A stretch of 46,168 nt of DNA from an uncultured Zetaproteobacteria bacterium (GTDB taxonomy: Bacteria > Pseudomonadota > Zetaproteobacteria > Mariprofundales > Mariprofundaceae): positions 1-46,168 of the forward strand of contig CAZJRL010000001.1 of the NCBI GenBank assembly GCA_964548425.1, given 5' to 3'. The position numbers were made by a program, and so were the translations under genes. Below the pieces are notes generated by a model, which was not told the origin of the DNA, ran no database searches, and saw only the letters and a list, made by a program, of their open reading frames with translations. Positions within the stretch are counted from its first letter, which is position 1. Every line of letters starts with the position of its first letter. Of this stretch, positions 1 through 46,168 are shown one piece after another.

Positions 1-99
1 AAAGTGTGCACCGGCTTCAATGGCTGCTTCGATACCGATCATGGTATTTTCCGGAAAGCGGGTCGCATAACCCCGATGAGCGATCAGTTTAACCTGCAT
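1..99 (-). CDS. glycerophosphodiester phosphodiesterase (GDPD) family protein, N-terminal fragment that continues past the window edge
   Basis: My reverse translation of 99..1 gives MQVKLIAHRGYATRFPENTMIGIEAAIEAGAHF. HRG-x5-PENT and A-x3-GA form the N-terminal GDPD signature. The ATG is at 99..97. Only 33 codons lie inside the window, so the ORF track does not list it. Confidence 0.55.
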   Translation of the reverse strand, partial: MQVKLIAHRGYATRFPENTMIGIEAAIEAGAHF

Positions 100-129
100 G
101 GATTTCAGTATAGAACAAAACCTTCTGTC

Positions 130-164
130 TCACCGCGGGGGGCGCAAAGGACGCAGGGTAAAAA
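130..164 (+). repeat. solo arm of the TTCACCGC..GACGCAG repeat family (plus orientation)
   Basis: tcaccgcggggggcgcaaaggacgcagggtaaaa matches the arms of the paired elements at 4283, 5246, 6490 and 21136. Confidence 0.7.
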
Positions 165-283
165 CCATAAAATATTTACCGCAACCTACGCACCGAACTC
201 TCCCGGGGAAACCTTAAACCACGAATGAACGCGAATAGGTGCGATATTTGACAAATGTAACATCCTTGATCCATGCTTCAGCT

Positions 284-739
284 ATGGATATCAAGAAAGC
301 CATGCTCGCCGCCATGCAGGAATATCTCCTGCCGGAATTGGAAGGTATTAAATCCGGTCAAATGCGTCTGGAAGCGGGGTTGACCGCTGTCAACAAGCGG
401 CTGGACGATGTGAACCAGCATCTGGCGGATCAGAGTCGGCGCATTGATGAAGTCAACAAGCGCATCGATGCCGTGCGCGAGGAATTGAGTGGCAACATCA
501 ACGCCGTGCGCGAGGATCTCAGTGCCAGGATTGATGCAAGCAACAATCGCATCGATGCCGTTCGCTCGGAATTGAACATTAGAATTGATGAGGGCAACCA
601 CGCAGTTTATGAAACAAACAAACGCCTGGACAAACTCTATGACGTGGTCGTACGTCGGGATGAGCATTCTGCCATCGTCATTAAAATCAACGAAATGGAT
701 CACGACATTCGGGAAATAAAACAGCAACTGGCGGCATAA
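284..739 (+). CDS. hypothetical coiled-coil protein with RID/INAVRxEL 7/11-residue repeats
   Basis: The ORF is 239..739. I prefer the ATG at 284 (MDIKKAM...) to the GTG at 239. The peptide contains RIDEVNK-RIDAVREELSGN-INAVREDLSAR-IDASNNR-IDAVRSELNIR-IDEGNH. No enzymatic motif and no obvious SD were seen. Confidence 0.55.
   Translation: MDIKKAMLAAMQEYLLPELEGIKSGQMRLEAGLTAVNKRLDDVNQHLADQSRRIDEVNKRIDAVREELSGNINAVREDLSARIDASNNRIDAVRSELNIRIDEGNHAVYETNKRLDKLYDVVVRRDEHSAIVIKINEMDHDIREIKQQLAA
440..600 (+). repeat. in-frame tandem DNA repeats inside the coiled-coil ORF
   Basis: atcgatgccgtgcgcgaggaattgag (464), atcaacgccgtgcgcgaggatctcag (497) and atcgatgccgttcgctcggaattgaa (551) sit at offsets of 33 and 54 nt. 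Confidence 0.7.
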
Positions 740-775
740 TCCCATACGCCAGAATCGTTCCTACATCTTTGATTG

Positions 776-798
776 TCCTCTGTGTCCCCTGCGGTGAA
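776..798 (-). repeat. shortened solo arm of the same repeat family (minus orientation)
   Basis: tcctctgtgtcccctgcggtgaa is the reverse complement of ttcaccgcaggggacacagagga. It faces the arm at 130..164 across the coiled-coil ORF. Confidence 0.6.
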
Positions 799-1262
799 AT
801 CCCGTAGGTTGGGTTGAGTGCAGGCTTAGGCATGCGCCGCATGCTCCAACTGTTCCATGGCCCAGGCATTCAGACTTTTCCCATGCTCTGCGAATGCCTG
901 TGCTAACCGCCCATGTCAAGGTTCTTGTTTTTCTTCTGTCTCCTTTGCAGTCCCGTTTTTGGGGATCACTTCAGGGCTGACCTGTGGCGAAATGACACAC
1001 GCATGCGTGGTATGTATTGACCCTGTGACGGGGGTCACCCATATTTCGCCAGTCCTCCCAACAGGACCCGTGGATTCTCTGCCTGGCCCGGCCTGCATAT
1101 AAAGCATGTGAGGGTAACAGGCAGGTCGAAGGGAAAAACGGGAATAGAGGGGAGACACTTTTAACAAGGCTCTGCGGAGTCCGCCATTGATTAGCAATAA
1201 TCCCTGGCATCAGATCGACAACAAGGCTCGTAGAGTCAAATAAATTGAGAGGATATAACAAC

Positions 1263-2543
1263 ATGAAGAAAATGATTTTTTCTGCTGCTGCTTTTGCCCT
1301 CGTCGCGGTTTCCGGCATGGCGCTGGCCCCGACCACGGCATCGGCTATTCCGGCGTTTGCACGCCAGACGGGAGCGGCCTGCTTAAGCTGCCACTTCCAG
1401 GCTTTCCCGGCCATTAACGCCTTTGGCCGCGCATTCAAGATGGGTTCGTTCACCGATGTGGGTGATGAGGCTCTGGTTGAGGACGACAATCTGTCCCTGC
1501 CGGCTGTACTGAATGCTTCGGTTGTGATTCGTGGCGATATGACGAATACGAACCCGGCCGGTGCTGGTGCGTCGACAACAGTGTACAACGTCCCGTCCGA
1601 AACCCCGATCCTGATTGGCGGCCGCATTGGCACCAACAGCGGCGCCTTTATCGAGTTCGCCAATGGCGGTACTGATACCGGTGCAGGCGGTGGTGCAGTC
1701 ACCGTAGGTAACTGGCAGTTCCTGAACTCCTTTGATGTCGGCGGCTTCAAGGTTGGCCTGAGTGCGCACAACTCCGGTTTTGCCGCTTCCGGCATTATGG
1801 AAGTGTCCAACGTGTTCGGTCAGCACGGTGGCAAGTTGGGCGGCAAGTCTCTTTCCGCCATGCAGAACCTGGGCTTCCGTCAGGGCATTCTTGGCGTGGG
1901 CACATGGATCGGCAATGATCTGGGTATTGTGCAGTTTTCCCTGGTTGCGCCTGGCGCCGCGCAGGGTACGAATGTTGGTGGTAAGTTCGGCAAGCTGGTT
2001 CGCGTGATTGCTACGCTGGATGTGGCTGGTTGGGACACCCTGATCGGCTTTACCAACATCAGCGGTTCAGCCGGCAAGACGGTTGCCACTGGTGGCCCGG
2101 GTGAACAGCCCATGAACATGCAAGCGATTGACGTGCAGTTTCAGGGTGACGTGGGCGACATGAGCGTAGGCGTCTATGGTGACTGGATGCAGGCCAATGG
2201 TAGAACCGCTGCCGATGGTAGCGGAAACGGCAACATATTTGGTGTGACAAATGGTGCGAGCAATACAACCAATATCGCCGGTACTGATAGCAACGGTTTC
2301 TCCATCCGTGTGGAAGCCAAGCCACTCGATCGTATTCTGTTTGGTGTTGGCTACGGTTACGAGAAACAGACTACGGCTTTAACAAGCCTGACTGTCAAGC
2401 AGTTTCAGGTTGCCGGGACCTATGAGGTCTACCAGAACTTCGATCTTAATCTGATCTATAACTCCAAGAAAGACGAAGTTACGAACGGTGCGGGTATCGG
2501 CGCAACCGGAACAACAACGCTTGAGTTCGAGGCGCTGTTGTAA
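1263..2543 (+). CDS. cyc2: Cyc2-like fused monoheme cytochrome c / outer-membrane beta-barrel porin (candidate Fe(II) oxidase)
   Basis: The ATG at 1263 follows GAGAGGA (the ORF track starts at TTG 1245). A Sec signal MKKMIFSAAAFALVAVSGMALA is present. A single CXXCH (CLSCH, nt 1380..1394) lies within FARQTGAACLSCHFQAFPAINAFGRAFK. About 380 aa follow that are rich in Gly/Asn/Thr/Ala, show an alternating pattern, and carry no further Cys. A strong terminator follows the gene. Confidence 0.6.
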   Translation: MKKMIFSAAAFALVAVSGMALAPTTASAIPAFARQTGAACLSCHFQAFPAINAFGRAFKMGSFTDVGDEALVEDDNLSLPAVLNASVVIRGDMTNTNPAGAGASTTVYNVPSETPILIGGRIGTNSGAFIEFANGGTDTGAGGGAVTVGNWQFLNSFDVGGFKVGLSAHNSGFAASGIMEVSNVFGQHGGKLGGKSLSAMQNLGFRQGILGVGTWIGNDLGIVQFSLVAPGAAQGTNVGGKFGKLVRVIATLDVAGWDTLIGFTNISGSAGKTVATGGPGEQPMNMQAIDVQFQGDVGDMSVGVYGDWMQANGRTAADGSGNGNIFGVTNGASNTTNIAGTDSNGFSIRVEAKPLDRILFGVGYGYEKQTTALTSLTVKQFQVAGTYEVYQNFDLNLIYNSKKDEVTNGAGIGATGTTTLEFEALL

Positions 2544-2572
2544 GAAACACTCTTCGGAGTATTTCATTTGCT

Positions 2573-2606
2573 AAAAAAGGGAGGCCCTCGGGCCTCCCTT
2601 TCTTTA
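2573..2606 (+). terminator. rho-independent terminator after the cyc2-like gene
   Basis: aaaaaa-GGGAGGCC-ctcg-GGCCTCCC-tttcttta. An additional UUCG-loop hairpin, gaaacactc-ttcg-gagtatttc, lies at 2544..2565. Confidence 0.8.
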
Positions 2607-2617
2607 TCCCACCCTTA

Positions 2618-3530
2618 GGGGTCAGGTCTGCTATTGTACTACACCCCGCAGGGTTCTAACCTTACCGCATGGCCAGGCCGTTACGCATTGAATACGAAGG
2701 CGCACTATACCACTTGACTTCCCGTGGAGATCGTCGGGAAGCTATTTTTGAGGACGATCAAGACCGTCGCCGATTTCTGAGAATTTTGGGTGATGTTATT
2801 GGTCAAATGGGATGGAAATGCCATTGCTATTGTCTGATGGATAATCACTACCATTTGGTGATTCAAACTCCGGAAGCAAACCTCTCCAAAGGCATGCGCC
2901 AGCTTAACGGGGTGTTTACTCAGGACAGCAATCGCCGCCATGATCGTTGTGGCCATTTGTTTCAGGGGAGATTCAAATCTATTGTCGTAGACTCGGATGC
3001 CTACCTTCTGGAGCTATCCCGTTACGTGGTGTTAAACCCGGTGCGGGCAGGTATGGTAGCCGACCCGGCTGATTGGTACTGGAGTAGCTATCAGGCTACT
3101 GTGGGGAGAGAGTCCTCTCCTGCCTGGCTGGAAACCAGGGAATTGTTGTCGTATTTCTCTAGCCATATGGGGATAGCGCAACACAAGTACGCGGCATTTG
3201 TTGCAGAGGAAATGGACAAGAAGAGTATATGGTTGGAAATCAACAGGCAGATATATCTGGGCGATGACGAGTTTGTTGCCAAGGCGCAGAGCAGGGTGAA
3301 AGGCATGGAAAATGATGAAAATATTCCCCGTGTACAGCGCCTGCATCCGCCCGGATCGTTGGCGGAGATTGCCGCACAGTATGAGGGGCGTAATGAGGCA
3401 ATCGTGGCTTGTTATGCAACAGGGGAATATAGCTATTCTGAGATCGCCGAGTATTTTGACATCTATTTTACTACCGTGGGGCGTATCGTGCGCAATGCGC
3501 GAAAAATGGTACAATAGCAGACCTGACCCC
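2618..3530 (+). mobile_element. RAYT/IS200-like unit bounded by a perfect 22-bp inverted repeat
   Basis: ggggtcaggtctgctattgtac at 2618..2639 is the exact reverse complement of gtacaatagcagacctgacccc at 3509..3530. The right arm overlaps the last codons and the stop of the transposase ORF. Confidence 0.75.
2669..3517 (+). CDS. HUH Y1 transposase of the IS200/REP-associated (RAYT-like) type with a C-terminal HTH region
   Basis: YHLTSRG is present. The HUH motif is in DNHYHLVIQT. HLFQGRFKS is present. The catalytic Tyr motif is in SRYVVLNPVRAGMV, followed by WYWSSY. The C-terminus, YSYSEIAEYFDIYFTTVGRIVRNARK, looks like an HTH. Confidence 0.8.
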   Translation: MARPLRIEYEGALYHLTSRGDRREAIFEDDQDRRRFLRILGDVIGQMGWKCHCYCLMDNHYHLVIQTPEANLSKGMRQLNGVFTQDSNRRHDRCGHLFQGRFKSIVVDSDAYLLELSRYVVLNPVRAGMVADPADWYWSSYQATVGRESSPAWLETRELLSYFSSHMGIAQHKYAAFVAEEMDKKSIWLEINRQIYLGDDEFVAKAQSRVKGMENDENIPRVQRLHPPGSLAEIAAQYEGRNEAIVACYATGEYSYSEIAEYFDIYFTTVGRIVRNARKMVQ

Positions 3531-3565
3531 ATCAGCTATTGACCTTTGCCGGTGTAAGCGCTGGA

Positions 3566-4276
3566 ATGCCGCGCATGAAACAAATTTCCCAGCTTCTTTT
3601 TTTTACATCCATCCTGCTGGTGGCAGGTTGCCAGGGTATGCCGCAGATGTTCTGGCCGGTAGACGACAACAAACCGGATTACGCCCGCAGTGGTAAGGAT
3701 ACTCCACGCTCCGAAGGCCGCGCACCATTGGATGTTCCGCCGGAATTGCGTAAGGAAATTGAGGTTCCGATGCCGGACAAGGTGGCGACTGAGGCGGCAC
3801 AGGGCGGTGCGCGGATATCTGCCAGGGAGAAGAAACTCATTGCGGGCAAGGCCGTGAGTCTGGATACGCGGGTGTATGATCAGAGCGCGGCGCATGTGTT
3901 TTCCGCTGTCGTTGATTCAATGACTGCACTCAATATGCCGGTAGAAAGTGTGGATTCGCCCAGCGGTACAATTACCTCGGCCTGGATTCGCCATGATTCA
4001 AACAACACGAATACCTATATGGGCTCGCTCCTGAATGTATTTGGATCAGGGCCGGTGCATACGCGCCATCGCTTTATCGTACGTGTATTTCGCATGAAGG
4101 ATGGCAAGACACAGTTACAAATTCGAACGTTGGCGCAACAGTTTATGGGGCGGCATTGGGCGAATAAGATACTCAAGCGTAAAGCGGCCGATGAATTGTT
4201 TGCTGCGGTGGAAGAGCGTATTGGCGCGCAGATATCCGATGATACGGGAGCATCCCTGCCAACGGGCAATCCATAA
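3566..4276 (+). CDS. lipoprotein of unknown function (weak resemblance to BamC/NlpB-type domains)
   Basis: Signal peptide plus lipobox: MPRMKQISQLLFFTSILLVAGC. The start could be 3539 (TTG), 3566 or 3575. No catalytic motif was seen. Confidence 0.6.
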   Translation: MPRMKQISQLLFFTSILLVAGCQGMPQMFWPVDDNKPDYARSGKDTPRSEGRAPLDVPPELRKEIEVPMPDKVATEAAQGGARISAREKKLIAGKAVSLDTRVYDQSAAHVFSAVVDSMTALNMPVESVDSPSGTITSAWIRHDSNNTNTYMGSLLNVFGSGPVHTRHRFIVRVFRMKDGKTQLQIRTLAQQFMGRHWANKILKRKAADELFAAVEERIGAQISDDTGASLPTGNP

Positions 4277-4282
4277 GCCTTT

Positions 4283-4444
4283 TTACCGCAGGGGTCGCGA
4301 AGGACGCAGAGGAAAAGCAGGAAATTCTTGTAACAAATACCATCTTTATAGCCAACATATCGGACGATACTCGAAGGGTAATAGGGTCGCTTTTTCAATA
4401 AATCAATTTTTCCCTCTGCGTACTCCGCGTCCCCTGCGGTGAAA
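4283..4444. mobile_element. MITE-like palindromic element, copy 1 (between the convergent lipoprotein and trpC ends)
   Basis: The arms are ttaccgcaggggtcgcgaaggacgcagaggaaaag (4283..4317) and tccctctgcgtactccgcgtcccctgcggtgaaa (4411..4444), in inverted orientation. The core is about 80 percent identical to the copy at 6490, in reverse orientation. Confidence 0.75.
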
Positions 4445-4451
4445 TGGATGT

Positions 4452-5240
4452 TTATTCGGTCAGAAGTGAGGTAAGAGCCTTGCCCGGGTCAGGCTGGCGC
4501 ATCAGTGATTCACCAATTAGAAAACCATATACACCCGCTTGGTTCATATAACGGATATCTTCCGGCGTATGGATACCGGATTCAGTGATGATGGTTTTCC
4601 CATACGGAATAGCCGGCAATAGTTCAATTGTTGTGTCCAGTGATGTGGAGAAATCGTGCAGATTACGGTTGTTTATACCGACGAGCTGCGTATCCAGCTT
4701 CAGCGCCCGCTCCAGTTCCTCCCTGTTATGTACTTCTGGCAGGATGGAAAGTCCCATCTCTCTGGCGGTTGCAGTCAGATCGGCGGCCAGTACATCATCC
4801 ACCATGGCCAGAATGACGAGAATCGCGTCGGCACCCAGTGCCCGCGTTTCGATAATCTGATAGGGATCGAGCATAAAATCCTTGCGTAGAATGGGAAGAT
4901 CAACCTTCTTCCGGATATCCGACAGATAGGCATCATTTCCCTGGAAATATTGTTCATCGGTAAGAATGGACAGGCAGCTTGCCCCTCCGGCCACATAGGA
5001 TTTAGCGATGGCCGCCGGATCGAAATCTTCGCGGATCACGCCCCTGGACGGGCTGGCTTTCTTGATTTCGGCAATGACGGTATTTTTATGATCTGAAACA
5101 CGAGCCGTCAAGGCCCCGGTAAAGTCGCACGGCGCATACTTATGTGCGCGTACCAGCATTTCAGCTTCTGTTACACGAGACTTTTTCTGTTTGACCCATT
5201 TGCGCTTGTATGCAGCGATTTCCTCAAGAATCGAACTCAT
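4452..5240 (-). CDS. trpC: indole-3-glycerol-phosphate synthase
   Basis: IAEIKKASPSRGVIREDFDP, EVHNREELERAL and GINNRNL motifs are present, in a trp gene context. Confidence 0.95.
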   Translation of the reverse strand: MSSILEEIAAYKRKWVKQKKSRVTEAEMLVRAHKYAPCDFTGALTARVSDHKNTVIAEIKKASPSRGVIREDFDPAAIAKSYVAGGASCLSILTDEQYFQGNDAYLSDIRKKVDLPILRKDFMLDPYQIIETRALGADAILVILAMVDDVLAADLTATAREMGLSILPEVHNREELERALKLDTQLVGINNRNLHDFSTSLDTTIELLPAIPYGKTIITESGIHTPEDIRYMNQAGVYGFLIGESLMRQPDPGKALTSLLTE

Positions 5241-5245
5241 GATTT

Positions 5246-5437
5246 TTCACCGCGGGGGACGCGGAGGACGCAGAGGAAATTCATAAATGATTGACCATCC
5301 TTTTAATACCGTCACGGAGGTGGACAGTGTTGAAGTTGATGAGAAGCCCCAATGCGGAATGAACCTCCATAGCGGCATGAATGATTTCACCGCTGGTCTT
5401 GTTTAATCTCTGCGTCCTTTGCGTCCCCTGCGGTGAA
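5246..5437. mobile_element. MITE-like palindromic element, copy 2 (fills the trpD-trpC gap)
   Basis: The arms are ttcaccgcgggggacgcggaggacgcagaggaa (5246..5278) and tctctgcgtcctttgcgtcccctgcggtgaa (5407..5437). The core differs from that of copies 1 and 3. Confidence 0.75.
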
Positions 5438-5441
5438 TCCC

Positions 5442-6467
5442 TCATGTTCTTTGGGTAAAGGCGACGAGACTGGCAAGCACCTCCGCCGCCTTCCCGCTAT
5501 CAATGGTTTTGGCGGCAAGGCGTAACCCTGTACTGATACCATCGGACGCACCTGCCACCCATAACGCCGCAGCGGTATTGAGCAGCACGATATCTCGCGC
5601 TGGCCCCTGCTTTCCACCCAGAATATCGCGGATGATAGCGGCGTTGGCATCGGCATCACCGCCAGCCAGTTTATCTGAATTGGCATACGGCATGCCGAAG
5701 GCTGCCGGGTCAATCTCAAATTCACGCAATGGAGCATGTTGCTCAACCCAAATAGCATCGGTGAGGGTGGTCGTGGTAATTTCATCCAGTCCGTCACGGC
5801 CATGGACTACCAGTGCGCGCTGGATACCCAGTTGCTGTAGGGCGCTCGCGACCAGTTTGAGTTTGTCTTTTGCATATACGCCGAGCACCTGATAGCCGGC
5901 ATTGGCCGGATTGGTCAATGGCCCCAGAAGATTAAAGATGCTGCGTACGCCTAATTCGCGGCGTGGTGCAGCTGCATGCTTCATGGCTGGATGATGTGCT
6001 GGCGCAAAGAGGAAGCCGATACCTGTTGTGTCAATGCATTCCGCCACCTGACCCGGTGCAATATCAAGTTTTACGCCCAGGGCTTCCAGCACATCTGCGC
6101 TGCCTGATCTGGAGGAAATGGCCCGATTGCCGTGTTTGGCGACCGGCACCCCTGCTGCTGCTACTACAAGCGCAACGGTCGTGGAAATATTAAAAGTGGA
6201 GGCGCCATCGCCACCCGTACCGCAGGTGTCGAGCAGGCCGGTGCTGCATGGATGAATGCCGGTAGCGGCAGATCGCATGGCACGCGCCGCTCCGGCGATG
6301 ATATCCGGCGTTTCACCCCGGATGGAGAGCCCCATCAACAGAGCTCCGATCTGGGCTGGGGTTCCGTTTCCCTGCATAATATTGCCGAAAACAGATTCCG
6401 CATCCTCCGCACCAAGTTCACCCCCGGCCTGAATCACGCGCAGGGCATCCTGAATATTCATGGTCAT
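5442..6467 (-). CDS. trpD: anthranilate phosphoribosyltransferase
   Basis: GTGGDG and KHGNRAISSRSGSADVLEALG motifs are present. The longest ORF (to 6533) reads through a repeat arm (..ASSASPAV..). I trimmed the start to ATG 6467, which is preceded by GGGAGA. Confidence 0.9.
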   Translation of the reverse strand: MTMNIQDALRVIQAGGELGAEDAESVFGNIMQGNGTPAQIGALLMGLSIRGETPDIIAGAARAMRSAATGIHPCSTGLLDTCGTGGDGASTFNISTTVALVVAAAGVPVAKHGNRAISSRSGSADVLEALGVKLDIAPGQVAECIDTTGIGFLFAPAHHPAMKHAAAPRRELGVRSIFNLLGPLTNPANAGYQVLGVYAKDKLKLVASALQQLGIQRALVVHGRDGLDEITTTTLTDAIWVEQHAPLREFEIDPAAFGMPYANSDKLAGGDADANAAIIRDILGGKQGPARDIVLLNTAAALWVAGASDGISTGLRLAAKTIDSGKAAEVLASLVAFTQRT

Positions 6468-6489
6468 GTCATCTCCCTGTGACAAAAGA

Positions 6490-6652
6490 TCCACCGCAGG
6501 GGACGCGGAGGACGCAGGGTAAAAGATTGGCATAATTAAAAGGCTGCCCTGTCACCCTTCGAATATCGTCTGATATGTTAGCTATAGGGGGACATTTGTC
6601 ACAAGAGCTTTCCTGTTTTTCCTCTGCGTACTCTGCGTCCACTGCGGTGAAA
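6490..6652. mobile_element. MITE-like palindromic element, copy 3 (fills the trpG-trpD gap)
   Basis: The arms are tccaccgcaggggacgcggaggacgcagggtaaaag (6490..6525) and ttcctctgcgtactctgcgtccactgcggtgaa (6619..6652). Confidence 0.75.
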
Positions 6653-6655
6653 TGT

Positions 6656-7222
6656 TTATAGACTGACATTAAGAAAATTTTGCAATAATTGATGGCCATG
6701 TTCGGTAAGAATTGATTCGGGATGGAATTGCACACCGAATGTCGGGTGTTCCACATGCATAAGCCCCATCAGTTCGTTCTCATCCGTCCATGCGGTTCTT
6801 GTCAGTATATCCGGTAACGGTTCCTCAACAATCAGCGAGTGGTAACGGGTTGCGGTGAACGGAGAAGGGATACCTTCCAGAATGCCACGACCATCATGTA
6901 TCATCGGGCTGGTCTTGCCATGCATCAGGCGCGGAGCACGCACGACGCTACCGCCAAAGGCTGCCGCAATGGATTGATGGCCGAGGCAAACGCCAAGGAT
7001 GGGGATGCGGCCTGAGAATCGTTTGATGACATCCACGGAAATGCCCGCTTCGCGGGGTGTGCACGGACCCGGCGAAATCACGATATGGGAGGGTGCCATG
7101 GTACCAATGTCTGCCAGTGAAATTTTGTCATTGCGTCGCACTTCCGGTGTTTCGCCCAGTTCTCCAAGATACTGCACCAGATTGAAGGTAAAGGAATCGT
7201 AATTGTCGATCACCAGAATCAT
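6656..7222 (-). CDS. trpG: anthranilate synthase component II (glutamine amidotransferase; TrpG/PabA type)
   Basis: [23 protein letters not shown] is present, with the catalytic Cys in GVCLGHQ. The gene overlaps trpE by 4 nt. Confidence 0.9.
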
Positions 7223-8670
7223 GTGTCACCTTCTTCCGCAACGGTTCCGGCTCGGACCTGTGCTTCGGCCAGCGCAACCGCACGAAACATGGCCGTGGCC
7301 TTGTTCACACATTCCCTGTGTTCATTGGCAGGGATGGAGTCGGCGACAATACCCGCACCTGCCTGGATGTGCACCTGGCCGCCATGAATGACCGCCGTAC
7401 GGATGGCGATAGCCGTGTCCATCCGCTCGCCACCGAAACCGATATAGCCGACACATCCGGCGTACGGACCCCGTGCCACCGGTTCGAGTTCACGGATAAT
7501 TTCCATGGCACGTACCTTCGGTGCACCGGAAACCGTACCTGCCGGAAAAGTGGCTGCCAGCAAATCAATGGCATCCACATCCTCCCGCAGTTCTCCCTCG
7601 ACCTGGGATACGATATGCATCACATGCGAATAACGTTCAATAGCCATGGATTCAGTCAACCGGACCGAGCCATACGCACATACCCGGCCCAGGTCATTGC
7701 GCCCCAGGTCCACCAGCATCACGTGCTCGGAACATTCCTTGGCATCGGCCAGCAATTCCGTTTCCAGGGCCTTGTCTGCATCAGGTGTGGCACCCCTCGG
7801 ACGTGTGCCTGCAATGGGGCGGACCACGGCCTTGCCACCTTCGCGCCGGACCAGTATCTCCGGCGATGATCCAACCAGAATGGTATCGCCAATATGCAGG
7901 TAGAACAGGTAGGGGGATGGATTGATATGGCGCACGGCACGATAGATGTCAAACGGATCACAGGCCAGTGATTTGGAGAAGCGTTGCGATAATACCACCT
8001 GAAAAATATCACCGGCATGAATGTATTCCTTCGCTTTGGCAACAGCAGCTTCGAAATCAGCTCTCGTAGTTTGAGCCTTTGGCGCCACGTTTCCGGAAGC
8101 TATCGTATCCAGATTCATGGCCGCGGCTTCCTCACCTTCGTAAAGGCTTTGTTGCATGCGATCAAGTACGGTGGCTGCTTCATCGCCTGCATGTTTCGGC
8201 AGGCGTACGCAGCATGTTAAGGTGCCGCGCAAACTGTCGAATACCATGAATCGGTCCACCAGCAGGAAGGCTGATTCCGGCGCCCCGACGGGATCGGGCA
8301 AATCATCCGGGATATTCTCAAAATGCGAAATCAGTTGATAGCCGAAATAGCCGACAGCGCCGCCGGTAAAGGGCAAGTCATCAGCGGTCAGTGATGGCTG
8401 TGCAATAACTGCCTGCCGCAGCCATTCAAGGATGTTACCGGAAAAATCCTCGTTCCTGCCATCACGATAGATCAGGTGGGTGTGCTCTCCGTGCACTGTA
8501 GCGCGGCAGGCAGGACTGATGGCGAGTATGCTAAAACGGCCCCAGCGTTCCCCGCCTTCCGCCGACTCAAGCAGAAAGCAGTCGCCGCGACGCAAGAGAT
8601 GGGAAAACACGCCCGGCGGCGTTATGCAGTCAGTTGATAAAGTACGGCGAAACAGGTGGTAATTATTCAT
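7219..8670 (-). CDS. trpE: anthranilate synthase component I
   Basis: This is a chorismate-binding enzyme with [19 protein letters not shown] and GAGIVADS. It lies directly upstream of trpG. Confidence 0.9.
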
Positions 8671-8676
8671 GTATGA

Positions 8677-8705
8677 TTGACAATGGCATTGGCCTATGGC
8701 TCAAT
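8677..8705 (+). promoter_or_regulatory. candidate sigma70 promoter for tRNA-Ala
   Basis: TTGACA (8677..8682), a 17-nt spacer, then CTCAAT, followed by a GC-rich discriminator gcgcgg. The -10 is poor. Confidence 0.3.
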
Positions 8706-8745
8706 GCGCGGCCTTGATATTCGAGGTCATTTTTCGATGAGTATC

Positions 8746-8821
<76 letters not shown>

Positions 8822-8832
8822 GATACGACAGG

Positions 8833-8868
8833 ACCGGGTTTGCATACCATGGCACGCCCGGTTTTTTT
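8833..8868 (+). terminator. terminator-like hairpin plus T7 run after tRNA-Ala
   Basis: accggg (8833..8838) pairs with cccggt (8857..8862), followed by ttttttt. The loop is long at 18 nt. Confidence 0.45.
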
Positions 8869-8970
8869 ATGCGGGGCGGGCATGATTAAACGACCCCGAA
8901 GCAAGCAGCGGGGTGTTTGCCTTCTTGCATGCTGCGTGCAGGCAAGGATAACAACCAAAATCAAAATTAC

Positions 8971-8992
8971 TCACCACAGAGGACACGAAGAA
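8971..8992 (+). repeat. variant arm (TCACCACAGAGGACACGAAGA) of the periodic repeat superfamily
   Basis: It has the same CACC-N-CAG-(GGAC-N-C-N-GA) architecture as the TTCACCGCAGGGGACGC arms. A loosely related inverted partner, ggcttcatgaccttcatggta, lies at about 9027..9047. Confidence 0.4.
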
Positions 8993-9089
8993 TAAATCCG
9001 GGAGTAAAAACCCCTTGGTTTTAATGGCTTCATGACCTTCATGGTAAAAAAGTCCTGTGCGTTTTGCATGAGATTTCACTACCAAGAGG

Positions 9090-11006
9090 CTAAAACCGTG
9101 CCAGAATGTCCCGATGAATTTTAATCTGATGACGGGCGCGAACGGATGCCATCCAGCGGGCGAAACGAACCGCGCCTTTGGATTTGACCAACTCTGAACG
9201 AATACCGTTCGCCTGTTCGGCGAATTTTTTATCATCCGCCACAATCACACGTTTAACCTGTACAACGGCAAAACCCTGCGGTACTTCAAGAATATGATTT
9301 ACAATTTGGCCCGACGGTGTGATGAAAGCTGCCTGCAGTACATCTGAAGTAAGCCATGTTGCATCCGTATCGCCTACGCCATTACTGCGCACGGGTTTGG
9401 ACAGGTAAAGTGCCTGACCATGTTGTTGACCCAGCTTGTCCAGAGGCATATGCCCGGCCTCCTTCAGCAGCGATTCCGCCTGTCGGCGCGCGGCGTCATT
9501 TGCCGCCTGCCGGCGCACAGCGGCATAGACTTTTTGTGTGACCTTGGCGAAGGGTAAAATAGCGGGTTGCTGACGTTCCAGCACTTCAATGGCGGCAAAG
9601 CGGCCATCTCCCAGTTCCGTGACATCTACGGGAGCACCGGGGCGGGCGGAAAATATCTGTGAACGGAAGGCGGCATCTTTGGCAAAGAGCGGATCCGCCA
9701 GCGCCTCGTCCATACTGAGAGAATTAATTTCGCGCACCTGCATATTCAGGCTTGCGGCAGCGGCCTTGAGACTGTCTTCACGGCCCAGCGCATCATCCAG
9801 GTCCTGCGAAAGTTTGTAGGCTTCCTCATCTGCTTTGGCGCGCGCCAGTTGCCGGCGCAGTTGATCCTGTACTTCAGTCAGCGGTTTTGTTCTTGCCGGT
9901 TTGATATCCGTCAAACGAATAATATGAAATCCAAATGGCGTCTCCACAATGCCGCTTGTCTCGCCCTGTTGCATGGAGAATACGGTTTTATCAAATGCCG
10001 GCACCATTGTACCCTGTGTAAAATAACCCAGGTCACCCCCCTTTTTGGCCGTGACATCATCCGAGAATTTTTTGGCAACTGCTGAAAATGCCTTACCGGA
10101 TTGAATTCGTTGCAGGGCTTTTTCAATCCTGGAGCGTGCCAGTTTACGCGTGTCGGCATCTGCATTTTTGGCAACCCGAACAAGGATATGGCTTGCCCGC
10201 CGTTGCTCCGGCCGGGTCAACTGATTCTTGCGTTCTTCATAAGCGGCATGGATGTCCGCATCGTCAATTTCCATATTTTTGGCAATAACAGCAGGATTAA
10301 TCGTCACGACGGCCAGCTTGAGACGCAGGGGGGACCGATAGCTGTTTTTGTGCTTGTCATAGTATGTGCGGGCATCTCCGGCACTGATTTTGATGCCGGG
10401 TTCAATATCCAGCGGACGCACAATCAGGGCAGCCATCTCACGTTTTTCATACTCATTCTCAAAGCGTTTACGCACCTCCGCATCCGTAGCGGTCGCGCTG
10501 TTTGTGATTGCTTTCTGCAATGCATCTACCATCATATCCAGACGCAAATTTGTTTCATAGTCCGCGGGGGTGCGAAATCCCATATTGCGGGTAAGTATTT
10601 CATAACGGCGGGGGTCGAAATTGCCTGCTGACAGGAATGCGGGATTGCTGCGCACCCGGGAAAGCAGCACACTTTTGGGTGCAACCAGGCCCATGCTGTC
10701 AGCTTCATCGAGCATCAGATGGCGATTGATAAGGGTTTGCAGCGTTATCTGCTTTACCCCCATGCTTTCCATGGCTTTTTTGGAAAAGCTCTTGCCAAGT
10801 GCAGCACGGTAGTTGTTCACCTGGCGTTCATAGGCCAGATAAAATGCGGAATCGGATATCGGATTGCCATCCACTTCAGCAATAGTCTGGACGCGTGACC
10901 CCATAAAATAATCACCGACGCCCCAAAGAACAAAGGACAGAGCAACGCCACCCAGAATAAGTTTTGCCAGCCATGACTGGGCATGATTGCGCATATTTTC
11001 CAGCAT
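9090..11006 (-). CDS. ppiD: periplasmic chaperone / peptidyl-prolyl isomerase PpiD
   Basis: There is an N-terminal membrane anchor (AKLILGGVALSFVLWGV), a SurA-N-like region, and a parvulin domain (ASHILV...GGDLGYF...FGFHIIRL). Length is 638 aa. Confidence 0.85.
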   Translation of the reverse strand: MLENMRNHAQSWLAKLILGGVALSFVLWGVGDYFMGSRVQTIAEVDGNPISDSAFYLAYERQVNNYRAALGKSFSKKAMESMGVKQITLQTLINRHLMLDEADSMGLVAPKSVLLSRVRSNPAFLSAGNFDPRRYEILTRNMGFRTPADYETNLRLDMMVDALQKAITNSATATDAEVRKRFENEYEKREMAALIVRPLDIEPGIKISAGDARTYYDKHKNSYRSPLRLKLAVVTINPAVIAKNMEIDDADIHAAYEERKNQLTRPEQRRASHILVRVAKNADADTRKLARSRIEKALQRIQSGKAFSAVAKKFSDDVTAKKGGDLGYFTQGTMVPAFDKTVFSMQQGETSGIVETPFGFHIIRLTDIKPARTKPLTEVQDQLRRQLARAKADEEAYKLSQDLDDALGREDSLKAAAASLNMQVREINSLSMDEALADPLFAKDAAFRSQIFSARPGAPVDVTELGDGRFAAIEVLERQQPAILPFAKVTQKVYAAVRRQAANDAARRQAESLLKEAGHMPLDKLGQQHGQALYLSKPVRSNGVGDTDATWLTSDVLQAAFITPSGQIVNHILEVPQGFAVVQVKRVIVADDKKFAEQANGIRSELVKSKGAVRFARWMASVRARHQIKIHRDILARF

Positions 11007-11180
11007 AAAAATCCCCGTTGAAAGCCAATGAATTTGCTATTGAATGGATGTGGGACACTACTCAAGGGCGTGTAGTCACGCAATAAAGATATGGTGTAAC
11101 AACTCAGCACCCCTATGCAAAGCTCCGCAACTGCTCAGATTGCCTGGATTTCCTCTGTCCCGCCTTCGCGGGATTGCATG

Positions 11181-11205
11181 TCCTCTGTGTCCTCTGTGGT
11201 GAGAA
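11181..11205 (-). repeat. variant repeat arm (tcctctgtgtcctctgtggtgagaa)
   Basis: It is the reverse complement of ttctcaccacagaggacacagagga. A further tcctctgt copy lies at 11151. Confidence 0.5.
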
Positions 11206-11247
11206 AAGGTTTTATCTGTGCATATCCGCGTTCATCTGTATCGCATT

Positions 11248-11274
11248 CATTCGCGTCATTCGCGTCATTCGCGG
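11248..11274. repeat. 3 x 9-bp tandem repeat (cattcgcgt/cattcgcgt/cattcgcgg)
   Basis: I read this directly from the sequence. A related ccacgaatgaacgcgaatagg lies at 219..239 in the opposite orientation. Confidence 0.8.
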
Positions 11275-11386
11275 TTCGCTTGAAGCGTTTTGATTGTATG
11301 AGAAAGAACAGAGAAAGGTCAAGGACGAACCACGAATGTGTTTCAAAAGCTTGCAAGATCGCATGGTCTGACGTGGAATAGGGGCT

Positions 11387-11818
11387 ATGTCTGTTCCGAA
11401 CAGAAGCCAGTTGAGATGCACACTTAACAGCGCCTGTGATTGCGTGCATGTGTTATGCGAAATGGTTGAGGTCATGAGCCGACGGGCAGGTTTGAATGAT
11501 AAGGAAACCAATCGTGTGGTATTGGCGGCGGATGAATTGTTCGCGAATATCGGTCAGCATGGCTATCATGGCAAAGAGGGACTCATTGAAATGACAGCCG
11601 AATGTGATGACGGTTCCCTGCGTTTTGAATTTCGTGATTATGCGTCGCCGCTGGTGAATGAATCCACATTGCATAGACAGACACCGGATGTCAGCCGGAT
11701 ACAGCCCGGCGGTCTGGGACTTTATCTGATCCATGCCTCCGTCGATGAGATGCGGCATCAGGTGATGGACGATGGTAACCTCTGGTTGTTGACCAAACGT
11801 TTGCACGTTTATCCATGA
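11387..11818 (+). CDS. anti-sigma regulatory factor (RsbW/SpoIIAB-type Ser kinase)
   Basis: HATPase_c N-box (ADELFANIGQHGY) and G-box (PGGLGLYLI) are present. Length is about 140 aa. A STAS gene follows. Confidence 0.75.
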   Translation: MSVPNRSQLRCTLNSACDCVHVLCEMVEVMSRRAGLNDKETNRVVLAADELFANIGQHGYHGKEGLIEMTAECDDGSLRFEFRDYASPLVNESTLHRQTPDVSRIQPGGLGLYLIHASVDEMRHQVMDDGNLWLLTKRLHVYP

Positions 11819-11900
11819 ATAGTGCAGGCTAAATAATGAAGCCTTATGGAGAGTACCCGCAGATGAATTTATTACAATTTTATTAAAGGGAAGATCAGGC

Positions 11901-12239
11901 ATGAAACTGGAAATCACAGAACACGAACCGGATGCAACCCATATAACACTCACCTTATGTGGTGTGGTGAATATCCATACGGCGACACAGTTGCGTCAGC
12001 GTCTGAAGCCATTTCTGGATGACCGGCATAAAGAGGTTCGGGTGGACCTGAGCCACGTAAATTTTATTGATTCGGCTGGTATTGCCACGCTTGTGGAAGG
12101 GTTGCAGTGGAGCCGTAACGATGGCCATCATTTTGTGCTGCGGGGTCTTTCGGAAAATGTGCGGGATATTTTTGAGTTGGCCAAGCTGGATACGGTATTT
12201 AAAATCGAAGACGGAAACTCTGGTTTAGACGCTGATTGA
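11901..12239 (+). CDS. STAS-domain anti-sigma-factor antagonist (RsbV/SpoIIAA type)
   Basis: VDLSHVNFIDSAGIATLVEG contains the conserved phosphorylatable Ser. Length is 112 aa. Confidence 0.8.
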   Translation: MKLEITEHEPDATHITLTLCGVVNIHTATQLRQRLKPFLDDRHKEVRVDLSHVNFIDSAGIATLVEGLQWSRNDGHHFVLRGLSENVRDIFELAKLDTVFKIEDGNSGLDAD

Positions 12240-12326
12240 CGCTGATAAAGGTAAGAGCCATGCCTCTGTATAAATCATGTACCATGAGTTCATCAATGAG
12301 ATTACATCGTTCCTTTGCCTCTTGCA

Positions 12327-13814
12327 ATGACAGCCCCGGACTTTTTACGAGGATATCCTGATTTGCGTACATTTATTGCTGATCTTGAAAAACGGGGGCT
12401 ACTCAAGCGCATTTACACCGAGGTTAATCCCAGGTTCGAAGTGACAGCGATTGCTGACAAGGTATTACGCGCAGGCGGTCCGGCGTTGTTATTTGAGCAT
12501 GTAACAGGCAGTAATATGCCGCTTCTGGCCAATCTGTTCGGTACGGCGGAACGTATTGCGCTGGGTATGGGGCGCGAATCAGTGGAGGAATTACGGCAGG
12601 TTGGCGAGTTGCTGGCTTATCTGAAAGAGCCGGATCCTCCCAAAGGTCTGAAGGATGTATGGGGCAAGCTTCCTGTATTGAAAAAAGTACTGCATATGGG
12701 GCCCAAAGTAGTCAAAAAAGCGCCGTGGCAGGAAGTGGTTTTAACCGGAGAGGATGTGGACCTGGGCCGATTGCCCGTTCAGACATGCTGGCCTGAAGAC
12801 GCCGGGCCACTCATCACCTGGGGTCTGGTCGTAACCCGTGGTCCGAACAAGGATCGGCAGAATCTGGGTATTTACCGCCAGCAGGTGATTGGAAAGAACA
12901 AGGTCATCATGCGCTGGCTGAAGCATCGTGGTGGAGCGCAGGATCACCGGGAAGCGAGAAAATCCGGGGCCAGTGCGTTTCCATGCGCCGTGGTGATCGG
13001 GGCCGATCCGGCCACCATTCTGGCGGCGGTGGCGCCGATTCCTGATACATTATCCGAATATCAGTTTGCGGGATTGTTGCGTGGTGAAAAAACGGTGCTG
13101 GTTGATTGCCAAAGCGTTCCGCTCCAGGTTCCGGCATCCGCCGAAATCGTGCTGGAGGGCCATGTATCGCTGGATGAATATGCCGATGAGGGGCCGTTCG
13201 GCGATCATACGGGATATTACAATGAAGTGGAGCGTTTTCCTGTGTTTACTGTCGAGCGCATGAGTATGCGCCGGGATGCCATCTATCATTCCACCTATAC
13301 CGGTAAGCCACCGGATGAACCCGCCATGCTGGGGCTGGCATTCAATGAGGTGTTTGTGCCGATCTTGCGCAAACAGTTTCCCGAGATTACCGATTTTTAT
13401 CTGCCGATGGAGGGATGCTCCTATCGCGTGGCCATCGTTTCCATGAAAAAAGCCTACGCCGGTCATGCAAAACGGGTGATGTTCGGTATCTGGTCTTATC
13501 TCAGGCAGTTCATGTACACCAAATTTATTATTGTGGTGGATGACGACATTGACTGCCGTTCGTGGGCCGAGGTGATCTGGGCCATTTCCACCCGCTGTGA
13601 CCCGGCGCGGGATTTTACCATGGTGGAGCATACGCCTATTGATTATCTTGATTTTGCTTCACCCGTTGCAGGTCTGGGTTCCAAGGTGGGCATTGATGCG
13701 ACCCATAAGCTGGATGGAGAGACCACCCGAACGTGGGGCCGGAAAATTGAGCTGCCGGAAGATGTAGAGGCGCGGGTCGCATCCGTTCTGGAGGAACTTG
13801 GCTGTACGGAATAA
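12327..13814 (+). CDS. ubiD: UbiD-family decarboxylase (4-hydroxy-3-polyprenylbenzoate decarboxylase type)
   Basis: The N-terminus [17 protein letters not shown] and a size of about 495 aa are typical of UbiD. I prefer the ATG at 12327 to the TTG at 12315. Confidence 0.85.
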
Positions 13815-13874
13815 AGCGGGATAGAAAGTAACAGGACGCATTGGTAGGCTTGCCGCCAACATGCGGGAGAGACA

Positions 13875-14735
13875 GTGACCTTTCAGGATTTAATTCTTAC
13901 ATTACAACAGTACTGGGCCGCGCAGGGATGCGTGTTGCAGCAGCCTTATGATTCATCCATGGGCGCGGGAACTTTTCATCCGGCCACGTTTCTTCGTGTG
14001 CTCGATGATAAGGACTGGCGCACCGCCTACGTGCAGCCCTGCCGTCGGCCAACGGATGGCCGATATGGCAAAAACCCGAATCGTTTACAACACTATTACC
14101 AGTTTCAGGTCATTCTAAAACCAGCGCCGGAAAATATCCTTGATCTGTATCTTGATTCCCTACGCGAAATCGACATCAATCCCGAAATGCACGATATTCG
14201 TTTTGTTGAAGATGACTGGGAATCGCCGACCCTTGGCGCGTGGGGTCTGGGCTGGGAAGTGTGGCTCAACGGCATGGAAATCACTCAGTTCACCTATTTT
14301 CAGCAGGTGGGAAGCGTCGAATTACCGCGCACACCGGGTGAAATCACTTACGGACTGGAACGATTAGCTATGTATATTCAAGGTGTTGAAAATGTTTACG
14401 ATTTGACCTGGGTAAAAACTGCCAACGGTGAGAAAGTCAGCTACGGCGATGTTTTCAAACGAAATGAAGTGGAGTTTTCGGCCTATAATTTCGATCAGGT
14501 GGACACCGCATGGCTGCATGATCAGTTCGATCATGCCGAGACCGAGTGCAAACGATTGAAAGAAGAAGGCCTCGTCCTGCCAGCCTATGAGGAAGTAATG
14601 AAGGCCAGCCATGCCTTTAATCTACTTGATGCCAGAGGCGCTATTTCAGTTGCCGAGCGCCAACGCTTTATCGGACGGGTGCGTGGGTTGGCCAAAACCG
14701 TTGCCCGCGCTTATGCGGAAGTGGAGCAAGGATGA
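13875..14735 (+). CDS. glyQ: glycine--tRNA ligase alpha subunit
   Basis: [31 protein letters not shown] and [22 protein letters not shown] are present. The start is GTG. Confidence 0.95.
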
Positions 14736-14763
14736 AAAAAGCAATAGGTGTTGCTTTTTTCAT
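14732..14763 (+). other. 13-bp A/T-rich hairpin spanning the glyQ stop codon (attenuator or terminator-like)
   Basis: atgaaaaaagcaa-taggtg-ttgcttttttcat. The glyQ TGA at 14733..14735 lies inside the left arm. Confidence 0.5.
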
Positions 14764-14822
14764 ACGCGATTGTCTGGCTTGGCCTGCCATGAAAAGAAAA
14801 AATTTTTCAAGGTGATAATGCA

Positions 14823-16895
14823 ATGAGTATGCACCTGCGTCCACAGCCCCTGCTGATCGAAGTCGGTACCGAGGAAATTCCGGCAGGCGTTGCGCCGAGC
14901 ATGGGTGAGGCGCTGAAGACCACTGTCGAGAAGTTGCTTGCCGATGCGTGTGTGAACGTGAGTGAGTTGCGCCTTGGCGTGACACCGCGACGGCTGCTAC
15001 TGCATGCGAGCGCCTGTCCTGTCATGCAGGAAGACCGTGAAGTAACCATCTGGGGCCCACCGGAAAAGGTTGCGTTCAAAGATAGTTCTCCGACCAAAGC
15101 CGCTGAAGGCTTTGCCAGAAAGTCTGGTATTGATATTGATTCTTTTGAGTTGACCGGCAAAGGTGATGGCAAAGGCTTGTATATGAGGGCGGTGCAAACC
15201 GTCAAAGGGCGCAATGTAGCTAATATTATTGCCGAAGCGATGCCTTCGATTTTACGCAAACTACCCAGTCCGAAACAGATGAAATGGAACGATGGCGATA
15301 ACCGCGACGATGCATTTATCCGTCCGATTCGCTGGATTGTGGCGCGTTTGGGCGATGAAGTGATTCCTTTCTCATTTGCCGGTGTTAAATCAGGAAAAAT
15401 ATCGCGTGGACACAGGATTGTTGGAAAGATTGGCGAAATAGATGTGAAAGACCCGTTTGACTGGTTGTTGCAACAGTCCGTAATAGCAGATCGTGAAGCG
15501 CGGAAACTCAAAATTGGCGCACAATTGGCCGATGCAATGAATGCTGCAAACGTTGAACTGATTGAAGACCGCGACCTGCTCGAAGAAGTCACCGACTTAA
15601 CCGAATGGCCGCAGGTGATTGCCGGACGTTACGATGAAGATTTTCTGCGCCTGCCGGAAGAAGTTGCGCGCATTGAATTGAAGCATCATCAGCGCTGTTT
15701 CGCATCGCAAACAGCCGATAGCAAGTCGTCCAATGTCTTTTTCACAGTCGCCAACATCGAATCGAAAGACCCGGCAGCAGTCGCACACGGCAACGAGCGC
15801 GTGGTCAATGCGCGTCTGGCCGATGCAATGTTTTATTTTGAACGTGATCCGCAAGAATCGTTGGAAGCACGCGTTGAAAAACTGTCCGAAGTTATTTTTC
15901 AGGATGGCCTCGGCATGGTCGGCGATCAGGTGCGTCGTTTAAGAGGATTCGTGCTGGATAATGCGAAAACACTCGATGTAAACGCCAACGACGCACAGCG
16001 CGCGGCCTATTTATGTAAATCCGACTTAACCACGGGGCTCGTCGGCGAATTTCCTGAATTGCAAGGCTATATGGGCGGCATTTACGCGAAAATGGACGGT
16101 GAAGACGATGCCGTTGCCAACGCTATTGCTGCGCACTATGCCCCGACGGGTGCAGATGATAATTTGCCGGACAATGCCATCGCTCGCGCCATCGGTATTG
16201 CCGAACGCGCCGATAAATTACTCGGTTATTTTCATCTCGGACGCGTCCCCACCGCCAGCGCCGATCCGTTCGGTCTACGTCGTGCTGCCATCGGTTTGAT
16301 TCGATTGCTCGAAAGCGATGCTATGCCAGTCAAGATGACTTTGGCGCAAGTGCTGGACGAGGCGGCCAAGCAATGGAATCAGCAGCGCGTCACCATCGCC
16401 ATCTCTGCCGAAACGAAACAAAAGGTGCGCGATTTTATCCATGACCGCTTGCTTGGCATGGCTCATTTTCCCAATGCGTTGCATGCTGCTTTGGGAGCAT
16501 CAGTGGAGCGGCCCATGTATCAAACCGCCGCTGTAGCAGATTTACTTTTCCATTTTGCGGATTCGGAAACCGGCCAGGCAGTCGCCGCAGCGAATAAACG
16601 TATCGCCAACATTCTCAAAAAAGCAGGCGATGTTTCCGGCAATATTGATACATCATTATTGAGCGAGAATGCTGAAAAAACACTGTTTTTGGCGCTTGTG
16701 AAGACGGAAACGGGTTTTCCTGAAAAATCAGAGGAGCAACTTTCGATACTGGCTACGTTACGCGAACCCGTTGATACATTTTTCGACGATGTCATGGTCA
16801 TGGCGGAAGATGCTGCGGTGCGTGCCAACCGTCTGGCACTTTTAGCACGCTTGCGGGCGTTGTTTCTTCGGCTGGCAGATGTCTCGCGGCTGTAA
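14823..16895 (+). CDS. glyS: glycine--tRNA ligase beta subunit
   Basis: The N-terminus is LLIEVGTEEIPAG. Length is 690 aa. It lies directly downstream of glyQ. Confidence 0.92.
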   Translation: MSMHLRPQPLLIEVGTEEIPAGVAPSMGEALKTTVEKLLADACVNVSELRLGVTPRRLLLHASACPVMQEDREVTIWGPPEKVAFKDSSPTKAAEGFARKSGIDIDSFELTGKGDGKGLYMRAVQTVKGRNVANIIAEAMPSILRKLPSPKQMKWNDGDNRDDAFIRPIRWIVARLGDEVIPFSFAGVKSGKISRGHRIVGKIGEIDVKDPFDWLLQQSVIADREARKLKIGAQLADAMNAANVELIEDRDLLEEVTDLTEWPQVIAGRYDEDFLRLPEEVARIELKHHQRCFASQTADSKSSNVFFTVANIESKDPAAVAHGNERVVNARLADAMFYFERDPQESLEARVEKLSEVIFQDGLGMVGDQVRRLRGFVLDNAKTLDVNANDAQRAAYLCKSDLTTGLVGEFPELQGYMGGIYAKMDGEDDAVANAIAAHYAPTGADDNLPDNAIARAIGIAERADKLLGYFHLGRVPTASADPFGLRRAAIGLIRLLESDAMPVKMTLAQVLDEAAKQWNQQRVTIAISAETKQKVRDFIHDRLLGMAHFPNALHAALGASVERPMYQTAAVADLLFHFADSETGQAVAAANKRIANILKKAGDVSGNIDTSLLSENAEKTLFLALVKTETGFPEKSEEQLSILATLREPVDTFFDDVMVMAEDAAVRANRLALLARLRALFLRLADVSRL

Positions 16896-16943
16896 TGGGA
16901 CTGAGTCATAGAACTTCCTCTTGCTGATACACTGATCAAACTG

Positions 16944-17594
16944 ATGGCTGCATGGCTGCTGTTGTTTGGCGCAGCACTTTGGGCTCGCCGCGAAGGATTG
17001 AAACTATCCGGACGCATGTTGATTGCATCGCTTCGCGGACTGGTGCAACTGTTGGCGCTGGCCTTTGTATTGCACTGGGTGTTCGATATCCAGTCACGCA
17101 TAGCGCAGGGGTTATTGGTTCTCGGTTTTTGTATTATGGCCGGGCGCACCAGCGCGGGCCACCATGTTGATATGCATCATGCGTGGCTGGCCGCCAGTGT
17201 TGGTTTGGCCTGCGCATGTCTGGTCACGTTACCGTGGCTGGCTGTCAGCGGCGCCATCAATGCTGATACCCGCACCCTCATCCCGCTTGGCAGCATGGTG
17301 GCGGCCAATGGCATGAATGCCATTTCGATTATGTTTGAGCGGCAGGCGGGGGGCAGTGTTGTGGGCGATAGCATGCGTACCGCCATGATTCCAACCATTG
17401 ACACACTGCGTGTGGTGGGGCTCGTGCATATGCCCGGTATTTTTGTTGGCATGACCCTGGCCGGCAGCCCTCCACTGGCTGCCGCCAGCGCCCAACTGGT
17501 CGTGCTGTACATGATTGTGGCTTCCAGTTTCACGGCCTGTATGGTTAGCTTCCTGATGATGAATCACTTTAATAAAGGAAGAGCATGCGCTTAA
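16944..17594 (+). CDS. fetB: UPF0014/FetB-family ABC-type permease (putative iron export permease)
   Basis: It aligns, from memory, with E. coli FetB/YbbM: IPLGSMVAANGMNAISIMFER and MRTAMIPTIDTLRVVGLVHMPGIFVGMTLAG. An in-frame stop at 16908 prevents a longer N-terminus. Confidence 0.65.
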   Translation: MAAWLLLFGAALWARREGLKLSGRMLIASLRGLVQLLALAFVLHWVFDIQSRIAQGLLVLGFCIMAGRTSAGHHVDMHHAWLAASVGLACACLVTLPWLAVSGAINADTRTLIPLGSMVAANGMNAISIMFERQAGGSVVGDSMRTAMIPTIDTLRVVGLVHMPGIFVGMTLAGSPPLAAASAQLVVLYMIVASSFTACMVSFLMMNHFNKGRACA

Positions 17595-20500
17595 AACGTA
17601 TCGAACTGGCTGGTTTCAAATCCTTTGTTGACCCTGTCAAAATTGATTTGAGTGACGGCATTACTGCTATCGTCGGCCCTAATGGCTCGGGAAAATCCAA
17701 TATTGTTGATGCCATCCGCTGGGTGCTGGGGGAACATTCAGCCAGGCACCTCCGTGGCGGCGTCATGGATGATTTGATCTTTCAGGGTTCGGAAACGCGC
17801 CCGCCGGTCGGGGTGTGTGATGTCGAGCTGACATTTGCCGTTCAGTCCGGCCGGCTGGTCAGCCCGTATCACGAAATGGAAGAAATCCGTGTGCGTCGGC
17901 GTCTGACCCGCGAGGGGGGCTCGGATGCGTTTATCAACGGTAAAATGGTGCGTTTAAAGGATGTGGTGGACCTGTTCCTGGATACGGGTATTTCCACCCG
18001 TGCCTATGCGATTATTGAACAGGGATCCATCTCCCGCATGATTTCCGCCAAGCCGGAAGAGCGCCGTATCCTGCTGGAGGAAGCGGCGGGTGTGATGAAA
18101 TATCGTGCCCGCAGACGGGAAGCCGAACTGAAGATGAATCATACCCGGCAAAATCTCGACCGGGTCATGGATCTGCTTGAAGAGGTGCGCACACAATGTC
18201 GGAGTCTGAAACAACAGGCCTCACGGGCGGAACGTTTCAGGAAGTTGCAGGATGAGTGGCAACAAACCCGGGCTTTATCCATGGGAATTCGCTACCGCCA
18301 GAATTTGGTGCGCTGCCACGAAGGAGAAAAGAAGCTTGAGGAAGCCAGGGTCGGGGAAGCACAGGCTGCCAGCGAGCATGCCGAGGTGGAAAACAGGCTT
18401 GCTAATGCGCGCCGGCAACTGATTTTGCATGAAGAACAGGCGCAACAGGTGCAGGACAAGCTGAGAGCAGCAGAGCAGAAACGTTCGGAACTCCAGCAAC
18501 AGGCCGAACGACAGGCGGGAGAACGTCGCCTTTTAGCCGAACGTAAACAGGCTTTGGCATTGAAACTGGATGATGAAGTGGCGCGTGGCAAGCGCTTGCA
18601 ACAGGAAATCAAAGCCATTGAGAGCCGCATCAGAAGCCATGATGACCATGCCCTGCAGCAGGCACTGGAGCAGGCACTGGTAGCGGAAGAAGAGGCCCGT
18701 TCCGGGCATGAAAAACAGCGCGGCATACGTGATGAAAAGCTGGCTGAATTCGAGCGTATCCGTAGCCAGCATGAAGGTGCCGGGCGCCGGCGTGAACAGG
18801 CCGAATCCGCATTGGGGAGATTACAGGAACGTGAAGGCCTGCTGCTGGGCCGGCAGCAGGAAATCGGAGTGCAACTGACCCGGATTGCAGCATCACAAAA
18901 AACGCTTGAACAGGAAATAACACGGTGTGAAGCACATCAGAAGAAGGCTGAATCTGCAGTGGGAGCGACACAACAGAAACTGGACGTCATACGGCAACAG
19001 TATGCTGATTCTGAAGCTGCACTGGCCACTCAATCCGGCGAAGTTCGTCGTTTACAGGGCGAAATCCATGAACTGCAGGGACGTGCATCCAGTCGTGATA
19101 TTCCGGATCGGGTGCGCAGTGCATTACGGGAAACCGGTGCAACATGGGTGGATGAAACATTGCATGCGCCCGAGGGTCTGGAACTCGCTGTGGTTGCTGC
19201 CCTGCGTGCCGAGGGTGCGAATGCACAATTGCCCGGAAATCCGGGCTTACACCGGCTGGCTGAATCCATTCGGCAAGCGCAGGAATTACCGGTGGCCTTT
19301 CATGCGGGAACGGACCGAATGGAAATGGGAGGCAGTCTCGCTGAAACCATGGGTCTTGATGTAGAACACCCGCTTTACCCCATATTCGGCCATGTTTTGC
19401 TGGTGGATGACATTATGAATGCAGCGGAGGCGCTGGTGGCAACACCTGCGGCTTCTACGGCTGTAAGCCGGGATGGCTGGCGTATGGAGTCCACCGGCTG
19501 GCTGGTTCCACCCGCACATCAGGCCAGTGCCCGCCGCATGTCGGCACAACGCGAACTTGTGGAACGGCAGCGTGATCATGAACAGGCCGAACGTCGGTAC
19601 GGCACTTGCAAGCAGACGTTCCGGGAAACTGAAGCAGCACTTGTACAACAACAGCAGGCGTGGCAACAGGCCCATATGGCAGTCACTGAGGCACAAAGTG
19701 AGACGCAGGCGAAATGTGCCGAGAGCCAGCGGATGGAGGCGGAGGTGCAAGCCCTGCAGGCACGTTTGCAGCGTTTAAATACCGAGGTTGAGGACATTGT
19801 CCAGGAACGCCGGCACTGGTTGTCGCAAGTTGATACCGAGGCCATACCCGATCCCGAACGGTTGACGCAGGCGCAGGTTACGCTGGATGAACAGAACAAC
19901 CTGGAAACAGTGGCACGGCAAGGTCTGGACCAGACAAAAAACAGCCGTGCGGCAGCTGAACAGGCGCTGGCCCTGCATCAGCAGGCGCACGAAAACCTTG
20001 TACGGGAAAAACAGCGTCTGCATGATGAATGGGCGCAGGTGCAACAGCAGACGCAGCAGGATCAGGCAGCACTGGCTGAGGTTGTTCTGGATATCCGGCA
20101 GGCGGAACAACGATCCGGTATGGATCAGTTGTTGCGCGAGGCAGCCGGATCCGTCGATCACATGCATCAGGAATTAAATGGATTTCGCCAACAGGGGCAC
20201 ATATTGCAACAGACGGCGCATGAGGCGGACAGGCATGAACATCAATTGCGTACCGGCATGCAGCAGGCGGTGGAACAGCGCCAGCAACGCGAGGTTGCGC
20301 TGGCTGCCGAAACCGCCCGTTTGCAGGATATGGAGGATGAAATTCGCCAGCACTGTCAGCAAACAGGAGACGCGTTAATACGGCAACTGGTTCAGATGGA
20401 AGACGAACTGGATGAGGAAGCCATGCTGCGCAAGGCAGGCGAGCTGGAAGAGCGCCTGAACCGTTTTGGCCCGGTGAACCTGCTGGCGATTAAAGAATAT

Positions 20501-21100
20501 GACCAGGCCTCGGAGAGGGAACAGTTTCTCTCCGCTCAGGCCGGCGACCTGGAATCCAGCCTGACTACGCTTACCGACACGATTACCCGTATTGACCGCA
20601 CAACCCGCCAGCGATTCATGGAAACATTTGAGCAGGCCAATGCTTATTTCAAGCAGACATTTCCGCGTTTGTTCGGTGGTGGAAAAGCAGAATTGCGCCT
20701 TAATTCAGATGATTTTCAAACCGCTGGCGTGGAAGTGATTGCCCAGCCACCGGGGAAATGTTTGCAGGATATCGAGCTGATGTCCGGCGGCGAAAAGGCA
20801 TTAACCGCTGTGGCGCTGGTGTTTTCGATTTTCAGTATCAAGCCGGCGCCGTTTTGTGTGCTGGATGAGGTCGATGCGCCACTGGATGATGCCAATGTCG
20901 GCCGCTTTGGTGAAATGGTTCAGGAGTTTTCCAACACTGTGCAATTTCTGAACATCACACATAACAAGGTGAGTATGCAAATGTCCAGCCGTATCATCGG
21001 CGTGTCCATGCCTGAGCCCGGCGTATCACGTATCGTTGGCGTTGACCTGGAAAGCATGGAGCAGAAAACCGCAACCGATTCTTCCCTGCTCGTGGCGTAA
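17585..21100 (+). CDS. smc: chromosome segregation protein SMC
   Basis: Walker A is GPNGSGKSN. Long coiled coils and a hinge are present. The signature motif is MSGGEK and Walker B is CVLDEVDAPLD. Length is 1171 aa. Confidence 0.95.
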   Translation: MRLKRIELAGFKSFVDPVKIDLSDGITAIVGPNGSGKSNIVDAIRWVLGEHSARHLRGGVMDDLIFQGSETRPPVGVCDVELTFAVQSGRLVSPYHEMEEIRVRRRLTREGGSDAFINGKMVRLKDVVDLFLDTGISTRAYAIIEQGSISRMISAKPEERRILLEEAAGVMKYRARRREAELKMNHTRQNLDRVMDLLEEVRTQCRSLKQQASRAERFRKLQDEWQQTRALSMGIRYRQNLVRCHEGEKKLEEARVGEAQAASEHAEVENRLANARRQLILHEEQAQQVQDKLRAAEQKRSELQQQAERQAGERRLLAERKQALALKLDDEVARGKRLQQEIKAIESRIRSHDDHALQQALEQALVAEEEARSGHEKQRGIRDEKLAEFERIRSQHEGAGRRREQAESALGRLQEREGLLLGRQQEIGVQLTRIAASQKTLEQEITRCEAHQKKAESAVGATQQKLDVIRQQYADSEAALATQSGEVRRLQGEIHELQGRASSRDIPDRVRSALRETGATWVDETLHAPEGLELAVVAALRAEGANAQLPGNPGLHRLAESIRQAQELPVAFHAGTDRMEMGGSLAETMGLDVEHPLYPIFGHVLLVDDIMNAAEALVATPAASTAVSRDGWRMESTGWLVPPAHQASARRMSAQRELVERQRDHEQAERRYGTCKQTFRETEAALVQQQQAWQQAHMAVTEAQSETQAKCAESQRMEAEVQALQARLQRLNTEVEDIVQERRHWLSQVDTEAIPDPERLTQAQVTLDEQNNLETVARQGLDQTKNSRAAAEQALALHQQAHENLVREKQRLHDEWAQVQQQTQQDQAALAEVVLDIRQAEQRSGMDQLLREAAGSVDHMHQELNGFRQQGHILQQTAHEADRHEHQLRTGMQQAVEQRQQREVALAAETARLQDMEDEIRQHCQQTGDALIRQLVQMEDELDEEAMLRKAGELEERLNRFGPVNLLAIKEYDQASEREQFLSAQAGDLESSLTTLTDTITRIDRTTRQRFMETFEQANAYFKQTFPRLFGGGKAELRLNSDDFQTAGVEVIAQPPGKCLQDIELMSGGEKALTAVALVFSIFSIKPAPFCVLDEVDAPLDDANVGRFGEMVQEFSNTVQFLNITHNKVSMQMSSRIIGVSMPEPGVSRIVGVDLESMEQKTATDSSLLVA

Positions 21101-21135
21101 CAGTCGGGAACTCTTGAATAACAGAATTAAAAACA

Positions 21136-21282
21136 TTCACCGCAGAGTACGCAAAGTTACGCAAAGGAACCCCAAAATGGGCAAATTCCGGAGGCTGAAT
21201 ATACATTCAACCGTAGGTGTAAGAGCCCTGGACTTTATATCGCGTCTTTACTCTGCGTAACTTTGCGTACTTTGCGGTGAAA
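21136..21282. mobile_element. MITE-like palindromic element, copy 4 (downstream of smc)
   Basis: The arms are ttcaccgcagagtacgcaaagttacgcaaagga (21136..21168) and ttactctgcgtaactttgcgtactttgcggtgaa (21248..21282). Confidence 0.75.
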
Positions 21283-21330
21283 TGCTTTTGATCGTGCCTG
21301 TTCCACATACATGCTGAACAGTGCAGCAGA

Positions 21331-21777
21331 CTAGATACTAAAATTAGGGGCGGATGCCGGTCGGTTCAGGATGCCTGACCGCTCGGCTTTTTCCAGACAG
21401 GAAGCCAGTGAAAGTGTTGCCAGATTCTGCAGGCATTCCTGTTGCACCTGAAACATTAACGGCTGTATCACTTCCTGTTGCAGACGGCAGGAATGGTCAT
21501 CGATCATGGTTGACGGTCCGGATGCGATACAGTGGAGGATGTCGAACAGGGAAATGCGATGCGGGTTCATGGCAATCAGGTAGCCACCTCCGGATCCCCG
21601 TCTGGATTCAAGTATTCCGGCAGATACCAGCGCCTGCAAATCCGGTTCCAGATAGCGTCGGGGGCAATGCAGTGTTTCGGCCAGCTGTTTGCCGGATACG
21701 GGGGATGTGCTTGCTGCAATGCGCAACAGTGCAGTGAGCAAAAAATGTAAACGGCGTGATCCCAGCAGATCAAGCAT
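21331..21777 (-). CDS. Rrf2-family transcriptional regulator
   Basis: The winged HTH is [40 protein letters not shown] prefer the start at ATG 21777 ([14 protein letters not shown]...), which overlaps the dut stop by 8 nt. The longest ORF runs to 21837. Confidence 0.75.
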
Positions 21778-22228
21778 GTCCCGAACTGCCAAAACCACCC
21801 GAGCCGCGCTCCGTGGCATCCAGGGTCTCTGCCTCATGCCAGATAGCCTGCGTTACAGGCGTGATAATCATTTGAGCGATACGGTCACCACGCTGGATAT
21901 GAAAAGGGTGCTGCCCGAGATTGATGAGGATGATACCCACTTCACCACGGTAATCCGCATCAATGGTACCGGGCGTATTCAACACTGTAATTCCATGTTT
22001 GAGCGCCAGTCCGGACCGGGGTCTGACCTGGGCTTCAAATCCGGCAGGTAAAGCCATGGCGAAACCGGTGGGGATGAGGGCATGCTCGCCCGGCTGCAGC
22101 ACTATTTCTTCGTCAATAGCAGCACGTAAATCAGCACCGGCTGCATGTGTGCTGGCATAGTGCGGTGAATCCAGTCCCTGGCCGTGTGGCAAGCGCTGAA
22201 TACTGATAGGTATCTGATTCCGGTTCAT
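21770..22228 (-). CDS. dut: dUTP diphosphatase
   Basis: [10 protein letters not shown] and C-terminal [10 protein letters not shown] motifs are present. Confidence 0.95.
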
Positions 22229-23409
22229 GTTGTGTTCATCCCTGTAATTTGTTCAATCAGCCATGCAGCCATGCGTTGCTTGGACATGCAGGATGCCTGC
22301 TTTTGCTGACCGGGCACAAGCCACCAGCCTGCAGCATGATCCTTTCCCATACCACTGATGTCATTAGCAAATATGGCATCTGCATTCTTTTCCCGTAATT
22401 TGTTTCCAGCCTGTTCGATATGGTCCTTGTGTTCAGCAGCGAAAGCAATAATTTTTCGCGGGCGATTTGGCAGTCCGGCGATATGGGAAACGATATCCAC
22501 ATTGCCCTCCAGCGTAACGGTGAGGGTGCTGGCGTGTTTTCGTTTCAGCTTCCCGCTTACGTGTTCGGAAAACCGGTAATCGCTGACAGCGGCGGTGGCA
22601 ACAAATACATCAGTATGGTCTGCTTCCCGTTCGCAGGCGGTGAGCATCTCCTGTGCTGACACGACATTACAGCGTCGAACAGATGTTGAGGTCCGGGGTG
22701 TCCCGGGGCCCGCGATGAGTATCGTTTCCGCACCCTGTGCAGCGGCGGCATCGGCCAGGTGTGCGCCCAGTTTCCCGCTGGCGCGATTGGTGAGGATGCG
22801 GACATCATCCCATGATTCCCATGTTGGACCGGTGTTGATAAGCCAGCGCTGACCGTGTAAGTGTGGTGTTTGCACTAAAGGGCGTATGGCCTCAATGAGT
22901 GTTTCCGGTTCGCTCATGCGGCCCATGCCTTTTTCACCACATGCCAGTTGCCCCGATTCCGGGCCGATAAAATGAATACCTTGCTCTTTCAGTAGCGCGA
23001 CGTTTCGTTTTGTCGCGGCAGATTTCCACATGGATACATTCATGGCGGGAGCGATCAGTACGGGAGTTTCACGGACATGAAACAGGGTGGTGAGCAGATG
23101 ATCGCATATGCCATGACTGAACCTGGCAATCAGATCGGCTGTCGCCGGAGCAACAAGCAGTGTGTCCGCCCATCGGGCAAGCTGAATATGTCCCATTTCC
23201 CGTTCAGAGGTCAGATTGAATAATTCAGTATGTACTGCTTCGCCGGTCAGGGTCTCAAACGTCATGGGCGTGACAAATTTACATGCCGCGGGCGTCATGA
23301 CACAGCGCACGGCCGCGCCCTGTTTGATCAGCAGACGGGTCAATTCGGCCACCCGGTAGACGGCAATGCCGCCACCGATACCGACAAGAATGCGTTTACC
23401 GGAAAACAT
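22225..23409 (-). CDS. coaBC: bifunctional phosphopantothenoylcysteine decarboxylase / phosphopantothenate--cysteine ligase
   Basis: There is an N-terminal flavoprotein domain ([13 protein letters not shown]) plus a CoaB domain. Length is 394 aa. It overlaps dut by 4 nt. Confidence 0.9.
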
Positions 23410-23412
23410 ATC

Positions 23413-23895
23413 CTACTGTAACGCCTTCAATGTGTTTAGCACATCCTCTGCATGCCCCTTCACACGCACCTTGCGCCATACGTGCGCAACCCTGCCGTCA
23501 GGATTGATCATGAATGTGGAGCGTTCAATACCGCGCACTTGTTTACCATACATATTTTTCATCTGAATGACATCAAATGCCCTGCATAGCAACTCATCGG
23601 CGTCAGATATCAGAGGAAAGGGCAGACACTGCTTCTCCGCAAAGCGTTGATGCGAAGCCGGTGAATCACGGCTGACGCCGACAATGGTGGCATGTATTCC
23701 GGAAAAAGAAGCTTCCATATCCCGGAAATCGCAGGCTTCGGTCGTGCATCCCGGTGTGTTGTCCCTGGGATAAAAATAGAGTACGACCCACTGGCCGCGA
23801 AGATCGGACAGTTTCAGTATACCTTCCGGCCAGACCGGAAGCGCAATATCAGGGGCTGTATCACCTGTATTCAGGGTATATGTTCCCATTGGCAC
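23413..23895 (-). CDS. bcp: thioredoxin-dependent peroxiredoxin Bcp
   Basis: The peroxidatic Cys motif FYPRDNTPGCTTEAC is present. Length is 160 aa. Confidence 0.9.
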   Translation of the reverse strand: MPMGTYTLNTGDTAPDIALPVWPEGILKLSDLRGQWVVLYFYPRDNTPGCTTEACDFRDMEASFSGIHATIVGVSRDSPASHQRFAEKQCLPFPLISDADELLCRAFDVIQMKNMYGKQVRGIERSTFMINPDGRVAHVWRKVRVKGHAEDVLNTLKALQ

Positions 23896-24004
23896 TCTCC
23901 TGTCAATGTTCTTTTCAGGCTGAAAGGATAGTCTCTGTTTTGTTTACGTCGAGGGCCAACAGCCCGAATTAAAAATCAGGATATTTTGGGTCGCTTCCCT
24001 GCCG

Positions 24005-24064
24005 CCTGTCTGCGCCTGCCTGTGCGTTGCACGCAGACAGGTGCGTATACGTACAGGCAGGCGC
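24005..24064. repeat. nested or alternative inverted repeats in the bcp/ispH divergent intergenic region
   Basis: cctgtctgcg (24005..24014) pairs with cgcagacagg (24032..24041). gcgcctgcctgt (24012..24023) pairs with acaggcaggcgc (24053..24064). The palindrome cgtatacg lies at 24044..24051. Confidence 0.7.
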
Positions 24065-24098
24065 AACAAGTTTTCCCTAAGCCCGACAGGCTGCTAGT

Positions 24099-25031
24099 AT
24101 GGCAGTTATGAAGGTGTTATTGGCGGAACCCAGAGGATTCTGTGCTGGTGTGGATCGTGCCATTGCAGTGGTCAATCAGGCAATCGAAATGTTTGGCGCA
24201 CCTGTCTATGTACGCCATGAGATTGTACACAATAAATTCGTTGTTGAAGTATTGAGAAAGAAAGGTGCTGTATTCATCGAATCGGTCAATGATGCACCCG
24301 ATGGAGCACTGTTGATTTTTTCAGCGCATGGTGTTGGCCAATCCGTTGTTCATGCCGCTCATGCACGGGGATTAAAGGTGATTGATGCGACATGTCCGCT
24401 GGTCACCAAGGTCCACATGGAATTGCTTCGCCACGAGCGCAATGGAGATCAGGTTATTCTGATTGGGCATGCAGGGCATCCCGAGGTGGAGGGTACGATG
24501 GGGCAGCTTCCGGCTGGTTCGGTGCTGCTTGTTTCAACACCCGGTGATGTGGACCGTCTTGAGGTGTGTAATCCGGGCAAGCTGGCGTATGTGACCCAGA
24601 CGACCTTGTCTGTGAATGATACGGCCGACGTGGTTGCTGCATTGAAGAAACGATTTCCCCATATTCAGGGGCCGAAGCGTGATGATATCTGTTATGCAAC
24701 AACCAATCGCCAAATGGCAGTCCAGCAACTGGCGCGTCATTGCGAAGTTGTGTTGGTCATTGGTTCAAGGAATTCATCCAACAGCAATCGTTTGCGGGAA
24801 GTGGCAGAGCGGGAGGGTGCGCGCGCCTGGCTTGTAGACGATGCGGATGATGTTCACCCGGACTGGTTTACAGGTGCCAGGTGCGTAGGAATTACCGCCG
24901 GTGCCTCTGCTCCGGAAGCACTGGTGCAGGGAGTGGTGGATTGTCTTAAACGTTTGGGCGCGGAGAGTGTAGAAACGTTGCATACCGTTGAAGAGCGGGT
25001 TACCTTCAGTTTGCCGGATGCGTTGCGTTGA
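24099..25031 (+). CDS. ispH: 4-hydroxy-3-methylbut-2-enyl diphosphate reductase
   Basis: [16 protein letters not shown] and HNKFVV are present, with the overall LytB layout. The start may instead be ATG 24108 ([11 protein letters not shown]). Confidence 0.92.
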
Positions 25032-25050
25032 TATAACTAATCAGGAGGTG

Positions 25051-25344
25051 ATGAAAATGAAGAAACAGATATTGGCTATGATAGCATTGGCTGGCCTTAC
25101 CCTGTCCATGGTGATGCCGGCAGTTGCCTGCAGTGTCGCCGGACCCAATAAACATGTCGGCCAGGTGACCTCGGTAAATGCAGGGAATGGAACATTTACG
25201 ATTATGGATGCGGAGACACGCAAACCCATTGTTTTTTCCGCATCCGCTGACATTTTAAAGGACGCGTCAAAAGCAAAAGGCGCAGTAATGGTGAGCTATA
25301 AACAATCAAATGGTCAGTTGGTGGCGAAGGATATTCATTTCTGA
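25051..25344 (+). CDS. small exported protein of unknown function
   Basis: AGGAGG at 25044..25049 precedes the ATG at 25051. The signal peptide is MKMKKQILAMIALAGLTLSMVMPAVAC (possibly a weak lipobox). The mature domain is about 70 aa, ending GQVTSVNAGNGTFTIMDAETRKPIVF...VSYKQSNGQLVAKDIHF. The ORF-track start at 24988 lies inside ispH. Confidence 0.6.
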   Translation: MKMKKQILAMIALAGLTLSMVMPAVACSVAGPNKHVGQVTSVNAGNGTFTIMDAETRKPIVFSASADILKDASKAKGAVMVSYKQSNGQLVAKDIHF

Positions 25345-25364
25345 TAACTTCTTACGAAGTAATC

Positions 25365-25390
25365 AAAGCGCCCATAGATGGGCGCAAAAA
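25365..25390. terminator. bidirectional terminator between convergent genes
   Basis: aaa-GCGCCCA-taga-TGGGCGC-aaaaa. Read on the minus strand, it is followed by tttgatt. Confidence 0.6.
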
Positions 25391-25409
25391 GTCTGCTTTT
25401 TACTTTCCG

Positions 25410-26219
25410 CTAGTTTGCCGGGTGTACCGCCATATTATGGCCGGACAATAAAGCAAGGTTCCGGGCTTTGCTTACCAGGCGCAGGGTTAGCTGTTCACCT
25501 GTGCCGGCGGGATCAGGGCCATAATAGGTGAGGAAATTGGCGTTATCCGGTCGCGTCGGTACGAGTAGATGCATGGATTTGTTGAATCTGGCTTTCCATG
25601 AGTCAAGGTTAATGGAATAACTGGCACAATGGATTTTTCTGCCCAGTACGCGAACATGATGAAATCCCTTTCGTTTGGCGACCAGATCATAGACCTGACC
25701 ATTATCATAATTGATGGTGGAAAATTTAATTTCCCCTGCAGTAGAGGAATTCTGACGGCTCACAAGCAGTTGGGGCAACGCCCCGAGGTCACGTAAGCCG
25801 GTGCGCCATATTTTGCGTTCCACATACTCGTTTTCACTCCTGCGGCGGTAAATGGTGGGATGTTTGGCATCCAGACTGTACTGGATTTCTACACTGCGAT
25901 GCAGTGCATGGTTAATACGCCTGGTATATAACGGCGCACCATCACTCACACGAATATAATGCTCGGCCCTGATGCGCGGGCAATCCCATATAATGCGCCA
26001 TGCGGGTGTGCCGTGCCATATCGTAGCCTGCACGCGATTGTTCAGGGTCCGGGCAGGATCACCGGATGTTTTATCCCCATGCCCTTCCATGTAGAAAAAA
26101 TCACCGCCAACAGCGGCAACAAAAGGTTCTTCAGCAATACAGGAAGCAGGTATGATAAAAGATGTGATCGCCATCACTGATAATAGAAGAAGCAGTTGCA
26201 CTGCTTGTGAAGACCGCAT
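25410..26219 (-). CDS. hypothetical exported protein
   Basis: An N-terminal signal-like segment, MRSSQAVQLLLLLSVMAITSFIIPASCIA, is present. Length is 269 aa. I recognise no motif; a DUF3108-like fold is only a guess. Confidence 0.5.
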   Translation of the reverse strand: MRSSQAVQLLLLLSVMAITSFIIPASCIAEEPFVAAVGGDFFYMEGHGDKTSGDPARTLNNRVQATIWHGTPAWRIIWDCPRIRAEHYIRVSDGAPLYTRRINHALHRSVEIQYSLDAKHPTIYRRRSENEYVERKIWRTGLRDLGALPQLLVSRQNSSTAGEIKFSTINYDNGQVYDLVAKRKGFHHVRVLGRKIHCASYSINLDSWKARFNKSMHLLVPTRPDNANFLTYYGPDPAGTGEQLTLRLVSKARNLALLSGHNMAVHPAN

Positions 26220-26578
26220 TAAATATAGCTCCTTGTGAAGAACAGGACGACAGCGTGTCGCATCGTTGCACGTCCGGCAATGTTATTCCACAAACATTGT
26301 GCCAAAATGCCACAATATTTGACCTAATATAACGGTAATATAAACAAGGGACACTCTGAATAACTCCGATTTAATGAGACTGTCGCGCAAAACAGGCAAC
26401 GGGTCGGAGCAAACGGCGCTGTCCTGATGCGAGCCGGTCTTTATCTATAGCCCCGACACATTCCGGGGCATACTTCCTGAACTGCCCCACCATCCACCAC
26501 TGTATATTTTATCGTTATTTCGGTTGAAGTTGCTGTGTTGATTTGCCCCGCCGGAGGGCTCTTTTCCCTGAAACCGGG

Positions 26579-26607
26579 TTGACACAGGTTGATTTATGGT
26601 CAATATT
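26579..26607 (+). promoter_or_regulatory. candidate dcw (Pmra-type) sigma70 promoter
   Basis: TTGACA (26579..26584), a 17-nt spacer, then AATATT (26602..26607). It lies 90 nt upstream of the mraZ ATG. Confidence 0.45.
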
Positions 26608-26630
26608 GGCACAAAGTGGGTAAATGTGGG
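26606..26630 (+). promoter_or_regulatory. candidate MraZ operator: three direct pentamers in 10-bp phase
   Basis: TTGGC (26606), GTGGG (26616) and GTGGG (26626), each separated by 5 nt. This matches the GTGGG/TGGGN direct-repeat operator described for E. coli MraZ. Confidence 0.5.
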
Positions 26631-26697
26631 GAATTGTCCTGCAATTATTTGCCGGCAGATTGGTATTTACCGGTAAACCGGGGAGGCGGCCAGCCAA

Positions 26698-27153
26698 ATG
26701 TTTCAGGGGTTTCAGGGCGAATACAGAAACAGCATGGATGGAAAGGGGCGCGTCAATATTCCTTCTTCCTTTCGTGAGACGTTGCGTGCCGGTTATGCGG
26801 ATGAGTGTGTCATCGTGACACGTGATTATGATGGCTGTCTGCGTGCTTATCCACCGAAGGAATGGGAGCGGAGCGTACTGGCTTCGGTGCGCCGGCTTGA
26901 TATTAATGACCCGTATCGCCGTTCCTATGAGCGTTATGTCGTGAGTCCCGCGGTAAGCTGCCTGCCCGACAGGCAGGGACGTATTCTGTTGCCTGCCACG
27001 TTACGTGAGCATGCGGAACTGGATAAAATCGTATTATTTGCCGGCGGGGCCAGTCATTTTGAGATATGGGATGCTGCACGGCGGGAAGCATGTATCAGGG
27101 AGGATCTGGCCATCCTCAGGCAAGGGCCTGTAAGGAGCCAGTCGGACTTATGA
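26698..27153 (+). CDS. mraZ: transcriptional regulator MraZ
   Basis: MFQGFQGEYRNSMDGKGRVNIPSSFR and the second SpoVT/AbrB-like half (DRQGRILLPATLR) are present. It is the first gene of the dcw cluster. Confidence 0.95.
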   Translation: MFQGFQGEYRNSMDGKGRVNIPSSFRETLRAGYADECVIVTRDYDGCLRAYPPKEWERSVLASVRRLDINDPYRRSYERYVVSPAVSCLPDRQGRILLPATLREHAELDKIVLFAGGASHFEIWDAARREACIREDLAILRQGPVRSQSDL

Positions 27154-27321
27154 TGAATCTACAGCGTCAGCCTGTATGTGTCCGCTCGCAGACAGGCGAC
27201 AGGAATAGCGGTTCAAAATATCCGGGGCCCTCGTTACAAGGTTCCTGCCATGCGTCTTGGAATCCGAATATTTTGCCCTCACTTTCCTGCCTGCTCGCTA
27301 CAATCCGCGTAAGTCTCTGAT

Positions 27322-28269
27322 GTGGTTACCCCGGCAAAAAATATGCACATTCCGGTATTACGTGATGCTTTTGTGGAGGCTCTTTGCATCAATCCGGACG
27401 GATATTTTGTGGATGCTACGTTCGGCCGTGGCGGTCATGCAAAGGCATTACTTGCCCGTCTGTCCGGCAAAGGGCGGCTTCTGGCGCTTGATCGGGATCC
27501 GCAAGCCGTTGCCGAAGGTGAGCGGCTTGCGGCGGCTGATGCGCGTTTTTGTATCTGGCACCGGCCATTCGCCGATCTGGAAGCTGTGCTGGATGAGTCG
27601 GGATGGGATGCTGTTCACGGTATCGGGTTTGATCTCGGTGTATCTTCGCCGCAACTGGATAATGCAAGCCGTGGTTTTTCTTTTAGCCAGGACGGGCCAC
27701 TGGATATGCGTATGGATACCGGTAGTGGCAGCACGCTGCTGCAACGTCTGGAGCGTACGGGTGAACGCGAACTGGTCCATATCTTGCGCGAATACGGCGA
27801 TGAGCGTTATGCCGGACGTATTGCCCGCGCCATGATACATGCGCGGGACAAAGGCATGCTGATGCGAACCCCGGACCTGGAGAATATATGTTTCCATGCC
27901 GTGCCCAAACATGCCCGGTACGGGCGAACACATCCGGCCACACGCACGTTTCAGGCATTGCGCATCTGGGTCAATGATGAAATGGGGCAATTGGAGACAG
28001 GAATCAGGGCGGCGATGGGGCGCCTGGCGCCTGGCGGGCGCCTGGCTGTTATTTCCTTTCATTCCGGTGAAGACAGACGGGTGCGGAATTTGATTGAAGC
28101 TCAGGTGCATCCCTGCACCTGCCCGCCGGAATTTCCCGTTTGTATTTGCGGAAAAGTTCCGGTCATGCGCTGGATACAAAAAAAACCGTTGCGTCCGGCC
28201 GAGGATGAATGCAACGGCAACCCACGCAGCCGCACGGCCAGACTGCGTGTGGCCGAGAAACTCCAGTGA
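27322..28269 (+). CDS. rsmH: 16S rRNA (cytosine1402-N4)-methyltransferase
   Basis: HIPVL, DATFGRGGH, GFDLGVSSPQLD and ISFHSGEDR are present. The start is GTG 27322 or ATG 27343. Confidence 0.92.
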   Translation: MVTPAKNMHIPVLRDAFVEALCINPDGYFVDATFGRGGHAKALLARLSGKGRLLALDRDPQAVAEGERLAAADARFCIWHRPFADLEAVLDESGWDAVHGIGFDLGVSSPQLDNASRGFSFSQDGPLDMRMDTGSGSTLLQRLERTGERELVHILREYGDERYAGRIARAMIHARDKGMLMRTPDLENICFHAVPKHARYGRTHPATRTFQALRIWVNDEMGQLETGIRAAMGRLAPGGRLAVISFHSGEDRRVRNLIEAQVHPCTCPPEFPVCICGKVPVMRWIQKKPLRPAEDECNGNPRSRTARLRVAEKLQ

Positions 28270-28271
28270 AT

Positions 28272-28538
28272 ATGAAACATGGCCCTGTTCGCATGTGGCA
28301 ATTGTTATTGCTGGTGTCCGGGTTGCTGGCCGCGATACAGGTCGGGATGGCGCATAATCGGCTGGAGCTGGCCAGACAACACGCCGTCACACAGCATGAA
28401 GTACGTTCGCTGCATGCTGAAATCAGCCGATTGACGCTTGAATTTGCGACATTGACCCGTCCCGGGCGATTAAGGCGTCTGGCGGTTTCAGAACTGGGCA
28501 TGCATTCACCCGCACCCATGCAGGTGATTCATCCATGA
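28272..28538 (+). CDS. ftsL: cell division protein FtsL
   Basis: This is an 88-aa bitopic protein with a TM segment (WQLLLLVSGLLAAIQVGMA) followed by a coiled coil. It sits between rsmH and ftsI, with an ATGA overlap with ftsI. Confidence 0.8.
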   Translation: MKHGPVRMWQLLLLVSGLLAAIQVGMAHNRLELARQHAVTQHEVRSLHAEISRLTLEFATLTRPGRLRRLAVSELGMHSPAPMQVIHP

Positions 28539-30418
28539 AGGCGGTAACAGATATCTATGTTCGCCGCCGTATTGAGGCAATTACGGGTATGCTGGTGCTG
28601 GGTTTCGTTCTGTTGGCTATTCGTGCGGTGGATTTGCAATGGTTGCAGGCGGATAAATTACAACATCTGGCGGAAAAGCAACGACAGCGTGAATTTTCCA
28701 TATCTGCCCCGCGCGGTCCCGTTCTGGATATTCAGGGGCGTGTACTGGCGGAGAGTATTCAGGTTCCATCCATATCAGCCATTGCGAATGAGGTGCCATA
28801 TGAGCGTATTGCTGATCTCGCCCATGCGCTTGGCATGCGAAAGACACGACTGGAGCAACGTTTACATGGACGTCGTGGCTTTGTCTGGCTGGCGCGTCAG
28901 ATTCGTCCACGTACGGCTGCCCGGGTGATGGCTCTGGATATCCCCGGTGTGCGTCAGGAAATGGAATGGCGCCGCTATAATCCACTCGGACCCGCCACGG
29001 GGCATCTGCTTGGTTTTGTTGGCGTGGATGGACACGGGCTTGAAGGTCTGGAGCATGGCATGGATGCGCATCTGGCCGGGTTGCCCGGACGCATGCAGGT
29101 GCGGCGTGATGCACGCGGGGTATCTTTGCCCGGTGGTGCCTGGTTAACGCCACCAAAAATGGGACGGCAGGTCTCGTTATATCTGGATGCCACCATACAG
29201 AGTCTGGCCTATGCGGCGCTGGCCGAAGGCATTCGTGTTCAGGATGCGAAGGGTGGATCGGTGGTAGTGATGCGTCCGGGTGATGGTGCAGTTCTGGCGA
29301 TGGCAAGCTGGCCCGGGTTCAATCCCAATAATTTCCATCAGTATCATCCCAGCCAGTGGCGTAACCGTGCTATCACCGATGTGTTTGAACCGGGCTCGGT
29401 GCTCAAGCCCTTCGCTGTGGCTGCGGCGCTGGAGACCGGACGGTGGCGGCGGACATCCCGTATTTTTTGTGAAAACGGCCATTTCAGGGTGGCGGATTAC
29501 GTGATTCACGATGACCATCCGGAAGGATGGCTGGATATGACGGGCATACTGGCGCGCTCCAGTAATATATGTGCCGCGAAACTGGCGCTGGATACAGGTC
29601 CTGAGAAATTGCGTCATATGCTGGAAAAGGTTGGCCTGGGCAGCAGGACCGGGATCGGGATAGGCGGGGAATCACCGGGGATACTCCCCCCTGCGGAGCG
29701 CTGGGGGCCGGTGGAAACAGCAACCATCGCCTTCGGCCAGGGAGTCGCGATTACGCCGTTGCAACTTGCAACGGCATTTTCCATTTTGGCCAATGGTGGT
29801 TTGCATGTTTCGCCGAGAATTATCCAGGGCCGTAAGTATGCGGAGCCCTACAGGGTGATGCCCGAAAATATTGCTCACATGGTCATGCAAATGCTCATCC
29901 ATGCAGCCAGTGCTGAAGGAACAGGAGCGTTGGCTGTGCCCGCCGGTTATCGTGTAGCTGGCAAGACTGGAACGGCACAAAAGGCTGACGGACATGGCGG
30001 TTACGCAAAAGAAAAATTTACCGCGGTCTTTGCGGGAGCTGTTCCCGCGGATAATCCCCAGATGGTGATTGCCGTGATCGTTGATGAGCCCCGAAAAAGT
30101 ATTTATGGCGGTAAAGTGGCAGCCCCGATTTTCCGGAATATTGCAGCCACGGCATTGCCCTACCTTGGTATTTCTCCTCACATGTCCGCATATCGCTGGC
30201 AGAGTATGGCCATCGCCGCCCGTGATACCTCCATGCCGGAAACGGGGGGTGCGCTTCCTTCGCTGTATGGCCGCTCATTACGCACAGTGCGCAAACTGGC
30301 ATCCCGTTCAGGGTACCAACTGCATGTTCATGGCAGTGGCTGGGTTGTACGGCAGAAACCTGTGGCTTTAAGCCGTATGGATACGGGTTCCGTGCTGGAG
30401 GTCTGGCTTGATGATTGA
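28535..30418 (+). CDS. ftsI: peptidoglycan D,D-transpeptidase FtsI (PBP3)
   Basis: An N-terminal TM segment is present. The SxxK motif is SVLKP, with SSN and KTGT also present. Confidence 0.92.
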   Translation: MKAVTDIYVRRRIEAITGMLVLGFVLLAIRAVDLQWLQADKLQHLAEKQRQREFSISAPRGPVLDIQGRVLAESIQVPSISAIANEVPYERIADLAHALGMRKTRLEQRLHGRRGFVWLARQIRPRTAARVMALDIPGVRQEMEWRRYNPLGPATGHLLGFVGVDGHGLEGLEHGMDAHLAGLPGRMQVRRDARGVSLPGGAWLTPPKMGRQVSLYLDATIQSLAYAALAEGIRVQDAKGGSVVVMRPGDGAVLAMASWPGFNPNNFHQYHPSQWRNRAITDVFEPGSVLKPFAVAAALETGRWRRTSRIFCENGHFRVADYVIHDDHPEGWLDMTGILARSSNICAAKLALDTGPEKLRHMLEKVGLGSRTGIGIGGESPGILPPAERWGPVETATIAFGQGVAITPLQLATAFSILANGGLHVSPRIIQGRKYAEPYRVMPENIAHMVMQMLIHAASAEGTGALAVPAGYRVAGKTGTAQKADGHGGYAKEKFTAVFAGAVPADNPQMVIAVIVDEPRKSIYGGKVAAPIFRNIAATALPYLGISPHMSAYRWQSMAIAARDTSMPETGGALPSLYGRSLRTVRKLASRSGYQLHVHGSGWVVRQKPVALSRMDTGSVLEVWLDD

Positions 30419-30538
30419 TGACGTCGTAACAAAGGCCGTCCATGGCCTTTTTACTCCACGGAAAGCGAAAAGTGCGATTTTCACTTTCCTGACAAATCAA
30501 CACCTTGCGCCGCAAGCCATTGATTTGCGCGCCCATCC

Positions 30539-32098
30539 TTGGGCGCTCTGATGACTTCACAAGAAGTCATCATGATTGATGCACGGATGAAGCTGGTTGA
30601 AACAAGCAGGCGTTCCGTCCGCCCTCTGAGCGCTCTGGCAGAAAATATGACGTGGCTACACGGCGATGTGGATGTAGGAGAACTATGTGATGACTCACGC
30701 CGCATTCAGCCCGGAGATGCGTTTCTTTGTCTGCCCAGGAGTGGTGAGCAGGCGGACACATTTATACATCAGGCGAAGGATGCAGGCGCCTCGGCGGTGA
30801 TCTCCGTGGGAAGGCAGACGCTTGATGTGGCGTTACCGCATCTGGCGCTACCGGATATGGGCACGGCCGGCCGCCTGTTGCGCCGCTGGTTTGGTACGGA
30901 GCAAACACCGGTGCACATGATTGGCGTCACCGGCACCGATGGCAAGACAAGCGTGGCGTGGATGCTGCGCGAAGCCATATCCCGCAAATTCAGGAGTGCG
31001 TGGGCTGTGGGAACATTGGGCTGGGTCAGGGATGCCGGTGATTTTCCGGACATTGGCAATACCACGCCGTCCATGCTGACCCTGCACCGGCTTCTGGCGG
31101 CAGCACAGGATGCAAACGTACCGGCGGTCATTTGCGAAGTCTCATCACACGGGATTGCCCAGCAACGCACGGCAGGTATCCCTTTTCGTACAGCAGTCTG
31201 GACCAATCTTGGGCATGATCATTTACAGGCACATGGCGGTTTTAAGGCTTACGCAGGCATTAAACAAAGCTTTGTTCATCAGGTAGAGGCAAATGATGGG
31301 CTGGTGATTTGTAATGCGGATGACGAGGAGGTTCATCGCCGCGTACCGTTATCAGCGTTGAAATATGGCCATGGCCTGTACCGGGAAGGTTTGACACTGG
31401 GTTGGGAACAGGAACTTCCGGGCATGCTCCGGCTCAGATATTTCAAGGAAGGTGAGGCTGACGAAGTTTGCATTGAAGATATTCCGCTGGGGGAATTTCA
31501 TGCCGAAAATCTTGCCGCGGTTGCCCTGGTTTTGCTTGCCGGAAAGCATGCGCAACTCAGGGAACTGCCCGGACTCCTTTCCGGCATCAGTGCACCGCCA
31601 GGGCGGATGCAGCCGATGAATATCGGGCGCTGGCAGGTGTTTGTGGATTATGCACATACACCCGAAGCACTTGAATCCTGTCTCTGCGCTGCACGCAAAC
31701 TGACGCAGGCAAGACTGATGCTGGTGTTTGGCTGTGGCGGTGAGCGTGACCGGGAAAAACGACCGCAGATGGGGGAGATTGCAACGCGGCTTGCCGATGT
31801 CGTGTGGCTGACGAGTGATAATCCAAGAGGTGAGTTGCCGGCAGTTATCGCGTCTGAAATCGAGCAGGGCATTCCTCTTCCGTATCCTGCCAAAGTGAAT
31901 TTGCAACTGAATCGCGGGCAGGCCATTGCCGAAGCCATTCACGAACTGCAATGTGGCGATCTTCTGGTGATTGCGGGGAAAGGGCATGAGAATTACATGG
32001 AAATTGCAGATGAGCGGCATCCCTGGAGCGATACCGATATCGCCGTACAGGCCTTGCGGGCAAAGTCTGATATGACGGAATTCAGGGCATGCGCATGA
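30539..32098 (+). CDS. murE: UDP-N-acetylmuramoyl-L-alanyl-D-glutamate--2,6-diaminopimelate ligase
   Basis: The P-loop GVTGTDGKTS and the DNPR motif of DAP-adding MurE are present. The start is ambiguous (TTG 30539, or ATG at 30551, 30572 or 30587). Confidence 0.9.
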   Translation: MGALMTSQEVIMIDARMKLVETSRRSVRPLSALAENMTWLHGDVDVGELCDDSRRIQPGDAFLCLPRSGEQADTFIHQAKDAGASAVISVGRQTLDVALPHLALPDMGTAGRLLRRWFGTEQTPVHMIGVTGTDGKTSVAWMLREAISRKFRSAWAVGTLGWVRDAGDFPDIGNTTPSMLTLHRLLAAAQDANVPAVICEVSSHGIAQQRTAGIPFRTAVWTNLGHDHLQAHGGFKAYAGIKQSFVHQVEANDGLVICNADDEEVHRRVPLSALKYGHGLYREGLTLGWEQELPGMLRLRYFKEGEADEVCIEDIPLGEFHAENLAAVALVLLAGKHAQLRELPGLLSGISAPPGRMQPMNIGRWQVFVDYAHTPEALESCLCAARKLTQARLMLVFGCGGERDREKRPQMGEIATRLADVVWLTSDNPRGELPAVIASEIEQGIPLPYPAKVNLQLNRGQAIAEAIHELQCGDLLVIAGKGHENYMEIADERHPWSDTDIAVQALRAKSDMTEFRACA

Positions 32099-33477
32099 CA
32101 TGCCGGGAATTGCAGGCGAGTACGCGGGGGACGTGGCATGGCACACCACCCTCCGGGATATCGGGACTGAGTACTGATACGCGGACCTTGAAGAAGGGTG
32201 AAGCATTTCTGGCACTTCACGGGCCGACATTTGACGGTCACCGGTTTGCCGGCGAGGCCATGCAGCGCGGTGCGTCTGTTTTTATCGGCGATTCAGCGGG
32301 CGATGCACCGCTGCAATCAGCAATAATGCCCCGGCTTGAGGTCAGTAACACGCTGGACGCACTGGGCCATATTGCCGGTGCATGGAGAAGGCAGTTGTCC
32401 TCTCAGGTGGTGGCTATTACGGGTTCTTATGGCAAAACCACAATACGCTCGATGCTGGAGCATGGTTTAAGGCATCTGGGACTGAATGTAGCGGCAACGA
32501 AAGCGAACAATAATAATCTTGTCGGTGTGCCGCAAACTGTTCTGGCGATAGAAAAAGACACCGATGTGGCGCTGGTGGAATGCGGTATCAGTGAGGCAGG
32601 TGAAATGCAACGTCTGGCCAGGATGGTTCGGCCGGATATCGTGATGATTACCGGGCTTGCTCCGGCCCATGCTGAAGGTTTGGGTGATTTGCACGGTGTG
32701 GCGCATGAAAAGGGTTTATTGTTGCAATATCTCATGCCGGACGGGTGTGCGGTGCTGGGGGCTGGCGTGTCCGCCCTGATGCGTGCCGCGCTGCCTGCGC
32801 ATGCTGCGTGCATGGAAATGGATGATGTTGCAAATGCTTCCGTCGTGCGTTGGCGGATGCGGAATCGTACCTGTGAATTGCAGCTTGGCGGGGAAACAGC
32901 GACAGTTGAGCTTGCCATGCCCGCCCGGCATTGGGCAGCGGATATGGCAATGGCTGCCACGGTGATGCGCTATCTGACACGGAAGCATATCCATGATATT
33001 GCAGCTTCCCTTTCCACATGGAAGACGGTACCCGGGCGTATGCAATCCATGCCGTGTGTTGATGGATCGACAGTCATCCATGATGCTTATAACGCCAATC
33101 CGGCTTCCATGAATGCAGCCCTTGATACCCTCCGGGCAATGCCCGGCCGCCGCTTCGCCGTGCTTGGCGATATGGCGGAACTGGGCGAGGCCTCACACGC
33201 CCTGCATGCGGCACTGGATGTGTCGGGAATCAACAGGATCGTTCTGGTAGGCAAGCAGATGCAGGCGCTTGCCGCAGGATGCGGCAGCGCGCAATGGGTT
33301 CCTGATGCGGACGCGGCGATACCGGCAGTGAAAGCGTTGAATTTGTGTGCGGGTGATGTTGTGCTGGTCAAGGGAAGCCGTTGCATGGGGCTGGAGAAAG
33401 TGGTGGATGTGCTGACACAGAACAGCGCAGTGGTACGAACAGGTGGCAAGCAGAGGGAGAAATCCAATGCTGTATAA
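32089..33477 (+). CDS. murF: UDP-N-acetylmuramoyl-tripeptide--D-alanyl-D-alanine ligase
   Basis: ITGSYGKTT is present. This is a Mur ligase domain layout, and it overlaps the murE stop. Confidence 0.9.
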
Positions 33478-34537
33478 CCTGCTTTACCCATTGGCTGACC
33501 AGTATGCTTTCTTCAACCTGTTTCAGTACATCACCTTCCGCACCGTTTATGCGCTGATCACCGCATTATTGTTGAGCTGGATTCTGGGCCCCGCCTTTAT
33601 TCGCAGGCTTAAATTGCATCAGGCAACAGGGCAACCGATTCGTAGTGATGGTCCCGCCACGCATCTGAGTAAGGCGGGTACGCCAACCATGGGGGGTATG
33701 CTGATCCTGTTTGTCCTGGCTGTATCTACGCTGCTGTGGGCTGATTTAACCAGTGCTTTCATATGGCTGGCCCTGTTTCTCACCGTGAGTTATGGCGGTA
33801 TTGGCTGGTATGACGATTATCTGAAGGTGGTTCGGAGTGATCCCAAAGGTTTGCCGGGGCGATGGAAGCTGGTGTTACAGGTGGTATTCGGAACCATCGC
33901 AGCGGTGGGGTTGCTGCAACTGACACAGCCTGTTGTGGACATCCCCTTCTTCAAGGAACAATGGAATATGGGTTTGTGGTATGTCCCCTTCGTGGTGCTG
34001 GTACTGGTGGGTGCATCCAATGCCGTCAACCTGACGGACGGACTGGATGGACTGGCGGTGGCACCGACATTCATGGTGGCAACAGCACTGGCTGTCGTGG
34101 TGTACCTGTCCGGGCACGCCAGATTTTCTGAGTATTTACTTATACCGCATGTGGTTGGCGCAGGTGAATTAACCGTATTTTGCGGGGCTATGGTGGGCGC
34201 CTGTCTGGGATTTCTCTGGTTTAATACATATCCGGCGCAGGTGTTTATGGGCGATGTCGGCGCACTGGCACTGGGCGGTGCACTCGGCTTTGTGGCCAGT
34301 GCCGTACATCAGCAATTGCTGCTGGCGATTGCCGGTGGTCTGTTTGTGCTGGAGGCGGTGAGCGTCATGGTACAGGTTGTTTCATTCAAACTAACGGGAA
34401 AGCGTGTATTCCGTATGGCGCCGATTCATCACCACTTTGAACTCAAGGGGTGGGCGGAGCCCAAGGTGATTGTCCGGTTCTGGATTATTTCCCTGATTCT
34501 GGCGCTGATTGCGCTTTCCACGCTGAAGATGCGATGA
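33467..34537 (+). CDS. mraY: phospho-N-acetylmuramoyl-pentapeptide transferase
   Basis: [26 protein letters not shown] and PIHHHFE are present. I prefer ATG 33467 to the ORF-track start at 33443. Confidence 0.93.
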
Positions 34538-35889
34538 GTAACAGAGATCACCCGAACACTGCTGTCATCGGCATGGGCCGGACAGGATGCTCCGTGGTGC
34601 GTTTCCTGGAGCAACTGGGCATCGTTTGCGACGCTTTTGATGAAAAGCTCAGGACATTGCCGGATGATATTCATGCCACGTTGCATACGGGTGTAATCCG
34701 TCCCGCGCATTTGCAGGGATATTCACGGGTGATCGTCAGTCCGGGTGTGGACTGGCGGCATCCGGCACTGGTACATGTGCGGGATCGGGGCGTGCAAATG
34801 ACGGGCGATATCGGGCTGTTCAATGAATATTTTTCCGGTGCACTGATCGCTGTAACAGGGACCAACGGAAAAAGTACCGTCGTGCATCTGTTGGGGTTGA
34901 TGCTGGAAGTGCTGCATGGCGGCGCTGTGGTTGGCGGTAATATTGGTGTGCCCATGCTGGATATGCTGCATGGTGGAGAAAGCCCGGCACGGGCGGTGCT
35001 TGAGTTGTCCAGTTTCCAGCTGGAGCGTTGCCGGAGTATTCATCCGAAGTGGGCGGTATTGCTGAATGTTCAGCCGGACCATGCGGATATGCATGATGAT
35101 TTCCACAGTTATGAAGCCGCTAAATTAAAACTGTTCGCGCAACAGGGTGAAGGCGATACCGCCATGTTGCCACTGGATGAGCACTGGAATGATCTGGCCG
35201 CAAGTCTGGCCGGGCGTGGCGTACAGGTGCGGCGTTTTGGTGTGATGGAACAGGAGCCACGGGCGGATGCCGGATTGTTGCTCACCGGGGACGGGGGGAA
35301 GCTGTTCTGGAAGCAGGAGGATGCATACCGGGAAATTCCTCTTGAATGTTTGCGTGTACGTGGCGTGCATCAGCAAATAAATCTGGCTGTTGCTGCTCAG
35401 GTAGCGGCGGATTTTGGTGTTTCAGCCAGCGTTATTACTGAATCCCTGACCGTATTTCGTGGCCTTAACCACCGTTTGCAGTATATCGGCCATCGTCTGG
35501 GCAAGGCGTGGTATGATGATTCCAAAGCAACCAATCCGGATGCTGCCGGGGCGGCACTCGCATCTTTTGAGCACGTCATATGGATTTGCGGCGGCCTGAC
35601 CAAAGGGCTGGATCTGACGCCACTGGCTGAAACGGTGAAAGAACATGCGGTTTCCGCCTACATTATTGGCAAGCAGACGAAGCCATACAGGGAGATGCTC
35701 AAAAAGGCAGGCGTACCCTATAAGGTGGCGCGTGACATACGGAAAGCCGTGGCACTGGCCGCAGGAAATACATTGTCACTGCCTGTATTGCTGGCACCGG
35801 CTGCGGCCAGTCAGGATCAGTTCAGGGATTATGCAGAGCGTGGGGAGAAATTTGCCGAGGCTGTTGCCGGGTTGGAGAAGGCGGCATGA
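34534..35889 (+). CDS. murD: UDP-N-acetylmuramoylalanine--D-glutamate ligase
   Basis: VIGMGRTG and VTGTNGKST are present. ATG 34534 overlaps the mraY stop (ATGA). The ORF-track start at 34450 lies inside mraY. Confidence 0.92.
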
Positions 35890-37037
35890 GCATCACACCT
35901 GAATCATCGCGTATGAAGCCATTGGCACCTGCTGACCCCGTGATGGCTGCAGGCGTGCTGCTGCTGGCTGCGGCAAGCATGGTGATGGTCGCCAGCGCCA
36001 GTATGAGCATCTCCGAAGTACGTTATGGTGATGCTTACCGGATTATCAGTCACTGGCTGATCTACATGCCACTGGGCCTTGTACTCATGTGGTGGATGTC
36101 ACGCATTGAGGTGGACTGGTGGAGGGCGGCTATTTTGCCCCTGTTGGGGTTTGCTCTGTTATTGATGGTGATGGTTCTGGTGCCGGGTATCGGCACGGAC
36201 ATCAATGGTGCAAGGCGCTGGTTTTCCCTGTTTGGCCTGACGTTGCAGCCGGTGGAATTACTCAAGCCCGTCCTGATCATTTATATGGCTTATTACATGG
36301 CGTGTTTTCCTGAACGGCTGAAACATTTTTCGACCGGACTGGCACCGATGCTGGTGATTCTGCTTGTCTCCGTACTGTTATTGCTGTTGCAGCCGGATTT
36401 CGGAAATGCAGCATTACTGGTGGCGCTTTGCCTGTGCATGTGGTTTGCGGGAGGTGTGCCGATGCGGCATATCATGGTTTTATTTGCCGTGATTGTTCCT
36501 GTCGGTGTGGTGATTCTGCTGGCCGAACCCTACCGTATCCGGCGTTTGCTGAGTTTCATGGATCCGTGGGCTGATCCGCTGGGAAGTGGCTACCAGTTGG
36601 TACAATCCATGATTGCCTTTGGTGCGGGTGGATTGCATGGCGCAGGTCTTGGCCAGAGTGTGCAGAAACTCTTCTATCTGCCTGAGCCGTTCACCGATTT
36701 TATTAGCTCGGTTCTGGCTGAAGAATTCGGTCTTGCCGGAACACTTTCCCTGATTGCCATATTTGGCATTGTTCTGTGGCGCGGCATGCGGCTGGCTCAC
36801 CATGTCAAAGATGCGTATCAGCGGATGCTGGTGCTGGGATCGGTGACGATTCTGGCCGTTACGTTCCTGATTAATATGGGTGCGGCCATGGGTATTATGC
36901 CGACCAAGGGCATGCCGATGCCATTGATGTCCTATGGTGGCAGCGCGTTGTTTGGCTCCTGCATATTGCTGGGGCTGATTTTCTCCGTGCAGCGCCATCT
37001 CCCGGAAAATATGCGAAAGAAAGGGGTCAGGTCTTGA
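35886..37037 (+). CDS. ftsW: SEDS-family peptidoglycan polymerase / cell division protein FtsW
   Basis: The protein is polytopic and contains PTKGMPMPLMSYGGSA. There is an ATGA overlap with murD. The last 6 codons and the stop lie in a REP arm. Confidence 0.92.
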   Translation: MSITPESSRMKPLAPADPVMAAGVLLLAAASMVMVASASMSISEVRYGDAYRIISHWLIYMPLGLVLMWWMSRIEVDWWRAAILPLLGFALLLMVMVLVPGIGTDINGARRWFSLFGLTLQPVELLKPVLIIYMAYYMACFPERLKHFSTGLAPMLVILLVSVLLLLLQPDFGNAALLVALCLCMWFAGGVPMRHIMVLFAVIVPVGVVILLAEPYRIRRLLSFMDPWADPLGSGYQLVQSMIAFGAGGLHGAGLGQSVQKLFYLPEPFTDFISSVLAEEFGLAGTLSLIAIFGIVLWRGMRLAHHVKDAYQRMLVLGSVTILAVTFLINMGAAMGIMPTKGMPMPLMSYGGSALFGSCILLGLIFSVQRHLPENMRKKGVRS

Positions 37038-37103
37038 TTCGCGCACGGATCAGCAGGAAATGGAACAGGTGATGCGCGAATCAAGACCTGACCCCTTTCT
37101 TTC
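37015..37103. mobile_element. REPIN-like perfect palindrome (31-bp arms, 27-nt loop) sharing the RAYT-flank core GGGGTCAGGTCT
   Basis: gaaagaaaggggtcaggtcttgattcgcgca (37015..37045) is the exact reverse complement of 37073..37103. Confidence 0.85.
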
Positions 37104-37121
37104 TTTATTCGGAACGAAAAA

Positions 37122-38246
37122 GTGAAACTGTCCCCTTTTTCCACATCAGGACCTGACCCCTTTCTTTCTTTATGTATTGCCGGGGGCGGTACGGGCGGGC
37201 ATGTGTTTCCGGCACTGGCACTGGCCGATATCGTCCGGAGGCACTGGCCGCATGTACAGGTGTCATTTATTGGCGCCGAGCGTGGACTGGAAGCGCGCCT
37301 GCTCCCCGAACGTGGAGAGGCGGCGCTTTTTCTGACCATGCACAGCGTGCAGGGTGCGGGGTTCATGCAGCAACTGCGTGTGCTTGTATGGGAACTGCCA
37401 CGGGCTGTTTTACATATCTGGAAATACTGGCGGGCCGTGCGTCCGCAGTTGGTGGTGGGTGTGGGCGGTTATGCCAGCGTGGCTGGCGTGGTGGCGGCAA
37501 TTCTGCGCCGTATTCCCGTCGTGCTGTATGAACAGAATGCCGTGCCTGGGCTGGTGAATCGTAAGCTGGCCCGCTTCTGCCAGGGTATTCTTCTGGGTTT
37601 TGCGGAGGCCGCGGATACATTGCCACGGGGCAAATGCAGGCATACAGGGAATCTCGTTCCACAGGCGATACAGGAAACACACTGGCAACCCCATACGCCG
37701 CCGGGGCTGATTGTGCTGGGCGGTTCACAAGGTGCGCAATTCCTGAATGAAACAGTACCTGCAGCCTGCCGCATACTGAAGCGCGCAGGACACCGTTTTA
37801 CAGTGATACATGTGGCGGGAGATGGCTCCGGCAGGAAGAAAATGCTTGCCAGTGCCTACCATGACGCCGGGATTGATGCCGAGTTACTTGGCTTTTGCCG
37901 TGATATGGCTGGCCTGTACGCCAAAGGTGATCTGATGATTGCCCGCGCAGGCGCCATGAGTGTCACCGAGGCTGCTGCGGTGGGAATGCCGGCCATCTTC
38001 GTGCCCCTGCCACACGCCGCAAATGCGCACCAGTATTACAATGCCCGTACCCTGGCGTCGCGTAGCGCAGCCGTCATTATTGATCAGGAAACAGCCACCG
38101 CAGAAGTGCTGGCAAGTGAGATCGGGAAACTCCTGTTTAATGTCAGACAATTAACGTCCATGAGTGAAGCCGCTGCGCAATCCGTTCCCGAACAGGGCGA
38201 AGAAAAAATGCTGGATATGCTGGGAATATGGTTAGGGAAATGCTGA
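37122..38246 (+). CDS. murG: undecaprenyldiphospho-muramoylpentapeptide beta-N-acetylglucosaminyltransferase
   Basis: The G-loop is IAGGGTGGHVFPALALA, with the typical C-terminal half. GTG 37122 is the only canonical in-frame start after the stop at 37089. Codons 10-17 (GPDPFLSL) therefore come from the REP copy. Confidence 0.88.
   Translation: MKLSPFSTSGPDPFLSLCIAGGGTGGHVFPALALADIVRRHWPHVQVSFIGAERGLEARLLPERGEAALFLTMHSVQGAGFMQQLRVLVWELPRAVLHIWKYWRAVRPQLVVGVGGYASVAGVVAAILRRIPVVLYEQNAVPGLVNRKLARFCQGILLGFAEAADTLPRGKCRHTGNLVPQAIQETHWQPHTPPGLIVLGGSQGAQFLNETVPAACRILKRAGHRFTVIHVAGDGSGRKKMLASAYHDAGIDAELLGFCRDMAGLYAKGDLMIARAGAMSVTEAAAVGMPAIFVPLPHAANAHQYYNARTLASRSAAVIIDQETATAEVLASEIGKLLFNVRQLTSMSEAAAQSVPEQGEEKMLDMLGIWLGKC
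37150..37173 (+). repeat. third REP copy (direct repeat of the right arm)
   Basis: gacctgacccctttctttctttat at 37150..37173 is identical to 37085..37108. Confidence 0.85.
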
Positions 38247-38413
38247 TGAATTCCGGGGTAGCTGGATTGCTGGCTGCAATAGCGCAGATCAAGGCGCTGA
38301 TTGCCGCCAATAGCAGGGCTATTGGCAAAATAAGCAACGCGGATATGGGCCATTTCAGGCGCAATGCAGCCCGCCATGAACTGATCAGCATTTCCCTGAA
38401 GGCCCGAACATGA
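38246..38413 (+). CDS. hypothetical 55-aa protein filling the murG-murC gap
   Basis: MNSGVAGLLAAIAQIKALIAANSRAIGKISNADMGHFRRNAARHELISISLKART. Its ATG shares one nt with the murG TGA (tgATG), and its TGA overlaps the murC ATG (ATGA). I recognise no homology. Confidence 0.3.
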   Translation: MNSGVAGLLAAIAQIKALIAANSRAIGKISNADMGHFRRNAARHELISISLKART

Positions 38414-39792
38414 AACGCTGGGTAAAACACATACACTTCACCGGCATCGGCGGCATCGGCATGAGTGGTATTGCCGAACTGCTGCATAATCAGGGTTTTT
38501 CCGTACAGGGCTCGGATGCTGCCGACAGCGCCAATGTCAGACGGCTGCGTTCACTCGGCATGCATGTGTTTATCGGGCATCAGGCAGGTCAGTTGGGGCA
38601 GGCCCAGGTGGTGGTCGTATCTTCCGCGATTTCCGCTGATAATCCTGAATGGGTGGAGGCACGCGAGCGTGGCATTCCGGTGATCCCCCGTGCTGAAATG
38701 CTGGCGGAACTGATGCGCATGAAGCAGGGCATTGCCGTGGCCGGAAGTCATGGCAAGACCACCATTACATCGCTGATTGCGCATGGCATGGAAACTGCGG
38801 GACTGGATCCGACGTATGTCATCGGCGGCCGCCTGATCGCGGGCGGCGGGAATGCCCGGCTTGGCGACAGCCCGTGGCTGGTGGCCGAGGCGGATGAAAG
38901 TGACGGCTCGTTCCTGCTTCTTGCGCCAACCATTGCCGTCGTGAGCAATATTGACCCTGAACATCTTGATCATTATGGCGATTTTGAACACCTGATGGAT
39001 GCCTTCCGGCAATTCACTGCAAGTGTTCCTTTCTACGGGCGTGCGGTATTACACCATGAACATCCGAATGTCGCCCTGCTGCGGGATACCTTGCACAAGC
39101 CCGTGATTACCTATGGCCGCAGCCTTCAGGCAGACGTTCACCTGCTGGGAGCCCGTCAGGAACAGACAGGGCAAACGATCAGCATTGGCCTGGCGACAGG
39201 CGAAACACCGGGTGACTTCTTTCTTCCCATGCCGGGTATACACAATGCCGAAAATGCACTGGCGGCGATTGCCGTATTGCTGGAGCTGGATGTGGATGTG
39301 GAAACGATCCGCCGCTCACTGCAATCCTTTGAAGGTATTCAGAGGCGCTTCCAGTGTACACATCTGGGGCAAGGCATGTTGGTGGACGATTATGCGCATC
39401 ATCCTCGCGAGATTACGGTGACACTGGCAACAGCGCGCACATGCTGGCCCGAAGAGCCGTTACTGGTGCTGTTTCAGCCCCATCGGTATACCCGTAGCCG
39501 TGATTTAATGGATGAATTTCTGGGGGCATTTGATGAAGCCGCCGAGGTTGTGCTGTTGCCGATTTATGCCGCCAGTGAGCCGAAAATTGAAGGTATCAGC
39601 CACGAAGTTATGGCACAGGGCATGAAAAAACGGGGACATCGCAACGTGCGTTGCTGTACGGGTCTCGACGAGGCGCGGAATATTGCCGGCGAAGCGCTGG
39701 CATCGGGCAGGACAGTGATGTTGCTGGGGGCGGGTTCCATCGGTGCGCTGGGCACGGAATTGCGCGCAGAGGATTGGGAGAACGTAACATGA
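38410..39792 (+). CDS. murC: UDP-N-acetylmuramate--L-alanine ligase
   Basis: HIHFTGIGGIGMSGIAELL and VAGSHGKTT are present. An in-frame stop at 38377 excludes a longer N-terminus. Confidence 0.93.
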   Translation: MKRWVKHIHFTGIGGIGMSGIAELLHNQGFSVQGSDAADSANVRRLRSLGMHVFIGHQAGQLGQAQVVVVSSAISADNPEWVEARERGIPVIPRAEMLAELMRMKQGIAVAGSHGKTTITSLIAHGMETAGLDPTYVIGGRLIAGGGNARLGDSPWLVAEADESDGSFLLLAPTIAVVSNIDPEHLDHYGDFEHLMDAFRQFTASVPFYGRAVLHHEHPNVALLRDTLHKPVITYGRSLQADVHLLGARQEQTGQTISIGLATGETPGDFFLPMPGIHNAENALAAIAVLLELDVDVETIRRSLQSFEGIQRRFQCTHLGQGMLVDDYAHHPREITVTLATARTCWPEEPLLVLFQPHRYTRSRDLMDEFLGAFDEAAEVVLLPIYAASEPKIEGISHEVMAQGMKKRGHRNVRCCTGLDEARNIAGEALASGRTVMLLGAGSIGALGTELRAEDWENVT

Positions 39793-40682
39793 CGGCCTGG
39801 CACGTACAGTTGAAGGAATGGGGTGTTCTGTCTGAAAACGAACCGATGTCACGCCACACCACGCTGGGCGTGGGGGGAGAAGCGCGCTGGTATTTCAGAC
39901 CGGGAAACAGGGAAGGCGTGATGAATGCAGTGAAGCAAATTCCTGCCGATGTTCCGCTGTTGCCATTGGGACGTGGCAGTAATCTGCTGGTTCCCGATGC
40001 AGGGTTTGCCGGGCTGGTGATGGATTTGAGCCGTCTTTCCGACATTTCCATCCAGGAACGGCGGATTACGGCTGAAGCGGGAGCACGCATGAACAGATTG
40101 TCCCGGTGCAGCGCCGAAGCAGGTCTTGCCGGTCTGGAGTTTATGGCGACGGTTCCCGGTGACGTAGGTGGTGGTATTGTCATGAATGCAGGGGCTTTTG
40201 GCCAGCAGGTGTCCGATACGCTTCGATCTATCGAAATCGTGGAAATAAATGGCAAAAGTGAAATATTGGAGGTTGCAGCTTTGCATATGGCCTATCGTCA
40301 TACCTCTCTTCCGAAAGGTGCGCTGGTGTTATCGGCAAGTTTTGAACTTCAACCGGATGAACCCGAAGCGATTAAAGAACGTATGCGTGATATGCGCAGA
40401 AAACGGAGCTGCACCCAGCCACTGGAGAAGCCCAATTGCGGATCCGTATTCAAAAATCCCCCGCATGACCATGCTGCGCGCCTGATCGAAGCTGCGGGGC
40501 TGAAGGGTTTCCGCATCGGTGGGGCGTGCATATCGGGGAAACATGCCAATTTCATCGTCAATGAGGGGCAGGCCAGAAGCAGCGATGTCTGTGCGCTTAT
40601 CCGGCACGCTCAGCAAACGGTTGAACAGCGTTTTGGTATCAGGCTGGAACCGGAAGTACATGTGCCGGGGGAGCAACTGTGA
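39789..40682 (+). CDS. murB: UDP-N-acetylenolpyruvoylglucosamine reductase
   Basis: RHTTLGVGGEA (FAD-binding domain) and CGSVFKNP are present. ATG 39789 overlaps the murC stop (ATGA). Confidence 0.9.
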   Translation: MTAWHVQLKEWGVLSENEPMSRHTTLGVGGEARWYFRPGNREGVMNAVKQIPADVPLLPLGRGSNLLVPDAGFAGLVMDLSRLSDISIQERRITAEAGARMNRLSRCSAEAGLAGLEFMATVPGDVGGGIVMNAGAFGQQVSDTLRSIEIVEINGKSEILEVAALHMAYRHTSLPKGALVLSASFELQPDEPEAIKERMRDMRRKRSCTQPLEKPNCGSVFKNPPHDHAARLIEAAGLKGFRIGGACISGKHANFIVNEGQARSSDVCALIRHAQQTVEQRFGIRLEPEVHVPGEQL

Positions 40683-41590
40683 GCGGTGTTATGCCATGTG
40701 GACGGGTCGGTGTGCTGATGGGCGGTGTTTCCAGTGAGCGGGAGATTTCACTTAAATCCGGCAATGCGGTTGTAGAAGCGTTGCTGGCACGGAATATCGA
40801 GGCGATTGGCATTGATTTGCATGCGGACTGGATTGAACAGCTTCGCACAGCCTGTCTGCAAACCGCTTTCATTGCACTGCACGGGCGCTGGGGTGAGGAC
40901 GGATGTGTGCAGGGCTTGCTTGAAATCCTGCAAATTCCTTATACCGGTTCCGGCGTGATGGCGTCAGCTCTGTGTATGCATAAACAGTTATGCAAAGCTG
41001 TGCTGGAGAAGGCGGGGGTGAAAACACCCGTGGATATTCCGGTCAGGCAAGACGGACCGGTTCGCTATCCGGTGATGATTAAACCGGTGGCGGAAGGCTC
41101 CAGCGTTGGTCTGCATCGGGTGGAAAATGCGGATGAGTGGCGCAGTCTGGATCTTGATTGTTCCGGAGAATGGATGGCGGAGATGCCGGTGAAGGGTGTG
41201 GAAGTGGCGGTTTCCGTGCTGGGTGGCAAGGCGCTGCCGCCCGTGGAGGTTGTGCCGAAATCAGGCGTTTACGATTACGAGGCCAAGTATACACATGGTG
41301 CAACAGATTATTTTTGTCCGGCGAGACTACCGCCGGAAACGCTCCGCTTATGCATGCAGCGGGCCGAGCAGGCGGTGGCAGTAAGTATATGCCGGGGTGC
41401 GCCGCGCGTGGACATGATCGTCGCCGATGGCGGAGAGCCGGTTGTGCTGGAGGTGAACACGGTGCCCGGCATGACGGAAACCAGTCTGCTGCCGAAAGCG
41501 GCCCGGGCTGCGGGGATTGATTTTCCGGAGTTGTGTGTGCGCATGCTGGGTGCAGCCCGGCTGGATACGTCCGGGGGAGGACGATCATGA
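40679..41590 (+). CDS. ddl: D-alanine--D-alanine ligase
   Basis: VGVLMGGVSSEREISL and the ATP-grasp motif LEVNTVPGMT are present. GTG 40679 is preceded by GGGAG. ATG 40691 is an alternative start. Confidence 0.9.
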   Translation: MSGVMPCGRVGVLMGGVSSEREISLKSGNAVVEALLARNIEAIGIDLHADWIEQLRTACLQTAFIALHGRWGEDGCVQGLLEILQIPYTGSGVMASALCMHKQLCKAVLEKAGVKTPVDIPVRQDGPVRYPVMIKPVAEGSSVGLHRVENADEWRSLDLDCSGEWMAEMPVKGVEVAVSVLGGKALPPVEVVPKSGVYDYEAKYTHGATDYFCPARLPPETLRLCMQRAEQAVAVSICRGAPRVDMIVADGGEPVVLEVNTVPGMTETSLLPKAARAAGIDFPELCVRMLGAARLDTSGGGRS

Positions 41591-42342
41591 TTCGTCACAA
41601 TCGCAAACGCCGGACAACAGCCAAAAATCGTGTGCAGCACATGTTGAAACGTATGCAACATCTGTTTTCAGGCGTGGCGGGGTTGGCGTTCATTCTGGCC
41701 GCCGGTGTGTGGCTCAATCAGGCATGGTCCGTTGATACGTGGACGATTCATGGCGTACCCGAGCATCTGGAAACAGCGATTGATACGGAATTAAGCGCGA
41801 TGAAGTCGCTGGATTTCATTCATGCATGGCCATCCCGATTGCGCCGGGAACTCCTGATCCGCTTGCCTGATCTGGCGGACATGGAGATTGCACGCCGCCT
41901 GCCGGACAGACTGGAAATTACGGCAAGGGAAAGGGTTGCGGTGGCCTTGTGGCGTGGCCGGAATGGCAAGGTGTCGCTGGTGGATGGGCATGCCGTTCCT
42001 TATCGCGTATTGCGGCGTGGTGAACAACTGGATCTTCCCCTGATACGTACGCCCCGATCGGATCTTGATGATGCGGTGAAGTTGCTGCTGGCGGTGAAAC
42101 AGGAAAGCAAGCATCGCTATGCGTATCTGAGTGAACTGATCGGTGAGGGTGAAAGCTGGCGGATGAACTTCGAGCGGGGCCAGAGCTGGCTGTTGCCATC
42201 GGGGGTTGACAGCGTCCGGCGCATACCCGGGCTTATTGCGCTCATGCGGCAAAAACGCTGGCGCGGCGGAAGCTGGCGCATTGATGCACGTCTGCCTGCG
42301 CGCTGGTTTATTCGTAAATCAAAGATTGGAGGGGTGGTCTAA
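41587..42342 (+). CDS. ftsQ: cell division protein FtsQ
   Basis: The protein is bitopic (basic N-terminus, then TM segment GVAGLAFILAAGVWL) with a POTRA-like region. There is an ATGA overlap with ddl. Confidence 0.85.
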   Translation: MIRHNRKRRTTAKNRVQHMLKRMQHLFSGVAGLAFILAAGVWLNQAWSVDTWTIHGVPEHLETAIDTELSAMKSLDFIHAWPSRLRRELLIRLPDLADMEIARRLPDRLEITARERVAVALWRGRNGKVSLVDGHAVPYRVLRRGEQLDLPLIRTPRSDLDDAVKLLLAVKQESKHRYAYLSELIGEGESWRMNFERGQSWLLPSGVDSVRRIPGLIALMRQKRWRGGSWRIDARLPARWFIRKSKIGGVV

Positions 42343-43571
42343 TGGCCAGACATGATCAAATCCTTGTGGGGCTGGATATCGGGACCAGTAAAATTGCATG
42401 CGCGGTAGCGGAATCAGGGCCGGATGGCAGGCTGGATATTGTGGGTATCGGCACCCATCCGTCGCGTGGTCTGCGCAAGGGCGTGGTGGTGAATATCGAA
42501 AGCACCGTTGAATCCATACGCCTGGCCGTTGAGGAAGCGGAACTGATGGCGGGCATTGAGATTAAGTCCGTGTTCACCGGGATTGCCGGTAGTCATATCC
42601 GGGGTTACAACAGCCATGGCGTCGTCGCCATCAAGGGGGGCGAGGTGACGCCTGATGATGTGGATCGCGTGATTGATGCCGCCCGTGCCATGAATATTCC
42701 GGCGGATCAGAAAATTCTGCACATTCTGCCGCAGGAATACATTATCGATTCACAGGATGGCATCCGCGAACCGGTGGGCATGAGCGGGGTCCGTTTCGAG
42801 GCCAAGGTGCATATTGTGACCGGTGCGGTGTCATCAGCACAAAATATCATCAAATGTTGTAATCGTTGTGGTCTGGATGTTGCGGACATGGTTCTGGAAC
42901 AGGTGGCATCCAGTGAAGCCGTGCTGGCGCAGGATGAAAAGGATATCGGCGTGGCGCTGGTGGATATCGGGGGCGGTACGACAGACATCGCGGTCTTTAT
43001 CGATGGCGCCATACGTCACACAGCCGTTATTCCCATTGGTGGTGATCATTTAACCAATGATCTGGTAGTGGGCCTGCGTACCAGCGCCCGGGAAGCCGAC
43101 CAGCTCAAGAAGAAATACGGCGCCTGCATGGTGTCGCTGGTATCCCCGGAAGATCAGGTGGAGGTGCCCAGTGTTGGCGGCCGTCCACCACGGCCCATGC
43201 CACGGCAGGTGATGGCGCAGATTCTGGAACCACGCGTCGAGGAACTTTTTGAACTGGTGAAGGCCGAATTGCATCGCTCGGGTTTTCAGGAATTGGTCGC
43301 TGCCGGTCTGGTTTTGACCGGCGGCAGCAGTTTGCTGGATGGCATGGTCGAACTGGCCGAGGAGATATTCGACATGCCGGTCAGGCTTGGCCGGCCGAGT
43401 GGCGTGGGAGGGCTGGTGGATGTGGTATCCAGTCCTATTTATGCCACGGGTGTCGGTCTTATCCAGTACGGGCAACATTATCGGCAAACAGCTCCGGCAA
43501 GGGGAAAATCAGGCACGCCGGTATTTGCCCGCGTATGGGCGCGAATGCGCCACTGGTTCGGGGATGAATGA
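42342..43571 (+). CDS. ftsA: cell division protein FtsA
   Basis: It has an actin-like fold, with LDIGTSKI and VDIGGGTTDIAVF. Confidence 0.95.
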   Translation: MARHDQILVGLDIGTSKIACAVAESGPDGRLDIVGIGTHPSRGLRKGVVVNIESTVESIRLAVEEAELMAGIEIKSVFTGIAGSHIRGYNSHGVVAIKGGEVTPDDVDRVIDAARAMNIPADQKILHILPQEYIIDSQDGIREPVGMSGVRFEAKVHIVTGAVSSAQNIIKCCNRCGLDVADMVLEQVASSEAVLAQDEKDIGVALVDIGGGTTDIAVFIDGAIRHTAVIPIGGDHLTNDLVVGLRTSAREADQLKKKYGACMVSLVSPEDQVEVPSVGGRPPRPMPRQVMAQILEPRVEELFELVKAELHRSGFQELVAAGLVLTGGSSLLDGMVELAEEIFDMPVRLGRPSGVGGLVDVVSSPIYATGVGLIQYGQHYRQTAPARGKSGTPVFARVWARMRHWFGDE

Positions 43572-43646
43572 CATGAAAATAATACAGGAAGGTGTGATGA
43601 GGACGAAGGGCACAAGCGTGGAAAAAAACATTACAGGAGGTACATC

Positions 43647-44813
43647 ATGAGTACGTTATATACACTGGAGGATACGCTGGGGCAATCAGCCCGGCTCAAG
43701 GTGATTGGGATTGGCGGGGGCGGCGGAAACGCTCTGAATAATATGATTGACCAGCAACTGCGCGGTGTAGATTTTATCATTGCCAATACCGATGCGCAGG
43801 CCATCGAACACAGCAGTGCGGATACTAAAATTCAGCTTGGTGCGGAAATTACGCGTGGGCTTGGGGCGGGCGCTGATCCGCAGACGGGCAAGGTGGCGGC
43901 GGAAGCCGAGCGTGAGCGGTTGCGTGAATTGCTGGCGGATACGGATATGGCATTTATTACCGCCGGCATGGGCGGCGGTACGGGAACGGGCGGAGCGCCG
44001 GTGATTGCTGAAGTGGCCAAAGAGATGGGTGTGCTGACAGTTGCTGTTGTCACCAAGCCCTTCAATTTCGAGGGCAAGCGCCGTATGCGGCAGGCGGAAG
44101 CGGGTATTGCCGAACTGGGCAAGCATGTAGATACGCTGATTATTATTCCCAACCAGAAACTGATTGGTGCAGTCGGCAAACACACGACCATGCTGGAGGC
44201 ATTCCGCAAGGCGGATGATGTGTTGTTGCAAGCGGTGCGCGGCATTGCCGAACTGATTACCCATACCGGCTATATGAATGTGGATTTCGCTGATGTGAAG
44301 GCGGTGATGAGCGAAACAGCCGGTATGGCCATGATGGGCAGTGGTGTGGCCAGTGGTGAAAACCGGGCCTGTGAGGCCGCGGAACGGGCCATCTCTTCGC
44401 CGTTGCTGGAAGATGTGGATATCCATGGCGCCCGTGGCATCCTGGTTAATGTGACCGGCAATGAAGATATGACACTCGCCGAGTATGATGAAGCGGTCAG
44501 TATCATCCATAACATGGCGGATGAAGATGCCAATATTATCTGCGGCATGGTCTATGATCAGAATGCAGATGACGAGATGCGTGTTACCGTGGTGGCAACC
44601 GGGTTAACCAGCGAAGTTTCTCCCAGGCTTGCGGCCGTCAAGACCGGCTCCGACCGGGTATTGCCGGGGAAACCGATACTGCTGGGTACGGAGGCCTTGC
44701 AGACGGGGATGAGCGATGCTCAGGTGGCGCAGACGCCATTGTTCGGTCATAAAGATGTTTATGATGAAGATACGCTACAGGTGCCGACATGGATCCGGCG
44801 GCAGGCAGACTGA
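43647..44813 (+). CDS. ftsZ: cell division protein FtsZ
   Basis: GIGGGGGNA and the tubulin signature GMGGGTGTGGAP are present. The C-terminal peptide is LQVPTWIRRQ. AGGAGG precedes the ATG. Confidence 0.97.
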   Translation: MSTLYTLEDTLGQSARLKVIGIGGGGGNALNNMIDQQLRGVDFIIANTDAQAIEHSSADTKIQLGAEITRGLGAGADPQTGKVAAEAERERLRELLADTDMAFITAGMGGGTGTGGAPVIAEVAKEMGVLTVAVVTKPFNFEGKRRMRQAEAGIAELGKHVDTLIIIPNQKLIGAVGKHTTMLEAFRKADDVLLQAVRGIAELITHTGYMNVDFADVKAVMSETAGMAMMGSGVASGENRACEAAERAISSPLLEDVDIHGARGILVNVTGNEDMTLAEYDEAVSIIHNMADEDANIICGMVYDQNADDEMRVTVVATGLTSEVSPRLAAVKTGSDRVLPGKPILLGTEALQTGMSDAQVAQTPLFGHKDVYDEDTLQVPTWIRRQAD

Positions 44814-45001
44814 AAAAGAGACTCTAAAAAAACAGACTTTCCGGGATGGATGATTTGTGACAGTATGCGCTGCAATTCTTTGATAGATGAAGCGGGTTAG
44901 TGGTGCGATACATCACGCTTAATTGTGTTTGCAGACTAGCAGAGTGTGCGTAAGTTCAGATTGAACATCACTCTGGTGCGTCATTACGGGGAGGTAAATA
45001 C

Positions 45002-45913
45002 ATGGTGCCGCAAAGAACACTGCAGCATCCCATTCGCTGTAGTGGAATCGGGTTGCATTCCGGCCATAAAGTAGAGCTTTCATTGAGGCCGGCACCTGAA
45101 AATACAGGTATTGTATTTCACCGCATGGTTGACGGACAATGCGTGAAGATACCTGCGCGTGCCGAATATGTGACTGACACGCGTATGTGTACCACGCTGG
45201 GAAAAGATCATGTGCGTATTGCTACGGTAGAGCATTTGCTTTCGGCTATGGCCGGGCTTGGCATTGACAATGCGGTGGTTGAAGTCGGCGGATCCGAAGT
45301 GCCTATCATGGACGGATCATCCGCACCCTTTGTTTTTCTCATCCAGTGCGCGGGGATTCAGGAACAGTCTGCCCCCAAGAAAGTATTGCGCATCCTTAAA
45401 AAAGTCAGCATGCAGGAGGATGAAAAGCGTTGCGCCCTGTATCCGGCCGCCGGTTTCAGGGTGAGTTATATGCTCGATTATGACCATCCATTGTTGCGCA
45501 AACGAAAATCAAGTGTGGATTTCTCCAGTCAGGCCTATACCCGTGAAGTGGCGCGTGCGCGCACCTTCGGATTTTTACATGAAATTGAAGCATTACAGAA
45601 AGCCGGTCTGGCGCTGGGTGGGTCGCTTGAGAATGCGATTGTTCTGGATGCCTTTCGTGTAGTGAACGAAGGTGGGTTGCGTTACGAAGATGAATGCGTA
45701 CGCCATAAAATTCTGGATACGGTAGGGGATCTGGCACTGGCCGGGTATCCGGTGGTTGGTGCTTTTGAGGGCGAGCGAACCGGCCATGACATGAATCACC
45801 GTCTGGTCAAGGCGCTTCTGGCGGATACTTCCGCCTGGCGTATTGAGGAGTTAAAGGAAGACACGCTGGCCGATTCTCAGGAGACAGGCGAGGCGGTCGC
45901 GCAGGCCATCTGA
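45002..45913 (+). CDS. lpxC: UDP-3-O-acyl-N-acetylglucosamine deacetylase
   Basis: GIGLHSG, VEHLLSA and HKILDTVGDLAL are present. GGGGAGG precedes the ATG. The position after ftsZ is conserved. Confidence 0.95.
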   Translation: MVPQRTLQHPIRCSGIGLHSGHKVELSLRPAPENTGIVFHRMVDGQCVKIPARAEYVTDTRMCTTLGKDHVRIATVEHLLSAMAGLGIDNAVVEVGGSEVPIMDGSSAPFVFLIQCAGIQEQSAPKKVLRILKKVSMQEDEKRCALYPAAGFRVSYMLDYDHPLLRKRKSSVDFSSQAYTREVARARTFGFLHEIEALQKAGLALGGSLENAIVLDAFRVVNEGGLRYEDECVRHKILDTVGDLALAGYPVVGAFEGERTGHDMNHRLVKALLADTSAWRIEELKEDTLADSQETGEAVAQAI

Positions 45914-46168
45914 TTTCCTTCCCGGACTTACTCCGGCTGGCTTTTGATGGACTTAAAACAGGTTAACGCTGAAGGTGCCCCGTCATCTTGACACTTTAAT
46001 CGTGTAGCACTAAAACCATGCATAATCAAAAATGTCATAATCATGAAGTCGTGCTACACTTATCCTTATGGAGTCCTATGCCGGTGTTCATGGCGAGCGG
46101 TCGGAGGCGGCGTATGACCTGTTAACACTGGCGAAGACAACACGATCACGCAGTGGCGGACGGCGCTG

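Follow-up and report, generated by a model that had tools for sequence, protein, structure and literature searches.

The palindromic elements that interrupt the trp operon analysed here are true insertions, as a comparison of related operons confirms, and they belong to a cross-phylum family of mini-cassettes wedged co-directionally between the stop codon of one gene and the start codon of the next. Probably they are insertions of a cassette family built around a GxxExxY gene, which would ride on the operon transcript and spread by arm-guided copying, a movement that we infer. No published description of this element family was found. The window, that is, the whole 46-kb stretch of DNA analysed, comes from an uncultured zetaproteobacterium of the Mariprofundaceae. 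The trp operon, the elements and the arm relics that it contains are as follows.

4452-8670, minus strand: trpE-trpG-trpD-trpC operon as a whole, host of the elements
4452-5240, minus strand: trpC
5442-6467, minus strand: trpD
6656-7222, minus strand: trpG
7219-8670, minus strand: trpE
4281-4446, no strand: element 1, between the trpC stop (4452) and the stop of a convergent 245-aa ORF (4276)
4281-4317 and 4409-4444: arms of element 1, with a non-coding interior of about 95 nt
5245-5438, minus strand: element 2, at the trpD-trpC junction
5245-5281 and 5403-5438: arms of element 2
5281-5445, minus strand: 54-codon remnant ("relay") ORF, MRDSPQGTQRTQRLNKTSGEIIHAAMEVHSALGLLINFNTVHLRDGIKRMVNHL*
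6489-6652, no strand: element 3, at the trpG-trpD junction
6489-6524 and 6616-6652: arms of element 3
21135-21282, no strand: element 4, whose arms are a AGAGTACGCAAAGTTACGCAAAGG variant
128-164 (plus) and 772-799 (minus): inverted arm pair, about 670 bp apart
8966-9062, no strand: decayed arm pair, CTCACCACAGAGGACACGAAG ... CTTCATGACCTTCATGGTAAAA
11174-11285, minus strand: two tandem solo arm relics, CCTCTGTGTCCTCTGTGGTGA and a variant of three CGCGAATGA units

The original prediction had placed three palindromic elements in this operon, and their positions are reproduced to within 2 nt, together with their distances from the neighboring stop and start codons. It had also described every gap of trpEGDC as filled, which holds for trpG/trpD, for trpD/trpC and for the site after trpC but not for trpE/trpG, where the ancestral 4-nt overlap is kept and is empty. 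As had been noted, the GGGAGA Shine-Dalgarno of trpD falls outside element 3 and a GGTGA lies 6 nt upstream of the trpC ATG. The long trpD ORF (5442-6533) carries the suspected false N-terminus, an extension generated by the arm, and trpD orthologues begin with MSMNIQ.

The window elements measure 148-194 bp, with arms of 30-39 nt that are 85-91% complementary. The inverted match of element 1 (4278-4316/4409-4447) covers 39 nt at 85% complementarity, and that of element 2 (5246-5275/5408-5437) covers 30 nt at 90%. Each arm comprises TTCAC followed by three 9-mers of the form CGCRGAGGA, and arms from different elements cross-match at 84-90%. The arm consensus, allowing up to three mismatches, is matched six times in the window and never in 100 shuffles, and an arm profile recovers ten arms, with E values between 1e-11 and 2e-7, as well as a solo arm at 11180-11204. 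In the family at large the arm is purine-rich and about 34 nt long and consists of TTCACC and then two to six 9-mers in tandem (for example CGCAGAGGA); the arm termini read TTCACC...GGTGAA.

Five arm pairs plus relics are present in the 46 kb, and a sixth pair lies just beyond the window, in L121. The dispersed inverted-repeat family that had been proposed is borne out. The predicted further copy is element 4, whose arms resemble the trpG-trpD and trpD-trpC arms of the relative L210 and whose interior is unrelated to those of the other elements. The two half sites reported at 130 and 776 are really one inverted pair (128/799). This pair encloses a 151-aa coiled-coil ORF (284-739, plus strand), homologues of which occur in L216 and L217 without arms; it is a captured gene or else two distinct arm relics. 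The decayed pair at 8966-9062 is flanked by a tRNA gene and the 3' end of a gene for a 638-aa rotamase (SurA-like, 9090-11006). Elements 1, 3 and 4 are ORF-less members of the cassette family. No intact GxxExxY gene is present in the window, and all its copies are dead or non-autonomous.

The link to GxxExxY comes from element 2. Its interior retains a remnant of a GxxExxY gene, with HMM positions 5-32 and 112-135 preserved as two in-frame pieces (E = 1.2e-8), and alignment to L210 supports the same identity. Element 2 is a gene for a GxxExxY nuclease (PF13366, PD-(D/E)XK) with an in-frame internal deletion, which is a microhomology deletion. The catalytic D...ExK region is missing, so the 54-aa remnant is a dead relic. 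Its ORF starts at an ATG that overlaps the trpD stop (ATGA), runs across the left arm and terminates 40 nt ahead of the trpC ATG; a JGI gene call for it is also present in L123 and L125.

Intact cassettes are found in L082, L083, L129, L210 and L219. The full cassette spans about 430-500 bp and consists of an arm, one small GxxExxY gene and a reverse-complement arm. A PD-(D/E)XK nuclease of 125-137 aa is the only product regularly encoded between the arms. The full-length cargo gene of L082, at another locus, matches TIGR04256 with E = 1.5e-45 and 154 bits (cut-off 35). The catalytic E...D...ExK residues show no or almost no variation across 40 sequences, and the predicted fold (pLDDT 91) is nearest to Cas4 and lambda exonuclease. 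The GxxExxY/PF13366 family counts 21,000 representatives at 50% identity (E <= 1e-3), and its function was entered as "Unknown" in a 2012 survey of PD-(D/E)XK proteins.

The cassette family is not restricted to one genome. In 57 of 74 unrelated GxxExxY genes from metagenomes the inverted flanks score above every shuffle, and the flanks inspected consist of units repeated in tandem about every 9 nt, nine being the best period in 31 of 56. A purine-rich arm lies upstream of the ORF in 50 of the 56. The neighboring gene is co-directional upstream in 23/28 cassettes and downstream in 26/28, and the distance from arm to next start is 31 nt or less in 25 of 26. The arm motif itself was detected in more than 120 GTDB species genomes from many bacterial phyla and from archaea (Methanoperedens, ANME-1). 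Most arm pairs are short, cargo-free hairpins, which far outnumber the gene, and they lie in co-directional (40), convergent (15) and divergent (15) contexts; they could therefore have a different mobiliser of their own.

We compared orthologous trp operons, as had been suggested for the detection of empty sites, and found presence/absence polymorphism, on which the original prediction had made its claim depend. In L126 and L127 the elements are absent, the operons are intact and the trpG-trpD-trpC junctions are clean ATGA/GTGA overlaps. Because close relatives keep such overlapping junctions, the elements are insertions. The trpD-trpC junction is occupied in seven lineages (the window, L128, L129, L210, L214, L215 and L219) and empty in the two nested lineages L126 and L127; trpG-trpD is occupied in four lineages and empty in five. 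The tree nests the empty genomes within the occupied clade with bootstraps of 91-100%. This tree implies precise loss, but homologous recombination among co-occurring populations could instead have replaced the allele, or site-specific insertion could have happened repeatedly.

At trpD-trpC, an intact GxxExxY gene is present in L210, L129 and the cultured Mariprofundus micogutta, and precomputed PF13366 hits exist for the positional homologues of L129, L210 and L219. Remnants of 192 nt and 156 nt are found in the window and L128, and relics with intercistronic gaps of 136 nt and 112 nt in L214 and L215; Ghiorsea bivora also carries a relic. The cassette invaded the trpD-trpC junction of this lineage at the ATGA overlap, and the short forms there arose via decay in place rather than via a transposing miniature element.

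The arms are homogenised within a genome. The six trp arms of the window agree with one another at 26-32 of 34 positions, compared with 20-25 of 34 against their positional orthologues at trpG-trpD and trpD-trpC in L210. The exception is the post-trpC site, whose arms match those of L210 at 28-32 of 34. Elements 1 and 3 have a common interior in opposite orientation (95 nt, 81%): the interior of element 3 is an inverted copy of that of element 1 (score 46, background 7-10) and shows no relationship to the positional orthologue in L210 (score 10). Element content has turned over at an occupied site.

Classical MITEs are non-autonomous IS derivatives, whose 33-nt inverted repeats would be recognised by a DDE transposase encoded elsewhere and moved by cut-and-paste or copy-and-paste. 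They would be expected to end in inverted repeats, to be small and to occur several times in 46 kb, as is seen here; paralogous copies that share an interior at two loci, and an element derived by internal deletion from an ORF-bearing form, also fit. We nevertheless consider this reading unlikely. As originally reported for the window, no general target-site duplication exists: among 127 elements, abutting direct repeats of lengths 0 to 5 number 6/57/47/11/4/2, against 14.8/59.9/35/11.6/4/1.1 in a permuted control, and CATGAG flanks both sides only at the trpD-trpC site. The window was also correctly said to hold no classical transposase for the elements, and no transposase family recurs near 120 arm loci. 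Moreover, an arm sequence common to phyla and domains is unusual for IS inverted repeats, and the decay in place at trpD-trpC also argues against the MITE reading. The name MITE, applied to these elements in the original prediction, does not hold in the strict sense, as the ORF-bearing parent encodes the GxxExxY nuclease and not a known transposase.

The predicted RNA folds agree with the earlier suggestion of stems of about 30 bp in the trp mRNA, with one such stem per trp element (z = -5.6 to -6.5). The stems might be host-selected and benefit the operon as RNase III sites, mRNA stabilisers or attenuator-like terminators setting cistron ratios, without being selfish. Their stability, the U-rich tract that follows the stem of element 3 and the post-trpC arms, 81-86% identical to L210 compared with 52.5% at four-fold degenerate sites, are consistent with this. 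Yet the equally intact trp operons of L126 and L127 lack the elements, positional orthologues have unrelated interiors, and the same arms recur in every gene context as well as in unrelated operons. Rfam gives no match even at E = 1. The transcribed strand shows no excess of mismatches compatible with G·U pairing (76 vs 69, p = 0.62), an indirect test that gives no sign of RNA-level selection. Host selection as the explanation is accordingly quite improbable.

We doubt strongly that the elements are REPIN-like hairpin doublets, moved on single-stranded DNA by a domesticated Y1 (HUH) tyrosine transposase. A RAYT encoded at 2669-3517, which matches NCBIfam REP_Tyr_transpos with 83.6 bits (cut-off 80) and whose gene is some 760 bp away from element 1, was considered as their transposase and rejected, since it belongs to a different repeat family. 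It is flanked by GGGGTCAGGTCTGCTATTGTAC, and the repeat of its flanks, GGGGTCAGGTCT(GCTATTGTAC), forms its own doublet at 37015-37168. RAYT homologues occur in 0/120 arm loci and 0/80 GxxExxY loci. L127 has the syntenic RAYT and no trp elements, and L210 carries all three, with no RAYT found in the 7.5 kb examined around its trp operon. The elements are extragenic inverted doublets lacking target-site duplications, and their arms show DNA-level symmetry of mismatches, as this reading would have it, but a single arm is a non-palindromic tandem array of 9-mers with no GTAG/CGTC head.

It is least probable of all that the arm hairpin is an integron-like recombination site for an integrase encoded elsewhere, with GxxExxY merely the commonest cargo: hairpin-forming sites of 64-80 nt do lie between ORFs, tandem arrays occur (high direct-repeat scores in L186, L147 and L141; representatives with two GxxExxY domains) and other content is at times found within arms (a BrnT/BrnA module in L210, the coiled-coil ORF in the window), but a GTTRRRY-type core is absent, no integrase is found among the clusters recurrent in 120 arm loci or in eight window ORFs scanned (within 239-8670), the cassettes are single and scattered at operon junctions rather than beside attI/intI, the coiled-coil homologues have no arms, and the inverted repeats and duplication that belong to the BrnT/BrnA module mark it as a nested insertion rather than cargo of the arms.

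Insertion of GxxExxY cassettes that ride on the operon transcript thus remains the preferred explanation. The cassette is promoterless in this proposal and would depend on transcription of the operon, and in this lineage its ORF would start at the ATG overlapping the upstream stop. In the window one strand of each arm is free of T and the other free of A, so that stop codons are absent from every frame and ribosomes leaving the upstream cistron could continue across the left arm. Against this as a general rule, the arms of the family as a whole show only a mild depletion of stop triplets (139 vs 175 expected). Arm-encoded N-termini use all three frames, differing by member, which indicates that a DNA pattern and not a peptide is conserved. 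Ribosomes reading through would unwind the 30-bp stem, so that the GGTGA resembling a Shine-Dalgarno sequence and the downstream cistron's ATG become accessible. Decayed copies retain a relay ORF of this kind.

Across its whole length, element 3 can be read without a stop in one mRNA-sense frame (6469-6669, 66 codons), and this frame closes 1 nt short of the trpD ATG (6467). A relay frame is present at 8 of the 9 occupied operon-internal trp junctions examined, trpG-trpD of L129 being the exception. Such frames begin at or beside the upstream stop, cross the left arm and the interior and end at most 98 nt from the next start (at most 44 nt at seven junctions). The arm-derived ORF extensions, dismissed earlier as spurious, are so for the trpD N-terminus but may matter at these junctions. 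The relay-ORF idea is not general: among 40 arm-only elements between co-directional genes, the sense frame is open in 26 and the antisense frame in 28.

Propagation would take place at the DNA level and leave no target-site duplication. In favor of DNA-level copying are the lack of abutting duplications and of G·U strand bias, the likeness of the six trp arms to one another and the interior shared by elements 1 and 3. The most likely route would be nuclease-initiated copying or replacement between arm-bearing sites, homing- or gene-conversion-like, with the arms serving as homology; such conversion would also homogenise the arms within each genome. More tentatively, and with less confidence than in the explanation as a whole, GxxExxY cassettes may form an unrecognised autonomous class of selfish element, reduced to a minimal nuclease and inverted 9-mer arms. 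Such elements would parasitise operon stop/start junctions by using host transcription and translational coupling, spread via nuclease-driven conversion and leave behind MITE/REP-like arm-only hairpins.

Tying GxxExxY/PF13366 to a fixed DNA architecture and an operon-junction niche yields a testable mobile-element hypothesis. It would explain the palindromic repeats scattered in MAGs of many phyla and of archaea, the low-complexity "TQRTQR / AEDAED / SASSAS" ORF extensions in gene calls, and the two-domain GxxExxY proteins, possibly read-through adjacent cassettes. It would also explain how an essential, translationally coupled operon carries junction inserts of 150-500 bp. M. micogutta, with its intact trpD-trpC cassette, and G. 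bivora, with its relic, offer experimental handles.

Several known systems share features with these cassettes. The Correia/NEMIS elements of Neisseria are short and end in inverted repeats; they frequently lie between genes, are transcribed along with them and can fold into long RNA stems. The present elements resemble these and other MITEs in size and boundaries, and in that one member is an internal deletion of an ORF-bearing form, but differ in having no target-site duplication and no parent IS with a known transposase, in crossing phyla and domains, and in that short forms largely decayed in place. Free-standing homing endonuclease genes include seg and mob between conserved genes of phage T4, and I-Ssp6803I is a PD-(D/E)XK homing enzyme. 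Here too a small nuclease gene lies between conserved co-transcribed genes, with presence/absence at an identical junction among close relatives and replacement of content at occupied sites. Homing endonuclease genes are not known to have inverted arms; the cassettes have them, and their ORF-less hairpins far outnumber the gene.

Like integron cassettes (attC), they are promoterless single-ORF units with an imperfect hairpin that depend on upstream transcription and at times form arrays; unlike these, they have no attC core (RYYYAAC/GTTRRRY), intI or attI and are dispersed singly in ordinary operons. With REP/REPIN-RAYT systems (PMC3116915, PMC3337134) they share extragenic inverted doublets, no target-site duplication, one small "domesticated-looking" gene and within-genome homogeneity. 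They differ in that the enzyme is a nuclease and not a Y1 HUH transposase, the gene lies between the arms of one doublet and the arm is a tandem repeat.

The 23S rRNA intervening sequence (IVS) has terminal inverted repeats, a stem of about 28 bp, a small ORF of unknown function that is prone to decay, and a patchy distribution that points to horizontal spread; that of Coxiella burnetii is 428-444 nt long and carries an S23p ORF, and an IVS is tolerated because RNase III cuts its stem (PMC4990558). The cassettes lie at protein-coding operon junctions rather than in 23S helices 25 or 45, with rRNA matched in 0/40 GxxExxY loci and absent from the window. Their ORF encodes a PD-(D/E)XK nuclease in place of the four-helix bundle of the IVS, and their arms are tandem 9-mers with no G·U bias. 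Both are nonetheless selfish inserts of about 440 nt in a transcribed unit, with an inverted-repeat stem and one optional small ORF.

The elements of the trp region were read from the sequence, and the four genes of the operon were assigned with Pfam.

Elements and genes of the trp region and its surroundings
4281-4446, element 1, past trpC
4452-5240, minus strand, trpC (IGPS)
5245-5438, element 2, between trpD and trpC
5442-6467, minus strand, trpD (anthranilate phosphoribosyltransferase)
6489-6652, element 3, between trpG and trpD
6656-7222, minus strand, trpG (amidotransferase)
7219-8670, minus strand, trpE (anthranilate synthase I)
8966-9062, decayed arm pair past the tRNA gene
11174-11285, decayed solo arms

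Imperfect inverted arms of 30-39 nt, 85-90% complementary, delimit each of the three trp elements, and the arms also match between elements. An arm consists of TTCAC and then three 9-mers, CGCRGAGGA. The arm consensus, allowing up to 3 mismatches, matches 6 times in the trp region and not once in 100 dinucleotide shuffles, and a profile search returned 10 arms with E values from 1e-11 to 2e-7. The palindromic trp spacers with inverted arms of the original prediction are thus confirmed, and the distances to the trp stops and starts that it reported are correct. It had placed elements in every intercistronic gap of the operon, which holds for trpG-trpD and trpD-trpC but not for trpE and trpG, which keep a 4-nt overlap without an insert. 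The two "half sites" that it saw at 130 and 776 are actually one inverted pair with arms about 670 bp apart.

This pair (128-799) frames a 151-aa coiled-coil ORF with internal repeats of about 33 nt at 427-581. A homologue in the databases bears the name "paREP15, putative coiled-coil protein", and the family spans 95-206 aa. The homologues in loci L216 and L217 lack arms, and the ORF was rejected as regular arm cargo; the L217 copy has the same upstream TATTTGACAA. The window belongs to a JGI metagenome contig of 58 kb, on which a sixth arm pair lies just outside the window. The solo arm at 11240-11285 has another 9-mer flavour (CGCGAATGA three times, head GAACCGCG) and adjoins a solo arm of CACAGAGGA type; two flavours side by side at 11174-11285 indicate that several arm subfamilies passed through this genome. 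A tRNA gene (8746-8818, plus strand, Rfam 61.7 bits) is located immediately upstream of trpE and points away from it, and is the only Rfam match at gathering thresholds in the whole window. The arm tips of this lineage, for instance at 6489-6500 and 6641-6652, read ACCGCAGGGG ... CCCCTGCGGT, plus TCACC/GGTGA. By eye, they resemble helix 45 and the 3' tail of 16S rRNA (ACCGUAGGGGAACCUGCGGU...GAUCACCUCC; ACCGCAGGGG / CCTGCGGT / TCACC), a likeness that was put aside as probably coincidental.

The closest named relatives of TrpD belong to the Mariprofundaceae and Zetaproteobacteria, with 72-83% identity. Five near-identical strain variants (L121-L125) carry all three elements, so that an empty site is absent at this depth. 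In the relatives L126 and L127, the trpG, trpD and trpC genes are joined by ATGA or GTGA overlaps, free of any insert. The trpD-trpC junction reads ...ACGGCATGAGTTCGATTCTTGAGGA in L127 and ...GAACATGAG[GGATTCACCGC...GCGGTGAAAAAT]CATGAGTTCGATTCTTGAGGA in the window, where brackets enclose the insert. CATGAG flanks element 2 on both sides, and restores the trpD stop at one side and the trpC start at the other. Comparison of orthologous trp operons, the check proposed with the original prediction, therefore reveals empty sites, and the trp elements are insertions.

A neighbour-joining tree of TrpG, TrpD and TrpC, rooted on Ghiorsea bivora (L214) and leaving out the cultured Mariprofundus micogutta (L219), gave the topology (L214,(L129,(L215,(window,((L126,L127),(L128,L210)))))), with bootstrap values of 91-100% at the relevant nodes. 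At trpD-trpC, an insert is present in L214, L129, L215, the window, L128, L210 and M. micogutta; of the relatives compared, only the nested L126 and L127 lack one. At trpG-trpD, the window, L210, L129 and M. micogutta carry an insert, and L128 (which is sister to L210), L126, L127, L215 and L214 do not. To account for this presence/absence polymorphism, elements must have been lost cleanly (or alleles replaced), or else the same junctions must have been invaded more than once.

An intact gene of family PF13366 (PDDEXK_3), encoding 134-137 aa, lies in the 430-500 bp trpD-trpC insert of L129, L210 and M. micogutta. Against NCBIfam TIGR04256 "GxxExxY protein" (cut-off 35), the full-length cargo gene of a different locus, L082, reaches 154 bits. 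A small HMM recovered two in-frame pieces from the interior of element 2 (HMM positions 5-32 and 112-135, E = 1.2e-8), and alignment with L210 revealed one internal deletion bounded by two CTTGGC...TTGCT microhomologies. In the L128 remnant, only C-terminal codons of the nuclease gene are left. The same orthologous site thus harbors a decay series from the intact cassette to remnants of 192 nt (window) and 156 nt (L128), relics in gaps of 136 nt (L214) and 112 nt (L215), and none in L126 and L127. Element 2 is therefore a dead GxxExxY nuclease gene and not a transposed miniature.

We performed a search for the arm pattern in one genome per GTDB species, which returned at least 120 loci; we estimate the chance expectation at about 0.1 matches, assuming uniform base composition. 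Among the matches listed are bacteria from the Sulfuricellaceae, Gallionellaceae, other Burkholderiales, Gammaproteobacteria, Thermodesulfobacteriota, Desulfuromonadales, Acidobacteriota, Chloroflexota, Planctomycetota, Verrucomicrobia, Armatimonadota, Bacteroidota and Microcoleus, and the archaea Methanoperedens and ANME-1. The loci listed mostly consist of two arms separated by 10-130 nt. Clustering of neighbouring genes at the 120 arm loci listed gave no recurrent transposase or recombinase, only GxxExxY, in 6 loci. In L082 and L083, intact GxxExxY genes are closely framed by arms. For the reverse test, 80 GxxExxY genes were taken from unrelated metagenomes, and the 74 with sufficient flank were each compared with 20 shuffles. 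Inverted flanks scored above every shuffle in 57 of these 74 (median 18, versus a shuffle mean of 7.4 and maximum of 9.5). By eye, the flanks are lineage versions of one design, with a head (T)TCACC or TGAACC followed by repeat units that include CGCAGAG, CACAGAG, CGCCGAG, CACGGAG, CGCAAAG and CACCAAG. Arms and GxxExxY gene are thus linked throughout the family.

The cassette arms have a median length of 34 nt and a best period of 9 in 31/56, and the purine-rich, T-poor arm lies upstream of the ORF in 50/56. In cassettes with sufficient flank, the upstream gene is co-directional in 23 of 28 and the downstream gene in 26 of 28; the left arm lies 0-26 nt from the upstream stop in 17 of 23, and the right arm at most 31 nt from the next start codon in 25 of 26. 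Filling of intercistronic gaps at operon junctions is therefore the normal niche of this family.

GxxExxY comprises 21,000 representatives at 50% identity with E <= 1e-3, and 7,460 with E <= 1e-10. It is rare on plasmids (8/72,556), has no record in the phage collection and no match in PHROGs. The top representatives (P0361-P0372, 266-295 aa) are matched over two stretches corresponding to two GxxExxY domains; they may be two neighbouring cassettes called as one ORF across the arms. High direct-repeat scores suggest tandem arrays in loci L186, L147 and L141. In the metagenome contig L143 (2434-3268), two separate arm hairpins bracket ureA-ureB, so that the same kind of element sits at the junctions of another operon; the apparent cargo consists of these two host genes. 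L210 contains at 6207-7195 an element of its post-trpC type whose interior harbors a nested BrnT/BrnA toxin-antitoxin module. The module has perfect 22-nt inverted repeats of its own (AGCCGATACACAAAGGTGTTGA), as well as a direct duplication of about 11 bp (GCGAAAAAACC). An insert of about 100 nt, related to one in the L128 trpD-trpC remnant, splits the left arm of this element.

In 40 diverse GxxExxY members, the E of GxxExxY, a D and an ExK are invariant or nearly so. The AlphaFold model is of high confidence (pLDDT 91.4), and the PDB structures that it matches best are Cas4 (SSO0001), lambda exonuclease and ACE1, a generic similarity with TM scores of 0.44-0.49. PADLOC gave weak Cas4 matches only, and a PDB sequence search found no relative. 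GxxExxY is a minimal nuclease domain that is probably active; sequence, fold and PADLOC comparisons gave no clue to its specificity.

The original prediction described the elements as MITE-like. Its dispersed family is borne out, and the members are mobile-element relics, but no abutting target-site duplication was found family-wide (127 elements versus a permuted control) and no parent transposase recurs at the 120 arm loci listed. That reading is thus partly supported, and classical MITEs are unlikely. At the DNA level, the window and L210 are 52.5% identical at four-fold degenerate sites. Their post-trpC arms are 81-86% identical and those of trpG-trpD and trpD-trpC only 58-72%. The six trp arms of the window are all of GGGGACGC type, with 26-32 of 34 positions identical among themselves, whereas the trpG-trpD and trpD-trpC arms of L210 are of AAAGTACGC type; arms have thus been homogenised within the genome. 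The interior of element 3 is an inverted copy of that of element 1 (local score 46, background 7-10), with 95 nt in common in opposite orientation at 81% identity. It is unrelated to its positional orthologue in L210 (score 10), although the flanks align, which means that content was replaced at an already occupied site. Likewise, a paralogue of the post-trpC element of L210 is found at another place in L210. The lack of duplications and of G·U bias, the homogenised arms and the replaced interiors are more consistent with copying or conversion between sites that bear arms than with cut-and-paste transposition, and the elements would spread by nuclease-driven conversion between such sites.

Each trp element is predicted to form a stem of -68 to -88 kcal/mol (z = -5.6 to -6.5), which in element 2 would bury GGTGA and the trpC AUG. 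An RNA element beneficial to the host is nevertheless quite improbable, as sister-lineage operons are empty, interiors are unrelated, and Rfam gave no match in 4200-6750 at E <= 1. Moreover, G·U-compatible arm mismatches on the transcribed strand are not in excess (76 vs 69), which argues against selection for a sense-RNA hairpin. A promoter and terminator scan gave counts at chance level overall, with one promoter-like site (9/12) within element 3.

An open frame running from an ATG that overlaps or abuts the upstream stop through the left arm was observed at six of six trpD-trpC junctions examined, and at trpG-trpD of the window and L210. The trpG-trpD junction of L129 differs, with two shorter overlapping frames in series.

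Open frames through the left arm
trpD-trpC, window: 54 codons, ends 40 nt before trpC
trpD-trpC, L128: 38 codons
trpD-trpC, L215: 39 codons, ends in an ATGA overlap with trpC
trpD-trpC, Ghiorsea: 45 codons, ends in an ATGA overlap with trpC
trpD-trpC, L210 and L129: intact ORFs
trpG-trpD, window (element 3): 66 codons, ends 1 nt before the trpD AUG
trpG-trpD, L210: ends 25 nt before the trpD AUG

In window-type arms, one strand lacks T and the other lacks A, which makes a stop impossible in any frame. Stop-free arms are a property of CGCAGAGGA-type arms in the window and were rejected for the family, in which stops are only mildly depleted (139 vs 175 expected). Members of the family differ in the frame in which the arm is translated, and all three are used (SPQRTQS, NREVRRVSQS, FTAKDAKNA); what is conserved is thus the DNA pattern rather than a peptide. 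Ribosomes that re-initiate at the junction would melt the stem and hand translation to the next cistron, and such a relay may be how the operon tolerates its inserts. It is not a general property, since arm-only elements are open in sense in 26 and in antisense in 28 of 40.

A bona fide RAYT gene (2669-3517, 83.6 bits for a cut-off of 80) adjoins the trp elements, which could therefore be REPINs mobilised by a RAYT system. However, a different perfect 22-nt repeat frames this gene and forms a separate doublet at 37015-37168, the 200 arm and GxxExxY loci examined contain no RAYT homologue, and L127 has RAYT but none of the trp elements; we consider RAYT mobilisation very unlikely. RAYT encodes 282 aa with a C-terminal HTH-like tail, and its inverted repeat is GGGGTCAGGTCTGCTATTGTAC (region 2618-3530). 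The GGGGTCAGGTC core occurs in 5 copies in the window versus 0.09 expected, and makes up, at 37015-37103, a REPIN-like doublet whose 31-nt arms are perfect, with a third copy at 37145-37168. RAYT and its repeat constitute a second, independent repeat system, and RAYT is syntenic in L127 and L128. The sole structural difference among the five near-identical contigs is a 37-bp tandem duplication of the RAYT 3'-flanking repeat in L123, from another sample, near 3325 (window 3502-3538). Integron-like cassettes are the least credible reading, as the arm termini showed no attC core, the 120 arm loci listed gave no recurrent integrase, and GxxExxY cassettes are dispersed and not arrayed.

A literature search found no published description of the elements or of the association between arms and GxxExxY, although a selfish character of the family may have been noted by its curators in database text. 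The closest architectural match to the cassettes is the 23S rRNA intervening sequence, which in Coxiella measures 428-444 nt, carries a single small ORF in decay and is closed by a 28-bp terminal stem that RNase III cuts (PMC4990558). The cassettes differ in that none of 40 GxxExxY loci is located in rRNA and in that the ORF family is another one. In behaviour, they are reminiscent of free-standing homing endonuclease genes: both are nuclease genes that lie between conserved genes transcribed together and that are polymorphic at the very same sites.

Follow-up and report, generated by a model that had tools for sequence, protein, structure and literature searches.

A probable REPIN with a solo REP unit at the ftsW–murG junction of a Zetaproteobacterium

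The junction between ftsW and murG in a Zetaproteobacterial dcw cluster is occupied by a long perfect palindrome, which is followed by a third copy of its arm. We read this feature, with high confidence, as a REPIN (two inverted REP units that make an 89-nt hairpin) followed by one solo REP unit. The reading as a whole, in which these units belong to a RAYT family and have been inserted at, and have replaced, an ATGA junction, is in our judgment very probably right. REPINs are a familiar kind of element, of which this is a clear and recurrent case, and no new kind of system is involved. It does illustrate that so-called “extragenic” REP/REPIN elements can replace the stop/start overlap of two essential cell-envelope genes and become built into both proteins, and that they can do so repeatedly at the same junctions within one bacterial clade.

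The window, by which we mean the whole 46,168-nt stretch of DNA analysed, comes from an iron-oxidising host. Its relevant features are collected in Table 1.

Table 1. Positions in the window of the RAYT gene, the two dcw genes and the parts of the element.
Feature	Position	Strand	Remarks
RAYT left flank, GGGGTCAGGTCTGCTATTGTAC	2618..2639	+	12-nt core in common with the dcw arms
RAYT gene, 282 aa	2669..3517	+	HUH motif (NHYHLV) and Tyr motif (SRYVVLNP)
RAYT right flank	3509..3530	-	perfect inverted copy of 2618-2639
ftsW	35886..37037	+	Pfam FTSW_RODA_SPOVE; 3' end inside the element
Left REP arm	37015..37045	+	source of the FtsW end: codons for R K K G V R S, then the stop TGA 37035-37037
Loop, 27 nt	37046..37072	+	carries ATG 37060
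21-codon ORF (MEQVMRESRPDPFLSLFGTKK)	37060..37125	+	opens at the loop ATG; its TGA overlaps the murG GTG (GTGA)
Right REP arm	37073..37103	+	perfect complement of the left arm; holds TGA 37089-37091
Spacer, 41 nt	37104..37144	+	weak Shine-Dalgarno (GGA) and murG start GTG 37122
murG	37122..38246	+	Pfam Glyco_transf_28 and Glyco_tran_28_C; 5' end inside the element cluster
Solo third REP copy	37145..37173	+	codes for S G P D P F L S L of MurG

The two 31-nt arms of the palindrome are 100% complementary and lie 27 nt apart, at the same coordinates that a preliminary description of this DNA had given, and none of 100 dinucleotide shuffles of the window contained a match to the 31-nt arm. When the region 36995-37200 is folded as RNA, the minimum free energy structure (-88.6 kcal/mol, z = -6.3) uses the full stem and leaves the murG GTG unpaired. 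The third copy is direct with respect to the right arm and matches 37080-37108 at 28 of 29 positions; the preliminary description had recognized a direct copy here, but the extent it gave, 37150-37173, falls five nucleotides short of the copy we find. A tandem duplication was considered as the source of this copy and rejected, as the 29-nt REP part is repeated and the 36-nt spacer is not. The spacer segment GTGAAACTGTCCCCTTTTTCC was also considered as a possible second repeat family. The window has a single copy of it, and beyond the orthologous site of locus L003 the search gave essentially nothing more than one match in L135 with four mismatches; we therefore rule out a dispersed repeat. A scan of 36800-38500 against Rfam gave no match above the gathering score, the miRNA-precursor hairpins that came up scoring 15-32 bits against gathering scores of 50-99.

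Repeats are known to break assemblies, and one could ask if the palindrome or its third copy was produced by a mis-assembled repeat in a metagenome bin. Locus L006 indeed begins inside the loop of its own copy, and the REPIN copies of L102 adjoin a run of N. The element of the window, however, is interior to its contig and is flanked by two genes that are intact and in frame; homologous hairpins are found at the same site in independent assemblies from other samples, and even the unusual spacer with the third copy is present again in L003. We consider an artefact exceedingly improbable.

The assignment to a RAYT family draws on a gene located 34 kb upstream of the element on the same contig. 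Its product matches the RAYT profiles (Pfam Y1_Tnp, E = 6.5e-12; NCBIfam NF047646 REP_Tyr_transpos, 83.6 bits at a cutoff of 80), and the gene is flanked by a perfect 22-nt inverted repeat which shares the core GGGGTCAGGTCT with the dcw arms, the match between flanks and arms being limited to 12 nt. The 11-mer GGGGTCAGGTC occurs five times in the 46 kb, three times at the ftsW/murG locus and twice flanking the Y1 transposase gene, which places copies of the repeat at two loci in this part of the genome; shuffled sequences gave a mean of 0.17 hits to a 14-nt search pattern with up to two mismatches. It is highly likely that the sequence GGGGTCAGGTCTTGA(A/T)T(C/T)G(C/T)GCA is the core of a REP family and the partner repeat of this ~280-aa RAYT, and the RAYT encoded at 2669-3517 is presumed to be the enzyme that mobilises the family.

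The family is not confined to this genome. A 23-nt degenerate REP pattern, for which less than one match is expected by chance, was searched against 596 Gb of GTDB genomes and was found in 101 stretches, many of them inverted pairs, from the Burkholderiales, Alteromonadales, Desulfobulbia, Acidobacteriota, Actinomycetota, Nitrospirae and Zetaproteobacteria. About nine of the 101 loci, including L030, L054, L062 and L045, encode RAYT homologues (40-55% identical, six of them near full length) close to the REP match, and in other phyla it is the full 23-nt REP that lies close to the homologous RAYTs. Copy number varies widely: two Burkholderiales MAGs have 28-33 exact matches at 21 loci each; Zetaproteobacterial MAGs have few copies, with 1-5 exact matches per MAG; in related MAGs these are located on at least two contigs. 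This spread across phyla was overlooked in the earlier reading of the window. The REPIN-type identity suggested there, on the other hand, is now tied to the RAYT on the contig by the shared core, the NCBIfam match and the co-location of REP and RAYT elsewhere. In the searchable literature we came across no mention of the core, and nothing that places its sequence in a bacterial REP context. With a core that is nearly identical from Actinomycetota to Proteobacteria and is linked to a single RAYT family, this is a system in which RAYT-REP recognition and horizontal spread can conveniently be tested.

The element contributes coding sequence to both of its neighbours. The ftsW reading frame ends as ...ENMRKKGVRS-TGA with its stop codon within the left arm, while the murG frame is closed upstream by the TGA in the right arm, and no ATG, GTG or TTG is found in frame between this stop and GTG 37122. 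The GTG is thus shown to be the only canonical start of murG. Translation from it would read across the solo REP and give MurG a 17-residue N-terminal extension, in which the third copy is read as SGPDPFLSL immediately N-terminal to LCIAGGGTGGH. On all of these points, the FtsW end, the sole murG start and the origin of the residues GPDPFLSL from the third copy, the preliminary description was correct. It had missed the loop ATG and the 21-codon ORF that closes in GTGA. Compared with relatives that have a simple REPIN, the window has 65 extra nt, consisting of one REP unit and the 36-nt spacer, and because of them the loop ATG is out of frame with murG. Where the REPIN is simple, as in these relatives, its loop ATG(A) shares the frame of the downstream gene and is the likely start codon of murG. 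The 21-codon ORF of the window accordingly looks like a former murG start that was displaced from its frame by the 65-nt segment, and it may be translated.

Empty sites provide a view of the junction without the element. It is absent from the close relatives L001/L002 and L112 and from 30 more distant Zetaproteobacteria, where ftsW and murG overlap by ATGA, the MurG N-termini are short (MNR..N.LC) and the FtsW tails are different. Such a comparison had been proposed in the preliminary description; relatives lacking the element have other termini, and the outcome therefore favours its claim that the C-terminus of FtsW, with the stop codon, and some of the N-terminus of MurG are encoded by the element itself. 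The ftsW-murG site is occupied in L004, L005, L006, L007 and L008, as well as in L003 with a variant palindrome, a recurrence which had gone unnoticed before, and the element is also found at murC-murB in L004, L006 and L008. The loop of the window is homologous to those of the related REPINs (CGRATCAG..ATGAAAC.G). The junction copy of L004 is perfect, with 33-nt arms, and those of L005, L006 and L007 have decayed to arms of 73-88% complementarity; given this range, the earlier suggestion of a recent insertion or of active maintenance is a reasonable one. For those who annotate these genomes, the element explains the odd MurG N-termini, the FtsW tails and the contig breaks found at this location.

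The MurG tree has occupied and empty lineages interleaved, with P0006, which has the REPIN, sister to the empty P0010 at 98.5% bootstrap. Locus L003, whose MurG is 79% identical to that of the window, shares the GTG start as well as the unusual spacer and third copy; in L003 this GTG belongs to a GTGA at which ftsW stops and murG starts. The parts that L003 has in common with the window differ from those that L005 has, although the two are sisters, and a comparison of the three points to no single order of events for the origin of the third copy.

Taken together, we envisage that a REPIN landed in the ancestral ftsW-murG junction, an ATGA overlap, and replaced it. From what is known of Y1/HUH RAYTs, the enzyme would mobilise the element in the form of single-stranded DNA hairpins. 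Ribosomes finishing ftsW would melt the RNA hairpin, and murG would be translated from GTG 37122, either directly by way of the weak Shine-Dalgarno sequence or by termination-reinitiation after the short ORF. As with REPs in E. coli, the hairpin may have a modest effect on read-through or on how stable the mRNA is. We infer that the element is essentially a tolerated selfish insertion, since neither the tail of FtsW nor the N-terminus of MurG is under constraint.

A different view is that the hairpin has been co-opted as a regulator: selection would keep it because it attenuates transcription within the operon, stabilises the mRNA or serves as a site for its processing, or slows translation at the stop codon of ftsW, and its role would be to set the FtsW:MurG ratio and uncouple the two genes. 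The occupancy of ftsW-murG in at least six lineages and of murC-murB in three would fit such a role, as would the high stability of the hairpin and the position of the ftsW stop within its stem. In E. coli, such an arrangement of stop codon and REP was reportedly found by Liang, Rudd and Deutscher in 2015 to lower the expression of the upstream gene, and BIMEs are said, from the work of Espeli et al. in 2001, to attenuate transcription. The small number of copies in Zetaproteobacterial genomes, of which two are nonetheless in the dcw cluster, could likewise hint at selective retention and not at neutrality. Furthermore, when the window is compared with L004, the arms prove to be much more conserved than either the loop or the flanks, but re-insertion or gene conversion from the REPIN population explains this conservation equally well. 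The element is also absent from the close relatives L001 and L112 and from 30 of 30 distant ones, its orthologous copies decay to the extent described above, a terminator scan was negative, and the murC-murB copies lack T tracts. We regard a regulatory role as possible, if rather unlikely.

The preliminary description had further taken the 31-bp stem and the T-rich tract after it for a strong obstacle to transcription and replication. This strong intrinsic terminator or replication barrier within the operon would need a murG-proximal promoter; in its favour are the GC-rich upper stem followed by UUUCUUUCUUUAUU and the large free energy of the hairpin. An intrinsic terminator, however, has a short stem rich in GC, a small loop and a U tract that runs on unbroken directly after the stem, and this palindrome does not fit that description. 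A 27-nt loop on a 31-bp stem is outside the definition used by the consensus scan, which did not flag it. The U-rich run is interrupted, is mostly base-paired in the full stem and is also under coding constraint, since it specifies the hydrophobic residues that precede the first strand of MurG; it is missing from the murC-murB copies. A promoter scan that covered 34000-40000 turned up nothing promoter-like past the hairpin. Similar hairpins persist in several species at two dcw junctions, ftsW-murG in five other lineages and murC-murB in three. As a barrier, a palindrome this short with its spacer is of ordinary REPIN size, and some genomes contain dozens of them. We consider the obstacle very unlikely, and the claim unsupported.

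Returning to the inserted REPIN, the structure of the Zetaproteobacterial copies invites one further idea. The left arm provides a TGA in one frame, the loop a conserved ATGA, and the right arm has no stop in the frame set by this ATG; with these parts the element could insert at ATGA overlaps or linkers and spare both genes. The junctions at which it is observed are ftsW-murG, murC-murB and ubiJ-ubiB, with the loop in the sense orientation in all of them. One might then speculate that this REPIN subfamily is a self-contained “gene-junction cassette”, preferentially targeted to or retained at operon junctions and adapted to essential operons. If this were true, it would be a mobile element that repeatedly rewrites protein termini inside essential operons, but we find the idea doubtful.

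The closest known systems are the REPIN/RAYT systems, such as the REPINs of Pseudomonas fluorescens SBW25 and the REP/BIME elements of E. coli with TnpA-REP (PMC3116915, PMC3337134, PMC5581495). Like them, the window has a hairpin made of two inverted REP units around a short spacer, a Y1/HUH RAYT gene with the repeat core in inverted orientation on its two sides, and a repeat that is multi-copy in several genomes; the cluster of more than two units resembles the BIMEs. There are also differences. The copy in the window is not extragenic but gives two essential genes a stop codon, a start region and ~16 codons, although this intragenic location is a feature of position and not of the element's structure. 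The RAYT, at ~280 aa, has a long C-terminal extension unlike the classic ones, the 23-nt REP core hardly varies from phylum to phylum while classic REP families are lineage-specific, and the loop of the Zetaproteobacterial subfamily is conserved and includes ATGA. A second parallel is found in the Rickettsia palindromic elements (RPEs) and in intragenic ERIC, which are palindromic mobile elements tolerated in coding sequence as in-frame additions; the RPEs, however, are ~150 bp long, are not known to have a RAYT partner and have their insertion sites within genes (review PMC10969869). The L058 copy sits within a single ORF, in frame, with the YHS domain on one side and the HMBD domain on the other, whereas the copy of the window replaces a stop/start junction instead. 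Lastly, the REPs and BIMEs within operons of E. coli have effects on expression: the malE-malF mRNA is stabilised, transcription is attenuated by BIMEs, and a REP within 15 nt of a stop codon reduces translation. The element described here has in common with them a stable hairpin between operon genes, with the upstream stop at or inside the stem. The E. coli REPs follow the stop codon and encode no protein ends, while the element at ftsW-murG encodes two.

At the ftsW–murG junction of the dcw cluster, the stop and tail of FtsW are supplied by a REP palindrome, and the only canonical start of murG lies within the same cluster of repeats (see the table). The preliminary description of the palindrome, its third copy, the ftsW stop and the murG GTG start is borne out by a repeat search of the window and by the ORF and stop positions; no match to the palindrome arm, with 3 mismatches allowed, occurred in 100 shuffles of the window. 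The left arm holds the FtsW end (...ENMRKKGVRS-TGA). The nearest in-frame stop 5' of murG, TGA 37089–37091, lies within the right arm, and between this stop and GTG 37122 there is no ATG, GTG or TTG in the murG frame. The third copy, offset from the right arm by 65 nt, is translated into the MurG residues SGPDPFLSL. The complete stem was formed in an RNA fold of the region (206 nt; MFE -88.6 kcal/mol, z = -6.3). The outer 7–10 nt of such palindromes, beyond the conserved REP core, vary between copies yet are symmetric inside each copy; this may reflect subfamilies, insertion into hairpins already present, or correction templated by the hairpin.

The 11-mer GGGGTCAGGTC has five copies in the window, three at ftsW–murG and two around ORF 2669–3517. 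This ORF matches Pfam Y1_Tnp in a profile search and the NCBIfam equivalog for the REP-associated tyrosine transposase (RAYT; 83.6 bits vs. a cutoff of 80), and HUH and Tyr motifs were seen in it. A scan of one genome per GTDB species (596 Gb) with the pattern GGGGTCAGGTCTTGAWTYGYGCR, for which less than one match is expected by chance, returned 101 stretches. Two Burkholderiales MAGs have 28–33 exact matches each, on 21 loci apiece; eight zetaproteobacterial contigs have matches, as do Thalassotalea mangrovi, Rheinheimera, Desulfobulbia, Acidobacteriota, Actinomycetota, Nitrospirae and one alphaproteobacterial MAG. Many of the matches are paired in inverted orientation, 24–70 nt apart, and are thus REPINs. 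By tblastn, homologues of the window RAYT (40–55% identical, six near full length) were found near a REP match in about nine of these loci, L030, L054, L062 and L045 among them. These results identify the dcw palindrome as a REPIN of a cross-phylum, RAYT-linked REP family. A RAYT, inverted flanks and a hairpin doublet were each looked for and found, which by structure places the palindrome among REPIN/RAYT systems; the multi-copy status of the family is seen in other genomes, the window itself being one whole 46,168-nt zetaproteobacterial contig. By analogy with the known Y1/HUH RAYTs and REPINs, the RAYT would copy the hairpin by acting on single-stranded DNA (PMC3116915, PMC3337134, PMC5581495).

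The 23-nt REP core GGGGTCAGGTCTTGAATCGTGCA, accompanied by a RAYT of ~280 aa, is nearly invariant across Actinomycetota, Acidobacteriota, Nitrospirae, Desulfobulbia and Alpha-, Beta-, Gamma- and Zetaproteobacteria (pattern matches L009–L109), which suggests horizontal spread or a very strong constraint on RAYT recognition. No mention of the core sequence in a bacterial context was found in the searchable literature. Assemblies also break at the element: contig L006 begins (position 1) within the REPIN loop at ftsW–murG, and in L102 (58–187) tandem REPIN copies adjoin a run of N.

Junction DNA was excised between conserved anchors from 8 assemblies and 33 metagenome loci; MurG matches at 55–66% identity are labelled Mariprofundaceae or Zetaproteobacteria. 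At the empty junctions L113–L142, where MurG shows 54–71% identity with the query across the segment matched, ftsW and murG overlap as ATGA and the MurG N-terminus is short. The close relatives L001/L002 (84%) and L112 (79%) are also empty and arranged in this way, with FtsW ending in ENMRKIGHARMPGHVHRKAAT and MurG beginning MNRAANLLC in L001, and ENMRKNTCRKSVT and MSRNVLC in L112. Among the occupied junctions, the REP core (GTCTTGA) provides the TGA that ends FtsW after GVRS in the window, L004, L005 and L008; in L007 FtsW ends in GVMP. The earlier proposal that the FtsW stop and tail and the MurG N-terminal residues come from the element therefore holds, as relatives without it have other termini. 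Occupied and empty lineages are interleaved in a MurG neighbour-joining tree: P0006, with a REPIN, is sister to the empty P0010 (98.5% bootstrap), and the window clusters with P0003 and P0005 (75%). The empty sites are not precise excisions, because they keep the ancestral ATGA and a homologous MNR..N.LC start. The tree pattern implies that the element was gained several times or that recombination spread the occupied allele.

The zetaproteobacterial copies have a common loop, CG(R)ATCAG..ATGAAAC.G, which belongs to the element since its sequence is retained from one genomic site to another; it is in sense orientation at every readable site. The loop ATG shares the murG frame in L004, L005, L006 and L007 (e.g., MKQMVRKSRPDPISSLLCIAGGG). 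The window loop reads ATGG, and its ATG (37060) starts a 21-codon ORF (MEQVMRESRPDPFLSLFGTKK) whose stop, TGA 37123–37125, overlaps the murG start as GTGA; this ATG is out of the murG frame because the distance from right arm to third copy cannot be divided by three. The 41-nt spacer and third copy are homologous to the L003 junction, where the homologous GTGA is the ftsW stop and murG start; the window junction is therefore composite, an L004-type REPIN joined to the right half of an L003-type structure. Although L003 and L005 are sisters, the parts that they have in common with the window differ. Recombination between the 29-nt direct repeats would remove 65 nt, restoring an L004-like gene start.

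We infer that MurG starts at GTG 37122. Residues L17, C18 and I19 do not vary among 25 homologues, so the start must be upstream of 37170; the GTG is preceded by GGA at 8-nt spacing and falls in a single-stranded part of the MFE fold. Initiation may be direct at this codon, or may follow termination of the 21-codon ORF.

The same REPIN family occupies the murC–murB junction in L004, L006 and L008/L111, where ATGA in the hairpin loop provides the murC stop and murB start; the window's own junction is empty (ACATGAC at ~39790). The element also lies at a ubiJ-like/ubiB junction (L066) and 13 nt past a suhB-like stop (L068). In L058, from a zetaproteobacterial MAG, it lies in frame (7261–7330) within a single long ORF, separating the YHS and HMBD metal-binding domains.

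Features of the REP family and of other repeats, in the window and in comparison loci
Feature	Locus	Coordinates	Description
RAYT flanks	window	2618-2639 / 3509-3530	perfect 22-nt inverted repeat with GGGGTCAGGTC, around ORF 2669-3517
ftsW	window	35886-37037	Pfam FTSW_RODA_SPOVE
REPIN arms	window	37015-37045 / 37073-37103	31 nt, 100% complementary, 27 nt between; repeat search
Third REP copy	window	37145-37173	direct repeat of right arm, 28/29 identical; repeat search
murG	window	37122-38246	GTG start; Pfam Glyco_transf_28 + Glyco_tran_28_C
ftsW-murG, occupied	L004		single REPIN, perfect 33-nt arms
ftsW-murG, occupied	L007		arms 84% complementary
ftsW-murG, occupied	L005/L110		arms 73-77% complementary, larger loop, second decayed left arm
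ftsW-murG, occupied	L006		contig starts in loop
ftsW-murG, occupied	L008/L111		one REP unit read by both ftsW and murG, 22-nt overlap
ftsW-murG, occupied	L003		variant palindrome
murC-murB REPIN	L004	5271-5362	perfect 33-nt arms
murC-murB REPIN	L006	2534-2603	
murC-murB REPIN	L008	~12470-12550	
murC-murB REPIN	L111	~4944	
Outer symmetric extensions	window	37015-37022 / 37096-37103	
Outer symmetric extensions	L004	2683-2691 / 2765-2773; 5271-5281 / 5352-5362	
Outer symmetric extension	L071	25-49 / 94-118	25 nt
murG-murC inverted repeat	window	38234-38270 / 38361-38397	37 nt, 78%; within 38228-38413
Second repeat family	window	127-162, 763-801, 4280-4315, 4408-4446, 5244-5279, 5402-5440, 6488-6523, 6616-6654, 11174-11202, 21136-21169, 21248-21281	

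Two other features were seen in the window. Its murG–murC spacer is 163 nt (38247–38409), whereas in most relatives the two genes overlap as ATGA. The left arm of an inverted repeat supplies the MurG end (..GKC), and a 61-aa ORF in the spacer, with a stop that overlaps the ATG of murC, is homologous to L005 ORF 11182–11340 (50% identical over 48 aa); the insert is absent from L001, L003, L004, L007 and L008. A second family of ~35 nt repeats, TTTCACCGCGGGGGACGCGGAGGACGCAGAGGAAA, is unrelated to the REP and forms inverted pairs 80–130 nt apart in consecutive intergenic regions around ORFs 4452–5240, 5442–6533 and 6656–7222; it looks like another MITE/REPIN-like family.

No support was found for the suggestion that the palindrome is a strong block to transcription or replication. 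A scan for terminator-like sites did not flag it; its U-rich run is base-paired in the full stem, and also codes for the hydrophobic residues preceding the first MurG strand. The T tract is absent from the murC–murB copies. In several species hairpins of similar size persist at two dcw junctions, and elsewhere they occur in dozens of copies. A scan of 34000–40000 gave no promoter-like site 3' of the hairpin, and read-through of the palindrome is therefore the simplest assumption. In E. coli, REP/BIME hairpins can attenuate transcription, make the mRNA upstream of them more stable and, when near a stop codon, lower translation; by analogy, the dcw hairpin may have modest effects of this sort.

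Three features set the dcw element apart from the textbook REPIN/RAYT system: its position is not extragenic, the REP core hardly differs between phyla, and the loop has ATGA. One could picture a cassette adapted to gene junctions, whose left arm brings a stop and whose loop brings a start, the right arm being open; it would be directed to ATGA overlaps or retained there, although we consider this unlikely. In-frame palindromic elements are already known from the Rickettsia RPEs and the intragenic ERICs (PMC10969869), and the L058 copy resembles the RPEs in being an intragenic, in-frame insertion.
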